A stretch of DNA of 64,000 bases. Source: Phoronis australis. Taxonomy: Eukaryota > Animalia > Phoronida. Numbering within the stretch: the stretch's first letter is position 1; every line of letters starts with the position of its first letter. The position numbers and the translations under genes were made by a program. Location of the stretch: the NCBI GenBank assembly GCA_002633005.1, contig NMRA01000007.1, positions 1,254,362 through 1,318,361 on the forward strand, given 5' to 3'. The notes under the pieces were generated by a model that saw nothing but the letters and a program-made list of their open reading frames with translations, searched no databases and was not told where the DNA came from. Positions 1 through 64,000 of the stretch are shown one piece after another.

Positions 1-69
1 TTCAGTTTGTTCGATGTGAAATTAAGAACTATTTTGTCAGTTTCTTGGCAGATGTACTTGTATTTCTAG

Positions 70-206
70 GAGAGTTTGCATACCATGGTCACAGAGTAAA
101 AGTCTACGACAGCAACTTACCAGCTTTGAACAGCGTGTTTGATCGAGTGGAAGAAGACAAGAAACAACTGTTGCAAGATGGACTTATGGCACACAAAAAT
201 TTTATT
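70..206 (+). CDS. Gene 1 exon (Rossmann alphaB/betaB region)
   Basis: ctag acceptor, gtacgt donor at 207; GEFAYHGHRVKVYDSNLPALNSVFDRVEEDKKQLLQDGLMAHKNFI fits the 3HCDH_N pattern FAxxGxxVxxYD. Confidence 0.85.
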
Positions 207-3200
207 GTACGTGAGTTACGCATTTTTTGAACTTGCGCTTTGGTAGTATACTACAAAGCTACAGTGTGAAAACGTACATTTGGAGAATGTATTTAATGAG
301 ACTCTAAGTTTTCCCACTTGTTATAAGTAAGCAAGTCTCATACGGAACGTATAACAGCAATTGGAATAGGGAATTCTCGTAAATTACAGACCTTTATTTG
401 TTTTACGATCAGTATTTTTAACCATTAGATGATAAGAAATGAAGTTCACTTAATCAACAGCGGCAAACATTTTGTTAGTGGATCACGAGAACGTCAAAGG
501 ATGTACTATTATATATTGCTCGATGATAGTTTTTTTGGCATCAGTGAATTTTTATGTAATCTGTAAATCCACTGTCATCATGATGACTAGAGAATTGTTA
601 CATGATTGTCACTGACAGGGTCAGATCCTATGTATGAGTCAACTAGAAGAGGCAGTGCGAGATGCAGAGTTTATCATTGAAGTTGTACATGATGATCTAC
701 CTATTAAATTGGACCTGTTTGAAAGTAAGTCTGCTTTCATGGTTTCGTTTTTTGTTGTTAGTAACTATGGTAAAAATTTTCTAGTTTGGAACAGTGAAAA
801 ATTAAGTATTTTGCTCAAAGTCGGAGCTTATCCATACTCAACTTTCAATTTTCCTAAATGGAAATGATATTCTTAATAAACATCAATGTGGTTTCAGGAA
901 ATGTCACTCTACAGAACTTGCCTCGCTTGAACTTTTAGACCGCATTTGTTCCCATCATGGTAATGACATGAATCCCGTGGTCATCTTTCTAGATTTCTCT
1001 AAAGCTTTCGACACAATAGACCACCAAATACTCTTGCAAAAGATAAATCACTATGGTATTACTGGAGTTGAATATACACTGTTTAAAAGTTATCTCTCAA
1101 ACCACACCCAATATGTTTCACTAAGTGATACAACTTCCAGTTGGTTACCAATATCTACCGGGGTTCCCCAAGGCTCTGTCCTTGACCCACTTCTCTTCCT
1201 AGTTTACATAAATGATCTTTCGTTTTCTTCTCCCATGGACACACTTCTTTATGCTGACGACACTTGCCTCGTCACACCTTACAAACTGACTGAATCTTCC
1301 CAACACAGCAATTAACCACCATCGACAACAACCTTAAATCTATTTCAGACTGGTTTTCCATGAACAAACTTTCAATTAACACATCAAAAAGTAAATTAAT
1401 GATCTTCCACTACCATCAAAAGAAAATTGAAAAATGTATTATTCCCACCATGCAAAACAATATGTCATGTGAACAGTTTTCCTTTCCTTGGTATTACTGT
1501 TGACAAAAACCTCTCATGGTCCCCCCACATTAACCTCAACTCAAGCAAACTTAACAATCTCGGTGGACTCTTATACAAATTGAAATCTTATCTTCCTCTT
1601 CCAGCTCTCAAGTTGATATATAATTCACTTGTCCTCCCACATTTAAACTATGGCATTGCAACTTGGGGTTTTGGCAACACTAAGAAACTTCAGACAGCCC
1701 AGAAGAGAATCCTCAGGAATATATCAAATTCCAGTTATAATTCTCACTCTCTGCCCGCATGTAAGGAATTTCGCTTCCCTCTACTTCAAAACATCTTTAA
1801 AATCTCAACTGAAAATTTTACTACAAATTCCTCAATAATCAGCTTCCTAAGTATTTTTACACTAACAACTTCTTTAGTAAACCCATCCAATATAAACCAA
1901 CCAGACACAGTAAAACTCCTACATACCTGAATTAATACTCAGCTGCTATACCGACAATACAACCCAAAATTTTAATTCCTCCGTCCAACAAATTGTCATC
2001 AAGAGCCTGTATTAGTTTTGAGATTCCTCGACTTATCAATAACAACGAAATACCAGTCTCTGCTCTAAATATAATAAAAACACATTCTTTGCAAGCATTC
2101 TCCAGGTTCTTAACCAATTTTATTATTAGCAACTACGATCCAGTTTGTCATATTTCTAATTGCTTCATATGTAACAGTATCTAATTGTATTCTCAAAATC
2201 TCCTGAGCTGCCAGTCTACTTCTTGGTTCCTTGCGTGTCGGTCGTTTTCAGCACTAATTCACTTTGTCTTCTTAAGGATTCCTACTGAGTTTTGCATTTC
2301 CATTTATTTATTTTGTACAGGGGACCTTCTTATTAGCAGTCAATAACCTTTGGAAGGCCTCCTAATTGAAATCAAATTTTAATTATTGTATTATTATAAT
2401 GTAATGTAAATAAAATATAAGTGTTTTCTCTCATGTAGACAAAGCGAGCAGACAGTGATAATATATCTAAGCAATTACCGTAATCGTTCGGGTTAACGCC
2501 CTGGGCGGTTAAATTGGCAAACCCAAAAAATCGGGGGTGGGCGGTTAACCAGACATGGGCGCTTAAACGTGAAATTTCAAGAAATCCAGGGTGGGCGGTT
2601 AACCGAACATGGGCGCTTATTACGACAGGCAACCGCCCTGGGCGGTTAATCTTACCTCGTACTCGGAACGCGTAGTACTTTTCAAAGAGCGTTATCGTCA
2701 CGTCGCCACATGACGAGAAAAATGTCATAACAGCGGATGATCCCAACAAAGATTCTCTTGCCCTCAGATTAGTTATTCACTGTTAAATTTACAGAATTAC
2801 TGAGTAATAGCCCCGTGGCGTCCTGCGGTCTTGTTACTTTGCCCTCTAGAGCGCAGACGACCAGTGACCACGCAGCCTCTACTTGGATTGCAACTATTTT
2901 AAGATGTGACCTTGTTAAAGTGCGCGCGTGCAAGCTTCACGTGTTGCAGAGGTCACAGCAGACATCAAATTTATGGTTGCAGTCTCGTACTGAGCTGCCA
3001 AGTTCATAGTCTGAGAGCAGTTTTAAAATGAGTTGTAATAAAAGTTTGAAAAACTTAATTCAGATGTTTTTTGTGTTTAGGATGTTTATAGTCGACACTC
3101 TGTGACTCAATGACATTTTCAGCGTATGGTTCTGCGGCTAGCTGTTTTATCTCGACCGCCCGGCATTGCTCACTTGCCGTTGCGCCAAACATGCTCGGCA

Positions 3201-6200
3201 AAGAATTAGGCCTAAGACAAGAATCGGTGTTAAGCGGCCGTGAGCTACTCGTCAATCAAGAATAAAATTTCGAGCCACGACATAAATATGTGATAAAACG
3301 CCACAAAACAGCGATGTTTCAATTCATTCTTAAACAATCGCCTTACCAAACTTCGTGGTGGAAAAACATTTATTTTTCATGCAAGATGTCCAGATTATCC
3401 TATTTATATCACTTGCAATAGGCCTATCGCACTGCGGCACTGTTCGGTCTCGCTGTTAGCAAGCAATGTCTCAGTCGGCTGACAGTCGTGACTTGGAAAT
3501 GCCGTCAAGTAATAAAACGGCCTCTTCCAATATGCATCTCGTTTTTTATGGCCAAAGATAGCGGCGGGAATCAGCACGCACGTAGGGCCTACGAGTGAGC
3601 ACCTGTCAATCACATGTTGATGTCAAGGTAACATGCACTGCAAAGTGTGGGAACTTGCGCACGTGCACCAAAATGACTACAAAGTCACACATCAAAAGAG
3701 AATAGCCCTAAGTAACAAAAACGGGCGTGACTATGTACTTTTAAGCTGTTGTTACGAAAGACCCAGTTCTTTACGATATTCCTCCGTTGCCAATGTTCCC
3801 CAAAACTGCGATGTCAAGTCTATTCCGATATTTCCCGCTCGATGCTCCCTAAGCCCATGCCCGTAGCTAGCTGTGTGCATCTCCTACCCACTATCGCCAA
3901 TTTTCAGTCAGTCTACGTCGTAGATATTTCAGACTCGAATGGTAAGAAACTGGCCAATGTATAAACAAAATTATTCTGGATGGCAAAAAGGGGATGTGGA
4001 AACGATATTTCACAGTCACGCTTATACGTGGGGGCTGACGCAAGAAAAAATAAAGAACAGCCAGCGACAATAGTTAAATCTGGTAACGCCAGTTTGACTG
4101 AGATGCAGTAAGCAAAAAACAAAATTTGACTAGCTGTTTTTTATTACTTCAAGATCATACACAAACAAACATTATTGCCAACCTTTGAATTCAGAAATCG
4201 ATAGGCAGCAACGAAATCGGTAACCCAGTAAGGCACTTGTACTGTCCCTTCGGTCGCCACACGTCCTCTACAACCCGGCAGTTACATTCATCAAAATGAG
4301 AATTTGAAATCTTTCCGTGAGTTGTGAGATTTCTTCAAAATACGAGAGCTTCCCACCTTAAGAGAATTTGGAGGGTTGGCAAAACCATTGTCACATTTGT
4401 CTGGCCTGATTTTTTCGAATATATATTTTATCTAGTGCACTGCAGACCGAAACTCAGTGCGGCAGACAAAGTCGCTGAAAGCGGAGGTTTTGACGCCGGC
4501 GCCGTTCTTAAACTTTGTAAACATGGGAAGAAAATAAAGTGACAAAAACGTTAAAGTATTATATTTTGAAGTGAGTCCATGACCCAAGACAAGAACTCCT
4601 TACTTGTATTGTAATTCACATTGCTAAACCACCGTCTTGAAGGCCCGGCGTTGTTACGCTCATTGTGATCATCGATCTTTTTGTAAAAGTCGGGGAATCA
4701 CCGTTTCCTTAGCACTGGGCGCTAAATCTTCATTCTTTAAAAGTACGGGATGGGCGCTTAACCGAGAGGTGGGCGCTTAACTGGAAATCTTCAAAAATCG
4801 TAGGGGGGCGCTTAACTGAGCAGTGGGCGGTTAAATCGAAAATCCACCTAAAGTAGGGGGTGGGCGGTTAACTGAGCATGGGCGTTAACCCGAATGATTA
4901 CGGTAAGAACATGGCATTCTAATAAGAGACGAGAAAAGAAAATTAGTGATCGTGTATTAAAACAAAAATATGGGTCAACCTCAGGGGCGAAATCAGATCA
5001 TGTGGACCAAAATAGAGCAATGTTGTCCAATGTTAGTTAAAGTTTTGTAGCGATATTTTCACAAGAGTTTCTGCCCTAATGTCAAAGCATTACAACCTGT
5101 TCTTCTTTTGCCAGGGGTCTCTCATCTGTGTAGTCCAGACACTGTAATAGCTTCCAACACACTACGACTTGATATTAATGAAGTAGTGGACAGGACAAGC
5201 AATAAAGAGGTACTGTAGTTTCTGAATTCTGTTTTCCTCTACTTTCTATTTCTATATTCTATATTTCTTTATTCTATGTTTCTTTATTCTCTATTTCCAT
5301 GTTCTCGATTTCTGTATTCTCTAATTCTCGATTATCTATTTTGCTGTTCTCTATCTATCTATTCTCTATTCTCTGTTCTCACTAGGTAGTAATTTGCAGA
5401 AGTTGTGTTATGCTTATCTTGTGTGTGAATTTCATGAAAAGTCCCAATTGTCAAATCATTTGATAGAGTTTGTAGGATATAATTCTCACTGGCGTTTCAT
5501 GAAACTCTTAATTCATGAAGCGCATGATGGAGCTGATTCAGGATGTTGACCATGGGGTCCAACATTCGGGTCACTATAGTTTTTCCATTACAGTTGTTGC
5601 GAACGTTTTGTCCTGTCAGCACGCCATCTTTTGGCCACTTCACCTGACCTAATGACTAAGTCTGAAAAGATTTCTGCCCCTACCTTGACTCGAATCCAGG
5701 ACCTTCTGCTAACCATGCAACTGAGCCATCGGGACCACTGGTCAAACACAGAAATCCAATCAGACTTAGTAGTGGGCGTCTTACCCTTGATCTCCATTGT
5801 GTGTATAACTATATCTATCTCAATATGGCGTGGAAATATGTTGCGAACATTTTGTCCCATCAGCACACCATCTTTTGGGCACATCACGTGCCCCAGTCGG
5901 GGGCAAAAATCTTTTCAGATTTAAATTCATTAGGTCACGTGATGTGGCCAAAAGATGGCGTGCTGACGGGACAAAATGTTCGCATCATATTTCCACGCTG
6001 TATTGAGATAGGTATATTGTTACAGTTGTTGTAAACGTGGCATAGCAGGGAGTTGTTATAAAACCAGGAATGGTATATTACAGATGGTTGCGACATCAGC
6101 TTGTTAGGCCAAAAAACAAAATTGGTTCTGGTCTTTACCCACCTCATTTGGAGACATGCACTCACCAACAAAAATACCCAACGGCATCAGTTTCAAGTAA

Positions 6201-9200
6201 TGTCTCATTTTTATGCGCCCGCATATTTATATGTGGATGCCGTCATCTCCGTCCGTCCGGCATCCGTCTGGCATCCGGTGTCCGCTGCTCTATCTCCAAA
6301 ACCCTTTAACATACGTTCATGAATTGTGGCTCATATGTTCCATTCATGAATGGGACGGCAGGAGCGAATTTTCGGATGGATCTAACTACCGGTGTGCCCC
6401 CTAGTGGCAATTTTAGTTTTTTACACTTACCTTTATATCTTAAAATGTCCTTAACAGATTTTCATGAAATTTGGTATGTAGGCACCTATTAGTAAGATGA
6501 CACTATCCTCCTATTTTCGAATGGATTCGACGGAGTTTGCACCACCTAGTGGCCATTTTTACTGTTTTCGAGTCGTTTTTTCTTTGCGTCCACCCCTCTA
6601 TCAACCAAACCGCTCAAAGGATGATTGTGAAAATTGGCATGTATGTGTTTACTATAAAGAGGAAAATTGACGATGATTTTCCGACGATTTTGACTACTGT
6701 GGCGCCTCCTAGTGGCAGTTTGTTTTTTTTGCGCTTATGGATGTATCTCCTAAATGGTTTGCAGGATCTTTACTTAAATTAGTATGTGTTTTATATGATA
6801 CTGACTACGGATGACAACGACTTTTGGACAGATCTGACTAATGCTGTGCCCCTAGTGGCAATTTTAGTTTTTTACGTTTAACTCTGTATCTTCAAAGGTC
6901 CTCAACAGATTTTCATCAAATTTTAAATATAGGCATCTATTGGTGTGATGGCTCTATCTTCCTGTTTTTGGATGGAATTGAGGTATTTTGCACCACCTAT
7001 TGGCCATTTTGCTGTTTTCAAATCTTGTTTTTGGCTTCCACCCTTGTATCAACCAAATCATTTGAACATTTATATTAAATATACATGTTCTCAGTGTGAA
7101 AACGACCTTTGATGATGGTGACTGGCTACTGTGGCGCCTTCTAGTGGTAGCTTTGTTTTGTGCCCATAGTTGTATCTCCTAAGGCCACTGCAGTATGTTT
7201 ACTAAATTTAGTAACACAGTGTATTTATATTTAGATAACAACAGACAACGACTTTCAGGCAGATCCAACAGACACTGTGCCCACTAGTGACAATTGCATT
7301 TTATTCTGTTTTCCTTTGTTTGTCTGAAGTTCCTTGACAGATTTTTATGAAATATGGCATATTCCTGTTTTTATATGGATTGTATGTTTTGCGCCATCTA
7401 GTGGCCATTTTTATGATACAAATAAATAATCCTAAAAGCACACCATTTGCAATACATTTGTGGGCGCATTTCAACGCTCCGCGTTGCTCTTGTTTTGAAA
7501 AGTTGCACAAAGGCATGTAAGTAAAGTTTGAGTGAAAAACGAATCCTGAGTCATTTTTACTCATCCTAGGTGGATTTTCTTTAAAGGTAAGCAACTAAAC
7601 AGATACCCTACCACCCATTCTATTTTCAACAACAACACAGATCATAACCAACTATGCTTTTTTGGCCTAATAAGTTATCTGATTTTTGTGCATATAAAAA
7701 TGTTGAAATTCGGCTTTGGCCAAATGTGTCATTCTTCTAATTTTATGTGTTCACTAAATTCCTAGAAGAGCTCAAAATTTTATCTTGTGCTGCTTGATTT
7801 TAATGGACTCAATAATGTGAATGAATTATCCTCTAATGTACCATTATATGTATTTTGTTCAAAATTGAGTTATTAGACAAATTGCTTGTTAAGTGCTCTT
7901 CACTGTAACACACAATGTGATTAATTTGTAACTTTGGTTTGTTCTCACTGGCTACCATAACACAAAACTGTCATTTGTAAAATTTTGGAACATTTTTACA
8001 ATGTAAAATGGAAAAATTCTATTTTTGGCAAATATTTTTGTGCCAAGTTCATGCCGCGAATTAATTGTTAATTCCACTAGTCTGTCGTGTTATGCATTGG
8101 TTGGAGAATGTTTATCTGACTTTTGTCCAACTCAGTGTTAATTAAGGCAAGCCGAAGTTGAAACTTGAATGAATCAATTTAGCAGTGGTCAGTCTTCCTG
8201 TTGAAGCTATCGATGAACTCCATTCAGTCCACTGGGTTGTCATGTGTGTAGGAATGCAACTCGTAACGATGTTAAAGAACCTAAATAAAGGTTTCTGTGT
8301 TCTATATGCAGTACAAGCCAAAGGTATTCAGACAAAATGACCAGTAATTCCCAGTCAAGATGACAGGGTGGAAGTTGAATTCATCGTTTGAGCAGACGTC
8401 TTTCCTTGAGATCGAGAACTTGAAGAAGAACTAACTAGACCCTTACTAAAGGTGGCTGAGCCATTTTGTAATTAGAATTTTTTCACCCAAAAAGTTATTA
8501 CCAGCCATTTTTGCAGTTCACAGTATTAGCTATCTCAAGTTGACGGGGAAATGGTATTTTGTCTGATTACTTGTGTGTTGTACTAAAGGAATGCTGACTC
8601 GCGCTATTAAAGAACAAAACAAAGGATTCCCCCTCCTATACATGAATCAAAACAATGATGATGCTGGATGGGACTCTAACTCATGTTATTTATAATGTTA
8701 AGATACATTCGTCTTTTCCAGAGGACCCTTGGTCTGAGGTTTTTATTCCCCGTTTTCTGTATACCCGAAGTAGAAATTACACCTAGCAAGTATACCTCTG
8801 CCACCACTATAGAAAAAGGTAAGACATCTCTAGTGAGGAACACAGTCCAGGGCCCGGTCTCTAATCTTTGTACTCGAAACGAACTCGAAACTATTTTTGG
8901 CAATTTCTCTGCTCCTTTTGTGCGAACTTAAGATAATTTGTTATCAGACTGTGCTCGAATACATTATAGTTTATGCAAAGGAGTTTCTAGTTCAAGTTTG
9001 GAATTGAAGACCCTTATATTCGTGCTACAAACTCGAGTAAAAACTCGAAATTTCTAGTTTAAACTCGAATTTATTGCTTTAATATTGGGTTTACAAACTG
9101 TGAACTAAGGGTAATAAATTATCTACGTAAGTTATTGTGTTCTCGAGCATAGAATAATAGACACTTATCTTGAGTTCGCCCAAAAGTAGAGTAGAAAATG

Positions 9201-12200
9201 CCAAACCTAATTTTGAGTTCCATTTCGAGTAAAAAGATTGGAGACCGGGCCCAGGTAAAAATTGACAGCTGGATGATGATCATCCCACAGTTGGAGTTTG
9301 CTAATAGGAAATCAGTCCAGCTGCGGCTTGGGGTGCTTGATCACCTATTGAGTCCTGTATGACACCTTATTAAGTCATAAAACTATATGTGCCTGTAATT
9401 GACTGTTGGCAACCCAGCCAGATGGCTCTGCATTGTGTTGGCAGGGAATTGGGTAATTGAATCTTGTGCTTCAGTTCTCAAATTAAATTGGTTTTTGGCT
9501 TGAAATTTCTTCTGTACTAGGTTGATCATGGAGATAAAAAAATAAGGTCTGTCTTGTGTTACATTATTGGATAATGTTCTGCTCTTTATAGAGACTATGA
9601 GGGTGGAGGTAGTCCTAGGCTATTAGCATTGATAAATATCTTTGCATATTGATCTGAGTAGAGTTCAAATTCAGTTTATTGCGAATGATCAGAAAAATAG
9701 GAAAAATTTTCATCTCTGTCATTGCAACTGTGAAGCTGAAAGTTGCTGGTAATTTTTGTATTCTGTTGAGTGTAATGGAAGCAAGTTCATCCACCGACCG
9801 TATCAACAAATTATGAACCCATTTAGAGACATGCGTGTTTGTGAGGTCTTGAATGCTTGGAGTATGGGCGTATAGTATAACTAAGTTATTTCAATTTGGT
9901 ATATTAGCAGGACTAGGATGACTTAGAAGCTTCACTGATTGCTTTATAAGTGTTGTAATGGAATGTATTAAGCCGCCTAAAAGAGCTCCTACTTTCATGT
10001 TGGGTAATGATGAGGTGCCATATTGATTTTCATTTATTTCATTCGACCTACTCCATCTTCATTAGCACTCCACTGGCAACAGTTGAGTTTTCCCAGAGCT
10101 CCTCGAAAAACATGGAATTATGGGGATAAGCGGTTTCATCTGTTATTGTATGTGCCGAGACCTTGTTGTGAAATAGATTAATAGATATCTTGTGAGATTG
10201 GATTTCAATTAAAACAGGTTGTTCAAAGTTTTTTTCGGAAATGTAATCCTGAATAGTGTTCTTGAGACAATTTGTATGTATGGCAACATTGGCTGTTCAT
10301 GGGAGGGGACCGGGGGTCCAGACCCACCTTTGGACCCCCCTTTTAACCAAAGTGTGGAACGAAAAGCACGAGAAAAGTTCATTTCTTATTACTTTAATTT
10401 GTCTTTCATTTTGTAATTCTGTTTTTTCTTACTATCTGTTTGTTTTTTACTGAGGGCCCCCATGGAAAGCAGTGTGAACTGATGGGGCTACCTTCATTGT
10501 AAATATTACATTAATTATAATAATTATAATTTCTATAAACCACTGGGTGCAGAGATGACGACACTAAGTTTCTTTACTGGTTTTCTTCTCATTGTTTTTG
10601 ATATAAAATTCTCTTCTGAAATTATCATTTTACTTGTAACCCTCTGTTGTAAAAAGCTGGATCTGCCTTTGGTCAAGCCACATGTTATAGTTTTTGATGA
10701 ACTATATTTAAGTCTTTGAAATAATTGAAAAAACCTTTTTGGCAATGAACATGCAGTAAACATTCTTTAAGTTGGTATAAAAATATTTGTAATAATTTCC
10801 ATTTTTGAAAGGCTTGCCGTACTACATTGCTCTGAACTCTCAGAATTTCACCAAATACTGTGCTATACAATTTAAATGCCCTGGGGTCTTTTTCATAAAA
10901 ATGACTTAATTAGTAATAAAAGTTTTAAGTCACGAATATAGTATACCGGTACGTACAAAATTATGCAAGAAGAATGATTTTAGGAGGATGAAAACTACCT
11001 GTTCATGTTGGAAGTCATTTGGACTGCTGAAAGTGCTATGCATGTTTCTGGCATTGTTCATTGCAGTGAGGAAGCTTCTGGAACGTATGGGTAAAACTTT
11101 ATTTTTTCGATCTGGAGGTGAGCCCCTCATTCTGACGGAGGAGCAGAGGGAAGCTAGGAAATTTGGTAAGTTAAAGTTCTGGGATCCCAATAAAGGCCAT
11201 CTGCAAGATGTGTACAGTGTGTAGTTACATTGAGTCTGCACACTGAGCAAAAGATGTTAAGGGACTGGCTAGATAGTTATCTACTCTGGGTTTTATCCTG
11301 GATTGTGAAAATACAGTGTCTGAAATCATAAATCTGTTCTCGACTGATAATCCTTCATCGTATGCTCCTGGGTGCTCATTTAGAAAGAGACATTTTTTCC
11401 TCAAAAATTCTAATACTGCTATTGTTTTCTTAGCTGAAAATACCAAAATATGTCAGTTTTATGGTTTCATTGGTATTTGTGGTAATTTCTGCTCAAGAAG
11501 TAATGTGGAAATAATAAAGGACAGCTTGTCTTGGCCACAGGTTATAAAGACTTTACTAATAACTGCAATAAATAGAAATTCATAGTGACACACTTCCTAT
11601 TATTAACTGTAAAGTATCTTCAGGTGAATAGTGGCTAAACATCAAGTGTTTTAACAGGAAGTCAGTTAAACCATAGTACTCAAGTTCAACCTCTAATCTA
11701 TTGCTTGTATCTTGTGCGCATTGTTTAACTACCTTTAGTTTAAACTCTCAATGTTTATCCTGAATGCATCTAAAGATTCTTTTGATTTAAGAGAAGCGTC
11801 GTATTTTACTGAAAATTTCTATATTATGGTTGTTTTTTAAATTCTTGAAATAATAAACTTGGTATAATGTAAATAAATGTGAAAATTAAAATCATTATTT
11901 TGTTTGTCGTGAACCCTTTTATTTTTCTTTTCCTGCCTTCCTAGAAAACGTGCAAATTGCTAAAATTTTAATTCCTGAAGCAAAGCCTGGTATGTTAGTG
12001 CCTCTCATGAACAGTTCGTAGTTACAAATGTCCGTAGAAATTTGTTATTAAACTGAAGCTGTTGATTCTTGAAAACTACCTTTTTCAAATCAAAATTTCA
12101 AGTCATCAAAGTTCATGTAAACATATTAAATTTGGCTCTTAGTTACTCTTAGTTTGGTTCAAATCAAGTTTTACTGTATTTGTAGCTCGCCTGGAACAAA

Positions 12201-13627
12201 TTAAGAGCCAGTCGGGACTGGGCCACTTCTTTGAGAGTATGATACCTACATTAAGTCACCGTGGAAACAATGCTTCACCCCAGGATGATGAAAGCTGTGA
12301 GTTGTACTTTGAATTTTCACACCTTTTAAGCAGCAGTAAAAGATTCTCATTCTTCGAGAATTGCATTATTGTAATATTCAATTATTTTAGTTTGAAAAAG
12401 AGATTGCTAAAATTGTCATTGTGCGTGTTTGAAAGATGACTATCAATATGAGAAATTGAAAATTTATCACGATACCTTGTGCTGTCATTTTTCCATGTTT
12501 TTTTTAAATATGACTATATTGACACAAGAAATTATAAATTAACCACAATAGTTGTGCACAGTATAAACCATGATAACTTAAGAGTATGACATTTACTTTT
12601 GTTAAGAAATTTAATAAGAAAATATTTCACTTTAAGATTTAATGTACTAAGTGTTTCAAAAACTTGAACTACATAAACCCGTCTTCCGTCATAACTTTTG
12701 ATTAGGCTTAAGTTACGCCTACTAATAAAACTGGTCTCAGCTTGTTGCGTACTCAGATTGCAGGTGATTTCTGGGCTGGCAGGGGAAAAGTGGACAGTTT
12801 GTTATTGCTTAATATCAGGGTCAATAAATGGGCAAGTCATTTTATGCCCCTAGCATAGCCTCATGCGATAACGAATAACCAGTTCTTTCCTAACCCAAAA
12901 ATCTCTTCTCACTTGAGTGAGAAACAGGTTGAGACCAGGGCCCTGATTTTTGTACTTGAAACAAACTTGAAATTATTTTTGGCAATTTCACTGCTACTTT
13001 TGTGGGAACTCAAGATAAGTGGTTATTGGACTGTGCTCGAATACAATGTAGTTTACGCTTATGAGTTTCGAGTCCAAGTTTGCACTTGATGACCCTTATA
13101 TTCGTGCTACTCGAAATTTCAAGTTCAAACTCGAACTTTTAGCCTTAATGTTGGGTTTATCAACTGCAAACTAGGACGTAAGTCATTATGTACTCGAGCA
13201 TAGAATAATAGACACTTATCTTGAGTTCGCACAAAAGTAGAGTAGAAAATGCCAAACACAATTTCGAGTTCCATTTCAAGTAAAATGATTAGAACCCAGG
13301 CCCTGTTGTCTAACTGTAACTGATCTAAATGAAAAGTAATTTTTAACGGAAGACCATTTTATTACACATTTAATTAGTCATTTGACTGCGATTCTGACAC
13401 TGCAGATCTGCATTGAGTATTCTTTAATTGATGTGCTTTCAGTGTCTATGGGTGAAGGTGAACGTGACTGTGCAATATGTATGGATCGTGTTAGAGACTC
13501 CCTCTTGTGTCCATGTCATCACATGGTTACGTGCAACGAGTGCGCGAGACTGTTGTTAAATCGCAGGGACGGATGTCCTATATGCCGTAAGGATATAGCT
13601 GAAGTGATCAAGGTCTACCACTCATAG
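70..13627 (+). CDS. Gene 1 (5'-partial, 7 exons): degenerate 3-hydroxyacyl-CoA dehydrogenase NAD-binding domain fused to a C-terminal C3HC4 RING finger; putative E3 ubiquitin ligase
   Basis: Exons 70-206, 619-724, 5115-5209, 8722-8818, 11067-11165, 12186-12296, 13443-13627. All have AG/GT boundaries and the intron phases chain (0,1,0,1,1,1) into one frame of 276 aa: GEFAYHGHRVKVYD...AVRDAEFIIEVVHDDLPIKLDLFE...VIASNTLRL...RTLGLRFLFPVFCIPEVEI...LERMGK...CAICMDRVRDSLLCPCHHMVTCNECARLLLNRRDGCPICRKDIAEVIKVYHS*. Confidence 0.85.
619..724 (+). CDS. Gene 1 exon (3HCDH_N)
   Basis: acag acceptor, gtaagt donor; GQILCMSQLEEAVRDAEFIIEVVHDDLPIKLDLFE corresponds to the family motif L.EA..DAD.VIEAV.E.L..K..LF. 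Confidence 0.9.
860..2420 (+). mobile_element. 5'-truncated, decayed non-LTR retrotransposon (CR1/L2-group LINE) in a gene 1 intron
   Basis: RT motifs HQCGFR..HSTE, FLDFSKAFDTIDH, GVPQGSVL.PLLFLVYINDL, YADDT, FLGITVDKNLSW and YNSLVLPHLNYG; stop at 1313-1315 and frameshifts; AT-rich tail near 2380-2420. Confidence 0.92.
2478..4903. mobile_element. Non-autonomous Tc2/pogo-like DNA transposon, 2.4 kb
   Basis: TIRs CCGTAATCGTTCGGGTTAACGCCC and GGGCGTTAACCCGAATGATTACGG (1 mismatch); TA on both sides (2476-77, 4904-05); subterminal GGGTGGGCG(G/C)TTAA repeats; no transposase ORF. Confidence 0.85.
5115..5209 (+). CDS. Gene 1 exon (3HCDH_N, ASNT motif)
   Basis: ttttgccag acceptor, gtactg donor; RVSHLCSPDTVIASNTLRLDINEVVDRTSNKE. 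Confidence 0.88.
5225..5385. repeat. Low-complexity (TTCTA/TCTATT) simple repeat
   Basis: Degenerate tctatt/ttctct units just after the 5115-5209 exon. Confidence 0.6.
5590..6022. mobile_element. Fold-back MITE-like element: one copy with both arms plus an inverted partial copy carrying a tRNA-like segment
   Basis: About 85-bp arms at 5805-5890 and 5936-6022 are reverse complements; 5597-5680 is the reverse complement of 5899-5985; minus-strand A/B-box-like TGGCTCAGTTG and GGATTCGAGTC at about 5687-5731. Confidence 0.7.
6107..7667. mobile_element. MITE with GGCCAAAAAA TIRs, interrupted by a nested HINE element
   Basis: ta|GGCCAAAAAACAAAATTGGTT ... AACCAACTATGCTTTTTTGGCC|ta; related uninterrupted copy at 16238-16683. 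Confidence 0.6.
6208..7494 (+). mobile_element. Helentron-associated non-autonomous element (HINE/CvA-like) with internal tandem repeats
   Basis: T-run start, subterminal inverted repeats ATGCGCCCGCATAT and ATTTGTGGGCGCAT, (GTCC)n-like tract, about 145-bp internal repeats, 3' hairpin CAACGC-TCC-GCGTTG then CTCTTGTTTT. Confidence 0.8.
8722..8818 (+). CDS. Gene 1 exon (degenerate catalytic segment)
   Basis: cttttccag acceptor, gtaaga donor; RTLGLRFLFPVFCIPEVEITPSKYTSATTIEK aligns with the family segment RFxGxHFFNPVxxMxLVEI. Confidence 0.88.
8851..9251. mobile_element. PIF/Harbinger-like MITE, copy 1
   Basis: About 30-bp TIRs GGCCCGGTCTCTAATCTTTGTACTCGAAA and TTTCGAGTAAAAAGATTGGAGACCGGGCC; CAG target duplication (8848-50, 9252-54). 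Confidence 0.85.
10435..10530 (+). repeat. Retroposon 3'-end-like dispersed repeat
   Basis: GAGGGCCCCCATGGAAAGCAGTG..ACTGATGGGGCTACC..CATTGTAAATATT plus an AT-rich tail; inverted copy at 60543-60610. Confidence 0.6.
11067..11165 (+). CDS. Gene 1 exon (end of NAD-binding domain plus linker)
   Basis: ttgcag acceptor, gtaagt donor; VRKLLERMGKTLFFRSGGEPLILTEEQREARKF. Confidence 0.85.
12186..12296 (+). CDS. Gene 1 exon (linker)
   Basis: tttgtag acceptor, gtgagt donor; ARLEQIKSQSGLGHFFESMIPTLSHRGNNASPQDDES, phase 1 at both ends. Confidence 0.8.
12939..13302. mobile_element. PIF/Harbinger-like MITE, copy 2
   Basis: Colinear with 8851-9251 (for example TAGAATAATAGACACTTATCTTGAGTTCGC); CAG and CTG flanks. 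Confidence 0.8.
13443..13627 (+). CDS. Gene 1 terminal exon, C3HC4 RING finger
   Basis: ctttcag acceptor; C-x2-C-x11-C-x-H-x3-C-x2-C-x10-C-x2-C followed by R and the tail IKVYHS*. Confidence 0.92.
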
Positions 13628-13839
13628 CTCGAGTAGGACGGACTTTTCTTCGTCTATAATGCCAGTCGTGTTTTGAGTAGAAAACCTTCAATTGGCTTCG
13701 CCGCCAGTTGTGGCCAGAAGATTCTGAGAGAGATAAAACTAGTGGCCGGGATCTACGTATTTTTGATATTTTCCATTCTACTTTTGCACGAAGTCACAAT
13801 AAATATCTTTCATTCTGCACTCAAGTATACTATGGTTAA

Positions 13840-14106
13840 TGCAGATGAGTGCGTAGTCCAAGTTTGCACTGATCCACAGATTCGAGCTACAACCTCGAGA
13901 TTCTGAGTTAAAACTCAAAATTTTAAGTTCAGCTTCATAACTTATAAATTTAATGCTGAGGTCATCAAGTGCAAAAGAGGGTTAGACATTCAATCACGCA
14001 GACTATACTACACTCAAGCACAGAATGATAGACAGTAATATTGAGTTGCTTCTAAAGTAGAACAGAAAATGTCAAGAATAGGCAAAAAGGTTAGATTCTG
14101 GACCCA
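13840..14106. mobile_element. Degenerate partial copy 3 of the Harbinger-like MITE, in the gene 1 3' region
   Basis: Diverged matches to the 3' two-thirds of 8851-9251, ending GATTCTGGACCCAG. Confidence 0.55.
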
Positions 14107-16100
14107 GTTGTGAGTTTCATAGCAGGAGGCTTTCTCGCTAGTCGGTGCGTGATCAGGCAAAATCACACGACAGAAAGGCATGCGTTTTACCACCTTACTA
14201 GCTTATACTACCAAAATGGCCACCACTTAAGTGATCAGTTGGCTAGGGTGGAATGTTGAATTGAGGAGAAACCTGTCAGCACGCGGTCGTAGACTATTTC
14301 TATTCCATAACCCCAGATTTCTTGTGCAAGCATCTCGCATGTGTCATTACGGAATGCGTCCCTGGCCCGCAGGATAACATAATGTGCCCCGTGATGTTAG
14401 CAGCAGTTGATGTGACTGACAAAGGCATAAATTAATAAGGTAAATGGAATCCATTATGACTCGCACTGAAAGACCATTATTTGATGATTGTACCTATTTA
14501 TTTCCGTGGATCCGACAAACTGCTAGTCAAGTTCCACTTGTTGTTAACTTGGATCTGTTTCATGAAAAGTTACTTTAGGTTTAATGTCCTGCTTGCTTGC
14601 ATGCTTTTCACTGTTTGCGAGTGTAGTGAAAGTATACAACAAGAAGACACTGATAACTGAAAGTATATTGTGATTAACCCATAGATTAGTTGGTTAAATT
14701 TTCAAGATTATTTCTGTTAGTACGCTGTGTTGTTATGCCGCCAACAGTGCTGAACCTTAATGGGCCTTATCTCCCCTGTTTGCTGATTGGGCATTACAAG
14801 TCAACATATTGAGAAAATCGCCCTGTTTGAATGAGAACATTTTGGATGAATAGGCGCGATATGTTGTTAAAGATGAACACTGACATGATAGATGGAATTC
14901 AAGGGAATTTGGTAAACTGCTACCAGATAACACACACTTGGCTTCTGGTAATGTGGCAGGAGACCACATGGTAAACTTCATGTCTGCCTAGCATATTTGT
15001 TAGTTGTAGTTCAATTAGACTATAACATAGTAAAAAATTCATTAAATTGTAAACTTCAATATTTCTTCATCAAAGTGACTTGATCTATTAGCAATTTCGT
15101 GGAAAATTTGCTGAATAGAGAATAAAATGTAAGTGCGTACACTATTTTTTTTGAAATAGTTGTGTGGACCGTAATATCAATTTGTTTTTTAAGTTACTTT
15201 TCACGAAACAAATCGCTGAGATTTATGCATGTGTCTTTGTGTAATATGTTAACATGTTAACACGGTGACGTCATCTGTGGTATGTTTCACAAAGATTGTG
15301 ATGATTTTTGTCTTGACAATGTTGTCCCATCGAAACAGGAATCTTCTTTTGACCATATTCATTCTTTGTAAAGTGACATTCAGCCGGTAAAAATTCTCCA
15401 TTGTAGGACAATGAAAAATTGAATAGGTCAGAGCTTGTCCCAAATTCTTGAAATAGGCAATATTAGCCGTTCCAAATTTAAAAATTACGGGAAAGGGACA
15501 GCAAAGTTATCCTCTCTCCTGTACACATTGAAAACGCGTCCAAAATTTGAGAAATACGGTGAACGCCTAAATTGCCCTTGTCCCAAATTTCATGATAAAG
15601 AAAATTCAATTTTTGCATTTTTGCGGGAATTTCCATGTCCCAAATTCTAGAGATAGTTCCAAACTGTAGAATAATTACCGTAGATGTTTTGAAAGTGATT
15701 TTCAACAGTCAGGTAAGACCTTAATTCCTCATTTCTATTGTTTCTGTTAGTCACAGTCTGTCCAAAGGGTACTCTTATTGGCTAGCTACATGGGAATGTG
15801 CCGTATGTTTGTTTGATATATGCTATGGAAAACTACAGTAGATTCACAATTGCCAAAAAAGCAAATAGACTGGTTCATATTTTGCTTTTAAGACCTGGAC
15901 GGGCTGGATAGGTAAAGTTAGACAAAAACTAATACTAAATAGTAAGTTAGTATTTCAAATAACTAGCAGATAGCCCCTGTCCAAAACTGAATTTAGCCAT
16001 GCAATCACATGGATTGTTAGGAATTGTATCTGAGAGTTTTACGTCTTGTGGTTTTTGTCCAAGGAATATCTTATTTTTTATTGTTTACTTTTATTTGTTT

Positions 16101-16106
16101 AATAAA
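16101..16106 (+). terminator. Candidate polyadenylation signal of gene 1
   Basis: AATAAA after a T-rich tract and followed by GT-rich sequence, about 2.5 kb downstream of the stop. Confidence 0.35.
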
Positions 16107-16237
16107 GGATTTTATTCTGTGTGGACTTTTGGTGCTTGTGATTTGCAGTTTGATTCGCTTGTAATTCATAAGTTTTGAAGTACTTGTTTGCTTGAACAGT
16201 ATGCTTTACAATTTGGTCTTGACATACAGGAATTTTA

Positions 16238-16683
16238 GGCTAAAAACCTTATTTGGTTCTGGTCCACACTATGTTTTATCATCATTACTTAAATAGAAGT
16301 GCATGCCTAGCTGTATCATCGTCCCTGAAAGATTTCTTCCTTTTCAAAAACCTCACAAACGCATTCGTGTTAGTTTTTAAATGAAATGGTTGTCAGGCAG
16401 TGTTTGTAACCGAGTTTCTTAAAAGTAACTATGAATCAGTGTTGAATGAAGGTTTCCTTGAAGTGGGGGACATGGCAAATATAAGTTCCCATGGGTCGGC
16501 ACCTGTAGTCAACTATACCAAAGAATGGTTTGGACTGAATGTCATAACCAGTCCCACAACAGTTTAGATTATATAATAAAATGGTGAATTTTTGTTTTTG
16601 AGAAAACAAACAACTAAAAACACTACAAACCCATATCAGTTTTCAAAACAGCCAACCAGAACCAAATAATGCTTTCTGTGGCC
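16238..16683. mobile_element. MITE related to 6107-7667
   Basis: TIR-like ends GGCTAAAAACCTTATTTGGTTCTGG and CCAGAACCAAATAATGCTTTCTGTGGCC. Confidence 0.55.
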
Positions 16684-17162
16684 ATAACAAAGATTGTGAT
16701 TTGTCTGGCAAACTCTTGCTCAAAGGCTCCCTTTGAGCCGATGAAGTTAATAATTTTTACGTGAAATCTGGATCACATCTGGCAGACATTGAGAAACCTA
16801 TAACGTTACTTGGTGAAATGTTATAATTGCTATGAAGCGAGTTTTCTTGCTTGCTTGTTTGTTTCTTGTTGTTTTTTTTTTGTTTACATGATACAGGCTG
16901 CATTTCATTTTCAATTGACCAGAAATTTACACACAACATGTTACTCCTCAATAGCTGGATGCCAATTGTCTTTGCTCGAAGACGAACACAAAATGGCACT
17001 GCAAAGGCCTTTCTTTCAATTTGCAGAGCTCTAACCCCTGGGTATTTTGAGGTTTTCTTCTGAAATTTGGTATGTAGATAGATATTAGTTCTCCTCAAGT
17101 GCTATCTGAAGTATGTCATCTATTTCTATGACTTACTGTTTTTGAGATTTTCTTGTGACTGC

Positions 17163-18344
17163 TTTTTATGTGCCCATATATTTATATGCCGTCGTCTCTG
17201 GGTGTCCGGCTTCCGTGGCTATATCTCCTAAATCCCTTGAGGATGTTATTGAAATTTGGCAGGTGTGTTCCTATGGGGTTGACAACAGAGGGCAATGAGT
17301 TTGGGAGCGACCCGAATACCCTTGTGCCCCTAGTAGCAATTTACCTCTGTATCTTCAAAGGTCCTCAACCAATTTCCATGAAATTTGGCACATAGGCATC
17401 TATATTCTCCTGTTTTTGGGTGGATCGAGGCATTTTGTGCCATCTAGTGGCTATTTTTACAATTTTCGAATTGGTTTTTGGCATCCCCTCCTCTGTCAAC
17501 CAAACCACGCTAAGGATGATTGCGAAAATTGGCATGTATGTTCTTACTATGAAGAGGACGGTCGACGATGATTTTCCGACGACTTCAACTATTGTGGCGC
17601 CTCTAAGTGTCACTTTTGTTTATTTTTGCGCCCATGGCTGTATCTCACAATTGCTCTTCAGGATCTTTATTAAATGTAGCAAATGTATTTATATGAAGTT
17701 GACAGCCGGCGATGACGACTTTCGGACAGATCGGACTACCGGTGTGCCATGACGAATTTTCATGAAATTTGATAAATAGCTTTCATTTAAAGAAACAATG
17801 ACATTTCCCAGTTTGCAGATGGATTCGACATATTTTGCGCTTTCTAGTGGCCATTTTTACTGTTTTCTAGTCTGCTTTTGGCGTCCACCCTCTGTCAACC
17901 AAACCACTCTTAGGATGATTGTGAAAATTGGCTTATATATTGTTAGAGTGAAGAGGACAATTAACAATGATTTTCCGACTTCAATTACTGTGACGTCTCC
18001 TAGTGGCATTTTTTGCTCCCTTAGTTGTATCTGCTAAGCTCTCTGCTAGTGTATTTATAAGACATTGACAACGGAAGACAACAACTTTCAGACGGATCCG
18101 ACGAACACTTTATCCCCTAGTGGCAATTTCATTTTTTCCGTTTTGCTCTCTTTCTCTTAAGTTTCTTGATGGGTTTTCATGAAATGTGGTAAATAACTTT
18201 CTGTTAAAAAATGGTGACATTTTCCCATTTTTTGACGGATTTGAGGTATTTTGCACTATCTAGTGGCCATTTTTATGATACAAATAAACACCCTAGAGGC
18301 AGTGCATTTGTGGGTGCATTTCAACACTCGGTGTTGCTCTTGTT
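17163..18344 (+). mobile_element. HINE-like element, copy 2
   Basis: Colinear with 6208-7494; same TTTTTATGTGCCC start and CAACAC-TCG-GTGTTG-CTCTTGTT end. Confidence 0.8.
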
Positions 18345-18791
18345 TATTGAATGATTTCTTGTAGTTTTTTCTTGGAACTTGGTCTTGATCTCATGAAGAA
18401 TTACCAGAAATACATCAGTCCTTTCTCACTCATATTTCTTGTTGTTGAGTTGTTTGAGATTTGCTGATGGCTAAGGTTCAATCCTGGTGAATTTCTCAGG
18501 CTTCAGTGCAGTTGTTGTTTCAGGGGTCAAGAACAACATGCCAGGGTTATGGACCTTTCCTGTAATTCCCTCAACTGATAGACATGAAATTTACACATAA
18601 CCTGTAACTCAATAGCTCCAGGCCTGTTAGTGGCGCAAGGTGGCACTGTCAATTTCCTGACATCTAGCTCCGGCTGGTCCTTTGACGGATTCTTATGGAG
18701 TTCTCACTGCAACATTCGCTACAATATTCTTGGGTTTATCAAGCTTTTCTGATGATAGTTCTTTTGTTGATTGTTCATTTTTCGCTTTCTG

Positions 18792-19050
18792 ATCGTTTTC
18801 AGGTCAATATTCTATCATGATGATGTAGGTCATATTGTCGTTTTCAGGTCAATATTCTATCATGATGATGTAGATCATATTGTCGTTTTCAGGTCAATAT
18901 TCTATCATGATGATGTAGGTCATATTGTCGTTTTCAGGTCAATATTCTATCATGATGATGTAGATCATATTGTCAATATTCTATCATGATGATGTAGATC
19001 ATATTGTCAATATTCTATCATGATGATGTAGGTCATATTGTCGTTTTCAG
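18792..19050. repeat. 45-bp minisatellite
   Basis: Unit GTCGTTTTCAGGTCAATATTCTATCATGATGATGTAG(G/A)TCATATT x4, then two 34-bp truncated units. Confidence 0.95.
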
Positions 19051-19154
19051 CGTCATTTTTAGTGTCACTAGCCTAATCATCCTTAGTTCTGTTGTTGTCA
19101 TTGGCATTTTGCGATACGCTGAATATCAGTGGCAATGCTGATGTTGGCATTGTA

Positions 19155-19365
19155 GGAGATCGTGTGGCTCAGTGGTTTAAGCTCGGGACTAAAGATTGGG
19201 AGACCCGGGTTCAAATCCTGACTTTACTGGTAGGCAATTGAGCATTGCACAAAGGTGCCTCCTACTCCTCCGAGCTCGGTCTTACTAGTGAATGTTTGTG
19301 AGCGAATGAATGAGAACTTGGATATAATGCGAAAGCGATTTCTGGGGCTGTGCTCGTATTTTTAT
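19155..19365 (+). mobile_element. tRNA-derived SINE
   Basis: Pol III A box TGGCTCAGTGG (19165-75) and B box GGTTCAAATCC (19208-18), followed by a non-tRNA body; 3' boundary approximate. Confidence 0.7.
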
Positions 19366-20029
19366 GTTGACATTGTTGGTTTTGATCAGATCATGGTGGT
19401 TTTATGTCAGCAATATCTATATTTGAGGCTTTGCAATTATTGCGTTTTCATCCATGTTGAATTTCAACTTGAACGCAATAGTGTCGTCATAGTCAATGCT
19501 ATTGTTGGTGTATGTGGTGTCGCTACCTTCGTATTCAAATTCAAAGAAAACAAAAAAAATATCAATTTCCAGAACAACCACAGGCCAGTGCTCCATGTAT
19601 TTTGCATCTTTAAAATTAGGCAAGATTCGTCAGGAAGTCTTGCTCAAATGCTTCCGTAGAGCAGTCTGAAGAAGAATTCAATTTTTACATAGAATTTGGA
19701 TTTTTGATTCTTCCTTTCTGAGATTTCCAATAGTACTCGATGTAGATGAATTTTGAAAGCGTCATGTTGTACTGTAAAAAATTTCAAACTCTGAAGTAAA
19801 TTTTTGGGATGAATGTGTAGCTGCAATTTGGAAACAATAAAATACTTCAGTATTATAGCTGGGTAAAACGTCTAAAATGGTTTTCATATAAAAATTGTTT
19901 ATAAGGTGCTGTATATGACTTCTAGTTCGACGTTATTAATATGCTTTGCGACCACTTCTAATTATGGTAAAATAACGTCCTTTATGCTCAAGTTATCAGA
20001 TGAATTGCAAAACGTGTTTTGTTAATAAC

Positions 20030-20036
20030 TTTTATT
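20030..20036 (-). terminator. Candidate polyadenylation signal of gene 2
   Basis: TTTATT on + (AATAAA on -) about 1.4 kb past the stop, at the end of a minus-strand U-rich UTR-like tract. Confidence 0.45.
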
Positions 20037-21405
20037 TGTATAATACAACAAAATACAATGTAATATTCATAACCAGAAATATATAGCTTTTGTTAACTAT
20101 TTTACAATATTTATGCTTAACAATAGCCTCCACCTTGTGTTCCTAAAGGAATGTTTTTTCATTTTGTGAGCAGAAATTACATTTTCTATTCTCAGAACCA
20201 ATAATATCCTCTTGAATGCATTTTTGAAGGAAGATAGTTTCAACCATTGATAATTCAAAGATTTAATACGTAATTATCATAGACAACACAAATGAAGTTG
20301 TGTTCTGTATAATTTTACCGATATTCACTATTTGTACTGAAAGCTACATATATGTGTGTTTTCTTTTTTTCTCATTATGAGAATTCTCTGAAACACATTC
20401 TGTTTTGATATTCTCATTCATAGTTATGGCTTTCATTTGATTTCACCTTATTTTCACTTAATAATATAATACTATTATAGTAACCCGTACTACAAATACG
20501 CAGAACACAAATCTACAACCTTTGTGTTAACTACTACTCAGAGGAATTTTTACAATCCATAAGATGTCAACAAAATAATTACCAAGGGACTAAAATCACC
20601 ATTCCCTACATTCATACACGATTTTCATGATCTTTGATCTGTACAAGTTTTGAATACCATAGTAACTTCTTGCTAATTTTGGCAATTTTATGAAAACTTG
20701 CGAACTACGAGATAAGTTATGTAAGATAAGTATAACTACTCTACAACCATTTCATTCGGCAGAATTCATTTACAGCCGTGATAACTTACAAATGGATCAT
20801 ACAATATTACACGGGTTTACAATATTACACGGGTTTACAAATTTTAAGGACAACTATCTTCATCGTTAAATCTCCATGTTGTGGTAAAAGCTCACTAATT
20901 TATGACAAAAATAATCGCCAAAACTGATCTTTTTTCAAAGGTTTCTAACGTTGCAATGAATTCCCACAAATTCTTGTGTAATGGCAGTTGTGAGGCAGAC
21001 AAGTTAAAAATGACAAAGCATTGATTTGGTGCCATGTATCTTAAAATGAAAACATAAATTTTCACTTGTCTGGCATATTGTGTCTTAAATTGGCGAGATT
21101 TTATCAGATGTTTATATTTCCTTTTACATACATGGGTTTGTCAACTTTGACATTGATGATACTACATAGGGGTAACTCCTGCTGTAGTTTATGAAGGAAA
21201 GTAACCTCTGGTCTTATCCATTGCTTGATGTCCATTTAGGATCCGTATCTGTCAACACAATCGTTGATGCTCACACCACATGCTAAGTAGGTAAAGGTGC
21301 AACTATGCATTCGACTCAAAAGCAAAACATTTTTACCCAGACTCAATAGCGGTGATCATATTTTCAGCTTGATTGCTTGCATGGTCGCTCGCAAACCGTC
21401 AAAGT

Positions 21406-24260
21406 TTAGTTTTCTACAGTCTGTTCAACCTCTATTTCGTATCGGAAATTGGTCGGCGAGGGTGCAGTGGGCGTTGATTGGCCGCTATCTCTCTGATGCC
21501 TATGAATCATTTCTACGCTATCCAATGGGAAGTTGAGTTTTTCTGGAGTCGAGACTGGGGTGGTGTCAACACTGCTGCCTCCTGGTGATTGGCCATTTAA
21601 TTTTAACGGTTCAAAATTGCGGGGCATGAACGGTTTGACTTCCTGTTCCGGAGAAGTCATGTCAGCAAAGAACTTTGCTCTTGCATCGTTGAGACTTGAA
21701 CGGATGTTCGTTATCTTGGAACGTGGTGAGTGTGGCCTCATTTTGACACCTTCGTTATCAGGGTGTGAAGTATTGATGTGATTTTCTACTGCATTTTCTG
21801 AAGGTGGTGTTGGCGTTGTTGAAGGACTTCTCTCATTGACGGGTGTGGATGTCGGACTCTCTTCATCTGCAATGACCAGGACAGGTTTAGCATGGAACTC
21901 ACCAGATGGACTGAGGTCATTTCGAAGGTCCTCAAACTGTTGCTCAGCTAGGTGTAGGTCATAGCCTTTTCTGTTTCGGTTTGTATCCAGAGGTGATACA
22001 GATGGATCATTTGAATTCTCTGATGATGTGAGGCTGCCAGGCGAAGAATGGTCTTGTTCTGAAGTCTCCATATGTATGTCAGCCTCTTTTATCGGCTGCC
22101 TTGACAAGACAGTTACCTTATCTAAGTCAAGATTAATATCTAGCGGATTTTTCTCCCTACGTTCCTGAACAATCTCCTCCTCCGAGACGGAATTCGCCGG
22201 TGATATAGCACGTTGAGGATTAACCTTTTCACTAATTTCAGGAATTTCAAACTCTTCTGGAAACATATCTATCGTTATTTTCTGTTTTTCATGTGGTGGT
22301 GAGTTATCCTCAATTTTGTTTAGAGGAAAGTCTGAATTGAAAGTTTTATCTCGTTGATGAAATTGCGGTGAAATAGTCTCTTCGTCGACATCACTTGAAG
22401 GCCCTGTTTGCCCAGTGTCGCTTTGGGCAGGGCCCTCACATAAAAAATCCGCATTATCATATTCCCTGAGGTCTTGTATATCTGTCATGAAACCACTGGC
22501 ACCACCTATTACTGGTGCGCTAGAAACACCAGCAAAGACTTTGACTTCTGTCTCTGGCTCATCATCAACTTCCTGCGTCGGCGAGTTGGAATGTGACGAT
22601 GAATGGCTATTTGTTCGACCTTCATCCAATCGAACATCAAAAGCAGGAGAGACTGACTCCTGCAATTTTTCCGCATCGTGTGAATCAGCTTCTGGTAAAT
22701 TTGGATCAACTTTGCCATCAAGACCCAACTCTGGTTTGTTTATCGTTAAATCTGTTTTGTGATTAGACTCTGGTGAAGTTGTCCTTGAAGATGGATTAGA
22801 GTCGACGTCAACTGTTTCTACAGTGATGTCCGGCTCCTCATAACTGAGTCGGATCACATCAAGCTTGTCTTGGTCACTCAGATTGCTGAAGCTATGCTCA
22901 AACGTATCCCCTGTTTGTTGAGCTTCCATTCCCAACTGCTCGAATTCAGCCTCTGAGGGACTTACTTGGCCCGCATTGGAAATTTCAGGTTGTTCTATAC
23001 TCGAAGGACCTGAGACAAGTCTGGGCAACTCTATATCCATCTCTGGTAGCTCAGCTTCTACCTGAGGGCCCTCCAATAGCACTACTGCCTCTTCGACGGG
23101 TACATCGGAAAGTTCTGCTTGTTGTTCAGTTGGAGAACTTGAGAAAAATCTCTGTGTCTTTGCCTCCATTTCTGGTAGGTCAGCTTCAACGTGAGGGGGT
23201 TCTGCTTGCACTGTAATCTCTTCTGTTTCTACACATGTAAGATCCGCTTGTAATACAGGACTGGTGTGAAATGTGGATGCCTCCATTTTTATGTCTGGTA
23301 ACTCAGCTTCAACTTGAGGCTGTTCCAATTGCACCACATTTTCTTCCACTTGGGAGACACCAACTTCACCAACTAGACTGGAATGAAATTCGGGTGCCTT
23401 TGCTTCAGTGTTTGGCAGCTCGACTTCAACTTCACCCTGTTCCATTTGCACTACCGACTCGTCCACCTGTATTGTGGGGAGTTCTGCCTGCACTTCACTT
23501 AGGAGATCTGAGTGAAGTTCTGGTGACTCTTTCTGAATATCAGGTGTTTCAAGGGATGAATCTTCCATTTCTAAATCTACCTGGCAGTGTACGTCTGCTT
23601 CCTTTTCTGGATCAACTTGATTGTGTATGTCAGCTTCTATGTTCACACTAGGTACGTCTGCTTCACTCGGAATAAAGTTGCACAGCGAGTCTGTCTGACG
23701 AGGAATTTCTTCTGTGTGGGAGTCTGGTAAAGAGTTTGGGCCTTGAGCCAGTTGTAAGGAGGAGCTATCTTCCAACTGCTTTCGTGGTGAAATGTATTCA
23801 TCCATATTCAAATCTCCAACTTCCGGATAAGAAAATTGGGATAAATTAGTCACTGACTCTTGCTTTTGCTGCAGAGGTAGATTATCATCCAACTCAATAT
23901 CATCGTGTAAATTTGAATAGTTCTTGAACTTTTGTAAGTTACCCTGAGGCAGAGAATCGTCGTTGCTGAATGATTTTACTTGGTGGAGTCTGTCACGCTC
24001 ACTGGATTCCATTTTGCTGAGATCATCCATGGAATGGCTACGGAATTTCGGATGACTCAAGCCATGATTAGACAGTTCACTAGTATGCGATGCATCAGAT
24101 GCACGCTTAGATGATGCTCTCCGTGAGCCCGGTTGAGCAGAGGGTGCACTCTTTTGAAGATCTATTTTCACAGGATATGGTGAAGCATAGCTCAGTATAG
24201 TCAAGGCATCTTCATAGACAATCTTCTCAAAGGAAATGTACACACCCAAGATGCGGTCTC
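21406..24260 (-). CDS. Gene 2 terminal exon: second half of PDZ plus acidic S/E/P/D-rich tail
   Basis: tttgcag acceptor; 2.85-kb open frame beginning GDRILGVYISFEKIVYEDALTILSYASPYPVKIDLQK. Confidence 0.93.
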
Positions 24261-27200
24261 CTGCAAAAGGCAAAATTTAACTGTTACATTCAAAACGTTT
24301 TTAATGTATTAGTTGGTCGGAGTTTCCGGTTCTAGAACACCTCATTGTTTGGTTTGTTCTGATGCATTTTATTCAATTAAAAACACAACTGCAGAAGAGG
24401 ATTGGATTAAGACACATCATATAAAAACACTCTTTTGATTATATAAGTCAGATGGTAAATTGACAAAGTCCTGTCCGGCACAAATTAGATACATTATACA
24501 CTACATTAGGCAAGGTATTTAAAAATCAAACTGTGTGTGAAACATGAGTCAGTCACCAGACAGGTTGCCCTCAAGCCAGATGCCTGCACAAGTTGTAACT
24601 CAACCAATTTTAGTGCTTCAATAACGAATCATAGGCGGATTTAGGGGGGGGGCCCAGGGGGCCCGCCCCCCCCCTTGGGTGCTGAAGCAAAAATGGAAGA
24701 GCAACAGCATGAAGCGCAAGGACATATTGAGTAAGCAACTAGGACGCGAAGAAGGGGGTGCCCCAGATCGCGGCGTTCCCATTTTTTTTAGGGGTCCACT
24801 GGTAGGTTTTCTGAACAGATGGTTCACACACCCGGCTCCCGCAACTTCGAGCCTGAGCTACACATACAATCACACTTTGCCCGATTCCCAGAGACAACAT
24901 GTTGGGCCCCCCTTATGGTATCCTAGATCCGCCACTGCGAATTATGGAATTTTTTTACAATAAAGACATATTAACCCATTGGTAACACGAAAATATGTAG
25001 AAACAACAAGGCAAGGTTGGTTTGTAACATGAGTCGAACAAACCCAGAGAGGATTTACAGGGTCAGCAAGATTCTGTCTCCACTTTCACAACAAAGAACT
25101 GGGCAAAGTTGAGATGTTCAGGACATCAAAGTAACCAGCATGACTACAAGCAATTCGTGGATTTCCTTATGTAAGAAGTATAGCCTTGTGGTACAACACG
25201 AAAGTTCAAAGCAATTTGAAAAAGAGCACAAAAATTGTAAAATGGCTTTCCCCGCTCTTCTAATATCTAAGGAACATAATTTCATTAATTTTTAAACAAT
25301 TTGTAACCATGCAAAGTGTGGATTATGTGTGACACTGAGAGTATTGAGTTTATAGTTGAAGTCTGCTTTTATTGCTTAAATGGGACGGCAATGATGCTTT
25401 AGCAGGTGACAGAGCCAGGATTGGTTAAAATCAGCAAAACAGGGTTTAGTATACCCTTTAGTACAGTCACAAGCATAATCATACACAAAACAGTTATGAC
25501 ATCTTGCACTACATTGGTGTGGTCTCTCACCGACCTCCCAAAGCACTACATTATTGAAAGTACCTACATATATCTATACTGAATATCTCACCTAGATGAA
25601 TGCAGCCAGAATCGTTAGCAGGTCCTTTATTGTTCACCTGGCTGACAAGAATACCATCTCTCATGTTTCCTCTGATGTCGAAGCCCAACCCAATGAAGTC
25701 CTGGCTTTGCAGAGGAACAGTAATACACGTGCCAGTCTGGACAAGAAATTAAAAACTTTATTAGCAAAACCATTGTCGACAAAACTTCTTGACAAAAAAC
25801 GTTTTTTAAAAGTCAAAAAACGGTTTATGTCAATCATTTCATAATTCAGTATAGTCTCTTCATTCAGGGATAATTTTCATTTCTCACATTCCGTCCACGT
25901 TCTAAACCAAGCTCACTGGGGTAGGTCAATTAAATAACCGTGAACAGTTTGCGTGTGTAACCGAAAAATAAAACTTTCAAAAGACAGGTGCACCACTATC
26001 ACTTTGTGTGATGATTAGCCTTACAAGTTCCAGAAATCAGTGATTCATAGCAGTTATGACTGAGTCCACTACAGCTCTATTGGCCAGGAGAGGTTTACCC
26101 ACCTCATTTGGCGGTTTTGTCAAGTTTATAGGCTGTGTACAATGTGAAACGGCCAAAATGACTCATCTTGACTAAGGCCATAGAAATTAATTTTCTTCAT
26201 GAAAGCATTGAAAAATAAAACACCATTACAAAATTTCTTAACATTGCATTTGTTTAGTATTTCTTGACATAAACTCATTTTTTACAACTTAGAAACGTAA
26301 CTTACTTAGAATACTGAGAAGTCATTGCCATGCATTCTAACAGACTATTCACTCTAAAAATCTGAGCCATTTAAGAGTTTTCAAAATGTATGAAGTATGG
26401 CAATATTTTGCCAGCCCAACATTACCTTGTCAACAGCACCATCCGAATGCTGCGAACTCCACTGCCTGGCATCAACACCATTATTTTTCTCGGACTGTTC
26501 AGTTTTCTGAAACCATGAGAAAATATTATCTGTATGTTGGGTTTACATGTGCCAGTATATTTGGCGAATGTCTCACTTTTGCTGAGACCATACCGATTGT
26601 TGAAGCTTTGTCTCGCAATAGCGTTAAAGCGTCCCCTTTTTGACATACATGGCGGTATGCACGTACTCACGGAGTTAACGACTCCCTACTTTCTCGTTCC
26701 ACTTTGCAGAAAATAATTGCTCATTATTTTATTGTCAACAAAGATCAAAATAATGACGATAAATGCATTTAACAAGTTAAATTTAATTTATTTAGCATCT
26801 GCGTAGTAAATACGAAGCTAGTAATAGTACCACTTTCATAATTTTCTTGTTGACAATTTTGAGAAAATATCTCATTTGTGTGCTAGGCCTATATTGTGTG
26901 CTAAATTGGTGAAGAATTGTACCATAACCCATCATTTGAATATTTCTGCATCATAGACAAGTCCATTAAGTTGTTATAAAAGTTGGTAATCTTCTATTTT
27001 ATCATTCCTATGAAATGAATGTTGTGAGAAGCGGTTCTGTCGTCAGCCACAATGTTATGCCGAGAGAACTGCAGACGCAAGAATGTCAACACGTACATGC
27101 CATCTATTGAGTACAACTAACACAGAAAAGAGTATGAAACGTCCATGCAGTAAACATACCACAGTTTGCGGCGGCTTTTTCCTGGTGTATTCCTTACACT

Positions 27201-30200
27201 GAACGTAACCAGCAAACCCTGTAATAGAGAAAATAAATAAGGAAAATGGAGAACAATACATTATAGTGCTACTTACGTCAAGCAAAGATCGGAAAATTTT
27301 GAAGCAGCATAAATCAAGTTCACAGTGATGAATCTTCCTACAGAACTCAATGACCTTAATTCAATTCATTGTATTATCGTGTAAGTCGGCATATTAAAAA
27401 ACAAATACTAAGGATTCCACCTCAAAACACGAACCAAAACACTGGTTTTCAGACAGCTTTGAGGGGAGCAGTAAAAGGTACATTCTTACCTAGGAAAGTC
27501 AATTTTACAGCAAGAATCTATTCAAAACATACCTAACACGCAATGGTAATGGAATGACATAAACACAAAATAGTGTAAAAATATCACTGCAAAAACTGGT
27601 TTTCATGTTAGAAGATCAAATAATTTTTCTTTGTATAGTTATAATTCTTCATTTATAGCAGTAAAAATTATCAATATAAAATTGTTATACGACAACAAAA
27701 AAAAACAATCAATCGAAATAAATCTGTAGCTAATTTTATAATTAGGGTTATAATTCTTATAAGTCTCTTCCTGCAATGACAATTTGTCATATAATTAAGG
27801 AGAACTGACCTGGCATTAATCAATGTCAATTGCCAATCAATTACACATGAGTGGATCATAGCAACTGGTCAGTGTATTACACAATCTAACTGGATCCAAT
27901 AAAGCACATGTTCATAAAGCCAGCAGGTACGGTAGCCTCTTTCAGAACCATTAAGGCAGTCAGATTAAGATTATCTGGGACTTAATAAATGACCTCAACT
28001 CTAAGTCAAGCATAAAAAAGCTATGGTTTGTCAAACATTAAAAGTATATATTTTTTGAAAGGAGAAAGATGGAAGATTCTAAAAATATTCTTCTTAATAC
28101 TGTGTCTTTATTATTGTCACATCCACATTTTTAAGTCAAATTTTATTCCTCCCAGAATTCCCTGAGTACTACCATGAGATACGGACATGCGAATCGCGAG
28201 CCATTCCACGGATTTACTTATTTGTTAATTTATTTTAAAGATTGTAGTTAAAACTACTTTTGGCGATGTTAGCCAACTGTTATGTCTCATGAGGTGACGG
28301 AAAACTAATGAACTTATTATATTACTCAGTGCATGTTGAACAATTAAATGTGCTCACCCTGTGCATTGCAAATGGCTAAGGCATACAGGCTGGAATTTTT
28401 TCAAATATTTCTGCATATCTAGTTAGCATCACTAGTGAGCCTAAGATAGAGTCTGCGATGTCCAGTGCCATACATCTGGAAAATTGGCAAATGCAATCGT
28501 CGTAGATATTGAGATTTCCACAAAGAAAGCTAAAATTACCACTAGATGGCATAGCAGTCAATTCTGATCTATTTGAAATCAATGTCAGCCATGTTCTCCT
28601 CACTAGAAACATATCTTTCAAATTTCACAATGATCTTTCACCTAGCTTGGTACATACTGAAGCAGGAGCAAAAATAAAACTTCCACCAGGGAGCACAGCA
28701 GTTCTCAGATTCATCCACAAACCAACATCAGACATGCTCTCATCAATAAGAACATGCCTCAAATTTTATAATAATCTTTTAAACCATTTGCAATGAATCA
28801 GACATAAAAATACTACAACTAGCACTAGGGTAGGCACAACATGACGGAGCAGCTAAGTTTTGCAAAAATTCATCTAGTGACTTGGCAGATATAAAAGCAA
28901 ACATGAAAAATAGCCATAAATGGCACAGCAGTTGCCATGTTCATAAGAACACACCAGTCAAGATTCACCAGGTCTAGGAGATACAACTGCTTATGCCCAC
29001 ATGCCCAGACTGCAGCAGTTACAATGTGTGCCCACCTACAAGAGCATATACTGGTATGTGTGCGCACCTACAAGAACATATACATGGGCACATCAATTTT
29101 TTCTAAGCTGTCACTGTCAGTGTTATTCACAAGTATTTATGGTGAGCAAACAGGTCTATGCACCCCTATCTAGATGAATAGACTCATCTGCACACATGGT
29201 GATTGTCTTGGGTAAGATAGATTGACAATGCTCTGAATGCAAGTGAAATGAAGGTTGAAGGCTCTAATATTTTGTAACAATACCTTATGATCAATGTAGC
29301 CTATAGCAGCAGATATGTGGTTGAAATAACTCCTGTGTGTAACTCTTAAAGATACCCAAAGGACCTTGACCACTCTAGAAATCAGTTTTTACTGGAATCA
29401 AAAATTCCTTGCGTATTTTAAGATCACTGATAAAAATGTCATAAAACGAGCTATTCACGTTAAACCGGCTGCTCAAATGTGGAAAGCTAGTCGGGCAAGC
29501 AATGGATTCATTGTGGGCTTTTTCCTTGGTATAGACTTCACATAACAATAGTCAAATTATTTGTTTCCACATTTTATGAAGGTAGAAATTACACTTCACC
29601 TACTAGGTAAAGGCTGGTTTTTCACACCAGTGTGTTATTGTTTTTGTTTGTATCCATACTGACATTTAGAGAAAAGATCTCCCAAAATACCATTATTTTA
29701 ATCACACTCATACACGTAAACGCCCATGTTCACATTGACGTCTACAAAATTTTAACTTTCAAACGCTCGTGCTCGGCAATATCTAAAAACCTATAAATTG
29801 CAACTCAACAAAAGTACATTTTCAGAAACGAGAAAGTCTCTGTGTTTTTTTATTTCTAGAGCATAGCCATCATCAGACAATGTTTTGAGAAACTGTGGGC
29901 ATTTACAGCAATGTAAGAAGCTTTTGAAAAATAAAAAACATCAATTTTGGGAGTAGCCTATGTCTAAAATTGGTGCGATTTTAACATAAACTGTGGCAAA
30001 GAAATCATATTTAATGCTGCTTTCCCTATTAGGGGAACTTCGGTTTACAGAGGCTTCCTGAAACTTCACTCACCCTTCCCAATTAAGACAGCAATATCTA
30101 AGTTATTGGTAGATAACGATTCAGTCATCGGAGTAGCCCAGATGGCTTAGTTCATTCATACTCTCAAACAAATATTGAGTAATGGGTTCGAGGGTAACTG

Positions 30201-32025
30201 AAAATTGTTCTCCTGCCATCTGCGAGTGTTCATGAAAATGATCAGTGTCATTCTTTATCCAATGTGCTTTCTTTTATTTATTTACGTGTGTCTACTGAGA
30301 GCACGTCAGCTACGCTACAATAACAAAAAACATGTTTTGCCAGTTTCGCATGATTGTATATCATTGCAGCAACTTCTACCAATAACTTCGATGAAGCTTC
30401 CCTTTGACTGTTCCCGTTAAACCGAAATTTCGGTGAATACCGAGGCTTCATTATTAAATCCTACTATTTTGAGCTAAGTTTTGCTTGCAGTTTCGCCTCT
30501 AATGGAAAGCACCTTACGAAACTATTACCGTACGATAGCAATTTTTTACTGTAGTAAATAATTCAGCTGCACCTCAGAATTTGATTAAGAAAATATTTAT
30601 CTCACTAGTGTAAATTTTTTCTCTTGCTCAAAAACTCAAATCAGTCATGGATCCAGAGGGAGGCCTAGGGGGTCTTGAACCTCTGCTGCAACTAGGAATC
30701 TCAAGAACTTAAACCCCGTTCATACCTGGTCAAATCTCCTGGACAAAATCCTAGATCTGAGACTGCAAACTCAATTTTTGTGACTGAAAGTACATGTGCT
30801 TGGAAGTCATATTCAGTTTCACTTAGTCCATATCTATCTACTGATGACAATGAATGCCACAATAGTTCACTGAATAGCTTGTACAGTGAATGTACAAGGA
30901 ATTCTGGTCTAATGCTTTGAGCAATTCCTTTCAGTGAAAAAGTTACATAAAATGTTCTTACTCAAGACACAAACAACAATGACTCACATGGCGAACATGG
31001 GGGGTTACTCTGACTTCCCTGGCAACAAACAGGTGTTTTATAACAGCTTCAAATGCAGATTTTTTTACACACTTCCAGGTAAAAAGAATCCCCAACTGTC
31101 TGTGAATTTTTTAGATTTTTGTCTTTAGTTTCAAAAATGTCTGTCATTTAGTAAACAACAGGCCATTGCAATTTTGCCAAAGCACCACACCAAATTTTCA
31201 CTTACATATGAATCCCTATTCTCCCTTACATACCGATCCTAAATTTATACGTTCAGCACTTTGATTCCTTAAAGTGTGCCTGAGTACTCACTTCAACTCC
31301 CAAAATGCGCACAATACAGTATTTATCATGAGTGCCCAGAAACAGTGTCTGCATCTTACTGCCAAAGCTTTTGTGAAGTGGCTCTCGCATAAATGTTGAA
31401 CCGGGCTTCTTAAAAAAATTAGCTTTTAAATGCCGATGCTCATCTTAAAGCCCCATAAAGTGTCATCTTTGGTTCGTAATTTGGGGTAGGACCTTTCATT
31501 TCCTTTTGGGCGCATGTTAAAATGCTGGAGTGCATAGCTCATAATTACACACATGATAAAATCGTGAACCAACAGAATTCACTTAATGCTTGTACGGCAT
31601 TCAATAGTCCTAACTTATGTATTTCTATTTTCAAGTTTGTGATTTTAGGCTGTGTAGGATTTAAATACACACTCTTCGATTTTGAAGGTATCAACTGTTA
31701 GTTCCCTGAGCCTTATCTGAGTAAAAACCGTTCTGTTAATTAATTAGTAAAAAATTCAACAGGTTGTCACCGAAGTGAGTTCTGTAAATGCCGTGGTGGA
31801 GTATCTTTTGTACTTTTAAGGATGCCACCAGTTTATAAAGATGTCTACATGATCTACCTCCACTACTGGCATTTACTGACATGATTAATAAATATCGAAT
31901 GGGCCATTTGAAATGACTAAATGTTAAAACACTTTAAAAAATTGTTTGGTTTATTTTTTTGTTTCTCAGTTCAAAAGACCCTGTTGCAAGTTTCACTTCA
32001 CCCTTTCCAGATGGCTAAATATAAA

Positions 32026-32056
<31 letters not shown>

Positions 32057-35000
32057 TTTATTTATAGCGGATGAAATACATTAGATTTAAAAAAAAACAT
32101 GCTTAAGCCAAAGGCTTATGTACAGCATGGTCCTCTCCCAGGCCTCTTACTCTCATATGGTAATATTCCTTCATTATAAGATATTTCATACCACTAAGAA
32201 TATTGAAACCATCAGTGATTCATGGAAATATTTGCAAGTTTATTGGGGTCGACCAACCCTAAAATTGCAAATTCAAAAATGTCACATTTACGCATTGCCT
32301 GAGACTTGAGTTTTCAAGGAAGAATCCTAGAATATTATGAGACCAATTTCATGAGAATAAAAGGCCTAATTCGATTTCTGTTTTAGCCACATAAACTTGG
32401 CAAAATGTAGCTTTAAATGTAATTCAAACCTTTTAGTGCAACAACAGAGGTCAGTAGTAGATAACAAGACCACTCCGACATAAGAATCAATTCATGCATT
32501 TCTGTAGACAACCTTGTAATTTCAAGGGAGTTGGAAATAATTTTTTTTTTGAGATATAAAAGCAAATAGCTTAAAGAAAACAAGAACTACAAAGTGGAAA
32601 AATTTTTAAGACTACTGTGGCAAATACCAGTAATATTCCCAAACACAATATTTTTTACAGAAAACAATGAAAAACGTTACAAATTTTTAATGAAAAAGTC
32701 ATATTTCCAGCTTTTCTTGAAACACAAATTGCTCTTCAGTAGTGGATTTAATATAAACAAATTTCAAAAATTACAATTCATGAAAAAATATCATTTGTTT
32801 TTATTTCTACTGATGTAAAATTCAGGATCTCAGATGACTGGGCACCATGCCTAATTTGTGATCAAAACCTACTATTTGTTTTATTTCGATTGTTGTAAAA
32901 TTAGGATCTCAGAAGATTGGGCAGCATGCCTGACTCAGGTGGACTTGTATAAATCCACTAAGAAAACAGACTATTTGTTAAGCAAACAGCACGTTTCAAT
33001 ACTAGAAGTCAAAGATCATCTCAAGAACAAGGGAGGGGTTGGGGCGTAGTACAGGCTACAGGCAACGTCATGGTGAAAATATGGTATGCCTAGCCATTGA
33101 AAAGGGCAACTGAACTTCTAGCAATAGAAGCCCTACAATTTTGCACCAGAATTACGCAAGAGAGATCGGAAATAATTTTCTGTTTCAGGAGCATTTTCTG
33201 TATTTGATGGGCTTTATTATGATGTAATTTGCATAACAAGAGCAACGCAGACCACTGTGTGCATCACATAAAGAGCAAATAGAAGCGCTGATCGTGAATG
33301 GTGCAATGTCAACTTAATAATAGCTTCTAGAGGGTGCAAAGCAAGTCAGCAATGATCTCCTCAATAGGAACATACTTGTCACCTTCCATGATTATTCTTC
33401 AAGAACTTTGGAGGATAGGGAGGCAGAAGACAAAGGACACAAAAACAACAGAAAGGCCAGTAAGAGGTGCAACATATATACATTGGTCATATTCTTCTGA
33501 GACAGGCCCATGCCTTTGTCCATGTGATAGTAACTTATTTGCCAAATTTCATGAACACCCATCAAGGAACTTGGTAGATGTTAAGGAAATCACAAAGAAA
33601 ATCAAAATTCCCACTAGGTGACACCACAGTAGTCGGGATTTGTCCCCAAATCCACATCAGTTGTACTCTCTTCATTGCCAAATTTCATGGAGATCCGTCA
33701 GGGAACTTGTATAGAGCCACAGGAAAAGAATTGCCACAAAAGGGTTCCACATTAGTCAGAGCTGTCCAAAAATTGTCTACAGCTGTGCTCTTTCCTGTAA
33801 GAACACATATGCCAATGTCCATAACGGTCCTTGGAGTGATTTGGGCAATACAGAGGCAGACGTCAACAAACCACACTCCAAAATAATAAAATTACCACTA
33901 TAATGCATCTATCCAAAAATGCAATGGTGTTATCATCTCTTTAATAAACCCATTTGCCAAATCTCCATCAAGGAACTATGAAGATATAGAGGAAAATGTA
34001 TAAATAATAAAACTGTCTTATAGGGTTCACAGTCGCAGCCGGGTCCATTTGAAAGTTGTCCTGTTATTAGAAATACATTTGCGGAATTTAACAAAGCCCC
34101 TGCAAGTGATTTTAGAGATATCGCTGCGGACAAAAAAGATTCTAGGAGGCACCACAGTAGTCCAAGTCATGCAAAAAATATCATTGCCGTCCTCTTCCCA
34201 GTATGAGCACATATAACAATTTTCATAATTATCTTTAGAAAAGGAATTGCCCGATGGAGAGGCGAATGCCAAAAACAGGCTCGCAAATATGAAAAATGTT
34301 CACTAGGTGATGCAAAATACATGGAAGTGATACAAAAACAAAAAAGTGGCGTTGTCTCCTTAATATATACGAATTTGCCAATTTTCTTAAAAGTCTGTCA
34401 AGAAACTTAAAACAGAAATCCAAAGTTGGAAAATAAAATTGCCACTAGGGGACACACTGGAAATTGGATTTGTCTGACAATTCACTCATGCCATCTTATC
34501 CATGATAGGAACATGTAGCAAAATTTATTGAACATCCATCAAGGGATTTTGGAGATACTGTAGCGGATGCTGGGAAATACTTATCCGTATTCAGTTTTGT
34601 GGCTACTAGACATAATTGGAACCATAGGTGTTTTGCATGGGTTAACTGGAAGGGTGACAAACAGCCATATGCATGAACTTCAAATGGTATGAAAGAACCA
34701 CTGAATCAACCCCTTAAAACACTTATCGTGCATGCAAAGCGCTACAGGTGGCTGATAGGTATCTACTCTATCCCCCTACACTACATTATACCGTATACTC
34801 GTAAACGCCCTGGGTTCTTAAATTGGGAAACCCTGAGACACGGGGGTGGGCAATTACCCAAGCATGGGGCGCTAAAACTAAAAAATTGGCAAAAATTCGG
34901 GAATGGGCGATTACCTGGGCATGGGCCTTAACACATGAGTTTATGGTATGTTTTCCCAAGAAAATCATTCATACGAACTGCAGAATCAGAACATTTTGTG

Positions 35001-38000
35001 TGGTTAGTACAAATGATTTGCTGACGGTACATGTAATGCTCGAACGATTGATTCATACACACGATTATTTGTTCTTATGTATAATGTTGAGGGTTTGTAC
35101 ATATGACTGCATGGTTTGAGCAGATCAAACTGGTCCCAACGTAGGATTCGAAATTCGTTATTCCTACACTCCATGATAAACCCAAACGTGCAATTACACC
35201 GCCTTATGGTATCCATATCTCGAGAACGGCAACATTGTCCAGTTCTGAAGAATGCTTGGTTATTTCCATTATTATGCTCAATCAAGTAATATGCCACAGA
35301 CATATAAAATGCACATAATTATAACATAAATTATTATAATAGAAATTTAGTAAAAATCACGATTTTGCCCAGCTATGATCAACAACAAAGATGTAGAAAT
35401 TGCTTGATTGTTTGGACAAATTTTAGTACACTTCCCAGCAAAATGTTCTCTGGAACAATGCAACAAATACACATTTACCTTTCAAATATGTACAAAGGCC
35501 CTTTATGAGGCCAATTCTTACCTTGTTCAGCGTTGGAGACTGGGTCATCGCCATCAGTCTCATCCTTGAAGACAGGGTTGTCATAAGCATGGCCGGACTT
35601 TCTGTCCTCTTTAATGAGTGTCCCACCTTTGTTTCCTGGAAGACAGGGAAAAGACATGAAGTCACATAAGCAGGAACCTGATCATACACCTGTGATGGAA
35701 CATATTGCAAAAATGTTCATCGTTGACACTTCAGTGACAAATGTCTTCTTCTATAAAAAGTGCATATTTTTCTGCCCGAATACATCAGCAGATACCAGTG
35801 AAACTGACGATCCACCATTGCCCTAAGTAAATTAAGTCTTGCACATTTGATTAGAGAGGCACTGGCACCTTTAAGAAAGTCCCAATTACATGAAGAGGGT
35901 GTGTTCAAAAGTGAACATTTTGAAATTTTGAATATGGCTGTTAAGCTAAACACGGGCATAAACCAGGATTGGACAGTAGTTACAAGAAGTAGGCTCAAGG
36001 CCTCTTGACTACAACCGCCAGTTCTTGTTGTTATAATTTTCTGTCTCCCACGTTAAGGAACATGAATAAAACATAGCAGTGTTATGATCCACAGAGGTCA
36101 GTGTCCCCCAGCATTCATAACAGCAGTTTCTTGACAAATGATACTTGGGGTATTCATTAAATCTAAAACCTGTCTTGTTCCTCAAAGCTCCAGGACTGTT
36201 GACTTTCATTGAAAGGAATGTATGACAAGGTTAATATGTTTTCAAGAGCCTCATGGTGTCCGCTATGAATACATACTTTATAAATCATCTTTTCATTCAC
36301 ATTATAATTTAAATTACACTTTTAAAACTGTCCAAGAAAAAAATGCTTTTTAACATTAAAAATGGTGGTACTACCATTACAGAAACTTAATTCCCAGCTG
36401 GTTTTCACCGGGCAAGTTGGTTGTTAAAAGTACTGCAGTATAATCTCGCTAATTTAGGACACAATTTGGTGGGCAATTGAAATTTTGTTTTTAATTTTTT
36501 TCATAGAAGATAAATAGCTACTATCACACAATACCTTGAGAAATTACTAGCATTCGAAATTATATAAGACTAGCCGTTACCCGTGCCTTTCGCACAGGTA
36601 GCAGCTAGTGGGAAACGTAGAGGGAAATACATGAAGAAACTCCTAAGAGTGAACATTAGTGTTCATCGCAAAAGACAGGAATACTTCTTGAAAGGCCATG
36701 TTCAAAGCTTCAAGCAGAATTTCAGTCACTGTCAGATTTTAGTAGGCAAGGTGTGCGGCTGCGGGATTATTTTTCTCCAGGCAGTTCAAATTTCTTTCCA
36801 GAACATTTCATCCTGCCATAACACAAAGTACAGTAATCAGATATTATTTAAAGTGAAAACTAAGAATGCATTTATAATACTGTATAATAGACAAAATATA
36901 TAGATGTATTTACAAAAGTTGCATCATAAATGTACATACTGAGGTAGAAAGCCAGCTAGCTGTATGAAGACTATCGTCAACATACAGCTAGGTAGCTGTG
37001 TGTAGAGCTCCGTTAGACACCGAAATTTCACACAATCCCGGTGCTTAGCTCAGTTGTCACCTCGGCGTGAAACTTAGAGCTAACAACCTACAGGGACGCA
37101 TGCAGAATCTGGGAATGAACCGACATTCACCTTGTCCGTTACAGCCGTTTATAGAAGTAAAACGATAATCTAATAAACGTATTTTTCGTAATTCTCTGTG
37201 GTCGTTTTGAAAACAGTGCATACTTGTGACATGCGCACGTATTCGCAATTTCCGAAAATTTTGCGATATCTCTCGAGTGTTTTTCTGAAATTGGGTTTTC
37301 TGATAATAAAATAGTAAAAACTTGTAATGAAATGAAACCACTTGCGATTGTTATGGCATGTTTGCAACTTTGCATTTGATTGAATAACATGGAAATTGGC
37401 CAACAGGAGATGCAATGGCGCCCAAAGAGCGCATCGCAAATTTAGCAGCAGAATACCGGAACCTACAGGGACGCATGCAGAATAATGAACCCGACATTCA
37501 CCTTGCCCATTAGAGTCGTTTATAGAAGTAAAACGATAATCTAATAAACGTATTTTTCGTAATTCTCCGCTTTTTGTAACAAAGGAAAATCTGTGGTCAT
37601 TTTGAAAACAGTGCATACTTGTGACATGCGCATGTACGCGCCATTTACGAAAATTTTGCAATATCTCGAGTTTTTTTCTGAAATTGGGTTTTCTGATAAT
37701 AAAATAGTAAAAACTTGTAATGAAATGAAACCACTTGCGATTGTTATGGCATGTTCGCAAACTTGCATTTGATTGAATAACATGGAAATTGGCCAACAGG
37801 TGATGCAATGGCACCCAAAGAACGCATCGCAAATTTAGCAGCAGACTACCAGTAACTGAAGAATGCCAATTTTCCAACAGCAGGATAAATAATTTAGTTT
37901 ACTCAAGGAAGAGTAAGAATTTTTAAATGAGGCCTCATTAATTTTGGCGGCGACAGGCCCGATGAATTATATACATGACAGAAGCCGGAGGAAGTGAAAT

Positions 38001-41000
38001 TAAGCCGACGGAGTGACGTCACCCAGGCCAGTACGAAACTGGCCACCCTCCCTCCGCGTCCGCCAAAAAAAACGGCTCGCAAGAAAAAAATAGAACACCT
38101 CGAATCCAAATAGGGGGCCGGTGCAATACCTGGGACCAAGGCGGTGCCGAAACGGGCGCAACGAAGGACTGCAGTGGAGTGGGAGAGATGGAGTTTGTGC
38201 AAACGATGCATTTTATATAATAGATGATCGCAAATATGAAAAATGCAAATTTCAGCAATTTTTTCCACACAATATTGGTGAGATTTTGCCGTCCATACAG
38301 ATACTGCTATAAAATGGGATAGTTTGCTTGAAAATGCTGACTTAAGCCATGATCAGCATACATACCGTAAGCACACTATTACTTGCAGATGCTGAGACAG
38401 TCTGACAAGGCATGTGGGAGAGTCTTCTCACTTTTTTAAAACGAGGGCCTGTGGTCCCCATCAAAGTGTGGCAATTACGTTTTTAAAAAGATTAAAAAAT
38501 TCAACCTAATTTACTTTCTAGTGTTTAAGTAAGCATTTCTGAGAGATGCAAAACTAATTTTTGCGTGTTTTCCACAGATTGATAACGGCATCTAGTCTGA
38601 GGTATGGAACAGACATTGCTGAGCAAGTCAGAATAAACCACACATAACGTAAAATTGCCGTGAGGACTTGACAGGGACCTCAGGGGTTTCACACTCCACT
38701 GATTTATCCACATTATTTTGAAAACGCTTTGCCCAGTCGCACATTGTGTGTCATAAAAGAGATAAGCATACCAGCAGCTGACGCAGCAAGTAGAACTACT
38801 CTCGTTTATCACATTGGTGTAGACACACAGTTGAACTATTGTTTTCTGTAGACCCCAGACCGTCCCGAGTTGCACCACATACCAACTCGGGACGGTCTCT
38901 CACGACGATTAAGCGTTATGTATGCCTGGCTTCCAAATAGAGGCAGTGGTGTTCATGACTGCTGTCAGGTAGACTAACTCACCCTATGGGTATTTCAGTG
39001 AGCAACTTAAACTATTGCATTGTTTCCTGAGCACCTAGCAAACAATGGACTGTTTTCAATCAAACATATCTTCTGTACACCTCATTCTACTCTAAACCAG
39101 GTTAAAATTCCATTGTTTGTTCCTGAGATGTTTTGTCTGGTTGATAGGTATCAAAGGTACCAAGAAGGTTGATGGTTTCATTGAGGTATGGTATGTGGAG
39201 ACTACTTGCAAATATGTTGAGTGTGAATGCCCATCTAAAGCCTGAATTCAGAGTTCAATGAATAGCTCTGGGTGGTTATATCAGACAGATGCTTTGCTGA
39301 TAATGTCAAAGAATTCGCAATTTTAAGCTTCACAAATAATTTGAAATATGGAGACAGTGAGTGCCCACAGGGAAACTAGGTCGCAAGCTCATTGCATAGA
39401 GATCTTATAGATAGGCGTATCCATTTATTTTTCTTTCTTATAATAAAGATAGTGGGAAGCATTTATAGGTAACTGACTGATGTGCGCCCAAGGTACAATA
39501 TCCTTGCGACCTAAAGATGCAACAAAGGAAAACAATCGTAGTACCACATAGGCGATAACCATGCAACAACGCGCAAAAGCGTCTCACGGATATCGCAAGT
39601 TAAACAATAGCTTGCGTTATTCATATATCATTTGGCATGGGTGACCATGAATATAAGAACAACATGAACACTAGGAGTAATTCACACATTTCTGGAGACA
39701 GATATGTTCTGTTTAGTTTAATTAGTTTAATCATCAGAAACAAACACATACATTGAATTTTCAGCAATTGTTTCTGAGCGAAGATATTTTCAACAAAAAT
39801 GTGAAAATAATGAAATACATAGTAAATTTATTTTGTTTGATTAAATACTTTTCAGATGTAGTAATTTATTGACATGAACATGTTCATATATAAAGATACA
39901 AGACAAAAATAAAGAAACAGCATTATCAACTATAAAAAACAAGATAACAGAAATACTCGGAAATTTGACTTAAAAAAACTACATTTCCCCTTTTAGCAGG
40001 CTAAAAATGATAATCGAATCGGGTTTTTTGCTCTCATAAAATCAGTCTCATGATAATATCCATTTCCATCAGCTACTCAAGAAAGGGTTTCAGAGTTTAT
40101 TGGGGTCAGCCAGCTCTAATTTGCGAATTAAAAAATGGCATATGCATGCATTGCCTGTGTCTTGCGTTAACAGCTCATTTGACAACAATAAAGATCAGAG
40201 GAGCATGGCAATGATTTTATACCGAAAATTGATTCGGTTGAAAACTCAACATTGACAGCTAAACTGCACTGAAAAGCACTTTCAGTGATATTCCTGTGAA
40301 ATGACTAAGCCCAATCTCCCATTCTGATTTCCCACACATGACTTTGGAGGTGTTGCGACTAGATTTTTCGAGCTAAAATGTCCGTATAGGAACACGTGCA
40401 GGACAACTGAGGAGTGCAGACTGTCGTTCACAAGTCATCAACATCAAAAAAGTTGAATTAAAAAAGTAGAGCAAAAAGACAACCCTTTAGAATGCTGTGT
40501 ATTGTAGTATCCGATGCCAAGACCAGGAAACTTTTCATAGAGTTTCTGATTTACAATAAAGTGGCTAAAAACCCATGTTCCGTCCAAAATTCAAACTTTG
40601 TGTTAGAGCACTTACCACTATTAAATTGTACCAAATTCTTTCATACTGATTTCTGGATTTGCAAAAAGGGAAACCATTAATTATTTGGTGAGACTATTCT
40701 TGCACATAAAATAACATGCTCTGACAAACCAACTGGCAGGGCTTGGTCTCAAGCATAACGAACTGTTAGTTCTTTCACAAAGCCTCAAAATTTTCTCAGT
40801 TTTGACAGAGCAACATCTTGAGACCAATTCGTTATGGTAAACGGTCTGCATTAAAGCTGGTTTTGTGATCCAAGATGGCTTTACTACCACCTTTATCCCT
40901 CATTACTAGCCTATTTCCTCCAACAGGCAGATGTATCTAAGATACAGCATTGTTTTCCACACTCAAAAATTCAAACTTGTCACGTTTATAATCACTTTGA

Positions 41001-44000
41001 AAACTTAGTCGGTGTGCAGAGCGAGCATATCATAGCAAACACACAAAAATGATACTTTTTAGTTCAAAATGAAAAAACTAATTGTGTATCGTGCTATTTA
41101 AACATGTTGGAGGTGAAATCAAATGGGTCGCAGAGTCCTGTTAAAACAGGTCATGGAGAGCACTGATACAGATGGTATGTGGTCATGGCCTGAAATTCCA
41201 TAGTTTAATCTCCAACAATGATGGTTTATAGGAAATTACCTGTATGCAGGTAACAATGAACTAATAGCAAGAACAGGGAAACCCTACATTTGAACTGCGA
41301 AATGGAATTTCATTGCAGGATAAGAACACTATTCCTAACCTAGCAATAGTTGACATGCTGAATAAACAATCTAGATCTCTTTTCATTAATACATTATTAA
41401 CATATCAAACAGGTATGGAATCATTTTCTACTTGTTCACCTTTACAAGGAAAGATAAGATCAATGAATATTGATACATTCTGATCAATACTTGACATATC
41501 AACATAGGCCTGAAGGCGTATTAGCACAAGTGTCGTTTTTATTACTTAGTGAATTATGTGAAAACTATATTATAATTCAATCACTTAGAGAAGCAGTTTT
41601 TGTTACACTTGACATTAACCAGTAGTACATGTGACACACAGCAATTGGATAGCAGCACCTGCATATCTGGCATTAAACAATAAGCACTGCCTGAACTTGA
41701 GTAACTGAGGGTGTAATTTCACCAGAGCCTTCCTACAAAACCACTTTGTTCTTGTAAATTTGTAGCAGTAGTTGATCAATAATGTTGTAACGAACCTAGG
41801 GGTTCCCTTCTTAATCTCTCAAGCAACTAAAACAGTAAACTGTGATGGTATATTTATATAAAGATAACAATTGTTACACCAATGAATGAGAAGCGAAGGT
41901 ACGTAAAAAGTGTGTAATTTCTACTGATTCAATCAGCATGACAGTAATTGTTGTGATAATATAAAATACACATCCATTAATTCTAGCCAACCAAGTTCTG
42001 GTTGTAAATCAGTGCTGTAATGGTAAAATTAGAGGCAAGTAGGCGCCCGAAGTCCACCATATCACCTCGAGCACTGAAGGTAACTTACGGTGCATAGGCA
42101 CTACGTTCAAATGCCAAAAGGTGGTTGGGTGGTCCTACTTGCGCCTACGCCCCAATACAGCACTGTTGTTAATTAACATGCGTACTTTTGACTTTGTTTG
42201 AAAGGACTCACTCATTTGGGAATAGTGCATTGAGGAAGACCTGACTCCACGCAAATCATCAAGGACAACAGGTAAAAACAAGAGCAAGGAAGGGTTGTTT
42301 GTCTTTTAAGAAGCAGTGGCATTAATTTTTTTCTCAACAAGCCACCTGCTGACCATGACACAGAATTGTCAAGCCTAGACAGGTGGAAGGAAACAAGTGA
42401 ACTTTAGCTGTATTATCAGTCCATGTTACTTGTGAAAGTCTATTACCATAAGTGAAAACTATTAGATCATCTCATACTACAGGTGCGGATCCAGGATTTT
42501 GAGTTCGGGGGGGGCATGGCAGCGTATTAGCCAGGATTTTGCCCATCAGACATTCGCACGGCTGAACTGACAAATGGAATCTGGGCGAATTTTAAGGGGG
42601 GGCATAGCCCCCTCCCCCCAAATCCGCCACTGTGGTGTATTAATTATAGTAAAATCTGACCAATTTAGGACACAATATGGCAGACAAGACAGGTTCTGTT
42701 CATGAAAGATACCATAGCTACCATTATAAAATGCTTTGAGATTGGCAGTCCCAACAAGTGAGAAGCACTTCAAAAATGAAAATATCGAATTCAATAATTA
42801 TAATAATTTGAAAATGGCAAGGTTATACCACGCACAAACATTTTGTGTATAACTGTCACCACTATCTGGCTAACACTGTACCATACTTTGCATGTAAGTT
42901 ACTATGAATCTTACGCCGTTGCTAGAATGTAATCAAAGGCAGTGAAAGAAAATCCCAATTTTATTTTTAGCTTGTTATATTTCATTCATCAGTGTGTGAA
43001 AACCATTCACAGTTGCCACACTCATCAGATGTCAGAACATATGTTAGCCTGAGCAATTAGGAAATTTTTCACTGCCTGTACATTAGGAAAACCTTCACTG
43101 AGTCTGTATACAAGGATAAACACACAATGCAAAAACATATGCTGTAAAGAAAGACATCGTAATTTTCCAATTTTTAAATTACAGGACGTAGCTAAAGGAT
43201 TATCAAGTTAAACCAGCTTCGAAGGGGTTACTAACTCTTTGGCACATTTTGGTTAGGATCAGGGAGGATTAAAGGGAGGGGGCAACGGGGCCAAGGCCCT
43301 CCCCTAAAATTCTCCCAGATTCCATTTGGCAGTTTGAGGGTTCAAATATCTGACAGGCAAAATCCTGGCTATTACTCTGCCCTGACCTCCCCACACTCAA
43401 AATCCTAGATCCGCCCCTGAGAATAATACATAAATAAGGCTAAAACCTACAGTGAAGAACAGAGCCTTTTCTCAAAACTTAATCTAACTGCAAAACCATT
43501 TTTTGTAAGTATGAATTCAGTGAATTCAAAGTTAAAATTTTAAGAGTGGAATCTTGAGATCTTCCAATCTAAATTACTTGCCAACCTCTCAATCTTATCA
43601 ATTTTGACATATTACACAACTCTTACTCACCAAGTGAATTCCTGTACCCCCATCATGTTTAGATAACTCCTCATCACTCAATTTGAAATACCCCAGGTGT
43701 GTATCAGAGGTAGATCCCTGTTCAAATCACTTCACACAAGAACACAATATGATTGTCCCATGTCATACCCCTTATGATACCAGTAAAATTCTAGTTTCTT
43801 GCTGTGTAGGCATACAGGATTCAGTACAAAGATTTTATTTTTATTGAATAACGAGGTGTGAAATTAGATAGATATTACAGTAACAAACACAATTGAGGAC
43901 CTTCCATGCTGCTTTTGTGGGGATAGTGATGCTTTTTTTGGTCCTGCCATTGGAGTAATTTATGTTAAAATCTCAGCAAACTATTGCAAGAAGATTACTT

Positions 44001-47000
44001 TGATCAAAAGTAGACAGGAATCGACACAGCCTTCTTTCTCTGGTTGCAAAAATAGATGGTGAGATAATGACACAAGATATTCAAGTCTTCAAATATGCAT
44101 TCTTTCTTAACAGGTAACTTAACTTGAGCTGGGTTAAGGACCTAAATACCTCAGACACCTGATCATGTTTAACATCACAACAATCAATTACCGCAGTGAT
44201 ATCAGTGCACACATAATAAGAGGCTGATCTTGAGTTACCTTCTTGGGTTACACATCAGAAAAATGTGGGTAAATGTTAGTATTACAGGTCAAGCAAACAC
44301 TGTGTGTTTACTGAAGATCATTTGTAAACACTCTCTTAATAAAATATTTGGCTTTATTGTTTCTTAAAAGTGTGCCTGTTATTCACAAAGAGAAACAAAA
44401 AACAAATTTCAGTAGAGAAAATCAGTTGCATAACAGCAGTTAGTAAGAACGGTGCCTCTCGTAAAGTGTACAATAAAAATCTTACCAATTTAGGAGAAAA
44501 ATAATAAAAGTTAAAACCTTTTCCTGTCATTCCCAACTTGTGAATGCCCTCAACTTTTCAAAATATTTTCTGGAGGTAGCTATGGTACAGAGCACAAACA
44601 TGGAAATCGAACGAAGTGGACAAAAAGGTCCGCTTCAGAGAAACAAAAACTCCAAAGTAGAAAATGAGACAAAATTCCACTAAAAAGACAAGAACTACCA
44701 AAATTCCACGAATGCACAATTCATAGCTCTGAATGTACCCCATATTCTAAAAAATTTGAGCCCTCCCATTTTTTAGGCTGGGTACACAGATATTAAAGAG
44801 TAATTATATTCTTTAGAAATGCATATGCATCGTCCATGAATGGCCACAGCCAGAAGAGAAACTTGCAGCAGTATATTCAAATAACCTGATTAACGAGGCT
44901 TATAAGGGACCACTATACAAGATACATACGACCAGCACATTTCTGAAGGCAATTCATCTTGTGGCATACCTCTCCTAATGCAAACGAACAACATACATAT
45001 TGCATAAGTACAGGTCAAAATAAATTGCAGGAAAAATACTTGGTGTCAAGTGCGACAATGCGTGATCTTGCCCAGCTTGTAAAAATAACTATGCGTTTGT
45101 GTTTCTGCCCTGCTATAAGATAAAGTACTGATTTATCAGCAGAAATATTGTTCTCATCTATATTTCGATTTCATTTCCATAACAACAACTCTTTAACTTC
45201 ACAATCCTGGGTTGTGTTCCATAAAACAAGTTTCGTGCCAGAAAGCGAGATCACTCCGTTTTCACAACTGAGATATCACTAAGTACAACAAGGAAAACAC
45301 CATGACCATAGCTTTTTACTCCTGTCTAATGACTACAGAACACACCTACCTATATATATTTCATAAATGAGAAAAATATATCCAAGACAACTCTCAATTC
45401 AAGATTGCATGACTGGCATGACCCTCCTTTCATAAAAAACAACTGTTGACTGGAATGCATTTCTTACCTTAGTAAACAAGAAAAAGAAAACGAAGAAAAT
45501 TCAGTTGATGATCGCATGATTGGTGGCTATAAACGCATACTTCATCACAAAAAACCTGTTGATTAGACCACTTACACTCTGAAATAGGTCCAAAATGTTA
45601 GTTAGTCAAAACTGGTCAACCTCGCCTAGGAACCAGTAATTTCCTAGACCTCACCAACCACTCACTTCAGTGACCACCATTTTGCCAAGCTACACTAGTA
45701 AGGTCTTTAGCATACATGCAAGACAATGCTCGCATTTCACTCACGTGATTTTGTGTGATTGTGCTATTCACAAACTTCCCACATGACATCTACCGAATGT
45801 TACCTTGTATACTTCTGTTTTTTATTTATTAAGCGATGTATCTTTACAAGGTGACCACTATATCGTTTAACCATGAATGAATTTACAATCTATTCCATAA
45901 CCTCATCATGAAAACACAACTATGCAGTGCAATACAGAAAACATTGTTTATCTAATCTTTAACAGAAGAGTAAACACATCTACAAAACATTCCACACCAG
46001 ACAAATTTTCATTATGTACAGAGCACAAAAAGCCCCAAGATCTAAAAAGCCTGGACAATGTATTCGACATGGTTACACATCAACGGTTTTTGAATGTTAT
46101 CCAAGGACAGGCAAGGTGAATAAAAAATATGCTCACATCAAATGTCTTTTGTCCTACTGTTTGTAACCGTATTTTTACAAGTGAAAGCATGATTCTTTTG
46201 TAACACTGAGAACTATGCAACCGTGAATCAGCTGAGTGAATAATGTATTGGCTATGAATAATATTTTCTCACCTCCCTGCATCATAGTTCACTTTCACCA
46301 CAAAAGATCAGTTGAAATGCAGGAGGATAAAACAACTTCACAAGGGCAAAGGAATGGCGCTATAATCAACATGAAATGCAAAAGAAAATATGAAATATGT
46401 CATGCCAAGGTGTGCGTTAATTACCTCTTATTTACTGCTAGCCTTTACTTCAATTTTGTGTGTGAAAATGAACAGAATTCGACCTAAAAGGAAGAATATT
46501 TCAAATTTCTGTGATCTGGGTCAAGACGTTCAGAGCTAAATGCATTTGGTGAACAGAAAACAGTTCGAGGGCAATTTTTGCTTTTCTAAACAAAGGTAAA
46601 GTTATTTATTAATGTCCAATAAAACTATTTGAGTTGCCCATGTTTGTAAAATAGAATGCAAATTCGTCAATTTCCATATCCCAAAATCGTCGCTCTTCAT
46701 TTGCAAAGTTAGAAAAACACATTGTACAATTGACTTAGTTCTCAAAAGATAGGGTCGCTCGCTAACATGCTTCTGAGCCAAGTTGGACAAGTGAAGAACA
46801 TTTAACTGTGCCTCATTCAGCTTTTCAATTTATTATTATCTACACTGCACCTCACTGAACAATGTTCACCAAAACTTTATCACAATGACAAATGGTAAAC
46901 TAGTTTTAATGTAAAGTAGTGTGGGGTGAGTGTACGTTGAATTCGCAGCGTCATGGGTAAACACCGCAAAATCGGAGAAGGCGCTGTAGTATTCCGGAAG

Positions 47001-50000
47001 TGGCTATTGCATGGGATGGGCTAATCTTTGTGGGATGGTCTAATTGTTATATAAGCCAAATGTAGGACGCTTGTTAAGATGCACATCACCTCCAAAATAC
47101 ACATCAAATATCATAATTGAAATATATTACAAAGTTGTGAGCTGGTCAACTCATAAAAAATGCTCTCGTATTTTTATCTCCAAATAGTAGTTCTCAGAAC
47201 GTCCACTCTTCACAAACTAAGAAGGACATCTCATCCATCAGACACGCCCCACTGTCTGTGATGATCAGGATAGGAATTCAATTCTCAACGTCCTATCTCA
47301 AAAACCACTTGTTGCTAATACTTTGAACAAACAGCCATAGATACAGGCTACCCATGTGGAGGGAGGGCGCTACTTGAGTTAACAACGGCAGGGACCAGCA
47401 AGAATGTCAACAGACACCCATTCCTGATCTTGGCAAGCTGCCAAGTTCAACCTCTCAGAGAGAATTCCATGCCTGGGTTTGATTATTCAGGTAAAACATG
47501 GTTATGTAATCCTTGGTAATTTCCTGTGGTGGAACCATGTGGTGTTGAATCCATTGAAGCTCCTTTGTGTTATTTCAGGCAGTGGACAGAAATGAAACTG
47601 CATAGAAGAGTAACCACAATATCAGGTACTGAGCCATTCACCTCAACCAAAGGCTTTGAAGTGGAACTGCTGGAGATGTGTCTCAATGATTCCTTTTGCT
47701 TTACAGGCAGGCAGAAATTTTTGGAAGTGGTATGAAGCTACAGTCGTCCTAAAAACATGCGTTATCTGGGTGCAGCAAAATTTCTTCAATTTGTAATACA
47801 AAGTGGAAAAGAAGAATTTAATTTTGTCAAATTTCTACATAAAAATAATTGAAGAGAATATTGCATTTCATTTTTGGCAAGGTTTGCACTCGTTACTATT
47901 GTGAGCATTTGCACCAATGGCATATGGTTTTGAAAAACAAGAAAATGACTTTTTGTGCAAAGATGAAGAAGCGTTTGTGCACAGTATAGACCAATGTACC
48001 AGTGATGTGTAAAAACTCATTTCAAGATATTTTCAGTGGTCAGAAAGATAACTGGGTTGTTTGTAAATGTATAAAATCCCAAATACATTGCTTTTTCTTG
48101 AATAGGATGACATAAGTAACCTCCAGTTTAGTCAATGTCTTACTGAAGCAAAATGCCAAGTTCAATAGAAGTCAAAATCAATTGAAAATTATTTTTCAAA
48201 ATTAACTGCCAATTTTTTTATAGAATCGAGTTTGCGAAAGGTTAATACTACATTGTAGATAAATTTTCCAAATGTATATATCACACAGATAATGAGACAA
48301 ACACCTTACAAGGGCTGCCAGTTGATAAAAATGAATCTTAAAGATAAACCTTATTTAACAGCTTTGTTATTACTAATGTTGCAGACAACTATGTCAGGAA
48401 TAAATATAACAATACTGCTGTGTCTTTACAGTTGCTCTGGGGATAAATCTATCATTTACTGCAGTAGCACAAAATCTTTTGACATTTCCACTCTTTATAG
48501 CAGGCACAACTTACAATAAAGCACACAGAAAATAGTTTTTGTAAGTTTGTATTGATGTTTATATTTGATTTCTTCCTTTATGCGAAAGTTTGCATTGATG
48601 TTTAAATATGATTTATTCTTTTATTAAAATTAGTTTGCTCCCTGTTTCAAGCATTTGACTGTGGACTGCAAAGCATCTACAGAGACTGCTGAAGCATTGC
48701 AATTGACTACATTCAGTGAATGCCATTGCATTTTAGTTTATACCTCAATGTATTATAAATCTACTTCACTTCCCAGAATTACTATAAAATTTTCTCTGGA
48801 TCAATCAGTGAAAGACTTCATGATGGCGCCTCTAAATTCCAGCTATGATCCCATAAACTTCAGTTATGGATCAGCAAACCCCAGACCCATGGTATAAATC
48901 CTAAGCTTTGTCTCTAAGCTAGCCTACACAGTCGCACCAAAAAGACGCCACTGATATCCGATGACCAAACTCTGTACCCAGAGACTCAGTTACATAGCTG
49001 CACCAGTAGTTCAGGTCTGAGTTTCAACCAATGGAGTGTGGTCACCACTTACAGAGTATTCAATGTGTGGTGTTTGTAGGCACAGTGGGAACAGGATTTG
49101 TACCGCAGGTTTGATGTTTTCTGGTCCAAGACTGGAGTTTAAGAAATTGAATGTGGAATTTAGAGCAGTGGTGGATTTAAGGGGGGGCCGAAGGGGTACA
49201 TGCCCCCCCCAAAAAAAAATTCTCCCAGATTCCATTTGGCAGTTGGGGAGTGCGAATATCTGACGGGCAAAATCCTGGCTAATACTCTGCCCTGCCCCCC
49301 CCCCCTTACTCAAAATCCTAGATCCACCCCTGTTGAGAAGCAGCCATGGAATCGTTTCCACCCCTGTCTAAGCCATATTTACTATATAAATCATTTCCTC
49401 TACCCTTCCTCGCGCATGACAAAGGATGAGAAAATATCATCTGAATAGATAGCATGTAGATATAATATATAGTTTGGCTTGTTTCCAATTAAATTAAATA
49501 TCATATAATTCAACTTTCCTCAACTGTGACCGATAAATATAGCACAACCTAAATGTTTAAATGTTGCCCTTTAGTTGTCAAACTACTACATTTACACCAT
49601 CCAAATATCTCCATGGCGAATTGTTTAATGGTCCCTTAAAATCGGGTCAATGAATATTTAATTACCCACAGGTATTTTCACCTCAACTGTGGAATTTAGA
49701 GATTAAACTAAGTATGATGGTCCCTCATCAGTAGCCATGGGTACATTGGTGTAAAACAACTCTCACAATAGAGAAGAGAACTCTCAAGTCTTTAATTAGT
49801 CCGTTTCCAAGCAATTAACATGACTGGTTACACTACAATACTACAACTGGCCAAATATGTACATAAATCTGACAAAGAATGCCCTTGCAATACAAAATGA
49901 TCCGTTATTGCTGTGTTTTATTATGTGACTTTACCACCACCAAGATAAATTAAATACTCTGACAAAAAAAAATATTGCATCTTTGCAAAATCTTAAAACT

Positions 50001-51529
50001 GTAATGAAAAGCCCAGTTTAATTGCCTTCACAGTGTTTAAATTTTAAAGACCAAAACACTGTTTTTATAGTTAGGAAACCAACTGGGCCAGTAGTACAAT
50101 TCAGCTTTCAGTCCATCTACCTCACACAGTAGCTACTTTGCTAGTGTTCTCTGCACTGCCCTGAATGGCTCAAGAGAGCTGGATTGAAATATGATCACAG
50201 AATAAAGCATTTATTGCACTATTATAGAGAAGCCCTTTATTAAAAGCTGACCATTTTATTCTTATTGGGCTGTTTAAAAGGGTACTAGAGCAAGAGTTAA
50301 TTATACATAGCTCCATTGTAAGGTGACAGAAGCTGGTTGTATTGTTGTTTACATGAGATTATTCTGGGGTAGTGGAGTTTAAGTAATGAGTTGGTATTTT
50401 CTATAGCTACCAGAATGGTGAGTGAGGAATCAGGTCAGGTCTCCAGGGGTCTTAAAGGAAACCTATTCTTGTCATCAGAACATTTTGTCTGATACACATG
50501 AAGACAATAAATAATGTGGAATGCTCTGAGGATATTACTTTAAACATATCATCAGTAAATGATAAACACAGCACAGACATGGATTATCCTAACAATAACA
50601 CCATGGTAAGTCTTGCATCAGTTACCTTCTAAGACATCAAAAGACAGCTAAGTAGTTTAACAAGATCGTGGCAGTGGTTGTTATTTTAATTTGTCTCTTA
50701 TTTTTACTCTTAAACTTTAATTACAAATGTTTAATGATCTGTGGATATGTATGACATGCGTGTATATAATGTTCATTTCGTGTAAATTGGTCTCCATTCT
50801 GCCTGTGTGCATTTAGGCTGAGGAAACGATCACCAGTAACAGAAGTAAAAGCATTTTTTAATTCTATTTAAGTGCTTACGACTACAATGCAGGGTGGGGT
50901 CCGGAGGTGTATTTTTAATCTTGATGTTATAAATGGCTACATGTAAGGGGTACCATCATCAATGAGATAATCTCTCACTTAATCTGCTACTGAATGACAA
51001 GTCATGTAATGCCTGATCCACAGCTGTGCATGAAGAGCCTTTTGGCTACAGAGATTTTATTAAAAAATTGCCAGCTTCCACTAATCCGTTTTCCATCTGA
51101 AAATACCAGTATCGGCTCATGAATTGGAATGATATTCGCTGATACGCATATGCAAAATGTGAACGGTAAAAGGGAGTATTGAAGTGAATATGAATTTAAA
51201 AAATCAAGAACCAAATCAATGGAAAACTAGAGAAGTGCAAACCCATTGAATTGTGGTTAATTAGTTAATTTTAACCTGGTGTAACCAACTAAACATGAAA
51301 ACTTACCTTCCAAGGTAGTGCTAGAGCGAAGCTTACGTTTCCGACAGCAATAGAGTATCAGCAGAGTAACAGCGATGACAAGCAGACAAAACGCGAGAGT
51401 TCCTAAAATACAACCAGCAATCACGCCGTCCAAACTTGGGCACGGTGAATTTTGAGCAGCAGCAAATCCATAGCAGAGAAAAAATATGAGTAACGTGTTC
51501 ATCCTGTCCATTTTTATCCGTTTTTTCAT
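21406..51529 (-). CDS. Gene 2 (6 exons, about 1158 aa): single-pass membrane protein with a periaxin/AHNAK-type PDZ domain and a long acidic disordered tail
   Basis: Exons 51529-51307, 35635-35522, 27218-27160, 26506-26426, 25736-25592, 24260-21406; GT/AG boundaries, phases 1,1,0,0,1; total 3477 nt = 1159 codons. Confidence 0.72.
24630..24937. mobile_element. GC-rich MITE (GGCGGAT...ATCCGCC TIR family)
   Basis: ATAGGCGGATTTAGGGG ... CCTAGATCCGCCACTG. Confidence 0.65.
25592..25736 (-). CDS. Gene 2 exon, first half of PDZ (GLGF loop)
   Basis: ttgtccag acceptor, gtgaga donor; TGTCITVPLQSQDFIGLGFDIRGNMRDGILVSQVNNKGPANDSGCIHL(G), in phase with the terminal exon. Confidence 0.9.
26426..26506 (-). 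CDS. Gene 2 internal exon
   Basis: gtttcag acceptor, gtaatg donor; 81 nt, KTEQSEKNNGVDARQWSSQHSDGAVDK, phase 0 at both ends. Confidence 0.65.
27160..27218 (-). CDS. Gene 2 internal exon
   Basis: Strong polypyrimidine acceptor ttttctctattacag, gtatgt donor; 59 nt, GFAGYVQCKEYTRKKPPQTV; supplies the needed phase 1 to 0 change. Confidence 0.6.
28515..28865 (-). mobile_element. HINE internal-repeat fragment
   Basis: AAAATTACCACTAGATGGC and AAACTTCCACCAGGGAGC units match the reverse complement of the HINE repeat. Confidence 0.5.
32026..32068. repeat. (AAT)n microsatellite
   Basis: About 10 AAT units followed by ATTTATTTATAGCG. Confidence 0.9.
33236..34570 (-). mobile_element. HINE-like element, copy 3 (more diverged)
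   Basis: Begins ACAAGAGCAACGC, the reverse complement of the HINE 3' end; repeated CCACTAGG and GCCAAATTTCATG units. Confidence 0.65.
34791..34946. mobile_element. 156-bp Tc2/pogo-like MITE related to the ends of 2478-4903
   Basis: ta|CCGTATACTCGT ... ATGAGTTTATGG|ta; internal GGGGGTGGGC..TTA and CATGGGC motifs shared with the 2.4-kb element. Confidence 0.7.
35522..35635 (-). CDS. Gene 2 exon 2 (juxtamembrane cytoplasmic segment)
   Basis: tcttccag acceptor, gtaaga donor; GNKGGTLIKEDRKSGHAYDNPVFKDETDGDDPVSNAEQ, phase 1 at both ends. Confidence 0.75.
36570..38224 (-). mobile_element. Non-autonomous Helitron with an internal tandem duplication of about 375 bp
   Basis: Minus-strand 5' a|TCTATTATATAAAATG (38224); 3' hairpin (ACCCGTGC/GCACAGGT) then CTAG|t (36570); direct repeats 37087-37461 and 37462-37850. 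Confidence 0.75.
42010..42165. mobile_element. hAT-like MITE
   Basis: TIRs CAGTGCTGTA and TACAGCACTG; 8-bp target duplication TTGTAAAT / TTGTTAAT (1 mismatch). Confidence 0.8.
42480..42632 (-). mobile_element. GC-rich MITE copy
   Basis: CAGGTGCGGATCCAGG ... AAATCCGCCACTG; interior is the reverse complement of the copies at 43260 and 49166. Confidence 0.75.
43260..43419 (+). mobile_element. GC-rich MITE copy
   Basis: Shares CTCCCAGATTCCATTTGGCAGTT and GGCAAAATCCTGGCTA with 49166-49332; ends CTAGATCCGCCCCTG. Confidence 0.75.
49166..49332 (+). mobile_element. GC-rich MITE copy
   Basis: CAGTGGTGGATTTAAGGGG ... CTAGATCCACCCCTG. Confidence 0.75.
51307..51529 (-). CDS. Gene 2 first coding exon: signal peptide, short ectodomain, TM helix
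   Basis: MKKRIKMDRMNTLLIFFLCYGFAAA-QNSPCPSLDG-VIAGCILGTLAFCLLVIAVTLLILYCC-RKRKLRSSTTLE; gtaagt donor; at the edge of a CpG-richer region. Confidence 0.8.
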
Positions 51530-51790
51530 GCCATGTGCGAAGCGCGACTCATCATGTCAACTCACATTGAAAACGTACTAGTGGTACGCACACATTGCTT
51601 CGTTGGGTCATGCGATTGGCCACTCCACTTTCGCATACCTGCCCGTGAGGTATGTGGATTTTCTATACCTTATTTACACGCGAATGCAGCCCCATACATC
51701 AATGGTATTTGCCCTAACAATACACAGTGTCATATCTCAATACGCACGCATTGGCCAACCCGGGCCTTCGGGTTAGAACATTCCATTGTC
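51530..51790 (-). promoter_or_regulatory. Putative promoter/5' UTR of gene 2
   Basis: CpG-richer DNA; CCAAT boxes on - at 51615-19 and 51750-54; TSS not determinable. Confidence 0.4.
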
Positions 51791-53748
51791 AGGGGTGGCA
51801 AGTTACAGTGCCAATTTCACTTTCAGTGAATATTCAAAGGTGTTTTATAAATCGAAGACAGTGAAGACGTGGATTCTCCGCAAAGACTTTTATCTTTGTT
51901 TTTTCAAATATTCTTCAATTCGCTCGAAATCTTAGCAATGAATTTTTAATTACTGTTAGGAAAGCAATAGGCCCCTAGGCCGGCACGGCCGAATGCTATT
52001 GTGAAAAAGCAGAATATCTAGTCTCCGAATCCTTGTGGTCAAACTCACGTAGCCAATTTTTCCATTCACAAAAATATGCTTTCAACTCTGAGGTCATTGT
52101 GAAATAACCCCTTTTTGCAACGTAATGGAACCACATGAGAACGACTTCTCAACACAAGATTATATGTCATTTCGACTACCCCAACCTTTCCCATGCACCT
52201 TCAATGAAAATCTCCCACCGAAGCTTTCCGATCGAGCAGATAATCCGGCAGATTGAGCTTCTCTTCCATTTAACAATACCAGTTCAGGGGCCCAGTATTT
52301 GTAAATGGAAGGGAATTAAACAAACGACGGCAGATAAGCATCATTCATAAAACCTCAAGCCGAAGCGTAATATACGATTATCCTGGACTGTGCTTCACAG
52401 ACGGTTCATTCATAAATTGGAGTAGAGTGACGTTGAAAAAGTTGAATACCATACATGCATAAATTCAGCTGCGGTAGTAACCACATTTTCTCCATTGTTT
52501 TTGTTTTAATCTGTTAAACATATAACTAATTGATAAACTTTTCTCTTTAATTTCAAATGTCACTCTAATGCTGACAGTACTCTCTATATTTCATCGTGAG
52601 ACAAAGTATATTATGCATATTGACAAACATCAACTTCAATGGTGTCTCCTTTTCTCTACTGTTCTATTCTTCATGTTCTCTAATATTCTTTATTTCCCTA
52701 CACCATTCTACGAGACAGAAAGGTCATACGCTGTTTTATTTTTCGTTATTACAAGTTGTAGAAAACCATCTTCGCTATCAAACTTCTGGTACAGATAATT
52801 CGCACGTCGATGTATATTACGGGAGTGCACCATTGAACTACACCAAGTGCACAGCGGAGCTAAGAGTACGACACGAGGTATTTTCAACTTTATACAAAGT
52901 TTTCTATTATGAAAAGACTAAAAACAAAATGAGCGTGCCAAGCAGTCAGAGTCGTCGTAGCTCTCCAATGTTGACATTATTTAACAATATTTAATCTGAG
53001 TGACCGAGAAAATACGGTTAATATTTGCGATAAAAACTCTTTATTGAATACGTCTATTTAATCAGAAAACATCAAGAGTAAGTTGTCCGTGAAATGAGCC
53101 CTGATCCATAGGTCAGTACCTTGCATTTTCCCATGCGTTTAATCCAAAGGACTTTATTCCACTGACCAAACAAGAAAATATAACACGTTACCCTGGCCTC
53201 GATGATGAAATAGAGACTAAGGCCAGAGCGCTCTAGCCTGTAGCAAAAGATGCTCGGTTACCGGAAACTTCTCGATGTGGGAAGAAACTAAATGCTTTAG
53301 TATCAGGGTCGCGTCTGAGAACGCATGTCCTCTACTCTCGCTGGTTCCCTGCGTGCCGCTAGATGGGGCGGTAGCCGCGCCAGCACGCAGGTATCACTTA
53401 AATTTCCTCTGTAAATTTTTTTACACCGGCGTTTCTGATTGGCTAGTCGAATTCTCAACAGGCAGCGCTTTGCGCAAACAAACTGGCATGACTGATGGAC
53501 TGAAGTGTAAATGTGGTCTGTTGTACAGACAAATCGGTGCTTAAAATTATGTTCAGGAAATGTGAAGCCTAGAAATTGTAATATTGAGCCTTTTCGGAAT
53601 ACATCTTTCTACTGTCGATGACTTTTGTTTACGATAGTGTCCTTATACAGTATGAATAACACACCGGTTAAATCGGCCACATGATATGTGTTTATTGTGC
53701 ATGTATGTGCTTCAAGCACGCGGCTATTAAACATCACTTCAGAAACGA

Positions 53749-53909
53749 NNNNNNNNNNNNNNNNNNNNNNNNNNNNNNNNNNNNNNNNNNNNNNNNNNNN
53801 NNNNNNNNNNNNNNNNNNNNNNNNNNNNNNNNNNNNNNNNNNNNNNNNNNNNNNNNNNNNNNNNNNNNNNNNNNNNNNNNNNNNNNNNNNNNNNNNNNNN
53901 NNNNNNNNN
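53749..53909. other. Assembly gap
   Basis: Run of N bases. Confidence 1.
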
Positions 53910-56202
53910 CCGCCTCTGCCACCAATACGCATACATCACCACCGCACCGACCCACCGATCTTTTTTTGCGAAAAAGGTCACGGTGTCGTACACAGTAGTT
54001 CCAATACTTTAGTCATACCATAAGTAAGAATTTTAATAAGATTTTTGTACCTTTATAGCCCAAATCATGTGATTTTCAAGGAAAAATTAATTAGAGTCAT
54101 ATCATTTATACGTAGTTGGTGGTACTGGTGTTCCTGACTCAGATTCAAATTAGGAGTCGTGTAACTTCAAGGATGCAGATGACTAGATGAGCGATTCCCT
54201 ATGGTTTAGTGATAACCCCCTCGTAGCCAACAAATTCTTTGTGCTGGGTAAACTGCCCATTTCCTCTCAATATTACATTTCCTGTTAGGCAGTACATTCT
54301 ACCTCACCGCTGCCGGCTTGCAAAATTCGGCCTCCTAAATCAACCAAATGTCTCTTTCGCGGCGTTATCAATCAACCATTTGTCAAAGTGTCACGTACCA
54401 AATGCACAATTTGCGAGGTCTTACAACCCACACCGTCCCAAGACCCCATTAGATGTTCCTGTCCAACGACTGACAAACATATCTCAGTACCCGAAAAGTT
54501 CAAAATTGTGATGTTCACTTATTTCCGAACATACTCCACAATAGTAGGACTGAATTGGAATTTCAGATTAAAACGTGATCATTAGGTAAATGCACTGTTA
54601 TATGCCTACAACATACAGTGCATGGCAACAAAAGGAAACGTCCGTCCGTTTTCTTAAGTGAGACGGAAAGACTTGAAAACTTCCTTCACGAAGAACGATA
54701 ACTAGGCTCTCGTGCTTTTAGGTCAGATCTTTTGTGCAATGGGCCCAACCATGAGGCATGCACACGTCTCAGTGAAGCATCGCAAATGACATCAGACCAT
54801 CTGCAGTTTTTTATTTATTTTTTAATGCACAATTGCAGATGATAAGGCTACGGGGTATTGCGGGTTGCATGGATTTCACGAGCTAGGGGGACTGTTGTTC
54901 TGTAAGACCAACTGGCGTTGCACAAACGAAAACCAAGTGGTCGGTGTGGCGATGTGTTTAGTGGCCAACAGAGCAAGTGGTCTTCCTGAACAGTGAGAAG
55001 CGCCATCTTTTGAAAAAAACCGCGTGACCAATACAACCCACAGGCAGACTAATTCCCCAACAACGACCACATAAGAAATATGATTTATTACAGTTAGTGT
55101 TGGTGCCAGTGGTGGATACGAGGAATAAATAATTTCAAGGACTACGGTCCAATCAAACTCCACAGACAAAAATCGATTTGTAGTCTTCTTTCCTCACGAA
55201 CCGCACGAAAGAATTACATTTAACAATGAACGTAGTTTTCTTGTCAGTGAACACAATTCTTTTACTCGTTAGCTCGATTTTTTCACGTATCACGACTCTC
55301 ACGCATTAAATAACTTCTTCACATGAATCACTCTAACTAAGTCGAAAGTTTTGTGGTTCTGAGGAAACAAACGTGACTGTTCGTAAAGAAGTGCATTTTG
55401 AACATTCATAAAGCTGCATTTCTCCCGTTTAGCTATCAATGGTGAAATCTTAGCCGAAGCGTTTTGGGTTTTAAAACTTTACCACGCTCCTCTAATCTCG
55501 AATTATTGTCAAATGAGCCCGAGCAACTCAATTCAGAGGCACTGCGTACATGCATCATTTTCGAATCCTTAATTTAAGGGTTAGTCAACAACTCTTAATC
55601 GTTTTTTCTGTAATCGTTGATGGTTTGGTAACGATAGTAAATGGTGATTCTCCAGAAATAGGACAAAACTTTTATTGATATTTTTTTTATCCAATAGAGA
55701 TTGGAACTTCAAATTTTGCAGTCAATTTTATGTATTGAGCTTATACTGACGTCGAATGTTGTTAATGCTTACGTTTTCGGCCATACCAGTTTTCCCCCGA
55801 CATTTGTTGCATTTAGTACAACGAACCAAGACGTAGAGTGAACTGATGTCTGTAAAGATGGCTTAGTTGAGCTTACCAGATAGGCAAAGACTTACACCTA
55901 TGAATCCAAGCACTTTTACAATAAGTGCCAGAAATACCCCCCATCAGTATCTATGTACAGCTCCAGTCGACTCGGAGTCTTGGGCGCTGCTCCAAGTATT
56001 ACGGAGTTCAACAACGAAATTAATACCGTGCCGAAAAAACGCCGACAAGCAGCCTTGAACAATCTTTTCGCAACAATTGCTATCAGCGCTAGTTCACAAT
56101 AAAATTATACAGGTTTGTGCAAAGTTCCGCTTCCAGTGTAGCTCAAAAACAAAACATATGCTCGCAAAAAGTTTGCCGGAGGCCCGTTTCGGGAGACGGA
56201 AC

Positions 56203-56335
56203 CCAGGGGCGGATCCAGGATCTTGAGTTAGGGGGGGGGCAGGGCACAGAAATAACCAGAATTTCGCCACATGCGCGCGCCTAGCCTAAAATGAAATATA
56301 GGGATGCGGGGGTCNCCGCCACTGGAACCGCCCTG
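56203..56335. mobile_element. GC-rich MITE copy spanning a single-N join
   Basis: CAGGGGCGGATCCAGG ... GGAACCGCCCTG; N at 56315. Confidence 0.6.
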
Positions 56336-59300
56336 TAGAATCATATCGCGGTGAGGAATATTAGACGCGAGCAAAGAGGCTAATTCGATTTCCATTTTCA
56401 ACCAGCTACACTGGGCAAAATACAGCTTAAAAATGAGTGGATATAGCAGTGAACTACCACTACAGCAGGGATGTAGGCTGCCCAGATATACCAAATTAAA
56501 TCCAAACTCGTGGTGGCTGAAATGTGTGTTTGGATTTGGGACTCCCAATAACCACTCGGACACAAGAAATAAAAGAACCCGTCGGCATGCCGATTTTACG
56601 GTGAAGGCGAGTTTTCCTACGAAAAATGGGTTGGTCCTCTAACGACTCCCTACATCCGCCAGTGTGTGAAGAGAGCAAGCAGACTGGTTGATCACATGAA
56701 GCGTTACCGAAACATAAAGCACTAACCGCAGCTTGTAAAACTTTCACTCCTTTGCCCTCACTGTTAAAGCGGCTTAGAAACTCGGGTAATTCCGTCCGAG
56801 CAGCGAACTTATGATTTAAACCACTTTCTGCCATAGAATAGGCCTCAACTTACTCCCCACCGAGATGAGAAGTAATTTCTGGGTTTGCAACGTAGTATAC
56901 TCAGAGATGATGCTTAGTGGATAAAATAATACACCGTAACATGCCATCTTATAGAGCCCTGTACTCGGAACTGCCAGTTCTTTCGAAGCAAAAAGTTATA
57001 TCTTAACTTTACAAAATAACGATTTCAAAACAATTTCACAACAGTAAATAGTCTAAATGATTTTTTTGTGACGTGAGGCGGATTTATTGCCGATTTATTA
57101 CCATGACACTAGCTTCTGCAATCCGTTGCAACTGAAAGATGAAATTCGGAGTGACTGGCCATCTTTCTGAATTTCTGAGCCGTTTTTAGATTTGTATATA
57201 CCGCTACTCTCGGTGTTCTTGGTGGCAACGGAAATAAAGTCTTGCCACGTTAGGAAATTTTCAGACAACTTTTGAAGGGATATGTGCCCCAGTTTCGTTT
57301 TTGTTGGCCTGCAACTCAACAAGAGACAACGCAATTCAAATATGCACTGTGTTTGCTGTTTGTACTGACTATGTGCCATTGTATGATTTTTTAAAAGAAA
57401 CATTCCACGTTTACCCTCACTCTTTATTACTGGAGGTGTGATTGCTGGACAATGGGGCCATTTGGAGACCATAAATCCACTACTGATGCAAGTTTTTTGT
57501 TTGTTTCAGGAGCACAACATTCAAACATACCCTGCAAACTGTGAATCCTTAAAAAACAACACACTCTGAAAAATCTTTTGTAACTACATAGTAAATAAAT
57601 AAAGACACCAGTGGTTTAAACAATGTAGGTTAGTCTTAAATGGGATAAATTTTTTTTACATGAAAGATTCAAAGATACTCTTTACTTTGTACTAACTTCA
57701 TAAATGCAAAGATACCAATCAAATAACAACATTTCTTATATTACAATTCAAAATTTAACAGTGAATTCTACTTATTTTGAAAAAAGCTGTGTCCTGTTGA
57801 AACAGCACCATTTGAGACTTATTTTCTAAAAAACCAGGTGTATCTTATAATAGGTTTAGAGAACGTTTTAAATAACTGAGGAGGAAAGAATATCCTTAAT
57901 TGCCATTAAATGCCACATATACCAAACTGTATACAGACAATGTCAATCCACCAGTGTGGCTGAAATCGTAATAAATCTGGCTAATTCAATATTGCACAAA
58001 TGACAGAAGTTCATCCATTAACAGCATCTCCACTACTAAAGAGCAACGAGAATTAGAAAATTATTCACAGAATTAAGGAAATTTCAAACAATATCTTCAC
58101 AGCTATACAAAGTGGCCCAACTTACAAATCGATAAATTTTCATTGCACCAATCTACTATTTCATTACTCGAAACCAAATCTTTAAAACTTTCAAATCTTG
58201 ACTCCAGGTTTACTGGCTAAAGAGAATTCATGAACTAGCCAACTTATTTTGGAAATTTGGCGAATATAAACATTTTTGCAATAGTCTGAAATGACATGCC
58301 CGCCTTTTGAGAACCATTGATGGCTATTATTCAGTGGAGAAAACAGGTTCTCAAAATGGGGACACCATTACAAAATATCAAGACCATTACAAAGTTCTAT
58401 TTTTTTAAATTTGACAGGAAAAATACAGGTATGCATGAATAGGCTACTCCGTGTAAAAAATTTCATTGAACAAAGAACCATTAGGAGTAAACTGACAATG
58501 ACTCCCCCTATTAGATGAGACTGGAGTTGGTGACACTCAAAGTATAGCATACACAACACTGTACAATAAGCGTATTAGAACAAATGTTGAAAAAGTATGA
58601 TTTTCATAGAAAAATCTTGAAAATTTGTATAACATGTGACAACACTGTTTTTACTGACATATATACAACTGATCACTAAAAATGTTTAAATTGTACATTA
58701 GCATCAATTTTTGTTTTTTCATCTAAATATCGATAATAAAGACAACATAAACTGTAACTATGCGTTAATACCTTGTGCAGTAAATAGTTGAGAAGTTACA
58801 GTGCATTAAGACAACAAAAAATATACAAAGACACAGAAAGCGCAAATTTAGGTAAGATGTCCAACGATCAGAAAGCTGTTTGTCACCTTCAGACCAAACT
58901 AATAAGGAAATTAAGTTACAGAACTGACGGGAATTGTATACAGAAGTTACGGAAATGTGAAAAACATTAATTAACGTAAGCGTTAAATGAAGTTACCAAA
59001 ATAACATACAAACACTGGTTGCAAGATCGAACCGAATTCGAAATCAAACTGATCTACGGAAAGTTATCAAAAGAAATTAGTGGTATGAGATACAGTAGTT
59101 TTCGAAAAACAACTTGACAAAATTTTTCTTGTTCAAAATCAATTAAACACGGTGATGCACTTAATGACGTGGTTATGACCCATTTCTAATCAATAGATGC
59201 ATTGTTTGTGTGGCACTTGAAAAAAGATCAAAACAATGCTGAAAATAATACTGGCAAGTGTTTTTTTTTCACTTTTTAACAGTGAGGCACAAACCAGAAT

Positions 59301-62300
59301 CGAATTTGGCCTTATCAATCAAAATCAAGAGTTATTTTTCTTCTGGTTTCCTTCTGAGTTTTCACTACAACTTTCGGTGAAATTCACCAACCTGCTTTTC
59401 GAAGACTACTACAACCACAGAATGTAACTAACGGCACCCTCAAGGGTGCCAACACCACAATGTAGTTCTCAATACTTTCTGAAGAATTTTGACACAATGG
59501 GCTAAATATTTGAGACGTTGTTGCAATCTGAGTAAGAACACCATTAATAGTGCCGTATTCAAGATGCGTTTTTAGCAAAGGATGTCCATTTCTACCCGTC
59601 AACAGTCCGCTGCATAAAGGGTTTAGCAAAGACTCAAACGAAGAACTACCTTGCTGCGACTGGTACCCGAATCTAACTATGAGAACTGCTTTGGCAAGAA
59701 CTCGACCAAAGATGTAAAATAAGACAAGAAGGGTTGAGAATGATGAAAGTAAAGGGATCTTAATGCACTGGGGTGCTTGTCTGTGTGAAAGGAGCTGGGT
59801 GCGCGGAACACTAAAGGCCGTTGCCAAATAACTACGTGCAGTGCACAGAAACCATGGTGATGAGAGATATGTTAGTGACACATATACATGATGCAAAAAG
59901 ACAACAACGATGACATCCAACAACACAAGTTCTCTGTACAACCACAAACAACTCAGCCGGTCATCTAGTTTCACACCAGTGCTTCTTTAGCATGTCAAAG
60001 ACATGGAGCGTTTAATAATGCAAATGTAACTCTACAATTGCCAGCAATTGTAGTATTTCTAGCTTGAGCTCCACCCTCTGTTACAGGGTGAGCAAGATAT
60101 GAGAGACTTAAGCCTACCTGCATAGCAATAAAGGAGCAAAAGCCATGAGGGGGGATAGAAAATGTGAACGTCTCACTCGCTGTACTATGGGGTGTGCTAA
60201 TACAAGGGGTGGCATGTGAACGGGTGGCAATCAGAGAATAGGTTGAAGGTGCATGAATCCAGGGACTAACTACAACTACTGCACAATAACAAATTACAAA
60301 CAGTAAATCACTTTTTTCTGTTTTCATGTTTCGGTAAATATTTACACATTTCTGACATCCTGTTTCGCACTCATGTGAATCACCGCCAATTCCTGTCAGA
60401 ACAAGTACCAGTTACTGTTGATCTTTCACATGTCATTGAATGCATGACAGCAAGATATTCTCATCAAATGGAAAAAAATGTTACATTGAAGCTGAAAAAA
60501 AACCAATTAGTGACGGTGTTGGTTGAAAATGTATCCGTTAACTAATATTTACAATGAGGGTAGCCGCATCAGTTGTCACTGTTTTCCATGGGGGCCCTCT
60601 GCAAAAACATACTAATGGCTGTTCCACATGAGTGAGGAACAGGACATCTTGCACACGACAAATCAATGAGTCACAAGCCATGACTGCTGACGTACTATGT
60701 ACAAATTCATATCCTAGTTTAGGGCAAAAGGTGACAAAGAACTTTCTGATGACTTAATGACATCGAACCTAGCCTGACGAGCACAGCGGAACACTTAAGA
60801 GTTAGCAGGACCTAGAAGCCACTGAAACTTAACAACATAGTCACATACACCACTACGATTAACAAAATATCCGGCAGTAATTGATAGATACCGTTATAGG
60901 TCTTGTGGCAAACAATGCGCAAAAGATAATTAACGGCCTAGTCTTCCCTTGTCGAACTACTGTCATGGTATCCACTTACGGTAAACTGATACCTTAACAC
61001 GAAATTCTGCTAAATCATATCTGACGACCACAAATTATAATCGTTCCGAATAAAATAATTGAGGAAGTGAAAATTAAACCCCTAATATGCAAACAGCCAG
61101 ACGAGACATTGATCACAAGGTCTCTGAATGGAAACGAGCAGTGTAGTACAGTTACTCAATTCTAACGACAGGACACATTGTAACACACAACCCATCGTTT
61201 GCCTGGCTTTTGTAGCATTGCTATCTTTTCACTAGTTTGTTGATGAATTGCATTAAGACAAGCCACAATACAGTACGTGTCAAAAGTGATCAAGTAAAAT
61301 CAAGGCAGACATCGTCATCACGACAGCCGAGTGAAAGTGAAATTCATTATCATAGCAGCGGTCTTTTGATGGCCAGAAATGACAGGGAACTCACTAGAAA
61401 GTTAATGAAGTGGAAAGGCTATTCCTTCGTTGGAATTTAACAGGAACACCACGTCACGACCCATCAATACCTGTCATTTGCAACCTCACGGCAATTAGCC
61501 ATCGAGATTGGATACCTGTATTGTGACTGGTTACTTCTGGTGAGTACTGTACTTGAATGCTACGGCTGTAATCTCAACACAATTTACTTTTAAAAGAGAG
61601 ATTTCCGCAAAGAAATGAAGACTGGTCACCTTCAACTGAAGATTTTGCTGCCACTTGGTGAGAGATGATGGCACTTCTGCTGTTCAGTGGTTAGCAAAAG
61701 AGCACACTTTGACCCTCATGACTAGAATCTTCTACAGAGAACAGATGTACTTGAACTGCTTTGTACGACAGCTAAATAAGTGTAATTTTTCAGATTCTGT
61801 GTGCCTTTGGGTAAACGATGAGGGCATTTAAATTGAGAAACTCAAAAATCAGGGATAAGGCATGAAGTTGAACACAACAGAACGAAGATGTTCAAATGTG
61901 AAATAGGCACAAATTCAGTAGGGCTTTTCTGCTAGACATGGTTATTAACCTGAACAGGTAAAGCATTTAGCACAAAAACAACCTCTAAAATCCCATTTAT
62001 AATTTTTTAGAGGTTGACTACCATATTAAAATTTTGACCAAAGATTGTTTCATGCCAGCTGCACAGCACGAATCATAGCAATAATGAAGTAATCTTTATA
62101 TTAAAAAGTAGAACTTCCTTGCATTTATTTTTGTTTAGAAATATACGACAAAATGGAGTTCCACATTTCCGCCAAAGAGTATGCTAAATTAGAAGTAAAT
62201 TACTGTACTCTTTCACTACGAGTCACACGTGACCAGCCATAATTGCTTTGTAAAGACTCCTCCCATAGTAGTAATGCAATACTTGCTTGATATGAACAAG

Positions 62301-62623
62301 TTGTTCACACATAACAGAAGATGGTAACTTATTGTGGGAAACTCCCGGATAACCATTTCCTAATGCTGCTCATTCATAAATCGCATCAGGCCACGTAAGA
62401 GCATAATAGTGACTTCAGAGAATAGTAAAAACAAAACAAGACGGTAAAAGCAAACAGAATCGGCAAGCATACTTCGAATATAATTCAGGCAGAGTAAATA
62501 CAATGCAGCCAGTTCGGCGATCTTGGGTCCTGTGCTTGCTTCTTAACCATTCTGCAAACTCGTGAGACAGGCTTCCTGCATACGTCAATAGTCACAGTGG
62601 TGGGCTGGATGTGGAGAGCTATA

Positions 62624-62671
62624 CTAAATGTCTACAACCATTTTCTTGTGAACATCTAAACCACCAACAAC
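62624..62671 (-). CDS. Probable terminal coding exon of an unidentified gene extending beyond the window
   Basis: Acceptor cttgttatttgcag, then VVGGLDVHKKMVVDI* (phase 0 assumed); followed by several kb of minus-strand U/G-rich, TE-poor UTR-like sequence. Confidence 0.5.
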   Translation of the reverse strand, partial: VVGGLDVHKKMVVDI

Positions 62672-62865
62672 CTGCAAATAACAAGTGTGGAAAGGTTATC
62701 TTTCAATCAGGTAGGTTCAAAAAAGATTCCATGCTCACAACTAGGAAGACTCTTGTGTACGGTAAAACCTCACAAAATGACTGACAAGTGAAATTTTAGT
62801 TTTTCGTTTTTCATAAAAGGTATGTCACATCCAATGAATGCCGTTTCATGCTCAATTTCTATACC

Positions 62866-64000
62866 ATAGCTACTGTTGGACAATATTTTGAAAAAAAAAC
62901 ATGGACATTCACAACAAAGTTAAAAGCATTAAAAGAATGAAAAAAATTTCACAATTATTTTTGTCCCAAAATGATGATATTTTACCATAATACGAGACTG
63001 ATTTGACTTGATGTAACATTTGTATGAAGAATAATTGACACTCTGAAAAATGGCAGGCTAAATACTTCAAGTTTTCCACAACTGTATAGTTATGTGTGAA
63101 GTACCTTATAGGCAATTTTTGACGAGTGAAAACAATGCGCAATCTCACATTAATGGATGCAGTGGCAAGAGACAATGCAAAAAAAAATCCAAACCAAGAC
63201 TCAAAGATGGTACAGGATCCGTGAACTCATTACCAGGAAGAGTCCGTCTATTCCCAATAAGGATTGACTGGTAGTTGCAAGTCACACGTGACAAGAGAAC
63301 TGCATGCCACAAATGAATTTTCCAGGGTGAAAAATTTCATTTTGCACGATACACTTCTCCACAGGTACTAGACATGTATTGATTTTTGTTAATGGTTGTT
63401 GCGAGCATAATTTGCAAGATGGGAATTGCTTTTACAGTTATGACAGTTCCTAAAAGCAATTAACTTTTTTCATTCTCCAAAAATTTCCAATGCACAAAAA
63501 CTCTCGTTTTCCAGGTTTTCTAAGTTTTACAAAATGAGTGGCAACCACATGCAAGGACAGACATACTGCACATTATGGCGTTATATATTACAAANAACGC
63601 CGGGGTAAGAAAGGAATTTGCCGCGGAAATTTTATATCAAATCCGATTTTTTTTACGCGGAAATATAAAAAATGCGTGGACAGAACATTTGAAAAAAGCG
63701 GAAATCCGCGTTTCCGCGGAAAATTCCAAGCCCTGATAGCTACTGTTGGACAATATTTTGAAAAAAAACATGGACATTCACATCAAAGTTAAAAGCATTA
63801 AAAGAATGAAAAAATTTTCACAATTATTTTTGTCCGAAATTGGTGATATTTTACCATAATACGAGACTGATTTGACTTTATGAAACATTTGCATGACAGG
63901 CTAAACACTTCAAGTTTTCCACAACTGTATAGTTATGTGTGAAGTACCTTATAGGCAATTTTTGACGAGTGAAAACAATGCGCAATCTCACATTAATGGA
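62866..64000 (+). repeat. Near-identical direct duplication (62866-63160 vs 63736-64000), probably an uncollapsed haplotype
   Basis: ATAGCTACTGTTGGACAATATTTTGAAAAAAAA...CACATTAATGGA occurs twice; single N at 63594 between the copies. Confidence 0.8.

Follow-up and report, generated by a model that had tools for sequence, protein, structure and literature searches.

Does the stretch of Phoronis australis DNA analysed here, a window of 64,000 nucleotides, encode one protein in which a dehydrogenase-type NAD-binding domain is followed by a RING finger, and if it does, is that protein still an enzyme? Our data show that this dehydrogenase-RING gene is real, spliced and expressed. Judged by its residues, its dehydrogenase domain is a pseudo-enzyme, newly recognised here, with the catalytic residues gone and the dinucleotide motifs retained.

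A single spliced and expressed gene

The gene lies on the + strand at 70-13627 and has seven exons in the window, with AG at every acceptor and GT at the start of all six introns. Joined, the exons give 275 codons in frame with the sole stop at the end, and tblastn with full-length homologues recovered all seven in order and no other match in the window, which upholds the proposal of the sequence-only reading that seven in-phase exons make one protein. The 5' coding exon or exons (about 18 codons, GxGxxG motif included) precede the start of the window, and this motif was therefore seen in homologues only and not in the Phoronis australis window. Exons 1-4 match Pfam 3HCDH_N colinearly (profile positions 18-58, 67-98, 101-130 and 131-161), each match being individually weak (E 0.1-0.003). 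Exon 7 matches Pfam zf-C3HC4_3 with E 3.8e-15 and 55.9 bits (cut-off 27), as expected from the claim that a C3HC4 RING follows the dehydrogenase domain. No homologue was found when exon 1 by itself served as the query (three candidates).

Three RNA-seq runs from one study with the same species label were used for the transcript. The joint 11165/12186 is spanned by 8, 1 and 16 reads (25 in total) and the joint 12296/13443 by 5, 3 and 15 reads (23 in total), both with GT..AG, so that the RING lies within the same transcript, as had been claimed. Loose read ends at 11065 (5 and 15 reads) carry the end sequence of exon 4 and indicate the join of exon 4 to exon 5. No competing joint from the exon 5 or exon 6 donor occurs among the joints listed. 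For the first three junctions (exons 1-2, 2-3 and 3-4) the evidence comes from the splice signals, the reading frame and homology. Read coverage on the same strand extends beyond the stop to at least 15400, and 13628-15400 (+ strand) is a probable 3' UTR, in which hexamers resembling a poly(A) signal occur at 13798, 15041 and 15121. Read joints over 1-15400 as a whole are dominated by intronic repeats.

Several alternatives to the gene model could be rejected. A RING exon that belongs to a separate gene is ruled out by the in-frame joining, the spanning reads and the homologue tblastn, and an alternative 3HCDH C-terminal exon by reads that run from exon 5 through exon 6 to the RING exon, together with the lack of a GFIxNR-like motif in any frame of the window. 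Independent homologues and the reads rule out an assembly or annotation artefact. A pseudogene was rejected because, of six read variants that fall in exons 6 and 7, five are synonymous and one is an Ile/Val exchange.

The dehydrogenase domain has lost catalytic residues and kept the dinucleotide motifs

The 3HCDH_N NAD-binding Rossmann domain is present, with a profile E of 2e-24 to HADH. Models of two homologues show a confident Rossmann fold (monomer pTM 0.69 and 0.67), and the first of them matches HAD NAD domains in Foldseek with E of about 1e-17, at approximately 1.7-2.9 A over some 175-190 columns for most top matches. NCBIfam scores are all at or below 102 bits, against cut-offs of 312 and up. 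The dehydrogenase-type domain of the sequence-only reading is thus confirmed as a fold, but the loss of the catalytic His and Ser had been overlooked.

In HADH, His158 and Glu170 are the catalytic pair; passages of PMC10988713 give the roles of both and of Asn208, and a passage of PMC6333283 that of Ser137. Using 98 aligned full-length members numbered by alignment to human HADH, we found Arg in the His158 column in 98/98, no Ser in the Ser137 column (L72/M21/I5; Ser 0/98) and F51/Y37/H10 in the Asn161 column. Asn208 is gone along with the whole HADH dimerisation domain; this helical C-terminal domain, PF00725, occurs in 0/120 homologues among the matches listed, and its claimed absence therefore stands. 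Other positions are kept: Glu170 and Lys115 in 98/98 each, Glu110 as E75/D23, each of the three GxGxxG glycines in 89/98 (7-9 gaps) and Asp45 in 89/98. Glu110, Lys115 and Asn161 are, we assume, cofactor-contact positions in HADH, the last presumably facing the nicotinamide ring like Ser137 and His158. In very distant members the conservation of the dinucleotide glycines (45/45, 45/45 and 47/47) and of Lys115 (73/73) equals that in active enzymes.

The Phoronis australis exons follow this pattern. Coding exon 1, the first within the window (70-206), encodes the second beta strand of the Rossmann fold, which carries the Asp for the adenine ribose (108-110), and the helices that follow, and exon 2 (619-724) has Asp at the Glu110 equivalent (691-693) and the Lys115 equivalent (706-708). 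Leu (5162-5164) occupies the catalytic Ser137 position in exon 3 (5115-5209). Exon 4 (8722-8818) carries a remodelled active site, with Arg (8737-8739) at His158, Phe (8746-8748) at Asn161 and Glu170 retained (8773-8775). The NAD-binding fold ends in exon 5 (11067-11165), where a family-specific FFRSG..PLIL motif replaces the HADH hinge and GFIxNR.

With these changes we consider the lack of HADH-type catalysis highly probable. The protein could nevertheless be an oxidoreductase for a new substrate, with Arg-Glu replacing the His-Glu pair and the RING controlling turnover of the enzyme itself or of a partner: Glu170 is kept beside the invariant Arg, the cofactor site is intact, and Arg in the His158 column is also seen in two domains of bacterial type that fall among the His enzymes. 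Arg is a poor general base, however, the Ser137 position is hydrophobic, and the closing domain that HADH hydride transfer requires, according to a passage of PMC10988713, is missing, so that we regard this as very improbable.

Descent from an acyl-CoA enzyme raises the alternative of a sensor of acyl-CoA or of 3-hydroxy/3-keto-acyl-CoA, in which Arg binds the substrate oxygen without turnover, as an Arg placed there could capture a carbonyl or a carboxylate group. HADH Ser61 and Lys68 are presumably CoA contacts, but their columns are mostly acidic in the animal set (D 107/119; D/E 107/120) and show no conservation in distant members. Acyl-CoA sensing is further weakened because the HAD active site is located between the NAD and dimerisation domains (from a passage of PMC10988713), and the latter, which completes the substrate site, is absent; we see here only a remote chance.

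The adenine ribose, pyrophosphate and distal ribose residues are kept and the nicotinamide-side residues are now bulky, which would also suit a reader of ADP-ribose or ADP-ribosylated proteins that retains the ADP-ribose half-pocket and has the nicotinamide subsite filled. We know of no Rossmann-type ADP-ribose reader. There is a precedent for a PAR-gated RING in RNF146 (as described in part of PMC11269756), to which such a reader would be similar except for its Rossmann fold. Yet Met26, the residue stacked on the nicotinamide in HADH (in a passage of PMC10988713), remains Met/Leu in 89/98, and an aromatic residue at 161 could likewise stack on nicotinamide. ADP-ribose reading thus seems improbable.

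Linker and RING

The linker helix begins in exon 5 and ends in exon 6 (12186-12296), which also holds a conserved IPxL motif (from 12242) and a disordered linker. The length of the linker, about 62 aa, is near the 65 or so first proposed, but it is not featureless: besides the IPxL motif, which is invariant-like, it has a conserved helix. Its pLDDT is below 50 in both homologue models, which, at the pTM values given above, therefore predict no fixed contact of the NAD domain with the RING.

Exon 7, the last (13443-13627, stop included), encodes an MDM2/IAP-type C3HC4 RING with its first Cys at 13469, an Arg after the last Cys at 13586 and a terminal Tyr at 13616. All eight zinc ligands are present with C3HC4 spacing. 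Across the aligned full-length members the Arg after the last Cys, which we take to be the linchpin Arg of the RING, is found in 97/98 and a terminal Tyr/Phe in 95/98; among distant members, 11 of the 68 that could be scored have an extended C-terminus instead of a short tail. The terminal aromatic aligns with the Phe of MDM4 and cIAP, and the nearest solved relatives are MDM4, cIAP1/2, RNF4, MUL1, MEX3C, MGRN1 and XIAP. A role of this residue in MDM2/IAP-type RINGs is described in part of PMC5702613. From these features a role as E3 ubiquitin ligase is a well supported prediction, and we think E3 activity very likely, probably as a RING dimer that uses the terminal Tyr/Phe like MDM2/IAP RINGs. 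The animal proteins have no targeting extension, and the predicted protein is likely cytosolic.

Conservation specific to the family is strongest on the old substrate face (RFLxPV, E146, FFRSG and IPxL), which could be a site for a peptide or protein. MDM2/IAP-type RINGs are usually paired with protein- or RNA-binding domains, and the models predict no docking between domains. All this would fit a RING E3 in which the pseudo-enzyme domain serves as a fixed substrate receptor that binds proteins, and in which any dinucleotide it carries is structural and non-regulatory. The dinucleotide residues, as conserved as in active enzymes, point instead to continued selection for ligand binding, although they are still compatible with a structural cofactor. 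On balance we hold the fixed receptor to be rather unlikely.

An uncharacterised family that forms one clade

The family, of about 293 aa, combines 3HCDH_N with zf-C3HC4_3 and has no 3HCDH C-terminal domain. The architecture search that had been suggested found both Pfam domains in 115/120 homologues among the matches listed, and the ESM Atlas cluster has 152 members. The statement that no characterised protein has this architecture stood, in that our literature search for it found no study of the family and no characterised member, but databases already hold the architecture; it is the family that is uncharacterised. Named members come from most invertebrate phyla (including molluscs and corals), amphioxus, a sponge, a choanoflagellate, green algae, a haptophyte and a euglenid, with 40-73% identity across most animal members. 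In a search that was not exhaustive, none of the named members found was from vertebrates, insects, nematodes, fungi or land plants.

We surveyed domains and tree on the best 150 cluster representatives that a search with no word filter had given. Among these, RING-bearing domains have Arg 58, Gln 1, Trp 1 and His 0 in the His158 column, and 67/67 His-type domains are without RING. FastTree places the family in one clade of 55 domains with support 0.988. Fast IQ-TREE keeps 54/55 family domains together, with one long branch dropped and one outgroup domain pulled in, and the interim tree of a longer IQ-TREE run has the exact 55-domain split, without support values. In these alignments a single clade is marked by both the His-to-Arg change and the RING; the family is a clear example of a pseudo-enzyme that arose by domain swap. 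A pattern search of prokaryote genomes gave 59 matches and no relative, a weak result because the patterns came from an animal-rich alignment. Of 90 matches in viral contigs 30 were confirmed, all at the RING end, and none covers the NAD-binding motifs.

Automatic database names call these proteins enzymes, and dozens of genome annotations give 3-hydroxybutyryl-CoA dehydrogenase, lambda-crystallin or carnitine dehydrogenase. These annotations are very likely wrong and may mislead metabolic and transcriptomic studies of invertebrates.

A possible link between NAD(H) and ubiquitination

The loss of the catalytic His and Ser strengthens a reading as sensor or adaptor. We propose, at slightly less than even chances, a cytosolic, probably dimeric RING E3 in which a predicted NAD(H) pocket gates or directs ubiquitination. 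The dead dehydrogenase domain would bind NAD+/NADH; the retained dinucleotide motifs fit an NAD-type ligand, and binding of a dinucleotide is, in our estimate, likely. Ligand occupancy or redox state would then change the old substrate face, made up of the invariant Arg-Glu pair, the hydrophobic Leu and Phe/Tyr and the FFRSG loop, and so alter target recruitment or RING activity, a step to which we give an even chance once the others are granted. The retained cofactor site can also be purely structural, and since the residues that face nicotinamide in HADH (Ser137, His158, Asn161) are replaced, readout of the redox state is not guaranteed. For a ligand-gated RING as such there is precedent in RNF146 (part of PMC11269756).

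If true, this small and apparently soluble family would link the main redox cofactor of the cell to ubiquitination within one chain. To our knowledge, single polypeptides that couple this cofactor directly to ubiquitination are not an established class, and a literature search for such direct coupling in one polypeptide gave no case among the papers listed. More broadly, it is conceivable, if somewhat doubtful, that these are ancient single-chain E3s, possibly from the last eukaryotic common ancestor, that would read NAD+/NADH through a decommissioned beta-oxidation fold and pass it on to ubiquitination. Such a family would have gone unseen because vertebrates, insects, nematodes, yeasts and land plants appear to have lost it.

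Comparison with known systems

The monofunctional L-3-hydroxyacyl-CoA dehydrogenases (human HADH, clostridial Hbd and FadB2), lambda-crystallin/CRYL1 and the HAD part of MFE1/FadB have the same N-terminal NAD-binding fold as the family and share with it GxGxxG, Asp45, Glu110, Lys115 and Glu170. The family differs from them by His158 to Arg, Ser137 to L/M/I and Asn161 to F/Y/H, by the lack of PF00725 with Asn208/GFIxNR, and by the added RING. As a functional model, RNF146 (WWE + RING) has a nucleotide-like ligand on one domain that activates the RING (part of PMC11269756). Its ligand-binding fold and RING class are unrelated to those of the family, and gating is shown for RNF146 and proposed for the family.

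The MDM2/MDM4, IAP, MEX3, MGRN1 and MUL1 E3s (zf-C3HC4_3) share with the family the RING type, zinc ligands, Arg after the last Cys and terminal aromatic, and C-terminal-RING E3s of the MDM2/IAP type likewise carry the RING at the extreme C-terminus. Their partner domains are SWIB, BIR, KH or membrane domains, in contrast to the enzyme-derived Rossmann fold of the family, which has a C3HC4 ligand set compared to C2H2C4 in MDM2 and is orthologous to none of these E3s. CtBP and NmrA/HSCARG are dehydrogenase-fold dinucleotide sensors in which a Rossmann domain was reused for regulation; CtBP belongs to the D-2-hydroxyacid dehydrogenase family and NmrA/HSCARG to the SDRs, and they act on transcription or partners and have no RING. 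The family described here stems from another dehydrogenase family and, unlike these sensors, carries a RING.

Results

The seven forward-strand exons proposed by the sequence-only reading do join in one frame. Coding exons 1 to 6 (70-206, 619-724, 5115-5209, 8722-8818, 11067-11165 and 12186-12296, all +) and exon 7 (13443-13627, +) have canonical splice signals and together give 275 codons with a single terminal stop. Exons 1-4 match successive parts of the Pfam 3HCDH_N profile, and exon 7 encodes a zf-C3HC4_3 RING (Pfam, E 3.8e-15). Using tblastn with four full-length homologues, we recovered the exons in order with no other match across the 64 kb; three queries found all seven exons and the Nematostella query five. 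The homologues have about 18 extra N-terminal residues, including GxGxxG, compared to the window protein, which places the first coding exon upstream of the window.

The two junctions on which the fusion depends are both read-supported in three RNA-seq runs (one study, same species label, about one fifth of each run sampled): 11165/12186, joining exons 5 and 6, is spanned by 8, 1 and 16 reads, and 12296/13443, joining exon 6 to the RING exon, by 5, 3 and 15. Coverage is restricted to exons and to a single strand, except for a repeat at 13.0-13.3 kb, and loose read ends at 11065 agree with the 3' boundary of exon 4. Exons 6-7 show six variants among the reads, five of them synonymous and the sixth Ile/Val. 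The gene is real, expressed and part of a conserved family.

The introns contain several repeats. Intron 2 holds a broken non-LTR retroelement fragment (806-2184, +), whose ORF at 806-1315 matches RVT_1 (Pfam, 1.1e-19) and goes on in shifted frames, and a repeat element at about 2470-4915 whose two ends carry short repeated motifs. RNA reads skip 2551-4817 of this element (20, 25 and 43 reads) and probably come from other genomic copies that have internal deletions. Introns 4 and 6 carry two copies, 79% identical, of a self-complementary MITE-like element of about 400 bp (8848-9254 and 12935-13303), and the heavy read coverage of the former comes from other copies. A convergent neighbour gene (21406-24276, -), with a 956-codon acidic low-complexity exon and no Pfam match, has no link to the fusion gene; its first residues may correspond to the end of a PDZ domain. 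A run of N at about 53750-53910 is an assembly gap.

A query with the RING exon returned 47 candidates, 46 of them longer proteins; PF02737 and PF13920 occur together in 41, and the remaining five are pieces of 121-205 aa. In a profile search, 150 of 6140 candidate proteins reached E <=1e-20. Both domains are present in 115 of the 120 homologues listed, and PF00725 in none, in agreement with the earlier proposal that a RING takes the place of the dimerisation domain. Named sources in this search include molluscs, annelids, nemerteans, a brachiopod, rotifers and Macrostomum, and furthermore a priapulid, chelicerates, a millipede, echinoderms, hemichordates and cnidarians. The window model shares 67-73% identity with its best matches, including Lingula, Capitella and Lineus, and 41% with the Nematostella protein, which points to a probable lophotrochozoan source. 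In the millipede record P0081 a PX domain precedes the fusion, although this could be a merged gene model, and P0212, a protein of 669 aa, contains the entire unit twice in tandem.

A word-filter-free search of 1.84 billion representatives extended the family to distant members that again combine the two domains. Of 20 looked up among the 150 listed representatives, ten could be traced to a named organism: animals (Branchiostoma, Sycon, Sanderia, Seison, Dimorphilus) and protists (the choanoflagellate Salpingoeca punica, the green algae Cymbomonas and Pterosperma, the euglenid Peranema, and Emiliania huxleyi, the last through a member of the cluster rather than its representative). Protist members are only 23-33% identical to the window model. 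In the ESM Atlas the family forms a single cluster of 152 members, which are all eukaryotic, with molluscs in the majority. No relative was found in the prokaryote genomes searched, and matches in the viral sequences searched were limited to the RING end. Vertebrates, insects, nematodes, fungi and land plants do not appear among the named matches, an absence that is suggestive only, because the profile search missed the amphioxus protein and few representatives carry names. Contamination could affect the protist records that derive from transcriptomes, and gene transfer could be the source of the algal clade, so a very old origin is no more than plausible.

We take Glu110 and Lys115 of human HADH to be cofactor-side contacts, Asn161 to face the nicotinamide ring, and Ser61 and Lys68 to contact CoA. 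Published work describes His158 as taking the proton, Glu170 as anchoring His158, and Met26 and Asn208, the latter from the dimerisation domain, as sandwiching the reactants (PMC10988713), with Ser137 and His158 marking the catalytic centre (PMC6333283). We aligned 98 near full-length members to human HADH, chosen from the 125 proteins of the RING-exon and profile searches after removal of fragments, models lacking the RING and a few records of unusual length, the register being confirmed by the S137C and S137A mutant structure entries. In all 98, the His158 column is Arg, Ser137 is Leu/Met/Ile and Asn161 is Phe/Tyr/His; Glu170 and Lys115 are invariant, and the Glu110 column holds Glu or Asp. 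Asp45 and each of the three GxGxxG glycines are kept in 89. At the positions of His158, Ser137, Asn161, Glu170, Lys115 and Glu110, the window protein carries Arg, Leu, Phe, Glu, Lys and Asp, respectively.

Counting those domains of the 150 representatives that have a residue in the His column, RING-bearing domains show 58 Arg, 1 Gln, 1 Trp and no His. Where no RING was detected, the column holds 67 His, 22 Arg, 4 Asn and 2 Tyr. Eleven of these 22 Arg domains were long enough for a tree, in which nine grouped with the family and two with the enzymes; the other 11, including P0274, a record with a GFIxNR-like match, were too short over this domain. Two of the representatives, P0291 and P0295, have Arg at the catalytic column yet are placed among ordinary His-type enzymes, apparently independently of the RING family.

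FastTree split off the 55 family domains from a total of 124 with support 0.988. In a fast IQ-TREE run 54 of the 55 stayed together (98.2/1), with the long-branched Dimorphilus copy out and one long-branched outgroup domain in, and the interim tree of an unfinished longer run has the exact 55-domain split. That Dimorphilus copy, P0199, has Gln at the His158 position. NCBIfam gave similar scores for many HAD families, all far below their cut-offs, and so singles out no donor enzyme subfamily.

In AlphaFold2 models of the Lineus and Capitella homologues, rather than of the window protein itself (mean pLDDT 83 and 87), the Rossmann fold is complete and is followed by a helix (187-204), a linker of low confidence (about 206-239) and the RING. 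Their pTM of 0.69 and 0.67, respectively, suggests that there is no fixed contact between the two domains. All top Foldseek matches of the Lineus model are HAD-family chains, most over about 175-190 columns.

Discussion

The cofactor-side residues are as tightly conserved as in active enzymes, while the catalytic residues have given way to a new, equally invariant set. On these residues the dehydrogenase domain of the family is very probably a pseudo-enzyme, and this asymmetric conservation is consistent with a module that binds a dinucleotide and whose substrate face has been put to new use. The same invariant set might belong to a new enzyme with the dehydrogenase fold and changed chemistry, which we consider quite unlikely. 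Binding of ADP-ribose, with the domain acting as its reader, is also unlikely, and an acyl-CoA sensor, as entertained by the sequence-only reading, very unlikely.

The RING's nearest solved relatives are MDM4, cIAP1, cIAP2, RNF4, MUL1, MEX3C, MGRN1 and XIAP. Six zinc ligands are invariant and two at least 90% conserved, the linchpin Arg after the last Cys is present in 97 of 98 members, and the third-last position, which aligns with the MDM4 and cIAP Phe, is Tyr/Phe in 95 of 98; 11 of 68 scorable representatives have longer C-terminal tails. In RNF4 and ML-IAP an aromatic residue of this kind is described as stabilising both the dimer and the closed form of the E2~ubiquitin conjugate (PMC5702613). 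The zinc ligands, the Arg and the aromatic residue make an active, probably dimeric ligase likely in animals.

Two family motifs may be binding elements: FFRSGxxPLxL, family-specific and standing after the last strand in place of the HADH hinge, and IPxL in the linker, its Pro and Leu kept in 123 and 121 of 124, respectively. A substrate receptor blind to any ligand is a possible reading, if a doubtful one. We tentatively favour an E3 ligase that binds NAD(H) and is influenced by it: the predicted Rossmann domain would bind NAD(H) via its retained cofactor side, and binding would influence the ubiquitin-ligase activity of the same protein. CtBP and NmrA are reportedly dehydrogenase-fold sensors. 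RNF146 is described as ligand-gated in its RING activity (PMC11269756); the two precedents exist separately, in different proteins.

The family is conserved but apparently unstudied. In line with the sequence-only reading, which named no characterised protein of this kind, we found no study of this architecture in the openly licensed literature (as opposed to subscription journals), and database entries carry automatic names (3-hydroxybutyryl-CoA dehydrogenase-like, lambda-crystallin homolog, RING-type protein). The main text of the human E3-ome paper, as distinct from its supplements, does not contain hydroxyacyl, dehydrogenase or Rossmann (PMC13061254), and the text and five supplements of a survey of eukaryotic ubiquitin domain architectures, which may still list the pair, do not contain '3HCDH' (PMC4327156).

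Its sequence places the window protein among the RING ligases of the MDM2/IAP type, with which it has the RING type in common, but the partner domain is dehydrogenase-derived and unreported. It shares the 3HCDH_N fold with HAD enzymes but, judged by alignment, is not one of them, because two defining features fail: the catalytic His and Ser are replaced in the aligned members, and the PF00725 domain is absent from the homologues listed.
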